NCBI GenBank assembly: GCA_950097015.1
Contig: CATNEN010000002.1
Location: forward strand, 2,604,001 to 2,668,000
DNA: 64,000 nucleotides
From: Macrostomum hystrix
Lineage: Eukaryota > Animalia > Platyhelminthes
Reading direction: 5' to 3'
A model generated the notes under the pieces. The model was not told the DNA's origin. It ran no database searches and saw nothing but the letters and a program-made list of their open reading frames with translations. Below are positions 1 through 64,000 of the stretch, piece by piece. Position numbers and translations under genes: made by a program. Every line of letters starts with the position of its first letter. The stretch's first letter is position 1.

Positions 1-40
1 GATCGGCCTTTCTTGGCAGCAAGTAGCATTTCTTGATTAT

Positions 41-78
41 ACTTGCTTACTTACTTGCTTACTTGCTTACTTACTTGC
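41..78 (+). repeat. (CTTA/CTTG)n tetranucleotide microsatellite immediately upstream of the satellite
   Basis: acttgcttacttacttgcttacttgcttacttacttgc; same type as the (CTTG)n tract near the 5' end of the Helitrons at 9160-12200. Confidence 0.8.
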
Positions 79-82
79 AAAA

Positions 83-3000
83 GCATTGATAGATATCTAG
101 GCTCAACATTCTTATAGATTTCTAGGCTCAACATTTTTATAGAGATCTAGGCACAGCATTGATAGTTATCTATGCTCAACATTTTTATAGATATCTAGGC
201 TCAGCATTGATAGTTTTCTAGGCTCAACATTCTTATAGATTTCTAGGCTCAACATTGATAGATATCTAGGCACAGCATCGATAGATATCCAAGCTCAGAA
301 TTTATATTTATCTAGGCTCAGCATTGATAGTTACCTAGGCTCAGCATTGATAGTTATCTAGGCTTAGCATTGATAGTTACCTAGGCTTAGCATTGATAGT
401 TATCTAGGCTTAGGATTGATAGTTATCTAGGCTCAACATTTTTATAGATAACTAGGCTCAGCATTGATAGTTATCTAGGCTCAGCATTGATAGTTATCTA
501 GGCTCAACATTGATAGATATCTAGGCTCAGCATTGATAGATATCCAAACTCAGAATTGATAGGTTCCAAGGGTCAGAATCGATAAAAAACTAGGCTCAGC
601 ATTGATAGTTATCTAGGCTCAACATTTTTATAGATAACTAGGCTCAGCATTGATAGTATCTAGGCTCAACATTTTTATAGATAACTAGGCACAGCATTGA
701 TAGTTATCTAGGCACAGCATTGATAGTTATCTAGGCTCAGCATTGATAGTTACCTAGGCTCAGCATTGATAGTTACCTAGGCTTAGCATTGATAGTTACC
801 TAGGCTCAGCATTGATAGTTACCTAGGCTCAGCATTGATAGTTACCTAGGCTTAGCATTGATAGTTACCTAGGCTCAACATTGATAGATATCTAGGCTCA
901 GCATTGATAGATATCTAGGCTCAGCATTGATAGTTATCTAGGCTCAACATTGATAGATATCTAGGCTCAGCATTGATAGATATCCAAGCTCAGAATTGAT
1001 AGGTTCCAAGGGTCAGAATCGATAGAAAACTAGGCTCAGCATTGATAGTTATCTAGGCTCAACATTTTTATAGATAACTAGGCTCAGCATTGATAGTATC
1101 TAGGCTCAACATTTTTATAGATAACTAGGCACAGCATTGATAGTTATCTAGGCACAGCATTGATAGTTATCTAGGCTCAGCATTGATAGTTACCTAGGCT
1201 CAGCATTGATAGTTACCTAGGCTTAGCATTGATAGTTACCTAGGCTCAGCATTGATAGTTACCTAGGCTCAGCATTGATAGTTACCTAGGCTTAGCATTG
1301 ATAGTTACCTAGGCTCAACATTGATAGATATCTAGGCTCAGCATTGATACATATCTAGGCTCAGCATTGATAGTTATCTAGGCTCAACATTGATAGATAT
1401 CTAGGCTCAGCATTGATAGATATCCAAGCTCAGAATTGATAGGTTCCAAGGGTCAGAATCGATAGAAAACTAGGCTCAGCATTGATAGTTATCTAGGCTC
1501 AACATTTTTATAGATAACTAGGCTCAGCATTGATAGTATCTAGGCTCAACATTTTTATAGATAACTAGGCACAGCATTGATAGTTATCTAGGCACAGCAT
1601 TGATAGTTATCTAGGCTCAGCATTGATAGTTACCTAGGCTCAGCATTGATAGTTACCTAGGCTTAGCATTGATAGTTATCTAGGCTCAGCATTGATAGTT
1701 ACCTAGGCTCAGCATTGATAGTTACCTAGGCTTAGCATTGATAGTTACCTAGGCTCAGCATTGATAGTTACCTAGGCTCAGCATTGATAGTTATCTAGGC
1801 TCAACATTTTTATAGATAACTAGGCTCAGCATTGATAGTATCTAGGCTCAACATTTTTATAGATAACTAGGCACAGCATTGATAGTTATCTAGGCACAGC
1901 ATTGATAGTTACCTAGGCTCAGCATTGATAGTTACCTAGGCTCAGCATTGATAGTTAACTAGGCTCAGCATTGATTGTTATCTAGGCTCAACATTTTTAT
2001 AGATAACTAGGCTCAGCATTGATAGTATCTAGGCTCAACATTTTTATAGTTATCTAGGCTCAGCATTGATAGATTTCCAAGCTCAGAATTGATAGAAAAC
2101 TAGGCTCAGCATTGATAGTTATCTAGGCTCAACATTTTTATAGATAACTAGGCACAGCATTGATAGTTATCTAGGCTCAGCATTGATAGTTATCTAGGCT
2201 CAGCATTGATAGTTATCTAGGCTCAGCATTGATAGTTATCAAGGCTCAGCATTGATAGTTTTCTAGGCTCAGCATTGATAGTTATCAAGGCTCAGCATTG
2301 ATAGTTATCAAGGCTCAGCATTGATAGTTATCTAGGCTCAGCATTGATAGTTATCAAGGCTCAGCATTGATAGTTATCCAGGCTCAGCATTGATAGTTAT
2401 CTAGGCTCAGCATTGATAATTATCTAGGCTCAGCATTGATAGTTATCTAGGCTCAGCATTGATAGTTATCTAGGCTTAGCATTGATAGTTACCTAGGCTT
2501 AGCATTGATAGTTACCTAGGCTCAGCATTGATAGTTACCTAGGCTCAGCATTGATAGTTACCTAGGCTCAGCATTGATAGTTACCTAGGCTGAGCATTGA
2601 TAGTTATCTAGGCTCAGCATTGATAGTTACCTAGGCTGAGCATTGATAGTTATCTAGGCTCAGCATTGATAGTTATCTAGGCTCAACATTTTTATAGATA
2701 ACTAGGCACAGCATTGATAGTTATCTAGGCTCAGCATTGATAGTTATCTAGGCTCAGCATTGATAGTTATCTAGGCTCAGCATTGATAGTTATCAAGGCT
2801 CAGCATTGATAGTTTTCTAGGCTCAGCATTGATAGTTATCAAGGCTCAGCATTGATAGTTATCTAGGCTCAGCATTGATAGTTATCTAGGCTCAGCATTG
2901 ATAGTTATCCAGGCTCAGCATTGATAGTTATCTAGGCTCAGCATTGATAATTATCTAGGCTCAGCATTGATAGTTATCTAGGCTCAGCATTGATAGTTAT

Positions 3001-6000
3001 CTAGGCTCAGGATTGATAGTTAACTAGGCTCAGCATTGATTGTTATCTAGGCTCAACATTTTTATAGATATTAAGGCTCAGCATTGATAGATATCTAGGC
3101 TCAGCATTGATAGTTATCTAGGCTCAGCATTGATAGATATCTAGGCTCAGCATTGATAGTTATCTAGGCTCAACATTTTTATAGATATTAAGGCTCAGCA
3201 TTGATAGATATCTAGGCTCAGCATTGATAGTTATCTAGGCTCAGCATTGATAGATATCTAGGCTCAGCATTGATAGTTATCTAGGCTCAGCATTGATAGA
3301 TATCTAGGCTCAGCATTGATAGTTATCTAGGCTCAGCATTGATAGTTATCTAGGCTCAGGATTGATAGTTAACTAGGCTCAGCATTGATAGTTATCTAGG
3401 CTCAGCATTGATAGTTATCTAGGCTCAGGATTGATAGTTATCTAGGCTCAACATTTTTTTAGATATTAAGTCTCAGCATTGATAGTTATCTAGGCTCAAC
3501 ATTTTTATAGATATCTAGGCTCGGCATTGATAGTTATCTAGGCTCAGCGTGATAGTTATCTAGGCTCAACATTGATAGATATCTAGGCTCAGCATTGATA
3601 GTTATCTAGGCTCAACATTTTTATAGACATCAAGGCTCAGATTGGATTGATATCCAAGCTCTGAATTGATAGATTCCACGGGTCAGAATCGAAAGAAAAC
3701 TAGGCTCAGCATTGATATTTAACTAGGCTCAGCATTGATAGTTATCTAGGCTCAGCATTGATAGTTATCTAGGCTCAGCATTGATAGTTATCTAGGCTCA
3801 GCATTGATAGTTATCAAGGCTCAGCATTGATAGTTATCCAGGCTCAGCATTGATAGTTATCTAGGCTCAGCATTGATAATTATCTAGGCTCAGCATTGAT
3901 AGTTATCTAGGCTCAGCATTGATAGTTATCTAGGCTCAGGATTGATAGTTAACTAGGCTCAGCATTGATTGTTATCTAGGCTCAACATTTTTATAGATAT
4001 TAAGGATCAGCATTGATAGATATCTAGGCTCAGCATTGATAGTTATCTAGGCTCAGCATTGATAGATATCTAGGCTCAGCATTGATAGTTATCTAGGCTC
4101 AACATTTTTATAGATATTAAGGCTCAGCATTGATAGATATCTAGGCTCAGCATTGATAGTTATCTAGGCTCAGCATTGATAGATATCTAGGCTCAGCATT
4201 GATAGTTATCTAGGCTCAGCATTGATAGATATCTAGGCTCAGCATTGATAGTTATCTAGGCTCAGCATTGATAGTTATCTAGGCTCAGGATTGATAGTTA
4301 ACTAGGCTCAGCATTGATAGTTATCTAGGCTCAGCATTGATAGTTATCTAGGCTCAGGATTGATAGTTATCTAGGCTCAACATTTTTTTTAGATATTAAG
4401 TCTCAGCATTGATAGTTATCTAGGCTCAACACTTTTATAGATATCTAGGCTCAGCATTGATAGTTATCTAGGCTCAGCGTGATAGTTATCTAGGCTCAAC
4501 ATTTTTATAGATATCTGGGCTCAGCATTGATAGTTATCTAGGCTCAGCATTGATAGATATCTAGGCTCAGCATTGATAGTTATCTAGGCTCAACATTTTT
4601 ATAGACATCAAGGCTCAGATTGGATTGATATCCAAGCTCTGAATTGATAGATTCCACGGGTCAGAATCGAAAGAAAACTAGGCTCAGCATTGATATTTAA
4701 CTAGGCTCAGCATTGATAGTTATCTAGGCTCAGCATTGATAGTTATCTAGGCTCAGCATTGATAGTTATCTAGGCTAAGCATTGATAGTTATCTAGGCTC
4801 AGGATTGATAGTTAACTAGGCTCAGCATTGATAGTTATCTAGGCTCAGCATTGATAGTTATCTAGGCTTAGCATTGATAGTTACCTAGGCTTAGCATTGA
4901 TAGTTACCTAGGCTCAGCATTGATAGTTACCTAGGCTCAGCATTGATAGTTACCTAGGCTCAGCATTGATAGTTACCTAGGCTGAGCATTGATAGTTATC
5001 TAGGCTCAGCATTGATAGTTACCTAGGCTGAGCATTGATAGTTATCTAGGCTCAGCATTGATAGTTATCTAGGCTCAACATTTTTATAGATAACTAGGCA
5101 CAGCATTGATAGTTATCTAGGCTCAGCATTGATAGTTATCTAGGCTCAGCATTGATAGTTATCTAGGCTCAGCATTGATAGTTATCAAGGCTCAGCATTG
5201 ATAGTTTTCTAGGCTCAGCATTGATAGTTATCAAGGCTCAGCATTGATAGTTATCTAGGCTCAGCATTGATAGTTATCTAGGCTCAGCATTGATAGTTAT
5301 CCAGGCTCAGCATTGATAGTTATCTAGGCTCAGCATTGATAATTATCTAGGCTCAGCATTGATAGTTATCTAGGCTCAGCATTGATAGTTATCTAGGCTC
5401 AGGATTGATAGTTAACTAGGCTCAGCATTGATTGTTATCTAGGCTCAACATTTTTATAGATATTAAGGCTCAGCATTGATAGATATCTAGGCTCAGCATT
5501 GATAGTTATCTAGGCTCAGCATTGATAGATATCTAGGCTCAGCATTGATAGTTATCTAGGCTCAACATTTTTATAGATATTAAGGCTCAGCATTGATAGA
5601 TATCTAGGCTCAGCATTGATAGTTATCTAGGCTCAGCATTGATAGATATCTAGGCTCAGCATTGATAGTTATCTAGGCTCAGCATTGATAGATATCTAGG
5701 CTCAGCATTGATAGTTATCTAGGCTCAGCATTGATAGTTATCTAGGCTCAGGATTGATAGTTAACTAGGCTCAGCATTGATAGTTATCTAGGCTCAGCAT
5801 TGATAGTTATCTAGGCTCAGGATTGATAGTTATCTAGGCTCAACATTTTTTTAGATATTAAGTCTCAGCATTGATAGTTATCTAGGCTCAACATTTTTAT
5901 AGATATCTAGGCTCAGCATTGATAGTTATCTAGGCTCAGCGTGATAGTTATCTAGGCTCAACATTGATAGATATCTAGGCTCAGCATTGATAGTTATCTA

Positions 6001-9000
6001 GGCTCAACATTTTTATAGACATCAAGGCTCAGATTGGATTGATATCCAAGCTCTGAATTGATAGATTCCACGGGTCAGAATCGAAAGAAAACTAGGCTCA
6101 GCATTGATATTTAACTAGGCTCAGCATTGATAGTTATCTAGGCTCAGCATTGATAGTTATCTAGGCTCAGCATTGATAGTTATCTAGGCTCAGCATTGAT
6201 AGTTATCAAGGCTCAGCATTGATAGTTATCCAGGCTCAGCATTGATAGTTATCTAGGCTCAGCATTGATAATTATCTAGGCTCAGCATTGATAGTTATCT
6301 AGGCTCAGCATTGATAGTTATCTAGGCTCAGGATTGATAGTTAACTAGGCTCAGCATTGATTGTTATCTAGGCTCAACATTTTTATAGATATTAAGGCTC
6401 AGCATTGATAGATATCTAGGCTCAGCATTGATAGTTATCTAGGCTCAACATTTTTATAGATATTAAGGCTCAGCATTGATAGATATCTAGGCTCAGCATT
6501 GATAGTTATCTAGGCTCAGCATTGATAGATATCTAGGCTCAGCATTGATAGTTATCTAGGCTCAGCATTGATAATTATCTAGGCTCAGCATTGATAGTTA
6601 TCTAGGCTCAGCATTGATAGTTATCTAGGCTCAGGATTGATAGTTAACTAGGCTCAGCATTGATAGTTATCTAGGCTCAGCATTGATAGTTATCTAGGCT
6701 CAGCATTGATAGTTATCTAGGCTCAACATTTTTTTAGATATTAAGTCTCAGCATTGATAGTTATCTAGGCTCAACATTTTTATAGATATCTAGGCTCAGC
6801 ATTGATAGTTATCTAGGCTCAGCGTGATAGTTATCTAGGCTCAACATTGATAGATATCTAGGCTCAGCATTGATAGTTATCTAGGCTCAACATTTTTATA
6901 GAGATCAAGGCTCAGATTGGATTGATATCCAAGCTCTGAATTGATAGATTCCACGGGTCAGAATCGAAAGAAAACTAGGCTCAGCATTGATATTTAACTA
7001 GGCTCAGCATTGATAGTTATCTAGGCTCAGCATTGATAGTTATCTAGGCTCAGCATTGATAGTTATCTAGGCTCAGCATTGATAGTTATCAAGGCTCAGC
7101 ATTGATAGTTATCCAGGCTCAGCATTGATAGTTATCTAGGCTCAGCATTGATAATTATCTAGGCTCAGCATTGATAGTTATCTAGGCTCAGCATTGATAG
7201 TTATCTAGGCTCAGGATTGATAGTTAACTAGGCTCAGCATTGATTGTTATCTAGGCTCAACATTTTTATAGATATTAAGGATCAGCATTGATTGATATCT
7301 AGGCTCAGCATTGATAGTTATCTAGGCTCAGCATTGATAGATATCTAGGCTCAGCATTGATAGTTATCTAGGCTCAACATTTTTATAGATATTAAGGCTC
7401 AGCATTGATAGATATCTAGGCTCAGCATTGATAGTTATCTAGGCTCAGCATTGATAGATATCTAGGCTCAGCATTGATAGTTATCTAGGCTCAGCATTGA
7501 TAGATATCTAGGCTCAGCATTGATAGTTATCTAGGCTCAGCATTGATAGTTATCTAGGCTCAGGATTGATAGTTAACTAGGCTCAGCATTGATAGTTATC
7601 TAGGCTCAGCATTGATAGTTATCAAGGCTCAGCATTGATAGTTATCCAGGCTCAGCATTGATAGTTATCTAGGCTCAGCATTGATAATTATCTAGGCTCA
7701 GCATTGATAGTTATCTAGGCTCAGCATTGATAGTTATCTAGGCTCAGGATTGATAGTTAACTAGGCTCAGCATTGATTGTTATCTAGGCTCAACATTTTT
7801 ATAGATATTAAGGATCAGCATTGATTGATATCTAGGCTCAGCATTGATAGTTATCTAGGCTCAGCATTGATAGATATCTAGGCTCAGCATTGATAGTTAT
7901 CTAGGCTCAACATTTTTATAGATATTAAGGCTCAGCATTGATAGATATCTAGGCTCAGCATTGATAGTTATCTAGGCTCAGCATTGATAGATATCTAGGC
8001 TCAGCATTGATATTTAACTAGGCTCAGCATTGATAGATATCTAGGCTCAGCATTGATAGTTATCTAGGCTCAGCATTGATAGTTATCTAGGCTCAGGATT
8101 GATAGTTATCTAGGCTCAACATTTTTATAGATATTAAGGCTCAGCGTGGTAGTCATCTAGGCTCAACATTTTTATAGATAACTAGGCTCAGCATTGATAG
8201 ATTCCTAGGCTCAGCATTGATAGTTATCTAGGCTCAACATTTTTATAGATGTCAAGGCTCAGCATTGATAGTTATCCAAGCTCAGAATGGATAGATTCCA
8301 CGGGTCAGAATCGAAAGAAAACTAGGCTCAGCATTGATTGTTATCTAGGCTCAACATTTTCTAGATATTAAGGCTCAGCGTGATAGTTATCTAGGCTCAA
8401 CATATTTATTGATAACTAGGCTCAGCATTGATAGTTATCTAGGCTCAGCATTGATAGTTATCTAGGCTCAGCATTGATAGTTATCTAGGCTCAGCATTGA
8501 TAGTTATCTAGGCTCAGCATTGATAGTTATCTAGGCTCAGCATTGATAGATATCTAGGCTCAGCATTGATAGTTATCTAGGCTCAGCATTGATAGATATC
8601 TAGGCTCAACATTTTTTTAGATATTAAGGCTCAGCGTGATAGTTATCTAGGCTCAAAATATTTATAGATAACTAGGCACAGCATTGTTATTTATCTAGGC
8701 TCAAAATTGATAGATTCCTAGGCTCAACATTTTGATAGATATCTCGGCTCAGCACTGGTAGATATCTAGGCTCAGAATGGATAGATATCGTACTTTAGAT
8801 TTGATAGATATCTAGATAACTTCATTGGTTAAAAATCTATAGAAATTTAAGCTAAGAATCGATAGATATTGAAGCTCAGAATTTTTAGAAATCTAAGGTC
8901 AGAATTGATAGAATTCTAAGCTCAGAATTGATAGAAATCTTGGCTCAGCACGGGTAGATATCTAGGCTCAGTGTTGATAGATATTTAGGCTCAAAGTCGA

Positions 9001-9050
9001 TAGAAAGTTAAGCTCAGAATCAATAGATATCTTAGTTCAGAGTTGATATC
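83..9050 (+). repeat. 23-bp tandem satellite (consensus CTAGGCTCAGCATTGATAGTTAT), roughly 390 monomers
   Basis: Period 23 read directly (e.g. CTAGG at 2171 and 2194); recurrent 25-bp variant CTAGGCTCAACATTTTTATAGATAA; monomers are more degenerate at both edges. Confidence 0.97.
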
Positions 9051-9100
9051 TATTGACTTACTAAATACTGTTTTATTATTGTAAAGTTGCCTTCAAGCTA

Positions 9101-9130
9101 AGGTCCCCAAAGGGGGGCCTAAATTGCTAG
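9101..9130 (+). mobile_element. Helitron-type 3' terminus (GC-rich hairpin followed by CTAG) closing the satellite block
   Basis: AGGTCCCC-aaa-GGGGGGCCT near-palindrome, 6 nt spacer, CTAG at 9127-9130, followed by T. Confidence 0.65.
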
Positions 9131-9133
9131 TCT

Positions 9134-9514
9134 TCTAATATACTAAAAATGAAAATCTTTCTAATATACTAAAAATGAAAATCTTGCTTGCTTGCTTGTT
9201 TGCAATCGACTAGCTCCCGAACGGCTCAACCGATTTTCGCAATTCCTTCGCCAAAAGATCACAAATGGGCCGGAATCGGTACACGTATTTTTATTAAGCT
9301 TAATTTCATTGCCAAGGGGATTAAATATTCGAAAAACAGTTTTAAATAGGCTTTTCTAATGCATTCTTGTTTACAGCTTGTGCACAGTGAGGCCTCCAGT
9401 GCCAATTTTAATGATTGCATCAGAGCCAGTTTTGATAACGAACTGATAAGAACTCCAGTGAGGCTACCCAGAGGGTAGCGAAGGCAGCTAGTCTAATATA
9501 CTAAAAATGAAAAT

Positions 9515-9547
<33 letters not shown>

Positions 9548-10849
9548 TTGCAATCGACTAGCTCCCGAACGGCTCAACCGATTTTCGCAATTCCTTCGCC
9601 AAAAGATCACAAATGGGCCGGAATCGGTACACGTATTTTTATTAAGCTTAATTCCATTGCCAAGGGGATTAAATATTCGAAAAACAGTTTTAAATAGGCT
9701 TTTCTAATGCATTCTTGTTTTCAGCTTGTGCACAGTGAGGCTCCAGTGCCAATTTTAATGATTGCATCAGAGCCAGTTTTGATAACGAACTGATAAGAAC
9801 TCACAGGGAGGCTACCCAGAGGGTAGCGAAGGCAGCTAGTCTAATATACTAAAAATGAAAATCTTGTTTGTATGTTTGTATGTTTGCAATCGACTAGCTC
9901 CCGAACGGCTCAACCGATTTTCGCAATTCCTTCGCTAAAAGATCACAATTGGTCCCGAATCGGTACACGTATTTTTATTAAGCTTAATTCCATTGCCAAG
10001 GGGATTAAATATTCGAAAAACAGTTTTAAATAGGCTTTTCTAATGCATTCTTGTTTTCAGCTTGTGCACAGTGAGGCTCCAGTGCCAATTTTTATGATTG
10101 CATCAGAGCCAGTTTTGATAACGAACTGATAAGAACTCCAGTGAGGCTACCCAGAGGGTAGCGAAGGCAGCTAGTCTTATATACTAAAAATGAAAATCTT
10201 GCTTGCTTGTTTGCAATCGACTAGCTCCCGAACGGCTCAACCGATTTTCAAAATTCCTTCGCCAAAAGATCACAAATGGGCCGGAATCGGTACACGTAAT
10301 TTTATTAAGCTTAATTCCATTGCCAAGGGGATTAAATATTCGAAAAACTGTTTTAAATAGGCTTTTCTAATGCATTCTTGTTTTCAGCTTGTGCACAGTG
10401 AGGCTCCAGTGCCAATTTTAATGATTGCATCAGAGCCAATTTTGATAAGGCACTGATAAGAACTCAAGGGAGGCTACCCAGAGGGTAGCGAAGGCAGCTA
10501 GTAATATACTAAAAATGAAAATCTTGTATGTTTGCAATCGACTAGCTCCCGAACGGCTCAACCGATTTTCGCAATTCCTTCGCCAAAAGATCACAAATGG
10601 GCCGGAATCGGTACACGTATTTTTATTAAGCTTAATTTCATTGCCAAGGGGATTAAATATTCGAAAAACAGTTTTAAATAGGCTTTCTAATGCATTCTTG
10701 TTTTCAGCTTGTGCACAGTGAGGCCTCCAGTGCCAATTTTAATGATTGCATCAGAGCCAATTTTGATAACGCACTGATAAGAACTCAAGGTAGGCTACCC
10801 AGAGGGTAGCGAAGGGCAGCTAGTCTTCTAATATACTAAAAATGAAAAT

Positions 10850-10882
<33 letters not shown>

Positions 10883-12200
10883 TTGCAATCGACTAGCTCC
10901 CGAACGGCTAAACCGATTTTCACAATTCCTTCGCCAAAAGATCACAAATGGGCCCGAATCGGTACACGTATTTTTATTAAGCTTAATTCCATTGCCAAGG
11001 GGATTAAATATTCGAAAAACTGTTTTAAATAGGCTTTCTAATGCATTCTTGTTTTCAGCTTGTGCACAGTGAGGCCTCCAGTGCCAATTTTAATGATTGC
11101 ATCAGAGCCAATTTTGATAACGCACTGATAAGAACTCAAGGTAGGCTACCCAGAGGGTAGCGAAGGGCAGCTAGTAATATACTAAAAATGAAAATCTTGC
11201 TTGCTTGCTTGCTTGCTTGTTTGCAATCGACTAGCTCCCGAACGGCTAAACCGATTTTCACAATTCCTTCGCCAAAAGATCACAAATGGGCCCGAATCGG
11301 TACACATATTTTTATTAAGCTTAATTCCATTGCCAAGGGGATTAAATATTCGAAAAACTGTTTTGAATAGGCTTTTCTAATGCATTCTTGTTTTCAGCTT
11401 GTGCACAGTGAGGCCTCCAGTGCCAAATTTAATGATTGCATCAGAGCCAGTTTTGATAACGAACTGATAAGAACTCACAGGGAGGCTACCCAGAGGGTAG
11501 CGAAGGCAGCTAGTCTAATATACTAAAAATGAAAATCTTGTTTGTATGTTTGTATGTATGTTTGCAATCGACTAGCTCCCGAACGGCTCAACCGATTTTC
11601 AAAATTCCTTTACTAAAAGATCGCAATTGGGCTGGAATCGGTACACGTATTTTTATTAAGCTTAATTCCATTGCCAAGGGGATTAAATATTCGAAAAACA
11701 GTTTTAAATAGGCTTTTCTAATGCATTCTTGTTTTCAGCTTGTGCACAGTGAGGCTCCAGTGCCAATTTTAATGATTGCATCAGAGCCAGTTTTGATAAC
11801 GAACTGATAAGAACTCACAGGGAGGCTACCCAGAGGGTAGCGAAGGCAGCTAGTAATCTAATAATATACTAAAAATGAAAATCTTGTTTGTATGTTTGTA
11901 TGTATGTTTGCAATCGACTAGCTCCCGAACGGCTCAACCGATTTTCAAAATTCCTTCGCCAAAAGATCACAAATGGGCCGGAATCGGTACACTTTTTTTT
12001 ATTAAGCTTAATTCCATTGCCAAGGGGATTAAATATTCGAAAAACCGTTTTAAATAGGCTTTTCTAATGCATTCTTGTTTTCAGCTTGTGCACAGTGAGG
12101 CCTCCAGTGCCAATTTTAATGATTGCATCAGAGCCAATTTTGATAACGCACTGATAAGAACTCAAGGTAGGCTACCCAGAGGGTAGCGAAGGGCAGCTAG
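9134..12200 (+). mobile_element. Head-to-tail array of 9 non-autonomous Helitrons (family 1, ~320-350 bp) plus a 26-bp 5' stub
   Basis: Copies 9160-9491, 9492-9839, 9840-10174, 10175-10501, 10502-10823, 10824-11174, 11175-11513, 11514-11853, 11854-12200; stub 9134-9159. Each starts T(C)TAATATACTAAAAATG, has a (CTTG)n or (TATG/TTTG)n tract, and ends GCTACCC-aga-GGGTAGC hairpin + 8-9 nt + CTAG, the canonical Helitron TC...hairpin-CTRR signature. Confidence 0.9.
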
Positions 12201-12430
12201 TAATAATTGTACTGAAAATTAAATGCCTGCTTGCTTACTGCAATCGTGTAACTCCGGAAGGGCTTTACCGACTTTTATAACTCCTTGACTAAAATATAGC
12301 TATTCACTTCTATAGAACATTGGTTGTCAGCCAATATGTGATTATGCTTGGGGCAAACAGGTGGGGGCGTATCTGCTTTTTGAGAGGACAAGTGCGATTT
12401 GCATTAGAGAATTGTATAAATCCTGAAATC
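12201..12430 (+). mobile_element. 5' part of a second Helitron-like family (family 2)
   Basis: Starts directly after the CTAG of family-1 copy 9; TAATAATTGTACTGAAAATTAAATGCCTGCTTGCTT resembles the family-1 start; homologous to 40883-41170. Confidence 0.6.
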
Positions 12431-12928
12431 TTGAAGTTACCTATTGCTAGTAAAAATAATCAAATATATGTTATTCATTTAAATTTATAAAACGTGCTAC
12501 TGCATCAAAGGTCATTAAATATATAATGCCGAAGGTTTGAACTGGTACATTGATAATAGCACCAATGAACTCGGAATTCGTAATTTTGTCAGGGCTTCAA
12601 AGCTAGTTCTCCTTTACTCCGTCCCTCCCTCAAAGGGGGAATCTATTTGCGCGTTACTTGCGCGTTACTTGTACAAGCCCTTGTGTGCAGTGCATTAGAT
12701 TAACAACTATTATCGTTTCTAGTGTATTTTCTATCGAAACGTACTAAAACTAATGCGTTGCATATACTTGCAGCTGACTCACACATTGGTTTCTTGTCTT
12801 CAACACTCATAATTTCGTGTCTACCTACTTCCTTTTAAATGACTAGCCGCTTATTTAGCAGGCATTAGCTTGCAGCCATTATTTAAACACTTGAAGGTTA
12901 GATTAGGCTAGGTTTGCTTAGGTTAGAT

Positions 12929-12934
12929 TTTATT
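12929..12934 (-). promoter_or_regulatory. Candidate polyadenylation signal (AATAAA) of the 3-exon gene
   Basis: tttatt on plus, ~120 nt downstream of the stop codon at 13055; not present in the homologous stretch near 41510-41530. Confidence 0.45.
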
Positions 12935-13054
12935 AGATTATAAAATAAAGATTAAACGCTTTCTAGTTATAGCTCGTGGACAGCACATCTGACGGCGTCT
13001 GTTAGACGGCGTGATAAACTACTCAGTGGAATACGTTAGTCAGTTGAGCAACTC

Positions 13055-14463
13055 CTACAGCACAAGGAATCCAGCTGCAATCAGCTTCTTGGCCTCCGAG
13101 TAAAAGCAGTTCCTGGCGCAGTTGTCCTCCTCAATATTGCACTGGCACTGCTCTGACAGGTCTGTCAGCACTTTGAAGTTTGCCAGACCTTCGCTCAGCT
13201 TGGCGGGGTCCAGCGAGATCTGGAGGTCGCCGCAGCCCTTGAACTGGAGCAGGCATGGCATGAAGTAGGTCTCCATGGCGACAACAGTGCTCTGCTTGGC
13301 GACATCAACATCGGTGCCCTGTCTTAAGGCATGCCAGACAGCAGACATTAGGGTGGCCTTCACTTGGTAGTTGTAGTAGCAGCCACGGAGGCATTGTATT
13401 TCGGACAGGTCGCACTTGCATCGCTCGGGCAGATCCAGGCTATTCAGGATGCGGACGAAAATGCGAGCCTGCTTGAAGTCTAGGACACCGCTTGGAGGAC
13501 AATTGATGTCACGCAGGATGCAGTCCTGCAGCTGGCTATCGCTAAAGGTGGGCTGCGAGGAACGAAGTTTTCTTGCTTGCTTGCCTGAAACAAACAGTCA
13601 AACGGCGATACAGAGCTGGGCGTGCATCTTGAACTGCTCTATGTTGGCAGAGGCTTAAATGCATGAAAGTTAACAGACGCCGTCATTCATTCTGCCCCCG
13701 GACTTCACATTGCCGTACGGACCAACTCATGTGTTCTCAAATATCGATTGGTTTAATCATTTTTCTACTTTTCTTGTCAACCAATTACACATATTTATTC
13801 GCAAAACCTGTTTCATTTAGTTTCAAAAAATAAACCTATTGATGTACCTAGGAGTGCGAAACGCGTCGTACAACTAATTTAATGGTGGTTTTCGCTTTCA
13901 TCTTTATCTTACTTGCCAAGCGAGAAACTTTACCAGACATCTGAGATCTGTTATTGGATTCAAAAATTATGTACAACAAATCCCTTAAAATTGTATCTCA
14001 TGAACAAAACTCACGTGGGACCCTAACAAGCGGTACAGGATTCGAGTATCTCCTTGTGCCAGACGGATCCACACCAGAACACCTGTACCACTGATTCTCC
14101 CTAAATGGTCTGTGATAGTTGGTGCTCAGGGTAGAGGAAAAAGTTTTGTGCAAAATCACCGGCGGCCCGATGGGATCATTGCGCTCATCGTTAAAGTGAA
14201 ACTTGATGTCTCGGAGGCGCACATCATGAGTGCAGTTCACGAATTTGAACCCGGGGAACTGTGACGGTCCGACGGTCACGGCTGAAAATTGAAGACAGAA
14301 AAAACTTGCCAGTAATCGGAAGCTATTGTGAATAACAACAGAACGTACTAATTTGAATGGGGTCGTTGACGGCCGGATCTTGGGCAAGTTTTGGACAAGC
14401 GCTCATTGGCGACAACAGAAGGCCAAGGAATAGGCAGGCTAGGACAACTGCTGGCTGGCCCAT
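13055..14463 (-). CDS. 3-exon gene for a ~303-aa secreted protein: signal peptide + Ig-like domain + two tandem 6-Cys repeats ('gene A')
   Basis: Exon 1 14463-14349 (MGQPAVVLACLFLGLLLSPMSACPK..., donor GTACGT); exon 2 14281-14015 (VTVGP...NCTHDV...WYRCSG...PVPLVRVP, ttttcag acceptor, GTGAG donor); exon 3 13584-13055 (tttgtttcag acceptor, open to TAG). All junctions are phase 1 and give an uninterrupted 912-nt CDS. Confidence 0.8.
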
Positions 14464-14571
14464 GGCTTTGCACTGCTGGTTGAAAGTAATTTCTAATTAA
14501 TGTCTAACAAATCCTCAAAGATAGGTAGGAAGGTAGAACTCCGCCTAAACTTGCCTAGATCTTTGTGTCCA

Positions 14572-14690
14572 TATTTATAGCAACGGGTCTTATAGTGGAC
14601 CCGTTCACACTGCTGAGGTGGAGAGCGAGGCGACAACCAATAGAGCGAGTGCTTCGCTGGTCGCTATTGGCTGGAGCTAAGGCATGCGCA
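14572..14690 (-). promoter_or_regulatory. Core promoter of gene A: TATA box (TATAAATA 14579-14572), two opposed CCAAT boxes, GCATGCGCA element
   Basis: Motifs lie 110-230 nt upstream of the ATG and are all conserved in the paralogous promoter at 41996-42115. Confidence 0.6.
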
Positions 14691-14865
14691 TCAGGAATAT
14701 CTGGAGTCGAGTTCAACCCTCTTGTTGAGGGAGGCGCACTGGTCAGCGCCCCGTACAGTTTTAGCCCATTTACTAGCATGTTTTGCCCCCCTTCGGGGAG
14801 CAGAAATATTTTTAATTTGTCTTGTAGAAACTTTTTAGCAGCTGTATTTTCAGCTTTTTTAAGCT

Positions 14866-15362
14866 ACAATGATCACCCAGTTGACAATGATCCCCCAGTT
14901 GACGATGATGCCCCAGTTGACAATGATCCCCCAGTTGACAATGATCCCCCGGTTGACAATGATCCCCCAGTCGACAATGATTCCCCAGTTGACAATGATC
15001 CCCCAGTTGATGATGATCCCCCAGTTGACAATGTTCCCTAAGTTAATGATGATACCGCAGTTGACAATGATCGCCCAGTTGACAATGATCCCCCAGTTGA
15101 CAATGATCCCCCAGTTGACAATGATCCCCCAGTCGGCAATGATCCCCCAGTTAACAATGATCCCCCAGTTGACAATGATCCCCAGTTGATGATGATCCCC
15201 AGTTGACAATGATCCCCCAGTTGACAATGTTCCCCCAGTTGACAATGATCCCCATGCAGTTGATGATGATCCCCCAGTTGACAATGATCCCCCAGTTGAT
15301 AATGATCCCCCATTTAATGATCACTCCCCATTGATGATGATGCCCATTTGACAATGTTGCCC
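14866..15362 (+). repeat. 18-bp minisatellite (GATCCCCCAGTTGACAAT)n
   Basis: Direct reading of ~27 units; it explains the repetitive DPPVDN / MIPQLT / WGIIVN ORFs in the track. Confidence 0.95.
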
Positions 15363-15515
15363 AGTTGAATTTTTATATTAGCTTGTTATGTAGAAAATTG
15401 AGAAGAACAACAATTAAATGAATATTAGGCAAAATATTATATATCATTATGACGTTATGAGATAACAAACTCAAAATGTCAATAATTAAATTCAATGACA
15501 AAAGAAACATTTTGC

Positions 15516-18410
15516 CATGATTCAAACTCTGGTTCACTATGATTCAAACTCTGGTTTAGCCATGATTCAAACTCTGGTTTAGCCATGATCCAAACTCTGG
15601 TTTAGCCATGATTCAAACTCTGGGTTAGCCATGATTCAAACGCTGGTTTAGCCATGATTCAAACGCTGGGTTAGCCATGATTCAAACGCTGGTTTAGCCA
15701 TGATTCAAACTCTGGTTTAGCCATGATTCAAACTCTGATTTTGCCATGATTCAAACTCTGGTTTAGCCATGATTCAAACTCTGGTTTAGCCATGATTCAA
15801 ACTCTGGTTTAGCCATGATTCAAACTCTGGGTTAGCCATGATTCAAACGCTGGTTTAGCCATGATTCAAACTCTGGGTTAGCCATGATTCAAACGCTGGT
15901 TTAGCCATGATTTCAACGCTGGTTTAGCAATGATTCAAACGCTGGTTCAGCCATGGTTTTAACTCTGGTTTAGCAATGATTCAAAATCTGGTTTAGCCAT
16001 GATTCAAACTCTGGGTAAGCCATGATTCAAACTCAGGTTTAGCCATGATTCAAACTCTGATTTTGCCATGATTCAAACTCTCGGTAAGCCATGATTCAGA
16101 CTCTGGTTTAGCAATGATTCAAACTCTGGTTTAGCCATGATTCAAACTCTGGTTTAGCCATGATTCAAACTCTGGTTTTGCCATGATTCAAACTCTGGTT
16201 TAGCCATGATTCAAACTCTGGTTTAGCCATGATTCAAACTCTGCTTTAGCCATGATTCAAACTCTGGTTTAGCCATAATTCAAACTCTGGTTTAGCAATG
16301 ATTCAAAATCTGCTTTAGCCATGATTCAAACTCTGGTTTAGCCATGATTCAAACTCTGGTTTAGCCATGATTCAAACTCTGATTTTGCCATGATTCAAAC
16401 TCTGGTTTAGCCATGATTCAAACTCTGGTTTAGCCATGATTCAAACTCTGCTTTAGCCATGATTCAAACTCTGCTTTAGCCATGATTCAAACTCTGGTTT
16501 AGCCATGATTAAAACTCTGGTTAGCTATGATTCAAACTCTGGTTTAGCCATGATTAAAACTCTGGTTTAGCCATGATTCAAGCTCTGGTTTAGCCATGAT
16601 TGTAACGCTGGGTTAGCCATGATTCAAAATCTGGTTTAGCCATGATTCAAACTCTGCTTTAGCCATGATTCAAACTCTGGTTTAGCCATGATTCAAACTC
16701 TGGTTTAGCCATGATTCAAACTCTGGTTTAGCCATGATTAAAACTCTGGTTAGCCATGATTCAAACTCTGGTTTAGCCATGATTCAAACTCTGGTTTAGC
16801 CATGATTAAAACTCTGGTTAGCTATGATTCAAACGCTGGTTTAGCCATGATTCAAACTCTGGGTTAGCCATGATTCAAAATCTGGTTTAGCCATGATTCA
16901 AAATCTGGTTTAGCCATGATTCAAACTCTGCTTTAGCCATGATTCAAACTCTGGTTTAGCCATGATTCAAACTCTGGTTTAGCCATGATTCAAACTCTGG
17001 TTTAGCCATGATTCAAACTCTGGTTTAGCCATGATTCAAACTCTGATTTTGCCATGATTCAAACTCTCGGTAAGCCATGATTCAGACTCTGGTTTAGCAA
17101 TGATTCAAACTCTGGTTTAGCCATGATTCAAACTCTGGTTTAGCCATGATTCAAACTCTGGTTTAGCCATGATTCAAACTCTGGTTTAGCAATGATTCAA
17201 AATCTGCTTTAGCCATGATTCAAACTCTGGTTTAGCCATGATTCAAACTCTGGTTTAGCCATGATTCAAACTCTGATTTTGCCATGATTCAAACTCTGGT
17301 TTAGCCATGATTCAAACTCTGGTTTAGCCATGATTCAAACTCTGCTTTAGCCATGATTCAAACTCTGCTTTAGCCATGATTCAAACTCTGGTTTAGCCAT
17401 GATTCAAACTCTGGTTAGCTATGATTCAAACTCTGGTTTAGCCATGATTAAAACTCTGGTTTAGCCATGATTCAAGCTCTGGTTTAGCCATGATTGTAAC
17501 GCTGGGTTAGCCATGATTCAAAATCTGGTTTAGCCATGATTCAAACTCTGCTTTAGCCATGATTCAAACTCTGCTTTAGCCATGATTCAAACTCTGGTTT
17601 AGCCATGATTCAAACTCTGGTTTAGCCATGATTCAAACTCTGGTTTAGCCATGATTAACTCTGGTTTAGCCATGATTCAAACGCTGGTTTAGCCATGATT
17701 TCAACGCTGGTTTAGCAATGATTCAATCGCTGGTTCAGCCATGGTTTTAACTCTGGTTTAGCTATGATTCAGACTCTGGTTTAGCAATGATTCAAAATCT
17801 GGTTTAGCCATGATTCAAAATCTGGTTTAGCCATGATTCAAACTCTGCTTTACCCATGATTCAAAATCTGGTTTAGCCATGATTCAAAATCTGGTTTAGC
17901 CATGATTCAAAATCTGGTTTAGCCATGATTCAAAATCTGGTTTAGCCATGATTCAAACTCTGCTTTAGCCATGATTCAAACTCTGGTTTAGCCATGATTC
18001 AAACTCTGGTTTAGCCATGATTCAAACTCTGGTTTAGCCATGATTCAAACTCTGGTTTAGCTATGATTCAAACTCTGCTTTAGCCATGATTCAAACTCTG
18101 GTTTAGCCATGATTCAAACTCTGGTTTAGCCATGATTCAAACTCTGGGTTAGCCATGATTCAAACGCTGGTTTAGCCATGATTTCAACGCTGGTTTAGCA
18201 ATGATTCAAACGCTGGTTCAGCCATGGTTTTAACTCTGGTTTAGCTATGATTCAGACTCTGGTTTAGTAATGATTCAAAATCTGGTTTAGCCATGATTCA
18301 AACTCTGGGTAAGCCATGATTCAAACTCTGGTTTAGCCATGATTCAAACTCTGCTTTAGCCATGATTCAAACTCTGGTTAAGCTATGATTCAGACACTGG
18401 TTTTGCTATG
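15516..18410 (+). repeat. 23-bp tandem satellite (GCCATGATTCAAACTCTGGTTTA), roughly 125 monomers
   Basis: Period 23 (GATTC at 15541 and 15564). Confidence 0.97.
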
Positions 18411-18479
18411 CAAAATTGAATTAAAAGTTTCCCCTTTCTTCAAAATTAAATAAAAATTTATCGCTTCGCATCCATCACT

Positions 18480-18615
18480 ACTGACTGACAATTAGTTTAG
18501 ATGATTTGACGCAGTGCAGAGTCGAACCAGGGACACTTCGCCTAGCCTAGCCTAACCTATTCCTAGTGCCTACACATCGGCTATTCCGACTGTTGGTTAG
18601 TGGGTGCAAAAATCA
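18480..18615 (-). mobile_element. tRNA-derived SINE-like head
   Basis: A-box-like TAGCCGATGTGTAGGC (18583-18568) and B-box GGTTCGACTC (18528-18519) on minus strand. Confidence 0.45.
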
Positions 18616-18719
18616 GCCTTATAAAATGAATTCTCAAAATTCAGGGTTTGTACAATGAAGTAAGAAAATAGAGTACACTCAGTCTCGCGGTTGGTTGTGT
18701 ACATTTATTTCCAATTTGT

Positions 18720-19027
18720 CTCCAGAGTGCAGGCTTCAAATTCAATCAGCTATAGGGGTTGTTGCGCAATTTGACGATGCAATTCTAATTCAGTGGCAGT
18801 GAGTGAAATTCTCAATAGGCCAATATATTTTGACCTTTGAAAAATGGTCAAAAAGCATGTTTTTTGAATATTTAATCCCCTTAGCAATAAAGTTAAGCTT
18901 AATACAAATACGTGTATAATTGCCCCCATATTTAGCATCTTTTGGTGAAGAAATTGTGAAAATCGGTTGAGCCGTTCGGGAGAAAATCAATTACAAGCAA
19001 GCAACCAAGCAACCAACCAAGCAACCA
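18720..19027 (-). mobile_element. Helitron family-1-related fragment, inverted, truncating the Crypton ORF
   Basis: (GGTT/GCTT)n tract followed by CTCCCGAACGGCTCAACCGATTTT...AAGGGGATTAAATATTC, nearly identical to the array monomers; the distal part differs. Confidence 0.75.
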
Positions 19028-19644
19028 TTAGTAGTAAGACCAGCGTGTTCTTCACCATCTCGAAGGGCAAAATGGAGCCCATTTAAATAAAAGAGAGTTC
19101 TCAGCAACTTCTTCGGTGTGTCATCACTGAGCACGGTATCCCACAGCTTCTCCTCATCAGTCGTACTGATCACGTACCGAAAGAAGTCGACGCGTCGCAC
19201 GTCCGAGAAAGTCTGCTCCAATCCACCGACCGAAGATACGAGTGTACCGGCAGGATATTTTGAGCCGTCCGTACGAGTGACTTTGTGTGTGCACCTTGAC
19301 AGCAGAGAATTGATTTCGGAGTCGTTCATGTCTTGCAGAGGCACAGTGCATTCGATGCCAGACTCTTGAAGCCATCGATTGAACGCTTGAACGGCCCACT
19401 TGTTGCTTTTTAGAGTGTTTTGAGCCTTCGTGCTCCGATTAAGATTGCGAATTTCATCCAATGCTGCCTCAGAATTGCCACGGACTTTTCGAAGTTGCTG
19501 GAGAGCAAACGGGTCGCGGCAATCCAACCCTTCACATTGTATTTCTTCCAAATCTACTGCCGAAAGGCGATTAGGATCGTAGTCTCCAACGAAGTCGGCG
19601 CCATAGTCTACCAGTGGGTTTAAAATGGAAGAATTTTGCTCCAT
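19028..19644 (-). pseudogene. 5' half of a Crypton-like tyrosine recombinase (DUF3504-type), truncated
   Basis: KWAVQAFNRW, Y-x-x-x-TL, TLFYLNGLHFALRDGEEH motifs; same sequence as 43449-44063 but cut after HAGLTT by the Helitron fragment. Confidence 0.8.
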
Positions 19645-20008
19645 CTAAACACTGCTGAGAAAATAGTCTTTAAGTCGGGTGAGAGCTGCCAAAAAGATAT
19701 AAAAATTGCCCATAGACAAAATCAGCGATGGAATGAAGGAAAAGTATACTTTTTTGCAATTGAATTCGCCGAAACTGCAAAACAATTCCCCATAGAAGCC
19801 CATGTGGTCTAAAAATAGTAAGCCCATAGAAATTAAGCTAAAAGTCGAGATTGAATTCGCCGAAATTGCATTTGAATTCGCACTGGTGACGTGTCTATAT
19901 GTTGCTAAAATCGCAGGAACTTAAATTCGGCAGTCCTTCTCTATCCTGTTTTCAAAATGCTGAGAGGACTGTACAAGCCAGTATCGACGACGGATAGATT
20001 GCGATGAG

Positions 20009-20257
20009 ATGGCTGGCTCCTGCTTAAAAACTGCCGTCGGACGCTTGCTCTCACAGCCTGAAGTTCGTGCGGAACTGCTCAATACGGCTGCGGCAGCAAA
20101 CCTTGGCATCACATTGCACACCTGGAGAATGGGAATTCTGAGACGTGAGGTGACGGTCGCCCTACAGCAGATCACACAGCAGAAGTGCTTGCAGTGGGCT
20201 AATCACACGGCAACCTACTTGAATCGCTGCCTGAATCATGAAGACATTTTGGCATGA
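20009..20257 (+). pseudogene. C-terminal remnant of an IS630/Tc1-like transposase
   Basis: SCLKTAVGRLLSQPEV...WRMGIL...ITQQKCLQW...RCLNHEDI aligns by eye with SCLKATIKRQLSLPQV...WRILVL...ITPVKCGGW...RCVAGEDI at 27743-28012, which follows the LPYSPFLNP DDE motif. Confidence 0.7.
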
Positions 20258-20827
20258 TTAATTGCTCTTTTCTTTGATCGTTCGGTTGAATTCATTCTAC
20301 TCGTACATCAGTTCGCAAACTTTGTTTCCTCTTTGATTGTTTCCCCTTCGAAGCCTTTTGTCCTGTCAAATGAATACAAGCCATTGTATCACGCTGGCGC
20401 GTGTTAGATGCACGATTTACTGTGCGTCTAATGTAGTTGTCTATGGCAATTTTCTATCTGAGTAAAAACAACAAGCGTGCGTCTAACGCGTGTAATGCAC
20501 GGAAAGTGAGTATATTTTAATAAGTATACTTCTGCTACAAGTACAACGAACGAACAACATGGAATTGTGTAAACAAGGTAGACTGTGTAGACGCCTGACC
20601 CAAGTGATTTCCGTTTTAAGTCATCGAAAATGCTTTACATCGCTTATTGTGTATTCACATCGTGGACCCCCCGTCCTTTCGGTCCCTACACAGGCTTTTG
20701 TAAATCCCGATTACAGTTACAGTAACAGGAACGGTTAGCAGGTGCACAGACAGGGAAAGCGAATGAAGATGAAGGCGTTCTGCATTTGGAAGTTCAGTAT
20801 GGGAAAAGTTCATTGCTATTACTCACT

Positions 20828-21510
20828 CTAAGAATTGAACGTGCAGTTGTTGACAGTGTTGTAGAAGTTGTAAACCACAGTTGGCTTCTTCTTGGCGTCA
20901 TCACTTGGCGTCCCACCAGCAACGTCCGACGTGTCAGAAATAATCAGTGACTGGCTCATGACGGTAGAAGAGTCTTTCATAATCACGTCTTGCATGGAAT
21001 CATCCTTGTGTAGTGCAGAAGCCAAGCTGACCGACATGTCTCGCATTTCACCGTCCCTTCTGGAGCCAAAGCGTAAGTAGCGTTCTACAGTTCGCGTCTG
21101 CTTATGGCCAGTCACTTTGCAGATATCAGACACACTGTAACCTGCGTTAGATAGCTCCTTTATTACCGTGGATCGAATGCAGTGCGCAGTGTATGACTTT
21201 GATAAATTCGCCTTCTTTGAAATGACGGTCATCAGCTGGCCCAAGGGATTCACACCAATTGCCTTGTTCGGGCAGTACCATGCTCCATTTGCCCAACCAG
21301 TCTTTTTCGGCAGTAAGAAGAAAGGATATCTTTTCACCGTCTCCGAACTGCTTGATGGAATGGATTGCTCACGCTGAGCTAAATAGAGCTTCATAGCTTC
21401 CACAGGGCAGCGGCTTCTGTCTGGCAACGCACTCATAACAGCTTGCTTGACATAGTCACACGAGTTCCTGGAGAGTTCTTTGCCAACATTCTTTACTGTT
21501 CTATGGGCTT
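20828..21510 (-). pseudogene. 3' half of a second, divergent Crypton-like tyrosine recombinase
   Basis: RCPV, IGVNPL, YTAHCIRST (HxxR), VTGHK and ERY catalytic motifs; 5'-truncated; absent from the duplicate copy (~44805). Confidence 0.8.
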
Positions 21511-23419
21511 TTTCTATGGGCTTACTATTTTTAGACCACATTGGCTTCTATGGGGAATTGTTTTGCAGTTTCGGCGAATTCAATTGCAAAAAAGGTATAA
21601 TAAAACGTTTCAGGGATTTTTTCGAATAAATTCCGGAAAGGAAAGTAGTATAAGATAGATATGTGATGGTTTTACAGCCTGCGCTGCATCGACTTGACGC
21701 TGTCGTTACATATGCCCATGTCTTTAAATGTCATGGTTTAATAACAGAACTTAGCTTTACGTTCATAAACAATTAATAAATTGTGATGACCACGTCAGTT
21801 TTTTATTGAGCCTTTTTCTTGTGTTGTTTTACTTATTTGTGTGGATAAAATTAAAACTTTGAGGAATTCTATTCTTGTCCAAAGGATGGAGAATTGGGGA
21901 AAACGTCATTATTGGAGATAGTTACGATACTAGCAACTATGGGGAGCTTTCGGGGAGCTTATCGGGAGCCAATGGGGAGCTTGTAGCCGCATAGATAAAT
22001 CTGTGCTATTACGAAAGGTTTTCACTCTTTCAACCAATGCTACCCTTCTGATAAATCACACTAACCCTCTATAACTCATGCTACTCCCACGATAATTCAT
22101 TATAATGTCTCGATAATTTAGCTACATTTCAATAGATCATGCAACCCTCTCAATAGTTTATGCAGCACCCTCGAATACTTACGTATGCTTTTGCATTTAC
22201 TTGATGTATCACGCCTGCTATCAATAGATATCTAGCTCTATTATTTGTTAGTTTCGTGTTTTCTTAAAAAAATAACTTTGGAAATATTAAAAAATATTCT
22301 TAACTGTCCTGCTTAAAAACACGCCTAATTCTAAAAAACAATTATGCCATGCATCAGCTATGAGTAAAATATTTCTCCTTGTCTTGAATTCAAAAATGAT
22401 TGTAGCAATGCTCAAAAACGTTTCTTTCGTTTCGAAAATAAAAAACGCTAACAGCAAGTATGCTCGAACAGTTTTCATTTAGTGCTTGCAAGAATGCTTG
22501 AAAGAAAGTTAAAATATATAATGAAAGAAACGCTTATACCTTTGCTTAAGGCATTTTCTTATATTTGTGAATCTAAAAACGCTGGCAGCGAAAATTCTTT
22601 CCTCGGTTTTGTATCGAAAAACACTTGTTGCTGCAGTCGAAAAATGCTTTATTCTATTCTTAAAGCGAGAAGAATTATTAAGCTAACAAACATTTGCCTC
22701 GACTATCTCGCGCTAATCAAAAGCGCTTACTGTTACCAGTTAACTGTACCTGAAAAGACAAATAAAGAAAAATAATAATAATAATACTGTTATCTACGTT
22801 TTTAACTGATGATAATAAAATATTATCAACAGCTCCAATAGACTTCGAGCTAGATGAAAAAACGGCACAATGATTGAAGTCGAGACAATTTGTGACGATA
22901 TATGGACTGCAGTTTTCAGGGATAGAAAGGAGGAGGAAGGGTCTGACTAGCATTGAGAAATATGAAAGTAAAATCTGTGTAACTTACAGAAGTTTTTATT
23001 ATGTCAATAAAAATGTTAATATTTTGATAAAGAATTCTACCTGTCTATAATTCAGCTACTCGTTCGATAGTCCATAATCAGTCCTCGATAATTTATGCTA
23101 CCCTTCAATTAATCATGCCGCCCCTTAATAAGACATGCTACCCCCTCGATAAATTAAGCTACTCCTTGACAATTCATGCTTTCCCCTCAAAAAACCATGC
23201 TACCTCTGCAAGCCTTGCAAATGCCTTGCAAATACAATGTTCTGAAGTGTATTTGCAACTAAATCGAAAAAATATATAGGATGGCACTATTTTGAAGGAT
23301 AGCATGAAAATTGAAGTTTATACCGCAAGATGTCAAGATAAAAAATGTTATGCAAAGAAGGGGAAAGCATCAAATTATCGATGGGTTAGCTTGATATATC
23401 GAGGAACAGCATGATTTAT

Positions 23420-23680
23420 AGACGGGACAGCATAGTTATCGACGGGACAGATAAATTATCGACGGGACAACATAAGTTATCGACGGGACAGATAAATTAC
23501 CGACGGGACAGATGAATTACCGACGGGACAACATAAATTATCGACGGGACAACATAAATTATCGACGGGACAACATAAATTATCGACGGGACAACATATA
23601 TTATCGACAGGACAGATATATTATCGACGGGACAGATATATTATCGACGGGACATAAATTATCGACGGGAAAGCATAAAT
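23420..23680 (+). repeat. 20/21-bp minisatellite (ACATAAATTATCGACGGGACA)n
   Basis: Period 21 (CGACG at 23521 and 23542); reverse complement of the surrounding repeat family. Confidence 0.9.
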
Positions 23681-23719
23681 GATGTTACCCAACTCTGCAA
23701 CTCAACCTCGTGATCTTAA

Positions 23720-23915
23720 GCACTGTCATCCCTGATCCCAAACACTGTGATCCCTGATCCCAAACAATGCCATCCCTGATCCCAAACAATGTCATCCCTG
23801 ATCCTAAACACTGTCATCCCTGATCCTAAACACTGTCATCCCTGATCCTAAACACTGTCATCCCTGATCCTAAACACTGTCATCCCTGATCCTAAACACT
23901 GTCATCCCTGATCAC
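23720..23915 (+). repeat. 22-bp minisatellite (CACTGTCATCCCTGATCCTAAA)n
   Basis: Period 22, ~9 units; duplicate at ~48080-48270. Confidence 0.9.
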
Positions 23916-26900
23916 TGATCAATGCTGTCCGGTCAGTAATTTATGCTACACCCTAAATTATTCATGTTATCCTTTTTAAAATCTTTCTACTGCATTGAAA
24001 AAGCATGCTACCGTCTGAATATATCATGCTACCCTCTCAAAAAACCAAGCGACCACAACGATAAATAATGCAACCCCTTTGATAATACATTCTAACCCTT
24101 ACAATTAACTGCGATAATTTTAAGGCGAGTTGATAAATCATGCTACTCGATTGATAATTTATTATTCCCCCTTTGTTTAACTTTTTTATCAATTTGTAGT
24201 TCTTGCTTTCTGACGAAAATATTTCGTCTGTTTAGTATAAAAAACACGTGCCGCTAAAATTAAAATATATTCTTTTTTAACTGCGAGAAAAGTAGTAATC
24301 AAGCAAACAGTTAATCTTGCTTTAAAGGTAGCTAATCAAAAGTGCTTACTATTTTTCTTGAACCCAATTGAAGCCTGATAAATTAAATACAAATCAACAG
24401 TTACTTGCGCTTTTAACTTTCGGTGATAGAAGATAAGAAGAAAAAGGCAGTAACAAAAATAACACTGAAATGTGACCTGCATTCTGCAAAAAATAAATGT
24501 ACTTTACTACGGAGCTAGATAAAAAGAAAGCGGCAAAAGGATCGAAGTCTTAACACTCGTTTACAAGTCTTTTCAAGGTTTGACAATATTTAGGCTGCAG
24601 TTTTAAGCGATAGAAAGGAAGAGGAGAGGTCGCGCTAGCATTGTGCATAATAGAAGTCTAAACCTTGAAATCTACTAAGTTTTACTTATTCTAATGAAAT
24701 CACTCAATCCGCTAAGAGACCAATATCACTATCGTCATATATAATCGCAGTGACGAACTCCTATTCGATTGTCGGTATCAGGCCGACCCTCTGTTCTGCT
24801 AATACACTCGCGGGCGAGAAAAAGCAGCGACGCTATCCCATTCAATTGAGTATCGGCCCTCGGCGATTCAAAAGATAAAAATAAGGAAAAATTAAAGCAA
24901 AAATGATTGCTTTTCGAATATTTAATGCCTTTAGAATTAATGAAGTGCCTAGAAAATTAACGTGTACCATCTCGTTAAGAGGGCGAATCATTATTCTTTC
25001 TTCAGAGAAAGATTCGCGAAAATCAGACAATGCGTTTGCCAGATCAACGACAAGACCACTTTTTTACTTTGAGTGAATTGACACAGATGGACAATTTTCA
25101 CTTTTAGTATATAAGACTAGCAAACTGAGCCCCTTGGAGAGAAGAAGTTCATGCTTTAAAGCCATGAGAAGAAGAATAATTTTAAATATGCAACTTCACT
25201 ACTCTGATTAACTTTACTTGATATCTTTTCGATAAATCATGCTACCCTTTGATATATCATGTTATCCCTTGACAATGCTGCTACCCGATCAAAAAAATCT
25301 TGCTACCCCTAGCCCTTTATGCGAATATCACAATGAATCATGCCGCTCTCAACATTTGATGAAGTTCCGTCACTAATAAATGCTGTCCTCGATAAATTAT
25401 GCTACCCGTGATACATTTATGCTACACAATTAATTAATCATGCTTACCCTTGTAAAATCTCGCTACCGTCTCATGTACCGTCTCAAATCTCAATTTGTCA
25501 TGCTACCCCTCGATAAATAATTGAGACCTCTTCGATAATACATTCTAACCGATTTCGATAAATAATGATACCCTTCGATAATTCACGCTTTTCATCAATA
25601 ATTCATTCTTTCCCCTTATTAAATCTTGCTTTCCGCTCAATAGTTTATGATTATCACTCGATAGTATTGATTTTCCTAAATTATTCGTGCTCCCTATCGA
25701 TAACTCATGCTTTCCCTTCGACAATGCATGCTTGCCCTTCACTAATTCATGTTTTCCGTTCGATAATTCCTGCTTTCCGTTCGATAATTTCTGCTTTCAA
25801 TTTGATAATTAATGATTTCTATTTGATAAAACTCATGCTTCCCTCGATAATTCATGTTTTCCTTCATTTAATTTATGATTCCCATTCGATAATTTAGATT
25901 TCCCTAAATCCGTTATCTATAATTAATGCTTTACCCTCGATAACTCGTGCTTACCCTCGAAAACTTATTCTTCCCCTCGATATTTCCCACTTTTCTTTTC
26001 CAAAATTCATGCTTCCCTTGGATATATCATGCTTTTTATCGATTATTATGCTACCCGCTCAATAATTTATGTTTTTCTTAAAAAAATCTGGCTTTTTCGT
26101 CGATAATATATGCTTTCCATCGATAAGTCGTGCTTCTCCTCGATAATTCATTCTCCATTTCCGATAAATGCTACCCCACTCGAAAATTCAGGCTTCCCCT
26201 CGATAACTCATGCTCTTTCCTCAATAATTCACTTCACCCCTCGATACTTTTTGCATTTCCCTAGATGTGTCAGGCTTTTCCCTCCAGAAATTTATGCTTA
26301 CCCTTCGATAATTCGTGCTTTCCCTCGATATCTTATTCTTCTCCTCAATATTTCACGCTTTGCCTTTCGATAATCGATGCTTCCCCACTCGATAATTCAT
26401 GCTTTTCCATGATAGTTCAGGCTTCCACCTTGATGATTCATGCTCCTTCCTCGATAATTCATGCTTACACCTCGATATGTCGTGCTTTTTTCATCGATAA
26501 TTAATGCTGCCCTATCGATAATTTACGATTTTCTAAAAAATCATGCCATTTTTTCGATAGTACTTGCTTTACCTCGATAATTTATTTTTTCTTTCAATAA
26601 TTTATTCTTACCTCGATGCTTCTTCCTCGATTACACAGTTTACCTCCTCGATATGTCATGGCATTCCCTCGATAATTCCCGCTTTACCCTCAATAAACCA
26701 TTCTTTTCCCTCGATAATCCAGGCTTCAACCTTGAAATTTCGTGCTTGCTGTTTCCTCGATAACTTTTGCTGTCCGGGAAATACGAGTAATTCATGCTGC
26801 ACCCTTTAATTGATAATGCTATGCCTCATAAAATCATTAAAAATGCTACTGTCTAAAAATTTACGTTACTTCGATAAGTTATTCTTTTCCTTGGTATTTA

Positions 26901-27020
26901 ATGCTATTTCGTCAATAATTCGTGCTTTCATTCGATAATTTTGATTTCACTGGATAATTCAGGCTTCACACTCGGTAATTCACGCTTTTACACGATAGCT
27001 TATTCTTTCCTCAGTCTTAA

Positions 27021-28275
27021 TATAGCATTTTGCAGGCTAGTAGAGAAAACAGGCAAGCAATTAAATAACAAGGACCACTAGAAGAAGAGTGGTCCTTGTC
27101 TTCTTCTTCTTCTATCTTCTATCTTCTATCTTCTTCTAGTGGTCCTTGTTAAATAATCGATGACAAAGTCAGTGGAATTTTTTACACTCTATGGTCAAGG
27201 CCATGTGCATTCCTGCAACCAAATAAATAATGTGAGCATGCAATTCATCAGAGTCATCAGTTCTTGTGTTTCTTCAGCTCGAAATGGACGCAATCGACAT
27301 CGAGGAAGATGACATTTTTGAGGAGGATGGAGACAGCTTTGTCACAGCGGAGGACGCAGTTCAGGCGGCGGCAGCACGTGGTCCGTACTCCAAGATAAGC
27401 AACGAAAAATATGAACTGATTTCAGTGCGCTTGAGCGAGGGGACAGTGCTGTGCAGATTTCGAAGTCTTTTAATGTAAAGGTACCAACTGTGTATACTAT
27501 CCAACAGCGCTACGAGCTGACGGGACGTCGTGATCGACTCCATCGAGGAGGCGATCGAACGTCGAAGCTTGGAAACCAGCACGTGCAACTGCTTCTAGAT
27601 TCACTGGATGCCAATCCATTATTGACACTTAAAGAGTTGCGTTGCAAACTGGAGCATTCGTTCGACGGTCTTCGCGTAAGCGAAGCAACACTTAGCCGAT
27701 CTCTAGAAATACACCTGATCACGCTGAAATGCTTAGGCAGAGATGCTGCCGTACTCACCATTTTTGAATCCGACTGAGAGTGCGCACTCCTGCCTGAAGG
27801 CGACAATAAAACGTCAGTTGTCTTTGCCCCAAGTTCAGCTCGAACTTGACAATCCACCACCACAGACAACACTATGCGAGTGGCGAATTCTTGTTCTTCA
27901 GAGAATCGCAGAGGAAGCAACTTCCGAAATCACACCGGTCAAATGTGGAGGATGGTTTCGGAATGCACTCCGCTTCATCCCTAGATGTGTCGCGGGAGAA
28001 GACATCGTTTAATTTCTGCCATATATCGGACAGCTTCACTGAAGGAAATCTTTTTCGAGTTTCATTTTGTACTTTTCCCTGGGTTTTGCGTACTAGTTTT
28101 TCATATGTTTCGTCATATTAATATTTAGCAACATAAAAAAGGAAAACTTGCAAATTTAGCGCGCAATTAGAGACAATTTCATTTCAGTTTTTTAGCATTT
28201 CCGAACATTAAAACGCTGAAACATTGATTATTTAATTGCTTGCTTGTTTTCTCTACTAGCCTGCAAAATGCTATA
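27021..28275 (+). mobile_element. IS630/Tc1-like DNA transposon (family A), internally deleted
   Basis: ~50-bp TIRs TAGCATTTTGCAGGCTAGTAGAGAAAACA(G/A)GCAAGCAATTAAATAA with TA target duplication; HTH remnants (VPTVYTIQQRY, PLLTLKEL, VSEATLSRSL) joined directly to LPYSPFLNPTE, so most of the DDE core is missing. Confidence 0.9.
27068..27149. mobile_element. 82-bp mini fold-back element nested in the left TIR of the Tc1-like element
   Basis: Perfect 21-bp TIR ACAAGGACCACTAGAAGAAGA, flanked by a TAAATA direct repeat; removing it restores a match to the right TIR. Confidence 0.75.
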
Positions 28276-28608
28276 GTACTCGCGCCCTTGGCCATAGACT
28301 AGAGATTTACCTTTTCCCATGAGTCCGCCTTATATACGCTGTCCCTCGTTCGAAACGAACCTTCTCTTTTCAAGAAATATAACAGCCAACTCATCAAGAT
28401 TAAAACTCAACCGTATTTTCATTGCAAGTGCAATCCCCAAGCTTGGGCGTCACAGCACTTTTCATTGGATATCTCATGCATTGCTCTGGATGTAACACGC
28501 TATCTCTCTCGGCATTCAGGCTTTCCCTCGATATTTTAATGTCCTTCCTCGATAATGCATAGTACCCTCTCGATAATTCCTGCTTCATTGGATATATCAT
28601 GCATTCCC

Positions 28609-29110
28609 CTAGATGCATGATATATCCAGTTGTCGTTTCGTTGTAATTCTCACGCTGCTACCCGATTCGTCAATGGTGACTGACAGGACGTCTTCCTTCA
28701 CCCGCCAATTGACACCTAGAGCCTTGCTAGTCTGTAGCCTCGCCTGTATGTAGAACCCCGATTGCGAGGCTCGCTCGGACGCCGGAATCTTGGCTAGCAC
28801 TTCTGCTGAGTTCGATTTCCACTTGCGGGCTCGCATTCCAGCTCTTCTCTACTACTCGGACAGCTGCTCAAACAGTTGAATCGCTCTGCGTTCTTCTGCC
28901 GACTCCAACGTTCTGGGAGCTTTCTCCGGCTCCTCTTTGATCTCGCAGAATTTCTTTAGCATCTCCGCCACGTCTTCCTCGTGCGCGAAGCTGAAGAATT
29001 CTTGCTGACCCTCAACCATGCTGTTCGCCGGCGCGAAATCCATCCGTACAACGCAGGTCCAGCCGATTGGTGTTAATCTTGCGATCGGTTCGCCTGGCAA
29101 TCCGCGAAGC
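28609..29110 (-). mobile_element. BEL/Pao LTR-retrotransposon pol remnant with internal deletions
   Basis: GEPIARLTPIGW, LKKFCEIKE (LEKFWE-like), SNSAEVLAKIP, KALGVNW, TTKRQL motifs typical of BEL/Pao. Confidence 0.75.
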
Positions 29111-29184
29111 CTTCTGAACAGGCGGTGTTAGCTGGTGTTGGTGTTGTTGGCTAGTGGTGGTGGATTTAATAGAATAAACGTGAA

Positions 29185-29460
29185 GCTGTGAACAGGTGAA
29201 CAGATACAAGCTGTGAACAGGTGAACACATACAAGCTGTGTACAGGTGAACACATACAAGCTGTGTACAGGTGAACACATACAAGCTGTGTACAGGTGAA
29301 CACATACAAGCTGTGAACAGGTGAACAGTACAAGCTGTGAACAGGTGAACACATACAAGCTATGAACGGGTGAACAGATACAAGCTGTGAACAGGTGAAC
29401 ACATACAAGCTGTGAACAGGTGAACAGATTCAAGCTGTGAACAGGTGAATAGCCTGCTGA
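29185..29460 (+). repeat. 25-bp minisatellite (CAAGCTGTGAACAGGTGAACACATA)n
   Basis: Period 25, ~11 units; duplicate at ~54157-54432; source of the CSPVHSLYVFT ORFs. Confidence 0.9.
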
Positions 29461-29875
29461 AGTGGACATTGGTAATGGGCGAGGCTGCACAATTCTGAAT
29501 TTAGTCAGCAATTTTTGTCATTTTTCCTTGATCATAGTCCTGGCGAGGTTCTTGTCCAGGATGTCTGTCGCAGGACCAAGAAAATATCTAGCATCAATAT
29601 GCAGCCGCGAATGTCAGTTGAAACCAAATACGAATAGCGGTAGCAACAAGTTAGATTTACTCATAAACATTCTCAAAAGCATTTATTGATTGCTGCAAGA
29701 ACTTTGTTGGCAACTTAAAACGCAGTTGTTTCGCTTAATTCATATTGTTTTAGATTGAGATAATATATTTCATAATCAAAAATTACCAGACAATTAAATT
29801 TCAAATCGAGTACATTATGTAAAGGTATATTTCGTGCCACTTCGGTTTTCGTGTGTACTTTTCTTTATCAGCCAA

Positions 29876-32800
29876 TCAGAGTGGACTGTTAAGAATAACT
29901 CCGAATAACGATCTCTCGGCGTCCCAGGTGCTCTTAAATTCCGCCTTGCCGAGAGAGTTCTCAGCGGAGCACACGTAGGTGCCATACGCGTTGTCGCGGC
30001 CGATGTTCTCTGCAGTTGTGAAGGTGTCAAGCGATGAAAATTTGGGAGTCAAAATGCAGTGTGTCACTTCAGCCAACACCTTCTGACTAGTTTTCTCTAG
30101 AATATTCTGTCTTAGACGGTTCTATTTCTTCGCGGAAATTCCATGGACTGCCCATACAATTTTTAGCACACGGGAAACCCACTTTACGGATGCTTTTCAA
30201 ACAATGGGAAAACAGGAATCATTTTCTCTATTTGTCCCTATTTGTTAATGCGCATTAGATCATTCGGTGGAAATGGTGAAATTATATTTTAGAAAATTAT
30301 GATACACTTTTTTCTTTTGATAATTTCAACAGCCTCACAAGCTATATTTTGGCTTCCATCCATAGGAAGCCAAAATCAATATTAATCCCTCCATATTGAT
30401 AAATATTTTATTAAGGCTATTAAGGCCTTATCCTCTTAACTCCATGGACTGAGGGGGACGCCACACCACCCTCAATTGCCCCACCTAATGCTGGTACAAT
30501 TAAAACAAATGGATGAAGCGAAGCAATTTAAAGATAAGTGTATTGCTTATCTTTATAAGTTGTTCTCTCTTTAGAGTCTCTATCCCTGGGCAGGAATCGA
30601 ACTTCCGACCTTCAAGTCGAGAGCTTCACGCTCTAATCACGAAGCTTCAACCACACGCGCTGATTGGTTGAACCAATCAATCTAGATAAAACGAGTAACA
30701 AGTTCACAAACCTATCTACCAGCTATGTTACTTCCTTATCGCTCCTTTCCGATTGAGCAAGCGAGTTGATGTCCTTTCCTTACCTTTTGGTAGTCTGAAA
30801 TGGAAGGGGTGTTAGAATAGCCTTTAGAATATGTTTGTGTACTTCAATTCATTAAACCACAATGCTTCTAAATCTAAACACTCACTTGTAAACTAGCTGC
30901 GACCCGTATCTGCAGGAGTCATTTTGGTCGAAAAAGGTCTTCTCATACTGCCTGATCCACCTTGGGGTCTCCAGTTGAACATTGTCCGCGTCGCGCTTGG
31001 TAATATCCAGATCCGGGTACGGGTAGCCGGTAAAGAGGCATTCAAAAAAAATGTCGCCTTCTTCCGTCTTCGTGATGTAAAAAAAGCCGTAAGTCCCTTG
31101 CCTCAACTCGCCTTCGCCAGGTCGGGCTAAGGGGTCGAGGTTAAACGTACTTTAGTACGACTAACGCACTTAGGGATGTCAACTTAAGACTCCAGAATGG
31201 AGACCTATGGTCAATCATCGAACCAAATCAACTGAAATCAGCAGCTGGTCGATCAAGTTGACCCAGGGTACCCTGAAATAAAGCGAACCCTAATACTGAG
31301 CGAAACCCATTTCCCTGACTCCTGAGCACACAGTACACAGATAAAGTACACAGACCCTGATTTCAGGTAAAGTACTATCTTACTGCACCTTTAAGCTGGC
31401 CCTAAAGCGTGCCAATTGTACAGCAAAACCCTTAAACCTTCTCGCTGCGGCTGCGCCCCAAGTTAGTGTGGGCATGCCGCGAGTTCGGTCAGGAATCTTG
31501 GTGCTCTGAGAAACTGAGACTGCTCTGCCACTCACCCCCTACTAACAAACATTGTCCAAGCTACTCCGTTGGAAAATGTGACAGGAACGGAATCTTCGAC
31601 AGCGGCCTTGAAAGCGTCCCTCATGATGCAATCTTGAAGCTTACTACCCTATAACTGAACCTAATCCGAATTAGCTTTTACAACTTCCAGCAGAATCATG
31701 TTGCGCGAAAAGTTCTTACTTTGCATGAAAGCCTTGATGGGCACCGACTGAATATACAGATCTTCAACGCCCGATAAGTTGATGAATGACCTGACGGCCA
31801 CGCACATGAAAATGCCCGAATTGTTCACGGAGCCAGTCTGCAGCGTCAGGGTCGCTTTGCCGCCCTCCAAACGCTTTTTCATGCCGGAAACCTCGGTGGC
31901 AGTGCCGGCTTCCCTCTCATCGTAGAGGCACTTGAAGTTCTTGCACTTTTGTGGGTGTGCGTGTGATAGGATGCTTGCAAAAATATTCCAAATAGAATGG
32001 CTATTAACAGGGCTTTCCAGTGTAACCTACCTTGACCCAGTCCAGGTAGCGATATGTTTCTGAATTTCTATCCACTTCTGCGTCGTAGTTCTGCAGAGTG
32101 CAGGTCAGCTCAATCGGTGGTCCATCGCGGCGCAAATCGACGATGTCCGGATTTCGAATGATCAGCGAAGAGTCATTCATTGTGACGACGATGTTGGGCC
32201 TCTCGGGAATCGCTGGAGAAAACGATGGTGTGCGAACATTATCTTAGTGGAAGGCTGGTGGGACTCCTTCTAAACCGGCCGATCTCTATCTGTACGGACT
32301 CACAGACTGGTTCTCTGACTCACTGCTTTGGTCTCTTCACTCACAAAGATTTAGTAGGCCTGTGCTTAGAGATTCAGGCACTAATCTGGGGGTCGGGAGT
32401 TTGCCAAACCTCAGCCAAGAAAAATTAATCTGTATTCTCGATTCGCAGCCAACGGAGAGACAATTCAGCACATTTCGCTGACTTCAGAACATGCACAGGT
32501 ACATGGATACTGTATACAGGCACAAAGTCACAGGTGATTGTATCTGTTTTGAATTTTCTTCAGGCAGTGTACACTCTCAATGTACCTTGGGGTTCGGCTC
32601 TCAAAGGCATAAATGGCACGACAAGCCCCGAAGCCTCGGAATCGAGCTCAGGGACATTGGTGCAGGATGGAAACTTATAACAAGTTTCTAGACCTATGTA
32701 CAAGACCTATCAACGATAGGAACGGCGATTCTGGTGGCCGACAATGACAAAGGACGTGGAGGACTTCGTAGCAACGTGCGACAAGTGTCAGAGGACGGCT

Positions 32801-35800
32801 CGAATCCCGATCAGCCACCTGGTGCAGCTTGTGCTAGTGCCTCGAGTGGAGGAGGCCTTCACTAAAGTTATCATCGACCTAAGCGAGCCCTATCCAAGGA
32901 CGGCGAGCGGTCACCAGTACATCCTGTCGGTTATCGACGCGGTTTCCAGAAGGATTCCCTCTGCGTAAGATCGACGCGGAGTCGCGGGAACGAGAGCTAA
33001 AGCGCTTAGATCAGGTGCTGCTGCTGTTGCCATCGACAGCCAAGAAGCTCCCCGCTAAATGGCGCGGCCCCTATGAAGTACTGGAGAGGTGCAGCGAGGT
33101 GAACTAACGAATTCGGATTGGCTCGGCAACCAACATGTTCCACATCTGCTCAAGAAATACAACGCGCGAGAGTCGATTCTGATGCGGCTGTCAGCGGCAA
33201 CGACGGGTGCTCCTGCGCTGTCCGACCGTCTGAGCCCGGACGAGAGGGACCGTCTCCAGCAGCTGGTGCTGGACTTCGCGAACGTCTTCAGTGAGATGCG
33301 GTGAAGCACCGAATCTGGACGACATCTGACCGCGTTGTGCGCATCCAGCCTCTGCGGGAGCTGCAGGCGCATCGATCAACAGGTGCTCCAACAGGAGTTC
33401 CAAAGCATGCTGGACCTCGAGTGATCGAACCGTCGGATAGTGACTACTGTTCTTCTGTCTAGTGGCCAAGAAGGACGGCTCCGTCCGATTCACTGTCAAC
33501 TTCAAGGTGCTGAATAAGCTGGTGGCTTTCGATTCCTACCCAATGAAGAACATCGAGGATCTGCTGGAGCGAGTCGCCAAGGCCAAGTTCATGTCTAAGC
33601 AAGGGCTACTGGCAGATTCCTCTGTCCGAGAACTCAAAGCGGCTGACGGCATTCGCGGCCGGTGGCAGGCTCTACCAATTCACCGTATACCCGTGTGTTT
33701 AAACGACAGAAGTGCAACGCACCAGAGGGCTGGTCCAAACTGTTCCAAGGGCTGGGCAACGCAGACTCATACCTCGACGACATTGCCGTGTTCAGCGATC
33801 TTTGAACAGCACGTCCACGACCTGAGGGAGGTGTTAGGCCGTTTCCAGGCTGCCTTTCTGACGGTGCAGCCACGCAAATGCTACCTGGGCGGCAACTCGG
33901 GGGACTACCTCGGCTTCAAGCTCGGCGGAGGCCAGATCGGCACGAGCGAGGATCGAGTGCGGACTGCACAGGCTCGACCCCTGACTAAGGCCCAGCTGCG
34001 ATCAGTGCTCGGAGTGCTCAACCAATACCATCGGTTCGTGCCCGGCTACTCCGACAAGGTGGCAGCCCTGACGGACCTCACGAAGATGTCGGCGCCTGAG
34101 GACCTAAGAGCGGCCTGGGGAGAACAACAGACTCGAGCCTTCGAGAAAGTGAAGTCTCTGCTGGCGAGCGAGCCGGTACTACGCGCGCCGGATTGCAGTC
34201 GGCCATTCATTCTGGAGACGGACAGCTCGGAGACCGGCATCAGCGCGGTGCTAACGCAAGAGTTCCAGGACGGCAATCATCCTGTGCTATTCGTGTCACG
34301 GCGTACCTGCAGATGGACCACACAAACCTGCGGCTCCAACGGTGGACCTTCTATCTGTCTGGCTACGACTACGAGATCCGGTACTAGCCAGGCAAAAGCA
34401 ATACGGTGGCCTACGGTCTCAGCCTCATCTGGACTGATTGATTGACCAAATGATTTACTGACTGACTCAGGATTGAGTGACTGTCCACGTGATTTATTGT
34501 ACCAGACGGCTCAGTAACTGACTTTGCATTGCTGCTTGTTTAGTCGATTTTGCAGGACTGTGGGATCGATTGATTTGTAGTGTCTTAGTTTGACCGATTT
34601 TGCGTTGCCGATTTGAACTCAAGTTTTACTGGTTCCTGCGATTCAATTCTGACTTGAATTATGGTCCGGATTCCTACTTGCGGTGCAGAAATTAACGTCA
34701 ACTTTTTTGTACATGCCCGTGGAGTCGTTGCTATAAATAGATGTGTGGTGTGCTCAGAGGCGGTTTGGGCCTCCCTGGCTCAACTTGGAACCTGTGAATC
34801 ATGTGTCGATCATTCTTACTGGGATTAAAGAATGCAACAAAGTGAAAACGTCATTATTTGATATTACTGCTCGAAGTAAAAACTACGTAAACAAACTTAC
34901 AATCCGTCGACTCGGAGCTCATGTTGATCGACCTGGTTTCGTGCGCAACGTCGTTTTTCGCATTGCAAGTGAAGGGCACTTGGTGTACCTGCTTGTCCAT
35001 AATAAACGTAATGTTCGCGTAGCTTCGGTTTCCGATCTGACCCTCGTCAGCCAACTGTTAAAATAAATTCGGAATGTGTGAAGCTAGTCAAAAAGCTACA
35101 TTGAATTTTGAGGCTTTCGCAGTGCACCACACTGACAGGGACAAATGTGGAACAGTAATACAACCTGGAGGGAGTTTGCCTGTGCAAGCATCCGTGTCGA
35201 CTGATGCACAGTCTGTCTGTCTACTGCCCGTGGGGGGTTAGAGGCAGAGCGGTAGCGGTCTAACGCATTTGCCACTCGCACCAAGGTCCCTGAGCTCGAT
35301 TCCGCAGCGAGGCCACATTCATTTGGGGCGCAGCCGCAGAGGATGCCCTTGAGGGCCAGCCTCCGAGGCACAGTGAGAGTATACACTGCCTGACGATAAG
35401 AAATTCAAGGCGATGTACACACCTGTGTGCATGGCGTGTGCATGCGCTCTCTGTGTCTGTGTGCTTGTGTGCTCAGGAGTCAGCGGAACGGGCAGAATTG
35501 CCTCCTCGCTTGCTGCAGGAATAGTGTGATTAAATTATATGCTATTGTTTGCAGCCCTCCTGCAATTAATATAATAATAATAATAATTATTATTATTGTT
35601 GTTGCTTTTATGATTAATTGTGCATCCTAAACGCATTTTTTACTGGCGGTGAGTCGAATGTCATCAATTTTGTACAAAATAATTTCAATACTTCAAGATC
35701 CAGAACACTTACAACCACGCCAGGAACGCTTGTGGCATTCTTCCCCAGAACATCCCACCAGACCTTGGCTGGCGGCACAGCGTTTTCATCGTAGCAATAC

Positions 35801-38800
35801 AACCACTGACGCCTGCGATCGATGAAAGTCTTCTCCGCCATGATGTATTTCGGTACGGGCTTCCCTGAAGGTGTAAATCGAAGCGAAGAGTGCCTATAAC
35901 AAATACTATATGCTTCAAAACTGTCTAGCCAGGGCCACAAGTTTTTTTCGTTCGGCTGAAGCTCGAACTTCAAACCTCATAGTAAGAAATTCGAAGCTCT
36001 AACCATTGAGCTAAAGCCACTAGCTCCAAAGTTACCCCTAGCTCCAGCTCATAAGCTAGCTTTCTTTCCAATTTAGGCCTGGTACCTCTGGGTACAATGA
36101 TGTAGACGTTGTATTCCATGACCTTGGAGAACTGCGCCTCGCGGCCAGGTTGAAAGAAGGTGTGGCAACGGCAATAGTACATGCCAGATCTGTCGTGCTT
36201 CAAGCCGATGATGTTCAAATTCGGCTCAGTCTCCGAGTACAATGGGATCATCTTGGGCCGATTGCGTCCGAGCAACTGCCGGGAACTTTTCTGCGGCGTG
36301 TACACCCAGGAATAGCGATGACATGGCAGCCCGTCGTCATCCAGATTGTTGCTGAGAGGCAAGCATGGTAAGATGAACTCAAAACCCTCAGAAAGAGCGA
36401 CGTCTCTGGTGTCTGCGAGTTTTGGCAAGACTTCAATGTCCGCTTTCTTTGAGTCAAAATTGGACACCGATATTGTTGACTCTGGCTGGCGCTGGCAGCT
36501 GAATGTGCCCCAGTGCTCCACGCCCAGCGGGTTCAGTACAAGATCGTCGCCATCGCGAGACACTCCAGGCGGTAGCAAGTCTGCCTCAGTCTCGTCCATC
36601 GAGCTGTAGCGCTGCTTGTTCTGCGCGCCCAGAGGATTCCCCAGCGATACCGCTGACTTTGCGTTGGCCGGCGTGAACTTCCAGTCGATGGGAATGCTGA
36701 CCTTGTTTGGACTGCGGACGATCTTATTGCACTTGAGGCGCACCGCACTGCCCACAGGCTGCTCCACCTTGCTGGTTGGTGACGTCAGTTCCCAGTTAAA
36801 GGGCTGCCCTGTATACGGGAGACAAAAGAAATACTAAATCCAATGAAGGCATGTCTATATTGGCGATATAATCAAGACATGTGAAGTGGGTGCTCAGATT
36901 TGAAACGGTGAAGTACGAGGACATAATCGCTAAAGAATCATAGTCACGAGGGTCGGGTTTAGGAGCGGAGCAGAGTGCCTTTTTCAGTTGAAAAGACCTC
37001 CGGGTACTGAAGTATTTCAACACAAAATAATATATTTTTCTGCATCTACCTCGTACAAAGATATGAACAATATCTGCTTTTACAGAGAAATGTTTGTTGT
37101 CCTTGTCGCCAGTGTCTTCGACACGAGATTCGTGCGAATTTATCTATAGATTGAATATTGAGTGCATTCATGCATTCAAATTAAACTGTCTAGTTGGCAC
37201 ACTTACGTGGCTTAAGAATGATGGGCACTCTTCGACTAATAGTGACATTGTTGACCATGTCGCTGACGTGGCATGTCCAATAGCCGGTGTCATTGTCATT
37301 ATTCATGTCGTGGACGACTATGTCCGTAAAATTGGCGCCGTTGGCCTGCTGCTTGATGGCTTCGAAGCGCTCCGAAAGACGCCCAGTAGGGAACGGGAGC
37401 CGTGTCAACGTGGCCCTGAACTGGGCTGGTCGCGACGGCTGCATTGTGGAGTGGACGGTTGTGAGTTATTGTCAAGTTTCTCAAGTTTTAATGTCACTTA
37501 GAGAAGAGCGACGAACCTCCATGGGCACAACTGAGCACTTTAGAGTGGTGGTGTCGGGGTCCTTGGGATCGCTTCGCAGCACCACCCTCTTCACCGAGCT
37601 GCTTTGCACCGTCAGGTTTGAAAATGCCACTGCGGACCCGGATCGTCTGTTGAAGCCTTCGCATCTGTACCGACCACTGTCTGACGGGCTGGCGTCCTTG
37701 ATCACAAGGCGGGTCGACTTCTCATCGCGCACCTGGTAGATTCGGGGCGTATCTGCCAAACGACGTCCATCAGAGTCCTGCCACTCCAGCAGCCAGGCGG
37801 TGCCGTTGTAGCCGGGTTTTTGTCGCCTGACCAGGCAAGTCAGCACCACTGTACGACCGGACGGCACATTCAGGGTCTCTGGCTCCACGGTTGGAACCAC
37901 GTCTGTGAATGCATCGGCCACGGAGTTGACAGTTATGGTACACAATGTGCTGATCCCTGGATATTACACACGGTATAATATCCTTAGATATGAACTGCTT
38001 TGAATCTGGCTCACTTTAAAAAGCTTTTAAAAGTTTGGATTTACACTGGACATGTTAATTTTGTGAACCAGCTATTTATTTTCTTGTCCGAGAAGTAGCG
38101 TAGTCATGCAGAGAAGAAGTGCAATTGATATCGCTAATATAAATGCGCTAGTACACTTAGCATATTGAACTCGGCCATTCGATTTGAATGGCAATAATTA
38201 GGTCAAATGGAAACAAAGCTATTGGTTAGCTTACACTCTTCACAATCGGGTCGCTGTCCTCTTGGTCGGCCCACAATCTTGTCTGCATAGCCTTCCTCGC
38301 AGCTGAAATCGTTGAACAAGGAGAGCAAGCAGTACATGTACCATGCATGAATGAATGCTTGTTTCCTATGTAGAACTTTCGCTTTTCGAATGTGAAATCT
38401 TATCTAACCACAACTCGGCAAGCGCCTATTAGACTCTGCTGAGGTACTGAGGTTTTTTACCTGATTTTCCTCCTAGACTCTTAATAATGAACCAGGTAAT
38501 TTGAAGGCTATTTTATCTTCTGTCTGAATTGAACTGTTTCTTGGTCTTACGTGTCACAACCCGGAGAGTTCCTGTAGCCTTCTAGGCAGGGAACACACTT
38601 CCACCTGTTCACAGTTGAGTTGTAGTCCACAATCTTGTGGAAATCTCCGGTTGTCTTGCAGTCCTGACGATAAAATTGTTAAGTCTTGATGTAGAACATT
38701 TGCATTACAGTTTGCTACCAAACCATTTGGTGATATCAGCTCTGAACTCTGCTTTCACTGTTTAGTTACATCGGTCTAGTTTGCAATCCACATGCTCTTC

Positions 38801-41800
38801 GCTCGTGACTACTTGTTGCTTAAATAAATTCATGTTACTCTACAATTTCAGCTGCGGAGATACAGATTTCAAGAGCCAACTTGTTTCTTGTGTCGCAGGT
38901 TCACATGTCTTATTGAATGCTCAACAATATCTAGTTGCTATTGGCGGCTTTAGCCCAGAGGTCACAGCTGCTGTCAAAAACTTGAAAAGTGCGCCCAGCA
39001 TCTTAGGTGGCCCTGGGAAGGGGGCGGCATTGCTACAAGCGCTGGTAGTGATGCAGCAGCCCACGATCTCCATGAATGGAGTGGATGAAGGCAATGATGC
39101 CGACTTGCAAAGATGCAGAAATGCAAACGTGACCCCTGGTACGGGTTTAATCTTTGCTATAAAAACATGGAAAAACTGCTTTGACCCTAGATTTGCTTGC
39201 TGAACACTTCCGCCGAAATTCAGGTCTCTCTTGTCACTTGTCCCGTCCTATGCGAATCATTTGCTAAACCAGCTTTATCAGTTGTAAAACTGCTCCAAAG
39301 TGATCCAGGTGTTGGACCCAAGTCTTGCATTTTCCGAGGTTCAATTGCAAATAGCTGCTTCTCTGACTAAATTTGTGAATTTCCCCTGTCCCTCGGCTCC
39401 GAAGATTTGCGCAACGCTAACGTCAACTGTGACCTTGAAAGGGCACCCGTCTGCTGGTTTTTGGCCTTACCTCGCAGAAAGCGCCCTGGTAGGGATCGGG
39501 GCAAACAGTGCAGCGCTCTACGGGAGCTGGTTCAGCACCCGAGCTGGTGTTGGTACTTGACTGGTACGTGACGTTCAGAATGCGCACGTTCATCTGGCCC
39601 TGGAATTGGTAGATCCGGAAGAAAATTCCACGCAGATCAGAGAGGGCGGTCATCACGTCCAATCTAGTGACGGCCGAACCGTCGATGGCACGCAGGTTCT
39701 GCTCGTCGAGTGTCACGTAGAAGCGAGTCTCTGGGGCGCGGTTGGTGGTTCGGTCCCAATGCACCAAGGTCTGGCCTCTCCAGCCCTGATAGTTTGATGA
39801 ATAAAATTGCATTTGAATTTAAATAACAGATGCAATTGTAGTGCAACGCACTCTGTCTTTTTTGACAGAGTATGACAGCATATGACAGTCAATCTTAATC
39901 TCAAGCACTCGCTGCTACGAACGTCTTCCATTCTGCTCAGCAGTTTTTTTTCACTTTTCCCAACGGCCCGCTGTCAATTTTAGCATAGAAGCTGTCGCCG
40001 TACCTTGATGCCGAAGATTGGGAACGCCGTATCGGCCATCAGCGCTGTGTCCATGCGCACGTTGACTCGCACGGTGAAGCTCAATTTGCCGCCGTAGGCT
40101 GCCAGCTGAAAATGAAAGTTCACACGATTTCTTTTATTTTACATCACTAACTTGGATTCAGAGTGTCCCAGACTGTTGTCTAGCCGTACCCGCTTGCCAG
40201 ACAAGCTCGTCAAGAACACGTAGGACTCGTCATCGTCTCGCAAAGCTGACGAGTCGTCTCCAGTTGGGGCCACTGCTATCTCCGCTCCGGACTGTACTGT
40301 GAGCTTTGCACGCGAAGTAGCGTCCTCGTACACTCCGTACAGGCCCCAGCCCATCAAACGCACCGCGGATGCTTCCACCGGTACTCGCTTCTGCAGTCGT
40401 GTGTCAAATGAAACCATGTACAGTTGATAAGCATGTCGAGACATATTTATTAACCTATTCTAAACTGATGAGAGACTTTTCTGTACCTCTTCGAAGTAAA
40501 GGCCGGCATTTTCGCAAGCATTCGATCGGTCGGAGCAGAAGCAGGGCACGCATCCATCCGGGTGGTCCCGCCTGAGACTGTGGAAGCCCGGCTTGCACTT
40601 GTCACAGTTTTCACCTTCAACGTTCGCCTGAATTCGAAAGATGAAACAATTTCCTATCAGTTTTTTTCGTTGCACTTTATGCTCATGTGGCTTTGTACTT
40701 TTAGTATTTTCTTTAGGATGAAACAAAATCTGCAGTCAGCTGCTCACCTTGCAATTGCAGACGTTGTTCTGGCAAATGCCGCCGATGTTGCAGGTCTTCT
40801 TGCAGTCGATGCCAGTGGTGACTAAATTCAGTTATCAAATTGTTGCTCAAACTTTTCTCAGTGCTTGCCAAGAGCCAGCTAGTCTTTAATAATTATACTA
40901 AAAATGAAATGCCTGCTTGCTTGCTGCAATCGAGTAACTCCGGAAGGGATTTACCGAATTTTATAACTCCTTGACTAAAATATGGCCATACGCTTCTATA
41001 GAGCATTGGTTCTCTGATGCTGGGGCGCATTGGTTCTCTGCTGCTGGGGGAGAGTAGGGTTTTTCTGCCTAGGTTGCCAGCCAATATGTGATTATGTTTG
41101 GGGCCAACAGGTGGGCGGCGTATCAGCTTATTAGGAGGACAGGTTCAATTTGCATTAAAGGATTGTATAAATCCTGATATTCTGCCTGTGCTCCCCTGAG
41201 GGATTTTACTAAACGATGAGTTATACTCAGACCAAGTAACCTATTGCTGAGCCACTTAACACATATCCTAGTAAGCTACTTTCTATTTTGTAGAAACAAA
41301 AACTGTCTCCATTTCACGGTGGGCTCTTGAAAGGGCCTATTGTTTAATGGGTGTAATCCACCAGCCCACCTTTTCTCTCGCTGCTCTCTCTAAACAAGTC
41401 CACACATTGGTTTCTTGTCTTTCCACATTCATCATTTCGTGTCCACCTACTTTCTTTTAAATAACTAGCCGCTCATTGACCATTAGCTTCTTGTATCAAA
41501 ACACTAGAAGTTACTCATTAGACTATAAAATAATGATTGAAGGATTTCTAATTATAGCTCGTAGACAGCACATCTAAGCTTTGATATTGGATTAAAAAGG
41601 TATGTGCAAGAAATCCCTTAAAACTGTATCTCATAAAAAAAACTCACGGGTTTTCTTAGGATCCGAGTATCTCCTTGTGCTAGACAGTGTCGGTCCGACG
41701 GTCACGTCTGAAAATTGAAGACAAAAAAACTTGCCAGTAAAGTAATCGGAAGCTACTGTGAATAACAACAGAACGTACTAATCTGAATGGGGTCGATGAC

Positions 41801-41884
41801 TTCCAGATCCTGGGCGTTGGCGCTCATTGGCGACAGCAGAAGGCCAAGGAATAGGCAGGCCAGGACAACTGCTGGCTGGCCCAT
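29876..41884 (-). CDS. Perlecan/UNC-52-like secreted basement-membrane protein: signal peptide, laminin-EGF, laminin IV-A (laminin B) domain, ~5-6 Ig domains ('gene B', ~18 exons, ~1250 aa)
   Basis: Phase-compatible GT-AG exons: 41884-41779, 41707-41648, 40821-40748, 40627-40487, 40390-40190, 40105-40004, 39785-39471, 38663-38551, 38302-38235, 37956-37517, 37438-37207, 36808-36086, ~35900-35713, 35054-34901, 32212-32031, ~31950-31720, 31126-30886, 30086-29876. Motifs CDKCKPGF...GCVPCFC, LAAYGGKL, RLDVMTALSDL...VERC..CP..YQGAFCE, DSGRYRC, YGTYVCSAEN. The two boundaries marked ~ need weak AAG acceptors and are uncertain. Confidence 0.8.
30370..30652 (-). mobile_element. tRNA-derived SINE in the last intron of gene B
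   Basis: GGTTGAAGCTTCGTGATTAGAGCG...GGAAGTTCGATTCCTGCCCAGGG head with B-box; AT-rich tail; duplicate at ~55342-55624. Confidence 0.6.
32744..34390 (+). mobile_element. Degenerate Ty3/Gypsy pol with Gmr1-like order integrase-RT-RNaseH, intronic and antisense to gene B
   Basis: IN zinc finger (CDKCQR) and core start (IIDL..PYPRT.SG.QYIL) at 32744-32968; KWRGPYEV at 33057-33080; RT KKDGSVRF at ~33467 and YLDD at 33770-33781; RH RPFILETDSS; multiple frameshifts and deletions. Confidence 0.88.
35240..35600 (+). mobile_element. tRNA-derived SINE with (TAA/ATT)n tail
   Basis: A-box-like TAGCGGTCTAACGC 35253-35266, B-box GCTCGATTCC 35294-35303, simple-repeat tail 35568-35600; duplicate at ~60212-60575 with a different tail. 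Confidence 0.6.
35950..36022 (-). mobile_element. tRNA-like (SINE head or tRNA pseudogene) fragment
   Basis: GTGGCTTTAGCTCAATGGTTAGAGC D-arm/A-box and GTTCGAG T-loop; anticodon and acceptor stems do not pair well; duplicate at ~60928-61000. Confidence 0.5.
38852..39370 (+). CDS. Putative nested antisense gene (internal exon 38852-39138 + terminal exon 39282-39370) inside an intron of gene B; first exon not identified
   Basis: tttcag acceptor, 95 open codons, G|GTACGG donor; ttatcag acceptor in matching phase 1 leading to ...SCIFRGSIANSCFSD*; no recognised family. Confidence 0.45.
40883..41170 (+). mobile_element. Helitron family-2 5' part, in intron 2 of gene B
   Basis: CAGCTAG|TCTTTAATAATTATACTAAAAATGAAATGCCTGCTTGCTTGC; homologous to 12201-12430. 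Confidence 0.65.
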
Positions 41885-41995
41885 GGCTTTGCGCTGCTGG
41901 TCGAAAATAATTTCTAATTAATGTCTAACAAATCCTCAAAGATTGAAGATGCAAATGTAGAACACCGGCGCCTAGATTTCTGCTGCAAGTGTCCA

Positions 41996-42115
41996 TATTT
42001 ATAGCAACGGGTCTTTTAGTGGACCCGTTCACACTGCTCAGGTGGAGAGCGAGGCGACAACCAATAGAGTGAGGGCTTCGCTGGTCGCTATTGGCTGGAG
42101 CTAAGGCATGCGCAT
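41996..42115 (-). promoter_or_regulatory. Core promoter of gene B (TATAAATA 42003-41996, two CCAAT boxes, GCATGCGCA)
   Basis: Collinear with and highly similar to the gene A promoter at 14572-14690. Confidence 0.6.
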
Positions 42116-42134
42116 CAGGAATATCTGGAGTCGA

Positions 42135-42175
42135 GACCTGTGGGCCTTACTCTTGTTGAGTAAGGCCCACAGGTC
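42135..42175. repeat. Perfect 18-bp-stem hairpin (GACCTGTGGGCCTTACTC-ttgtt-GAGTAAGGCCCACAGGTC)
   Basis: Exact reverse complement checked base by base. Confidence 0.95.
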
Positions 42176-42878
42176 AGCGCCCCGTACAGTTTTAGTCCAT
42201 TTGTGAAAATGGATTAAAAACTAAGCATCTAAAGTATTTTATCATGTCTGACCTATTGCAGCACTAAAACAAATACATTACTGAACTGAAGATGCACTGA
42301 AATCGAGGAAAATATGTGAAACTCTTTATCATGCAAGAGCTGATCAGGTAAATCTTCGATGCAAGTACAATTAACCCCGCCACCTTGAGCCGATGCGACA
42401 CGCGAGCCAAAGCACGGCACGCGGGTATATAAAAACCCACACCGCTTAAGGGGTGGATGAGTAAGCAGCGAGAGAAAATGGGTGGGTGGACAACACCCAT
42501 TACACAACAGGCCCTTACAATAGCCCGCCGTGTCATGGAGACAATAAGGAACTTTATCGTAATACTGCGCGTTAAAACGTGTGCAAGAGTACGATATTAC
42601 AGATTCAAATACCCTCATCTTCTAACTAATTAATCCATCATAAGGCCATGAATAATTTATTTTGTTGACATAAATTGGAGCCTCAATTAAACAAACTTTA
42701 TACCACTTTCTAAGGCTCTCAGTCGTATTGCGGGTCCTTTTTACTTGAAATCCGAACAGTTGCGGGATTTATTAGAAACAGTTTGGACCATAGACAATAA
42801 AACACTTAAAGCAAAACTGACAACAGACATATCGGAATGAAATCGTCAGAGTGCAAAGCAGCGTAGGAAATTGTTCTT

Positions 42879-44063
42879 CTAATTATGAATGGTGACTGTG
42901 CAGTCTTTGAAATTGAAGTCCATGGTTTGGCCAGTCCGTTTTGTGATAGTAGCCATCTGCTTCCCGTCGATGATGGCACTGAAATGCTGGATTTGAATGT
43001 CGCAAGTCCTCTTGTAGTTACGCAACGCACTGAAACTCCGATGCCCAGTTCTTTCCATAATCAGCTGTTCGTCAACATTGGCTTGATACGCCGAGTGGAG
43101 CACGTCGCACGGAGCCAATGGTTAGTGAAACGTCCTTCAATGCCAGCGTCTTTGCACATCTCGGCCATGAACTTCGAAAACGTGTTTTTACCAACGGGGC
43201 GGTTGCAAAACCAACAACCTACCTGGGTTCGCACAGGACTGCAAGTAGAAGCGTTTCGCTCCAACCGGACGCTTGTTCATATAGTCCTCAAATAGCCGAA
43301 CATGGCACCTGCCAGGATCAGTGGATTCGAAGTGCACTACTTCCTTCGGCTTCACTCGACCTGCGAGGCCTCCATTGTTGGTCATGGAATGTACTTCCTT
43401 GTACACCAGGCACTTGTTGCCGCTTCGAATCTCAACTGACAACTGATCAGTAGTAAGACCAGCGTGTTCTTCACCATCTCGAAGGGCAAAATGGAGCCCA
43501 TTTAAATAAAAGAGAGTTCTCACCAACTTCTTCGGTGTGTCATCACTGAGCACGGTATCCCACAGCTTCTCCTCATCAGTCGTACTGATCACGTACCGAA
43601 AGAATTCGACGCGTCGCACGTCCGAGACAGTCTGCTCCAATCCACCGATCAGAGATACGAGTGTACCGGCAGGATATTTTGAGCCGTCCGTACGAGTGAC
43701 TTTGTGTATGCACCTTGACAGCAGAGAATTGATTTCGGAGTCGTTCATGTCTTGCAGAGGCACAGTGCATTCGATGCCAGACTCTTGAAGCCATCGGTTG
43801 AACGCTTGAACGGCCCACTTGTTGCTTTTTAGAGTGTTTTGAGCCTTCGTGCTCCGATTAAGATTGCGAATTTCATCCAATGCTGCCTCAGAATTGCCAC
43901 GGACTTTTCGAAGTTGCTGGAGAGCATACGGGTCGCGGCAATCCAACCCTTTACGTTGTATTTCTTCCAAATCTACTGCCGAAAGGCGATTAGGATCGTA
44001 GTCTCCAACGAAGTCGGCGCCATAGTCTACCAGTGGGTTTAAAATGGAAGAATTTTGCTCCAT
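42879..44063 (-). pseudogene. Crypton-like tyrosine recombinase (DUF3504-type), nearly full length, with frameshifts and an internal deletion
   Basis: ALRDGEEH (catalytic R), GRCHVRLF, PVGKNT, FTNHWLRAT (HxxR), RTGHRS, RNYKR (catalytic Y) and a C-terminal FNFKDCTVTI; spread over three frames (43188-44063, 43061-43264, 42879-43118). Confidence 0.85.
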
Positions 44064-44163
44064 CTAAACACTGCTCAGAAAATAGTCTTTAAGTCGGGTG
44101 AGAGCTGCCAAAAAGATATAAAAATTGCCCATAGACAAAATCAGCGATGGAATGAAGGAAAAG

Positions 44164-44951
44164 TATACTTTTTTGCAATTGAATTCGCCGAAACTGCAAA
44201 ACAATTCCCCATAGAAGCCAATGTGGTCTAAAAATAGTAAGCCCATAGAAATTAAGCTAAAAGTCGAGATTGAATTCGCCGAAATTGCATTTGAATTCGC
44301 ACTGGTGACGTGTCTATATGTTGCTAAAATCGCAGGAATTTAAATTCGGCAGTCCTTCTCTATCCTGTTTTCAAAATGCTGAGAGGACTGTACAAGCCAG
44401 TATCGACGACGGATAGATTGCGATGAGATGGCTGGCTCCTGCTTAAAGACTGCCGTCGGACGCTTGCTCTCACAGCCTGAAGTTCGTGCGCAACTGCTCA
44501 ATACGGCTGCTGCAGCAAACCTTGGCATCACATTGCACACCTGGAGAATGGGAATTCTGAGACGTGAGGTGACGGTCGCCCTACAGCAGATCACACAGCA
44601 GAAGTGCTTGCAGTGGGCTAATCACACGGCAACCTACTTGAATCGCTGCCTGAATCATGAAGACATTTTGGCATGATTAATTGCTCTTTTCTTTGATCGT
44701 TCGGTTGAATTCATTCTACTCGTACATCAGTTCGCAAACTTTGTTTCCTCTTTGATTGTTCCCCCTTCGAAGCCTTTTGTCCTGTCAAATGAATACAAGC
44801 CATTGGCGCGTATCGCGAATTCAAATGAAATTTCGGCGAATTCAATCTCGAATTTTAGCATAATTTCTATGGGCTTACTATTTTTAGACCACTTTGGCTT
44901 CTATGGGGAATTGTTTTGCAGTTTCGGCGAATTCAATTGCAAAAAGGTATA
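44164..44951 (+). mobile_element. IS630/Tc1-like TIR element (family B) without the Crypton insert
   Basis: ~135-bp TIRs (44164-44300 / 44815-44951), TA flanks, transposase C-terminal remnant at 44428-44676. Confidence 0.8.
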
Positions 44952-45292
44952 ATAAAACGTTTCAGGGATTTTTTCGAATAAATTCCGGAAAGGAAAGTAG
45001 TATAAGATAGATATGTGATGGTTTTGCAGCCTGCGCTGCATCGACTTGACGCTGTCGTTACATATGCCCATGTCTTTGAATGTCATGGTTTAATAACAGA
45101 ACTTTACTTTATGTTCATAAACAATTAATAAATTGTGATGACCACTTCAGTTCTTTTTTGAGACTTTTTTCTTGTGTTGTTTTACTTATTTGTGTGGATA
45201 AAATTAAAACTTTGAGGAATTCTATTCTTGTCCAAAGAATGGAGAAATTCGGGAAAACGTCATTATTGGAGATAGTTACGATACTAGCAACT

Positions 45293-46008
45293 ATGGGGAG
45301 CTTTCGGGGAGCTTATGGGTAGACTATGGGGAGCTTCTGGGGAGCTTATGGGTAGACTATGGGGAGCTTTCGGGGAGCTTATGGGTAGACTATGGGGAGC
45401 TTTCGGGGAGCTTATGGGTAGACTATGGGGAGCTTCTGGGGAGCTTATGGGTAGACTATGGGGAGCTTCTGGGGAGCTTATGGGTAGACTATGGGGAGCT
45501 TCTGGGGAGCTTATGGGTAGACTATGGGGAGCTTCTGGGGAGCTTATGGGTAGACTATGGGGAGCTTCTGGGTAGACTATGGGGAGCTTTCGGGGAGCTT
45601 ATGGGGAGACTATGGGGAGCTTCTGGGGAGCTTATGGGTAGACTATGGGGAGCTTCTGGGTAGACTATGGGGAGCTTTCGGGGAGCTTATGGGGAGACTA
45701 TGGGGAGCTTCTGGGGAGCTTATGGGTAGACTATGGGGAGCTTCTGGGGAGCTTATGGGTAGACTATGGGGAGCTTCTGGGGAGCTTATGGGTAGACTAT
45801 GGGGAGCTTCTGGGGAGCTTATGGGTAGACTATGGGGAGCTTCTGGGGAGCTTATGGGTAGACTATGGGGAGCTTCTGGGGAGCTTATGGGTAGACTATG
45901 GGGAGCTTCTGGGGAGCTTATGGGTAGACTATGGGGAGCTTCTGGGGAGCTTATGGGTAGACTATGGGGAGCTTCTGGGGAGCTTATGGGGAGACTATGG
46001 GGAGCTTG
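45293..46008 (+). repeat. 33-bp (3x11) G-rich minisatellite (TATGGGGAGCTTCTGGGGAGCTTATGGGTAGAC)n, ~21 units
   Basis: Direct reading; only ~1.5 units at the paralogous site 21938-21985. Confidence 0.95.
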
Positions 46009-47439
46009 TAGCCGCATGGATAAATCTGTGCTATTACGAAAGGTTTTCACTCTGTCAACCAATGCTACCCTTCTGATAAATCACACTAACCCTCTATAAC
46101 TCATGCTACTCCCACGATAATTCATTATAATGTCTCGATAATTTAGCTATATTTCAATAGATCATGCAACCCTCTCAATAGTTTATGCAACACCCTCGAA
46201 TACTTACGTATGCTTTTGCATTTACTTGATGTATCACGCCTGCTATCAATAGATATCTAGCTCTATTATTTTTTAGTTTCGTGTTTTCTTAAAAAATTAC
46301 TTTGGAAATATTAAAAAATATTCCTAACTGTCCTGCTTAAAAACACGCCTAATTCTAAAAAACAATTATGCCATGCATCAGCTATGAGTAAAATATTTCT
46401 CCTTGTCTTGAATTCAATAATGATTGTAGCAATGCTCAAAAACGTTTCTTTCGTTTCGAAAATAAAAAAACGCTAACAGCAAGTATGCTCGAACAGTTTT
46501 CATTTAGTGCTTGCAAGAATGCTTGAAAGAAAGTTAAAATATATAATGAAAGAAACGCTTATACCTTTGCTTAAGGCATTTTCTTATATTTGTGAATCTA
46601 AAAATGCTGGCAGCGAAAATTCTTTCCTCGGTTTTGTATCGAAAAACACTTGTTGCTGCAGTCGAAAAATGCTTTATTCTATTCTTAGTGCGAGAAGAAT
46701 TATTAAGCTAACAAACATTTGCCTCGACTATCTCGCGCTAATCAAATGCGCTGACTATTACCAGTTAACTGTACCTGAAAAGACAAATAAAGAATAATAA
46801 TAATAATAATACTGTTATCTACGTTTTTAACTGATGATAATAAAATATTATCAACAGCTCCAATAGACTTCGAGCTAGATGAAAAAACGGCACAATGATT
46901 GAAGTCGAGACAATTTGTGACGATATATGGACTGCAGTTTTCAGGGATAGAAAGGAGGAGGAAGGGTCTGACTAGCATTGAGAAATATGAAAGTAAAATC
47001 TGTGTAACTTACAGAAGTTTTTATTATGTCAATAAAAATGTTAATATTTTGATAAAGAGTTCTACCTGTCTATAATTCATGCTACTCGTTCGATAGTCCA
47101 TAATCAGTCCTCGATAATTTATGCTACCCTTCAATTAATCATGCTGCCCCTTAATAAGACATGCTACCCCTCGATAAATTAAGCTACTCCTTGACAATTC
47201 ATGCTTTCCCCTCAAAAAACCATGCTACCTCTGCAAGCCTTGCAAATGCCTTGCAAATACAATGTTCTGAAGTGTATTTGCAACTAAATCGAAAAAATAT
47301 ATAGGATGGCACTATTTTGAAGGATAGAATGAAAATTGAAGTTTATACCGCAAGATGTCAAGATAAAAAATGTTATGCAAAGAAGGGGAAAGCATCAAAT
47401 TATCGATGGGTTAGCTTGATATATCGAGGAACAGCATGA

Positions 47440-48055
47440 ATTATTGACGGGACAGCATAGTTATCGACGGGACAGATAAATTATCGACGGGACAACATAA
47501 ATTATCGACGGGACAGATAAATTACCGACGGGACAGATGAATTACCGACGGGACAACATAAATTATCGACGGGACAACATAAATTATCGACGGGACAACA
47601 TAAATTATCGACGGGACAGATGAATTACCGACGGGACAACATAAATTATCGACGGGACAGATGAATTACCGACGGGACAACATAAATTATCGACGGGACA
47701 ACATAAATTATCGACGGGACAACATAAATTATCGACGGGACAGATGAATTACCGACGGGACAACATAAATTATCGACGGGACAACATAAATTATCGACGG
47801 GACAACATAAATTACCGACGGGACAGATGAATTACCGACGGGACAACATAAATTATCGACGGGACAACATAAATTATCGACGGGACAGATGAATTACCGA
47901 CGGGACAACATAAATTATCGACGGGACAACATAAATTATCGACGGGACAACATAAATTATCGACGGGACAACATATATTATCGACAGGACAGATATATTA
48001 TCGACGGGACAGATATATTATCGACGGGACATAAATTATCGACGGGAAAGCATAA
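47440..48055 (+). repeat. Expanded copy of the 20/21-bp TTATCGACGGGACA minisatellite
   Basis: ~610 bp versus ~260 bp at 23420-23680. Confidence 0.9.
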
Positions 48056-51000
48056 ATGATGTTACCCAACTCTGCAACTCAACCTCGTGATCTTAAGCAC
48101 TGTCATCCCTGATCCCAAACACTGTGATCCCTGATCCCAAACAATGCCATCCCTGATCCCAAACAATGTCATCCCTGATCCTAAACACTGTCATCCCTGA
48201 TCCTAAACACTGTCATCCCTGATCCTAAACACTGTCATCCCTGATCCTAAACACTGTCATCCCTGATCACTGATCAATGCTGTCCGGTCAGTAATTTATG
48301 CTACACCCTAAATTATTCATGTTATCCTTTTTAAAATCTTTCTACTGCATTGAAAAAGCATGCTACCGTCTGAATATATCATGCTACCCTCTCAAAAAAC
48401 CAAGCGACCACAACGATAAATAATGCAACCCCTTTGATAATACATTCTAACCCTTACAATTAACTGCGATAATTTTAAGGCGAGTTGATAATTTGCTACT
48501 CGATTGATAATTTATTATTCCCCCTTTGTTTAACTTTTTTATCAATTTGTAGTTCTTGCTTTCTGACAAAAATATTTCGTCTGTTTAGTATAAAAAACAC
48601 GTGCCGCTAAAATTAAAATATATTCTTTTTTAACTGCGAGAAAAGTAGTAATCAAGCAAACAGTTAATCTTGCTTTAAAGGTAGCTAATCAAAAGTGCTT
48701 ACTATTTTTCTTGAACCCAATTGAAGCCTGATAAATTAAATACAAATCAACAGTTACTTGCGCTTTTAACTTTCGGTGATAGAAGATAAGAAGAAAAAGG
48801 CAGTAACAAAAATAACACTGAAATGTGACCTGCATTCTGCAAAAAATAAATGTACTTTACTACGGAGCTAGATAAAAAGAAAGCGGCAAAAGGATCGAAG
48901 TCTTAACACTCGTTTACAAGTCTTTTCAAGGTTTGACAATATTTAGGCTGCAGTTTTAAGCGATAGAAAGGAAGAGGAGAGGTCGCGCTAGCATTGTGCA
49001 TAATAGAAGTCTAAACCTTGAAATCTACTAAGTTTTACTTATTCTAATGAAATCACTCAATCCGCTAAGAGACCAATATCACTATCGTCATATATAATCG
49101 CAGTGACGAACTCCTATTCGATTGTCGGTATCAGGCCGACCCTCTGTTCTGCTAATACACTCGCGGGCGAGAAAAAGCAGCGACGCTATCCCATTCAATT
49201 GAGTATCGGCCCTCGGCGATTCAAAAGATAAAAATAAGGAAAAATTAAAGCAAAAATGATTGCTTTTCGAATATTTAATGCCTTTAGAATTAATGAAGTG
49301 CCTAGAAAATTAACGTGTACCATCTCGTTAAGAGGGCGAATCATTATTCTTTCTTCAGAGAAAGATTCGCGAAAATCAGACAATGCGTTTGCCAGATCAA
49401 CGACAAGACCACTTTTTTACTTTGAGTGAATTGACACAGATGGACAATTTTCACTTTTAGTATATAAGACTAGCAAACTGAGCCCTTGGAGAGAAGAAGT
49501 TCATGCTTTAAAGCCATGAGAAGAAGAATAATTTTAAATATGCAACTTCACTACTCTGATTAACTTTACTTGATATCTTTTCGATAAATGATGCTACCCT
49601 TTGATATATCATGTTATCCCTTGACAATGCTGCTACCCTATCAAAAAAATCTTGCTACCCCTAGCCCTTTATGCGAATATCACAATGAATCATGCCGCTC
49701 TCAACATTTGATGAAGTTCCGTCACTAATAAATGCTGTCCTCGATAAATTATGCTACCCGTGATACATTTATGCTACACAATTAATTAATCATGCTTACC
49801 CTTGTAAAATCTCGCTACCGTCTCATGTACCGTCTCAAATCTCAATTTGTCATGCTACCCCTCGATAAATAATTGAGACCTCTTCGATAATACATTCTAA
49901 CCGATTTCGATAAATAATGATACCCTTCGATAATTCACGCTTTTCATCAATAATTCATTCTTTCCCCTTATTAAATCTTGCTTTCCGCTCAATAGTTTAT
50001 GATTATCACTCGATAGTATTGATTTTCCTAAATTATTCGTGCTCCCTATCGATAACTCATGCTTTCCCTTCGACAATGCATGCTTGCCCTTCACTAATTC
50101 ATGTTTTCCGTTCGATAATTCCTGCTTTCCGTTCGATAATTTCTGCTTTCAATTTGATAATTAATGATTTCTATTTGATAAAACTCATGCTTCCCTCGAT
50201 AATTCATGTTTTCCTTCATTTAATTTATGATTCCCATTCGATAATTTAGATTTCCCTAAATCCGTTATCTATAATTAATGCTTTACCCTCGATAACTCGT
50301 GCTTACCCTCGAAAACTTATTCTTCCCCTCGATATTTCCCACTTTTCTTTTCCAAAATTCATGCTTCCCTTGGATATATCATGCTTTTTATCGATTATTA
50401 TGCTACCCGCTCAATAATTTATGTTTTTCTTAAAAAAATCTGGCTTTTTCGTCGATAATATATGCTTTCCATCGATAAGTCGTGCTTCTCCTCGATAATT
50501 CATTCTCCATTTCCGATAAATGCTACCCCACTCGAAAATTCAGGCTTCCCCTCGATAACTCATGCTCTTTCCTCAATAATTCACTTCACCCCTCGATACT
50601 TTTTGCATTTCCCTAGATGTGTCAGGCTTTTCCCTCCAGAAATTTATGCTTACCCTTCGATAATTCGTGCTTTCCCTCGATATCTTATTCTTCTCCTCAA
50701 TATTTCACGCTTTGCCTTTCGATAATCGATGCTTCCCCACTCGATAATTCATGCTTTTCCATGATAGTTCAGGCTTCCACCTTGATGATTCATGCTCCTT
50801 CCTCGATAATTCATGCTTACACCTCGATATGTCGTGCTTTTTTCATCGATAATTAATGCTGCCCTATCGATAATTTACGATTTTCTAAAAAATCATGCCA
50901 TTTTTTCGATAGTACTTGCTTTACCTCGATAATTTATTTTTTCTTTCAATAATTTATTCTTACCTCGATGCTTCTTCCTCGATTACACAGTTTACCTCCT

Positions 51001-51372
51001 CGATATGTCATGGCATTCCCTCGATAATTCCCGCTTTACCCTCAATAAACCATTCTTTTCCCTCGATAATCCAGGCTTCAACCTTGAAATTTCGTGCTTG
51101 CTGTTTCCTCGATAACTTTTGCTGTCCGGGAAATACGAGTAATTCATGCTGCACCCTTTAATTGATAATGCTATGCCTCATAAAATCATTAAAAATGCTA
51201 CTGTCTAAAAATTTACGTTACTTCGATAAGTTATTCTTTTCCTTGGTATTTAATGCTATTTCGTCAATAATTCGTGCTTTCATTCGATAATTTTGATTTC
51301 ACTGGATAATTCAGGCTTCACACTCGGTAATTCACGCTTTTACACGATAGCTTATTCTTTCCTCAGTCTTAA

Positions 51373-52627
51373 TATAGCATTTTGCAGGCTAGTAGAGAAA
51401 ACAGGCAAGCAATTAAATAACAAGGACCACTAGAAGAAGAGTGGTCCTTGTCTTCTTCTTCTTCTATCTTCTATCTTCTATCTTCTTCTAGTGGTCCTTG
51501 TTAAATAATCGATGACAAAGTCAGTGGAATTTTTTACACTCTATGGTCAAGGCCATGTGCATTCCTGCAACCAAATAAATAATGTGAGCATGCAATTCAT
51601 CAGAGTCATCAGTTCTTGTGTTTCTTCAGCTCGAAATGGACGCAATCGACATCGAGGAAGATGACATTTTTGAGGAGGATGGAGACAGCTTTGTCACAGC
51701 GGAGGACGCAGTTCAGGCGGCGGCAGCACGTGGTCCGTACTCCAAGATAAGCAACGAAAAATATGAACTGATTTCAGTGCGCTTGAGCGAGGGGACAGTG
51801 CTGTGCAGATTTCGAAGTCTTTTAATGTAAAGGTACCAACTGTGTATACTATCCAACAGCGCTACGAGCTGACGGGACGTCGTGATCGACTCCATCGAGG
51901 AGGCGATCGAACGTCGAAGCTTGGAAACCAGCACGTGCAACTGCTTCTAGATTCACTGGATGCCAATCCATTATTGACACTTAAAGAGTTGCGTTGCAAA
52001 CTGGAGCATTCGTTCGACGGTCTTCGCGTAAGCGAAGCAACACTTAGCCGATCTCTAGAAATACACCTGATCACGCTGAAATGCTTAGGCAGAGATGCTG
52101 CCGTACTCACCATTTTTGAATCCGACTGAGAGTGCGCACTCCTGCCTGAAGGCGACAATAAAACGTCAGTTGTCTTTGCCCCAAGTTCAGCTCGAACTTG
52201 ACAATCCACCACCACAGACAACACTATGCGAGTGGCGAATTCTTGTTCTTCAGAGAATCGCAGAGGAAGCAACTTCCGAAATCACACCGGTCAAATGTGG
52301 AGGATGGTTTCGGAATGCACTCCGCTTCATCCCTAGATGTGTCGCGGGAGAAGACATCGTTTAATTTCTGCCATATATCGGACAGCTTCACTGAAGGAAA
52401 TCTTTTTCGAGTTTCATTTTGTACTTTTCCCTGGGTTTTGCGTACTAGTTTTTCATATGTTTCGTCATATTAATATTTAGCAACATAAAAAAGGAAAACT
52501 TGCAAATTTAGCGCGCAATTAGAGACAATTTCATTTCAGTTTTTTAGCATTTCCGAACATTAAAACGCTGAAACATTGATTATTTAATTGCTTGCTTGTT
52601 TTCTCTACTAGCCTGCAAAATGCTATA
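51373..52627 (+). mobile_element. Duplicate of the IS630/Tc1-like family A element, including the nested 82-bp fold-back (51420-51501)
   Basis: Same TIRs, TA flanks and ORF remnants at offset 24352. Confidence 0.9.
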
Positions 52628-52960
52628 GTACTCGCGCCCTTGGCCATAGACTAGAGATTTACCTTTTCCCATGAGTCCGCCTTATATACGCTGTCCCTCG
52701 TTCGAAACGAACCTTCTCTTTTCAAGAAATATAACAGCCAACTCATCAAGATTAAAACTCAACCGTATTTTCATTGCAAGTGCAATCCCCAAGCTTGGGC
52801 GTCACAGCACTTTTCATTGGATATCTCATGCATTGCTCTGGATGTAACACGCTATCTCTCTCGGCATTCAGGCTTTCCCTCGATATTTTAATGTCCTTCC
52901 TCGATAATGCATAGTACCCTCTCGATAATTCCTGCTTCATTGGATATATCCTGCATTCCC

Positions 52961-54080
52961 CTAGATGCATGATATATCCAGTTGTCGTTTCGTTGTAATT
53001 CTCACGCTGCTACCCGATTCGTCAATGGTGACTGACAGGACGTCTTCCTTCACCCGCCAATTGACACCTAGAGCCTTGCTAGTCTGTAGCCTCGCCTGTA
53101 TGTAGAACCCCGATTGCGAGGCTCGCTCGGACGCCGGAATCTTGGCTAGCACTTCTGCTGAGTTCGATTTCCACTTGCGGGCTCGCATTCCAGCTCTTCT
53201 CTACTACTCGGACAGCTGCTCAAACAGTTGAATCGCTCTGCGTTCTTCTGCCGACTCCAACGTTCTGGGAGCTTTCTCTGGCTCCTCTTCGATCTCGCAG
53301 CTCTGTATTATTAACTTTACGAAGTGATGCTCTAATTGTCTCGATTACAATGGCTAGACACTTTGTTTTATTGTTTATAACCATGTTTTCAAGTTCTCTT
53401 GCTATAACATTATAATAAATATAGCTCTTTGCAGACCATTTGATCCTTCCAGCATTCGATTTAATCCACAGTGGCAAAATCCAAACGTTTCAGGCCGATT
53501 TTTAAGTTTTCTATGGCCAAAAGTATGACCATAGAGCAATCGATTTGATCCTTCGGACACGCATTTAAGCCTCTCTCCACTGTTTAGTTGTTATTGTTTG
53601 CCCTAGAACACAGACTAGACGGTTATCATCAGACGTCAGAGAGCGAAGTAGCTAACACTATGTTCGACGAAGAAATTAAATATTAAATCTATGGGGCGGG
53701 ACTAAATGCGTGTCCTGTATGTAGCAACTCCGATTGCGAGGCTCGCTCGGACGCCGGAATCTTGGCTAGCACTTCTGCTGAGTTCGATTTCCACTTGCGG
53801 GCTCGCATTCCAGCTCTTCTCTACTACTCGGACAGCTGCTCAAACAGTTGAATCGCTCTGCGTTCTTCTGCCGACTCCAACGTTCTGGGAGCTTTCTCCG
53901 GCTCCTCTTTGATCTCGCAGAATTTCTTTAGCATCTCCGCCACGTCTTCCTCGTGCGCGAAACTGAAGAATTCTTGCTGACCCTCAACCATGCTGTTCGC
54001 CGGCGCGAAATCCATCCGTACAACGCAGGTCCAGCCGATTGGTGTTAATCTTGCGATCGGTTCGCCTGGCAATCCGCGAA
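52961..54080 (-). mobile_element. Duplicate BEL/Pao remnant, interrupted by a ~415-bp filler and a ~205-bp direct duplication
   Basis: Same peptides as 28609-29110; extra 620 bp between 53301 and 53920. Confidence 0.75.
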
Positions 54081-54847
54081 GCCTTCTGAACAGGCGGTGT
54101 TAGCTGGTGTTGGTGTTGTTGGCTAGTGGTGGTGGATTTAATAGAATAAACGTGAAGCTGTGAACAGGTGAACAGATACAAGCTGTGAACAGGTGAACAC
54201 ATACAAGCTGTGTACAGGTGAACACATACAAGCTGTGTACAGGTGAACACATACAAGCTGTGTACAGGTGAACACATACAAGCTGTGAACAGGTGAACAG
54301 TACAAGCTGTGAACAGGTGAACACATACAAGCTATGAACGGGTGAACAGATACAAGCTGTGAACAGGTGAACACATACAAGCTGTGAACAGGTGAACAGA
54401 TTCAAGCTGTGAACAGGTGAATAGCCTGCTGAAGTGGACATTGGTAATGGGCGAGGCTGCACAATTCTGAATTTAGTCAGCAATTTTTGTCATTTTTCCT
54501 TGATCATAGTCCTGGCGAGGTTCTTGTCCAGGATGTCTGTCGCAGGACCAAGAAAATATCTAGCATCAATATGCAGCCGCGAATGTCAGTTGAAACCAAA
54601 TACGAATAGCGGTAGCAACAAGTTAGATTTACTCATAAACATTCTCAAAAGCATTTATTGATTGCTGCAAGAACTTTGTTGGCAACTTAAAACGCAGTTG
54701 TTTCGCTTAATTCATATTGTTTTAGATTGAGATAATATATTTCATAATCAAAAATTACCAGACAATTAAATTTCAAATCGAGTACATTATGTAAAGGTAT
54801 ATTTCGTGCCACTTCGGTTTTCGTGTGTACTTTTCTTTATCAGCCAA

Positions 54848-57800
54848 TCAGAGTGGACTGTTAAGAATAACTCCGAATAACGATCTCTCGGCGTCCCAGG
54901 TGCTCTTAAATTCCGCCTTGCCGAGAGAGTTCTCAGCGGAGCACACGTAGGTGCCATACGCGTTGTCGCGGCCGATGTTCTCTGCAGTTGTGAAGGTGTC
55001 AAGCGATGAAAATTTGGGAGTCAAAATGCAGTGTGTCACTTCAGCCAACACCTTCTGACTAGTTTTCTCTAGAATATTCTGTCTTAGACGGTTCTATTTC
55101 TTCGCGGAAATTCCATGGACTGCCCATACAATTTTTAGCACACGGGAAACCCACTTTACGGATGCTTTTCAAACAATGGGAAAACAGGAATCATTTTCTC
55201 TATTTGTCCCTATTTGTTAATGCGCATTAGATCATTCGGTGGAAATGGTGAAATTATATTTTAGAAAATTATGATACACTTTTTTCTTTTGATAATTTCA
55301 ACAGCCTCACAAGCTATATTTTGGCTTCCATCCATAGGAAGCCAAAATCAATATTAATCCCTCCATATTGATAAATATTTTATTAAGGCTATTAAGGCCT
55401 TATCCTCTTAACTCCATGGACTGAGGGGGACGCCACACCACCCTCAATTGCCCCACCTAATGCTGGTACAATTAAAACAAATGGATGAAGCGAAGCAATT
55501 TAAAGATAAGTGTATTGCTTATCTTTATAAGTTGTTCTCTCTTTAGAGTCTCTATCCCTGGGCAGGAATCGAACTTCCGACCTTCAAGTCGAGAGCTTCA
55601 CGCTCTAATCACGAAGCTTCAACCACACGCGCTGATTGGTTGAACCAATCAATCTAGATAAAACGAGTAACAAGTTCACAAACCTATCTACCAGCTATGT
55701 TACTTCCTTATCGCTCCTTTCCGATTGAGCAAGCGAGTTGATGTCCTTTCCTTACCTTTTGGTAGTCTGAAATGGAAGGGGTGTTAGAATAGCCTTTAGA
55801 ATATGTTTGTGTACTTCAATTCATTAAACCACAATGCTTCTAAATCTAAACACTCACTTGTAAACTAGCTGCGACCCGTATCTGCAGGAGTCATTTTGGT
55901 CGAAAAAGGTCTTCTCATACTGCCTGATCCACCTTGGGGTCTCCAGTTGAACATTGTCCGCGTCGCGCTTGGTAATATCCAGATCCGGGTACGGGTAGCC
56001 GGTAAAGAGGCATTCAAAAAAAATGTCGCCTTCTTCCGTCTTCGTGATGTAAAAAAAGCCGTAAGTCCCTTGCCTCAACTCGCCTTCGCCAGGTCGGGCT
56101 AAGGGGTCGAGGTTAAACGTACTTTAGTACGACTAACGCACTTAGGGATGTCAACTTAAGACTCCAGAATGGAGACCTATGGTCAATCATCGAACCAAAT
56201 CAACTGAAATCAGCAGCTGGTCGATCAAGTTGACCCAGGGTACCCTGAAATAAAGCGAACCCTAATACTGAGCGAAACCCATTTCCCTGACTCCTGAGCA
56301 CACAGTACACAGATAAAGTACACAGACCCTGATTTCAGGTAAAGTACTATCTTACTGCACCTTTAAGCTGGCCCTAAAGCGTGCCAATTGTACAGCAAAA
56401 CCCTTAAACCTTCTCGCTGCGGCTGCGCCCCAAGTTAGTGTGGGCATGCCGCGAGTTCGGTCAGGAATCTTGGTGCTCTGAGAAACTGAGACCGCTCTGC
56501 CACTCACCCCCTACTAACAAACATTGTCCAAGCTACTCCGTTGGAAAATGTGACAGGAACGGAATCTTCGACAGCGGCCTTGAAAGCGTCTCTCATGATG
56601 CAATCTTGAAGCTTACTACCCTATAACTGAACCTAATCCGAATTAGCTTTTACAACTTCCAGCAGAATCATGTTGCGCGAAAAGTTCTTACTTTGCATGA
56701 AAGCCTTGATGGGCACCGACTGAATATACAGATCTTCAACGCCCGATAAGTTGATGAATGACCTGACGGCCACGCACATGAAAATGCCCGAATTGTTCAC
56801 GGAGCCAGTCTGCAGCGTCAGGGTCGCTTTGCCGCCCTCCAAACGCTTTTTCATGCCGGAAACCTCGGTGGCAGTGCCGGCTTCCCTCTCATCGTAGAGG
56901 CACTTGAAGTTCTTGCACTTTTGTGGGTGTGCGTGTGATAGGATGCTTGCAAAAATATTCCAAATAGAATGGCTATTAACAGGGCTTTCCAGTGTAACCT
57001 ACCTTGACCCAGTCCAGGTAGCGATATGTTTCTGAATTTCTATCCACTTCTGCGTCGTAGTTCTGCAGAGTGCAGGTCAGCTCAATCGGTGGTCCATCGC
57101 GGCGCAAATCGACGATGTCCGGATTTCGAATGATCAGCGAAGAGTCATTCATTGTGACGACGATGTTGGGCCTCTCGGGAATCGCTGGAGAAAACGATGG
57201 TGTGCGAACATTATCTTAGTGGAAGGCTGGTGGGACTCCTTCTAAACCGGCCGATCTCTATCTGTACGGACTCACAGACTGGTTCTCTGACTCACTGCTT
57301 TGGTCTCTTCACTCACAAAGATTTAGTAGGCCTGTGCTTAGAGATTCAGGCACTAATCTGGGGGTCGGGAGTTTGCCAAACCTCAGCCAAGAAAAATTAA
57401 TCTGTATTCTCGATTCGCAGCCAACGGAGAGACAATTCAGCACATTTCGCTGACTTCAGAACATGCACAGGTACATGGATACTGTATACAGGCACAAAGT
57501 CACAGGTGATTGTATCTGTTTTGAATTTTCTTCAGGCAGTGTACACTCTCAATGTACCTTGGGGTTCGGCTCTCAAAGGCATAAATGGCACGACAAGCCC
57601 CGAAGCCTCGGAATCGAGCTCAGGGACATTGGTGCAGGATGGAAACTTATAACAAGTTTCTAGACCTATGTACAAGACCTATCAACGATAGGAACGGCGA
57701 TTCTGGTGGCCGACAATGACAAAGGACGTGGAGGACTTCGTAGCAACGTGCGACAAGTGTCAGAGGACGGCTCGAATCCCGATCAGCCACCTGGTGCAGC

Positions 57801-60800
57801 TTGTGCTAGTGCCTCGAGTGGAGGAGGCCTTCACTAAAGTTATCATCGACCTAAGCGAGCCCTATCCAAGGACGGCGAGCGGTCACCAGTACATCCTGTC
57901 GGTTATCGACGCGGTTTCCAGAAGGATTCCCTCTGCGTAAGATCGACGCGGAGTCGCGGGAACGAGAGCTAAAGCGCTTAGATCAGGTGCTGCTGCTGTT
58001 GCCATCGACAGCCAAGAAGCTCCCCGCTAAATGGCGCGGCCCCTATGAAGTACTGGAGAGGTGCAGCGAGGTGAACTAACGAATTCGGATTGGCTCGGCA
58101 ACCAACATGTTCCACATCTGCTCAAGAAATACAACGCGCGAGAGTCGATTCTGATGCGGCTGTCAGCGGCAACGACGGGTGCTCCTGCGCTGTCCGACCG
58201 TCTGAGCCCGGACGAGAGGGACCGTCTCCAGCAGCTGGTGCTGGACTTCGCGAACGTCTTCAGTGAGATGCGGTGAAGCACCGAATCTGGACGACATCTG
58301 ACCGCGTTGTGCGCATCCAGCCTCTGCGGGAGCTGCAGGCGCATCGATCAACAGGTGCTCCAACAGGAGTTCCAAAGCATGCTGGACCTCGAGTGATCGA
58401 ACCGTCGGATAGTGACTACTGTTCTTCTGTCTAGTGGCCAAGAAGGACGGCTCCGTCCGATTCACTGTCAACTTCAAGGTGCTGAATAAGCTGGTGGCTT
58501 TCGATTCCTACCCAATGAAGAACATCGAGGATCTGCTGGAGCGAGTCGCCAAGGCCAAGTTCATGTCTAAGCAAGGGCTACTGGCAGATTCCTCTGTCCG
58601 AGAACTCAAAGCGGCTGACGGCATTCGCGGCCGGTGGCAGGCTCTACCAATTCACCGTATACCCGTGTGTTTAAACGACAGAAGTGCAACGCACCAGAGG
58701 GCTGGTCCAAACTGTTCCAAGGGCTGGGCAACGCAGACTCATACCTCGACGACATTGCCGTGTTCAGCGATCTTTGAACAGCACGTCCACGACCTGAGGG
58801 AGGTGTTAGGCCGTTTCCAGGCTGCCTTTCTGACGGTGCAGCCACGCAAATGCTACCTGGGCGGCAACTCGGGGGACTACCTCGGCTTCAAGCTCGGCGG
58901 AGGCCAGATCGGCACGAGCGAGGATCGAGTGCGGACTGCACAGGCTCGACCCCTGACTAAGGCCCAGCTGCGATCAGTGCTCGGAGTGCTCAACCAATAC
59001 CATCGGTTCGTGCCCGGCTACTCCGACAAGGTGGCAGCCCTGACGGACCTCACGAAGATGTCGGCGCCTGAGGACCTAAGAGCGGCCTGGGGAGAACAAC
59101 AGACTCGAGCCTTCGAGAAAGTGAAGTCTCTGCTGGCGAGCGAGCCGGTACTACGCGCGCCGGATTGCAGTCGGCCATTCATTCTGGAGACGGACAGCTC
59201 GGAGACCGGCATCAGCGCGGTGCTAACGCAAGAGTTCCAGGACGGCAATCATCCTGTGCTATTCGTGTCACGGCGTACCTGCAGATGGACCACACAAACC
59301 CGCGGCTCCAACGGTGGACCTTCTATCTGTCTGGCTACGACTACGAGATCCGGTACTAGCCAGGCAAAAGCAATACGGTGGCCTACGGTCTCAGCCTCAT
59401 CTGGACTGATTGATTGACCAAATGATTTACTGACTGACTCAGGATTGAGTGACTGTCCACGTGATTTATTGTACCAGACGGCTCAGTAACTGACTTTGCA
59501 TTGCTGCTTGTTTAGTCGATTTTGCAGGACTGTGGGATCGATTGATTTGTAGTGTCTTAGTTTGACCGATTTTGCGTTGCCGATTTGAACTCAAGTTTTA
59601 CTGGTTCCTGCGATTCAATTCTGACTTGAATTATGGTCCGGATTCCTACTTGCGGTGCAGAAATTAACGTCAACTTTTTTGTACATGCCCGTGGAGTCGT
59701 TGCTATAAATAGATGTGTGGTGTGCTCAGAGGCGGTTTGGGCCTCCCTGGCTCAACTTGGAACCTGTGAATCGTGTGTCGATCATTCTTACTGGGATCAA
59801 AGAATGCAACAAAGTGAAAACGTCATTATTTGATATTACTGCTCGAAGTAAAAACTACGTAAACAAACTTACAATCCGTCGACTCGGAGCTCATGTTGAT
59901 CGACCTGGTTTCGTGCGCAACGTCGTTTTTCGCATTGCAAGTGAAGGGCACTTGGTGTACCTGCTTGTCCATAATAAACGTAATGTTCGCGTAGCTTCGG
60001 TTTCCGATCTGACCCTCGTCAGCCAACTGTTAAAATAAATTCGGAATGTGTGAAGCTAGTCAAAAAGCTACATTGAATTTTGAGGCTTTCGCAGTGCACC
60101 ACACTGACAGGGACAAATGTGGAACAGTAATACAACCTGGAGGGAGTTTGCCTGTGCAAGCATCCGTGTCGACTGATGCACAGTCTGTCTGTCTACTGCC
60201 CGTGGGGGGTTAGAGGCAGAGCGGTAGCGGTCTAACGCATTTGCCACTCGCACCAAGGTCCCTGAGCTCGATTCCGCAGCGAGGCCACATTCATTTAGGG
60301 CGCAGCCGCAGAGGATGCCCTTGAGGGCCAGCCTCCGAGGCACAGTGAGAGTATACACTGCCTGACGATAAGAAATTCAAGGCGATGTACACACCTGTGT
60401 GCATGGCGTGTGCATGCGCTCTCTGTGTCTGTGTGCTTGTGTGCTCAGGAGTCAGCGGAACGGGCAGAATTGCCTCCTCGCTTGCTGCAGGTATAGTGTG
60501 ATTAAATTATATGCTATTGTCTGCAGCCCTCCTGCAATTAATATAATTATTATTATTATTATTAGTATTCTTCTTCTTAATATTTTTTATGATTAAGTGT
60601 GCATCCTAAACGCATTTTTACTGGTGTTGAATCGAATGTCATCAATTTTGTACAAAATAATTTCAATACTTCAAGATCCAGAACACTTACAACCACGCCA
60701 GGAACGCTTGTGGCATTCTTCCCCAGAACATCCCACCAGACCTTGGCTGGCGGCACAGCGTTTTCATCGTAGCAATACAACCACTGACGCCTGCGATCGA

Positions 60801-63641
60801 TGAAAGTCTTCTCCGCCATGATGTATTTCGGTACGGGCTTCCCTGAAGGTGTAAATCGAAGCGAAGAGTGCCTATAACAAATACTATATGCTTCAAAACT
60901 GTCTAGCCAGGGCCACAAGTTTTTTTCGTTCGGCTGAAGCTCGAACTTCAAACCTCATAGTAAGAAATTCGAAGCTCTAACCATTGAGCTAAAGCCACTA
61001 GCTCCAAAGTTACCCCTAGCTCCAGCTCATAAGCTAGCTTTCTTTCCAATTTAGGCCTGGTACCTCTGGGTACAATGATGTAGACGTTGTATTCCATGAC
61101 CTTGGAGAACTGCGCCTCGCGGCCAGGTTGAAAGAAGGTGTGGCAACGGCAATAGTACATGCCAGATCTGTCGTGCTTCAAGCCGGTGATGTTCAAATTC
61201 GGCTCAGTCTCCGAGTACAATGGGATCATCTTGGGCCGATTGCGTCCGAGCAACTGCCGGGAACTTTTCTGCGGCGTGTACACCCAGGAATAGCGATGAC
61301 ATGGCAGCCCGTCGTCATCCAGATTGTTGCTGAGAGGCAAGCATGGTAAGATGAACTCAAAACCCTCAGAAAGAGCGACGTCTCTGGTGTCTGCGAGTTT
61401 TGGCAAGACTTCAATGTCCGCTTTCTTTGAGTCAAAATTGGACACCGATATTGTTGACTCTGGCTGGCGCTGGCAGCTGAATGTGCCCCAGTGCTCCACG
61501 CCCAGCGGGTTCAGTACAAGATCGTCGCCATCGCGAGACACTCCAGGCGGTAGCAAGTCTGCCTCAGTCTCGTCCATCGAGCTGTAGCGCTGCTTGTTCT
61601 GCGCGCCCAGAGGATTCCCCAGCGATACCGCTGACTTTGCGTTGGCCGGCGTGAACTTCCAGTCGATGGGAATGCTGACCTTGTTTGGACTGCGGACGAT
61701 CTTATTGCACTTGAGGCGCACCGCACTGCCCACAGGCTGCTCCACCTTGCTGGTTGGTGACGTCAGTTCCCAGTTAAAGGGCTGCCCTGTATACGGGAGA
61801 CAAAAGAAATACTAAATCCAATGAAGGCATGTCTATATTGGCGATATAATCAAGACATGTGAAGTGGGTGCTCAGATTTGAAACGGTGAAGTACGAGGAC
61901 ATAATCGCTAAAGAATCATAGTCACGAGGGTCGGGTTTAGGAGCGGAGCAGAGTGCCTTTTTCAGTTGAAAAGACCTCCGGGTACTGAAGTATTTCAACA
62001 CAAAATAATATATTTTTCTGCATCTACCTCGTACAAAGATATGAACAATATCTGCTTTTACAGAGAAATGTTTGTTGTCCTTGTCGCCAGTGTCTTCGAC
62101 ACGAGATTCGTGCGAATTTATCTATAGATTGAATATTGAGTACATTCATGAATTCAAATTAAACTGTCTAGTTGGCACACTTACGTGGCTTAAGAATGAT
62201 GGGCACTCTTCGACTAATAGTGACATTGTTGACCATGTCGCTGACGTGGCATGTCCAATAGCCGGTGTCATTGTCATTATTCATGTCGTGGACGACTATG
62301 TCCGTAAAATTGGCGCCGTTGGCCTGCTGCTTGATGGCTTCGAAGCGCTCCGAAAGACGCCCAGTAGGGAACGGGAGCCGTGTCAACGTGGCCCTGAACT
62401 GGGCTGGTCGCGACGGCTGCATTGTGGAGTGGACGGTTGTGAGTTATTGTCAAGTTTCTCAAGTTTTAATGTCACTTAGAGAAGAGCGACGAACCTCCAT
62501 GGGCACAACTGAGCACTTTAGAGTGGTGGTGTCGGGGTCCTTGGGATCGCTTCGCAGCACCAACCTCTTCACCGAGCTGCTTTGCACCGTCAGGTTAGAA
62601 AATGCCACTGCGGACCCGGATCGTCTGTTGAAGCCTTCGCATCTGTACCGACCACTGTCTGACGGGCTGGCGTCCTTGATCACAAGGCGGGTCGACTTCT
62701 CATCGCGCACCTGGTAGATTCGGGACGTATCTGCCAAACGACGTCCATCAGAGTCCTGCCACTCCAGCAGCCAGGCGATGCCGTTGTAGCCGGGTTTTTG
62801 TCGCCTGACCAGGCAAGTCAGCACCACTGTACGACCGGACGGCACATTCAGGGTCTCTGGCTCCACGGTTGGAACCACGTCTGTGAATGCATCGGCCACG
62901 GAGTTGACAGTTATGGTACACAACGTGCTGATCCCTGGATCTTACACACAGTAAAAGATCCTTAGATATGAACTGCTTTGAATCTGGCTCACTTTATACA
63001 GCTTTTAAAACTTTGGATTTACACTGGACATGTTAATTTTGTGAACCAGCTATTTATTTTCTTGTCCGAGAAGTAGCGTATTCATGCAGAGAAGAAGTGC
63101 ACTTGATATCGCTAATATAAATGCGCTAGTACACTTAGCATATTGAACTCGGCCATTCGATTTGAATGGAAATAATTAGGTCAAATGGAAACAAAGCTAT
63201 TGGTTAGCTTACACTCTTCACAATCGGGTCGCTGTCCTCTTGGTCGGCCCACAATCTTGTCTGCATAGCCTTCCTCGCAGCTGAAATCGTTGAACAAGGA
63301 GAGCAAGCAGTACATGTACCATGCATGAATGAATGCTTGTTTCCTATGTAGAACTTTCGCTTTTCGAATGTGAAATCTTATCTAACCACGACTCGGCAAG
63401 CGCCTATTAGACTCTGCTGAGGTACTGAGGTTTTTTACCTGATTTTCCTCCTAGACTCTTAATAATGAACCAGGTAATTTGAAGGCTATTTTATCTTCTG
63501 TCTGAATTGAACTGTTTCTTGGTCTTACGTGTCACAACCCGGAGAGTTCCTGTAGCCTTCTAGGCAGGGAACACACTTCCACCTGTTCACATTTGAGTTG
63601 TAGTCCACAATCTTGTGGAAATCTCCGGTTGTCTTGCAGTC
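54848..63641 (-). CDS. Second copy of the perlecan-like gene, 3' exons only (5' exons would lie beyond the window end)
   Basis: Exons at +24972/+24978 offsets, e.g. 63641-63529, 62934-62495, 62416-62185, 61786-61064, 55058-54848; splice sites intact; a few amino-acid changes. Confidence 0.78.
57716..59362 (+). mobile_element. Duplicate Gmr1-like Gypsy pol remnant
   Basis: Near-identical to 32744-34390. Confidence 0.88.
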
Positions 63642-63835
63642 CTGACGATAAAATTGTTAAGTCTTGATGTAAACATTTGCATTACAGTTTGCTACCAAAC
63701 CATTTGGTGATATCAGCTCTGAACTCTGCTTTCACTGTTTAGTTACGTCGGTCTAGTTTGCAATCCACATGCTCTTCGCTCGTGAATAAATTACGAGCGA
63801 TGCTTAAATAAATTCATGTTACTCTACAATTTCAG

Positions 63836-64000
63836 CTGCGGAGATACAGATTTCAAGAGCCAACTTGTTTCTTGTGTCGCAGGTTCACATGTCTTATTGA
63901 ATGCTCAACAATATCTAGTTGCTATTGGCGGCTTTAGCCCAGAGGTCACAGCTGCTGTCAAAAACTTGAAAAGTGCGCCCAGCATCTTAGGTGGCCCTGG
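63836..64000 (+). CDS. Duplicate of the putative nested antisense exon (partial)
   Basis: Identical acceptor and open frame CGDTDFKSQLVSC... running to the window end. Confidence 0.4.

Follow-up and report, generated by a model that had tools for sequence, protein, structure and literature searches.

Two loci in the window, a stretch of 64,000 nucleotides from Macrostomum hystrix contig CATNEN010000002.1 which was analysed at its full length, carry the same promoter and signal-peptide cassette in front of different protein bodies. The best explanation, to which we give about an even chance, is that these loci (A and B) arose by tandem duplication of a secreted laminin-IV/Ig gene, with an insertion later giving A its terminal exon. 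The first-pass annotation had held that the direction of the change could not be decided from the window. However, we found that a filled site with 8-bp direct repeats opposite an empty site, a foreign gene family, a remnant of a signal peptide and the tandem register of the loci point to A, and not B, as the new chimera, and the direction does appear to be inferable from the window.

One cassette at two tandem loci

Self-alignment of the window gave five blocks of collinear homology, between 12194-14771 and 40876-42202. The description of the loci as collinear holds for these blocks but hides a 944-bp segment found only in A and non-homologous middles (12450-12780 vs 41251-41400). Aligning A with B confirmed a real cassette with 85-98% identity by block: 95.5% in the promoter, 88% in the 5′ leader, 91.5% in exon 1, 98.5% in intron 1, 85-87% in the intron-2 blocks and 90% in the Helitron head. 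Conservation was much higher in the promoter and intron 1 than in intron 2 (Fisher P = 3e−5). Both promoters lie on the minus strand (14570-14771 in A, 41994-42202 in B) and contain the TATA and CCAAT elements which had been reported for them (TATAAA at 14579 and 42003, CCAAT at 14670 and 42094). Exon 1 is also common to A and B, as had been stated, with a signal peptide which is the same over 22 codons; the three differences within these codons are all synonymous (P = 0.02 under neutrality). Each of the three indels in the coding parts of the cassettes (9, 195 and 12 nt) preserves the frame; the majority of the non-coding indels shift it. Neither a search of Rfam nor a scan of metagenomes with exon 1 gave a match.

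Spliced models were assembled by script and database searches were done exon by exon. The model of A (14463-14349, 14281-14015 and 13584-13055, minus strand) has 303 codons in an open frame with GT-AG introns in phase 1. It consists of the coding part of exon 1 (14349-14463), which encodes the signal peptide and ends in a phase-1 donor, an exon 2 of 89 codons (14015-14281) for a probable Ig/FN3-like beta-sandwich (a low-confidence model) and an exon 3 (13055-13584) for two helical repeats of six cysteines with homology to stand-alone secreted proteins of M. lignano. The acceptor of exon 3 at 13584 scored highest within 600 nt, and a candidate polyadenylation signal, AATAAA, lies 120 nt past the stop (12929-12934, minus strand); the matching place in B reads AATGAG. 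From this model we infer that the product of A would be a secreted protein of ~303 aa with a signal peptide, an Ig-like domain and two Cys repeats. The splicing of the cassette to an Ig exon and then to a Cys-repeat exon, as proposed originally, agrees with the in-phase open frame, with the correction that the Ig exon is exon 2 and lies inside the shared cassette. A Cys-Cys motif suggests the Ig identity of this exon, as does a low-confidence model (pLDDT 51) with matches to Ig/FN3 sandwiches at Z 6-7. A Pfam search with the exon gave no match, and there was no clear result from the atlas or from sequence and fold searches of the PDB. We also considered a resemblance of exon 2 of A to the Ig exons of B and rejected it, as the similarity was not significant; the absence of detectable similarity between them is an observation which runs against the best explanation.

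In gene B, the coding part of exon 1 (41779-41884, minus strand) encodes the same signal peptide as in A and is followed by an exon 2 of 60 nt (41648-41707, minus strand). In-frame losses of 195 and 12 nt account for this size, and the next in-phase exon is a phase-1 laminin-EGF exon (40821-40748), both of which agree with the first reading of the locus. The body of B (exons 3-18; 30784-40821, minus strand; frame open) contains laminin EGF, laminin IV (B), EGF and multiple Ig domains, assigned by Pfam as laminin EGF (PF00053), laminin IV (PF00052) and Ig families, and at least one further Ig exon lies near 30066-29900. The model as a whole has at least 1,180 codons in 18 exons without a stop. 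We looked for another signal-peptide exon around this 18-exon frame and found none nearby. The acceptor of exon 3 of B is weak (0.7 bits), with equally low scores at other acceptors of the gene. A second copy of the body, B′ (53714-64000, minus strand; 99.4% identity), also has an open frame and reaches the end of the window before its 5′ exons. Among solved structures in the PDB the top match of the laminin IV exon was perlecan (E = 0.005), and a sequence search with exon 12 gave no match. B resembles perlecan (HSPG2/UNC-52) in having laminin EGF and laminin IV domains followed by a run of Ig domains. It differs in having one laminin IV domain instead of two or three, in having no LDL-receptor class A exon in the model, in the divergence of its Ig domains and in its tandem duplication. 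The planarian plc / phmus-1 gene offers a further likeness, as plc is without a laminin-G end (PMC6453901) and none was seen in B. On its predicted domains B is a perlecan-like derivative, with orthology to perlecan not assigned.

The wider layout of the window supports tandem paralogy. A 23-bp satellite was found at 82-9048 by repeat scan, and a segment at 19027-39016, which holds a tyrosine-recombinase (YR, Crypton-like) element and most of gene B, is repeated at 43446-64000 with 97-99.4% identity. The recombinase ORF of the YR element is whole next to B (44070-42880) and is cut by a Helitron head next to A (19027), where 1.2 kb of the flank has been replaced by the Helitron; A and B thus occupy the same place in the repeated unit. 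The two cassettes are in the same register of a tandem unit of ~25 kb, which supports A and B as tandem paralogues. As the flanks are 97-99% identical and the cassettes 85-98%, several rounds of duplication or conversion would be needed, which runs against a simple history of the best explanation. We rejected allelic haplotypes as an explanation of A and B, because their divergence is too high and their bodies differ. Of the two options put forward originally, exon shuffling among old tandem paralogues is the one favoured, both by this register and by the filled and empty sites described below.

A probable insertion of a gene copy in locus A

Global alignment placed the A-only segment, which contains the Cys-repeat gene copy, at 12993-13936 (944 bp, minus strand), with both of its flanks present in B. 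Directly beside it are two perfect copies of the 8-bp direct repeat TCAGATGT, at 13937-13944 on the left and 12985-12992 on the right (both minus strand), which form a putative target-site duplication. B has one copy at the corresponding position (41570-41577, minus strand; 7/8 match), giving a filled site in A and an empty site in B. Two breakpoints chosen at random would seldom share an exact 8-bp repeat (P ~ 1.5e−4), which leaves either target duplication upon insertion in A or microhomology at a deletion in B. Insertion is favoured by the foreign family of exon 3, the signal-peptide remnant and the absence of introns from the copy.

An exhaustive search with exon 3 of A found relatives only among proteins of Macrostomum lignano (E = 1e−11 to 1e−12, 27% identity), while a word-index search gave no match. 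These relatives have 174-193 aa, their own signal peptide and two Cys repeats, and contain no Ig domain. The Mlig029205-type proteins (PAA82461.1, A0A1I8G7C1) resemble exon 3 in their two repeats, with the patterns C-I-L..N-C-P and C-x-C..C..C, and differ from A in being stand-alone, intron-containing and without Ig; no paper naming Mlig029205 was found in the literature. The domain was modelled as six helices (pLDDT 78) with a top fold match at Z 6.5, and atlas, PDB sequence and fold searches gave no convincing match. A saposin-B label which the family carries in UniRef was set aside, as there was no Pfam hit and no saposin among the fold matches, although it should be noted that an absent match does not amount to a different fold. 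We found no supporting evidence for the domain being a toxin. Exon 3 of A thus draws attention to an uncharacterised disulfide-rich helical domain without a fold match.

A signal-peptide-like remnant lies in frame immediately ahead of exon 3 (13583-13627, minus strand), its end coinciding with the exon-3 acceptor. Its ATG at 13627 starts a hydrophobic stretch of 15 codons which leads directly into exon 3 and is interrupted by a single stop (13600-13598), translated here as X; this one lesion sits in the part which is now intronic. From the ATG to the first Cys there are 35 codons, compared with 26 and 39 in the M. lignano relatives. Pyrimidine tracts by nature encode hydrophobic residues. The hydrophobicity of the remnant was matched by 0 of 100 ATG-initiated 15-codon windows from local introns, a test which pyrimidine tracts bias. 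Its GC content (0.53) is higher than that of all 15 other intron ends (0.22-0.47), and codon usage did not distinguish it from intron (p = 0.34) and was rejected as support.

Two introns in phase 0 which are present in the M. lignano relatives are absent in A; with relatives of 27% identity, a loss of parental introns is a tentative reading. Of the marks of a processed retrocopy, a target-site duplication with an empty site is present, but we found no A-run ahead of the right repeat and no 3′ poly(A) tract, which puts direct retroposition on a par with the copying of an intronless gene at the DNA level. AT-rich DNA of 310 nt precedes the ATG of the remnant. Taken with the above, the A-only segment looks like a copy of a once stand-alone gene whose former signal-peptide sequence supplies the acceptor.

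The Cys-repeat copy is also bracketed by a perfect 15-bp inverted repeat (0.03 expected), with its left arm at 13671-13685 (minus strand) and its right arm at 12990-13004 (plus strand), the latter overlapping the right direct repeat by 3 nt. At the junction the right arm has a second, partial copy next to it, an arrangement which templated repair synthesis might have produced. In having gene sequence within a pair of inverted repeats together with direct repeats, A is similar to Pack-TIR elements (PMC8277862). These have inverted repeats at both ends and a target duplication directly flanking them (PMC8277862), whereas in A the left arm is 250 nt inwards of the segment's left end, the flanks of the arms differ and there is no duplication directly beside them, and this class was rejected.

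We also considered an unlikely reading under which exons 1-2 of A would be a stranded 5′ fragment, the Cys-repeat insert a young pseudogene, their match in phase a coincidence and B an ordinary member of its family. Phases would agree by chance in 1/3 of cases, but the same reading would also have to accommodate 303 of 303 open codons, an AATAAA after the stop and an exon-3 acceptor which is the strongest locally. The insert's own signal peptide is broken, A gave no match among database proteins or transcripts, and its flanks consist of Helitron trains and satellites, all of which speak for this reading; against it, the promoter and intron 1 have been kept better than intron 2 (Fisher P = 3e−5). 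The 15-bp inverted repeat, whose arms could pair with each other in the predicted pre-mRNA and enclose exon 3, also speaks for this reading.

Helitron elements around the cassette

Helitrons are characterised by a 5′ TC, a 3′ stem-loop followed by CTRR and the absence of a target duplication (PMC4224331). The Helitron-type start after CAGCTAG noticed in the first-pass annotation was found at both 12201 and 40883. The head in B begins with an intact TC at 40883 and the head in A is without its first bases; both align to the unit of the neighbouring Helitron array across ~110 nt and are, by this similarity, Helitron-derived. In A the degenerate head belongs to a relic of ~250 bp (12201-12449, plus strand) and in B the head and relic lie in intron 2 (40883-41250, plus strand). 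Homology between the loci stops ~250 bp after the head, at CTAG in A (12449) and CTGA in B, without a hairpin. The shared head, at which the homology ends, fits a small decayed element of intron 2 better than a vehicle of the cassette.

Next to the head in A is a train of nine non-autonomous Helitron units of ~330 bp (9131-12200, plus strand), arranged head-to-tail with hairpin and CTAG ends; the train has ten junctions and the lengths of the heads vary. Ahead of the head in B we found a residue of ~19 nt which resembles the 3′ end of an upstream unit and ends in CTAG (40864-40882, plus strand; p ~ 0.009), which indicates that a CTAG-TC junction was already present at this place in the ancestor. 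Such an ancestral junction would be the kind of site where the train of A grew.

On the other side of the cassette, one or more satellite-carrying Helitrons (14773-19027, minus strand) stop the A/B homology with a hairpin and CTAG end at 14773-14800, and their head region truncates the YR element at 19027. This strong terminator is on the opposite strand to the shared head and is part of a separate element. On the strand of the head there is a weak candidate terminator in A (14717-14742, plus strand), with a 5-bp hairpin, 7 nt and CTGG followed by T; its counterpart in B is a perfect 18-bp hairpin with no CTRR. The cassette had been described as Helitron-bounded, which is borne out by a head on one side and fails on the other, where there is no convincing 3′ end. 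Nor did the two copies lie between an A and a T in unrelated surroundings: both heads follow CTAG, and A and B have common sequence past both putative ends, which argues that they are not independent insertions. The other option raised at first, that a Helitron segment donated the promoter and signal peptide, is disfavoured by this continued homology and by the missing 3′ end.

A more specific version of that option, also improbable and not required by the observations, is that an older Helitron captured the promoter and exons 1-2 in reverse, landed ~55 nt from the laminin-EGF acceptor and restarted a 5′-truncated perlecan fragment, with A arising later. The intact TC head of B does lie about 42-55 nt from the acceptor, and bat Helitrons favour the capture of first exons and promoters, reversed ones included (PMC4224331). 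However, the shared head reaches its own CTRR after ~250 bp, and the two known copies are both in tandem register. The same-strand hairpin with CTGG|T at 14717-14742 in A is 29 nt from the end of homology, and this pattern occurs at a rate of 0.14 per strand-kb; but the stem has 5 bp, the candidate was chosen post hoc, B has no CTRR, and homology extends 29 nt beyond the terminator and ~19 nt upstream of the head.

Order of events and known systems

The reverse direction, in which B would derive from an A-like three-exon gene, is very unlikely. Recombination or a microhomology deletion between the 8-bp repeats would have removed exon 3, the polyadenylation signal would have been lost and splicing would have run on into the laminin/Ig exons; in agreement with this, both flanks of exon 3 persist in B, AATGAG stands in place of AATAAA, and of the two copies of exon 2 it is that of B which carries the deletions. 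This course would nevertheless require a prior insertion followed by precise excision, and would leave an intact body of 1,100 codons for which the window offers no previous promoter or signal exon. We demoted it because exon 3 is a foreign stand-alone gene. It is equally doubtful that the 2.5-kb block is a mobile, Helitron-delimited promoter and signal-peptide cassette which sits before several unrelated bodies throughout the genome and gathers inserted genes as terminal exons, although if true such a cassette would be a reusable generator of secreted proteins.

Under the favoured explanation of tandem paralogues, the ancestral gene would have had a signal peptide, an Ig-like exon, laminin EGF/IV domains and an Ig array, and its tandem duplication would have produced A and B. 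Intron 2 of A would then have received a DNA copy of a Cys-repeat gene without introns, and the 8-bp duplication would date from this insertion. The signal peptide of this copy would have acquired a stop and would now provide a phase-1 acceptor with its AG and pyrimidine tract, with the chimera terminating at the AATAAA (12934). The Helitron train and satellite, growing at the old Helitron junction of intron 2, may have severed A from its former laminin body. B would have retained its laminin/Ig body while in-frame deletions removed the greater part of its first Ig domain, and would later have been duplicated once more to give B′.

The class of event is already described, both as chimeric duplicates and as shared signal-sequence modules of flatworms. 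Chimeric gene duplicates derive from at least two donor sequences, at least one of them genic, for example Drosophila Sdic (Katju 2012, PMC3449122). In A, exons 1-2 are common with B and exon 3 is from an unrelated gene family, giving a frame made of a partial tandem duplicate and sequence of a second gene, as in these duplicates (PMC3449122). A differs from them in that its donor would be an entire gene for a small secreted protein, with a signal-peptide sequence apparently recycled as an acceptor. A gene family in Schistosoma japonicum, found in 34 contigs and expressed, has a core promoter and signal sequence in common and is associated with RTE/Perere retroelements (PMC3434034). Like A and B, it is from a flatworm and combines one promoter and signal module with different bodies, with repeats flanking the source locus. 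A and B are in contrast two tandem copies with a Helitron relic and bodies of recognisable domains, known here from sequence. Bat Helibat elements (PMC4224331) are similar in having a Helitron head beside a reversed promoter, exon 1 and intron, and a second gene copy nested between direct repeats, but A and B are without a convincing 3′ terminator, are known as two copies in the window in place of a dispersed multi-copy family, and have flanks common to both copies.

Particular to A and B are the legible pair of filled and empty sites and the apparent reuse of a signal peptide as an acceptor. If the predicted junctions are used, A would be a young chimeric gene of an animal whose steps can be read in one window, from tandem duplication, through insertion with its empty site and the change of a signal peptide into an acceptor, to isolation by a Helitron train. 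It would then be an example of how Macrostomum builds many lineage-specific secreted and surface proteins.

Tandem copies of the gene B body

We found a 20-kb tandem duplication (positions 19027-39016 vs 43446-64000, identity 97-99.4%), the second copy of which contains B', a copy of the body of the perlecan-like gene B. The B' exons have an open frame, and five of the seven exonic differences between B and B' change the amino acid. This pair could represent a very recent duplication, or else two haplotypes which were placed in tandem by the assembly. The duplicated segment also carries a decayed Ty3/gypsy-like retrotransposon fragment (32600-34500, + strand) which lies within a B intron, recurs in the duplicate and was recognised from translations only. 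Of the two copies of the segment, only the second shows expansion of a G-rich 33-bp minisatellite (45290-46007). Gene B is also predicted to contain an 11-nt microexon (30784-30794), and its frame is kept only when this is included.

Mobile elements and Cys-repeat genes

Broken or truncated tyrosine-recombinase/DUF3504 (Crypton-like) elements were found at 42880-44070, 19027-19644 and 20831-21547, and short stretches at 19745-19832 and 21511-21599, close to these elements, are inverted repeats of each other. Positions 9127-12200 hold a Helitron train built from two families: the first is a satellite-carrying element which ends at 9130, after which there are nine units of ~330 bp with differing head lengths at the CTAG junctions. 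In Macrostomum lignano, two genes related to the Cys-repeat exon 3 of gene A lie in tandem (L001, 2069-2796 and 10001-10740), sharing the same two-intron structure and separated by an LTR retrotransposon ORF.

Inverted repeats at the A and B loci

Exon 3 of A is located between the arms of a 15-bp inverted repeat (within 12960-13720) which pair in the predicted pre-mRNA (z -2.25); such pairing might affect splicing of this exon. Around B, two copies of an ~85-bp repeat lie in opposite orientation, at 41304-41390 in intron 2 and at 42459-42543 upstream of the promoter, the latter directly after a TATA-like motif at 42427; Rfam gave no match for this repeat. The B promoter itself contains two inverted repeats (42135-42175 and 42190-42219). 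One is a perfect 18-bp hairpin, the counterpart of which is degenerate in A, and the other is a 13-bp fold-back located exactly where the A/B homology stops, a position suggestive of template switching.
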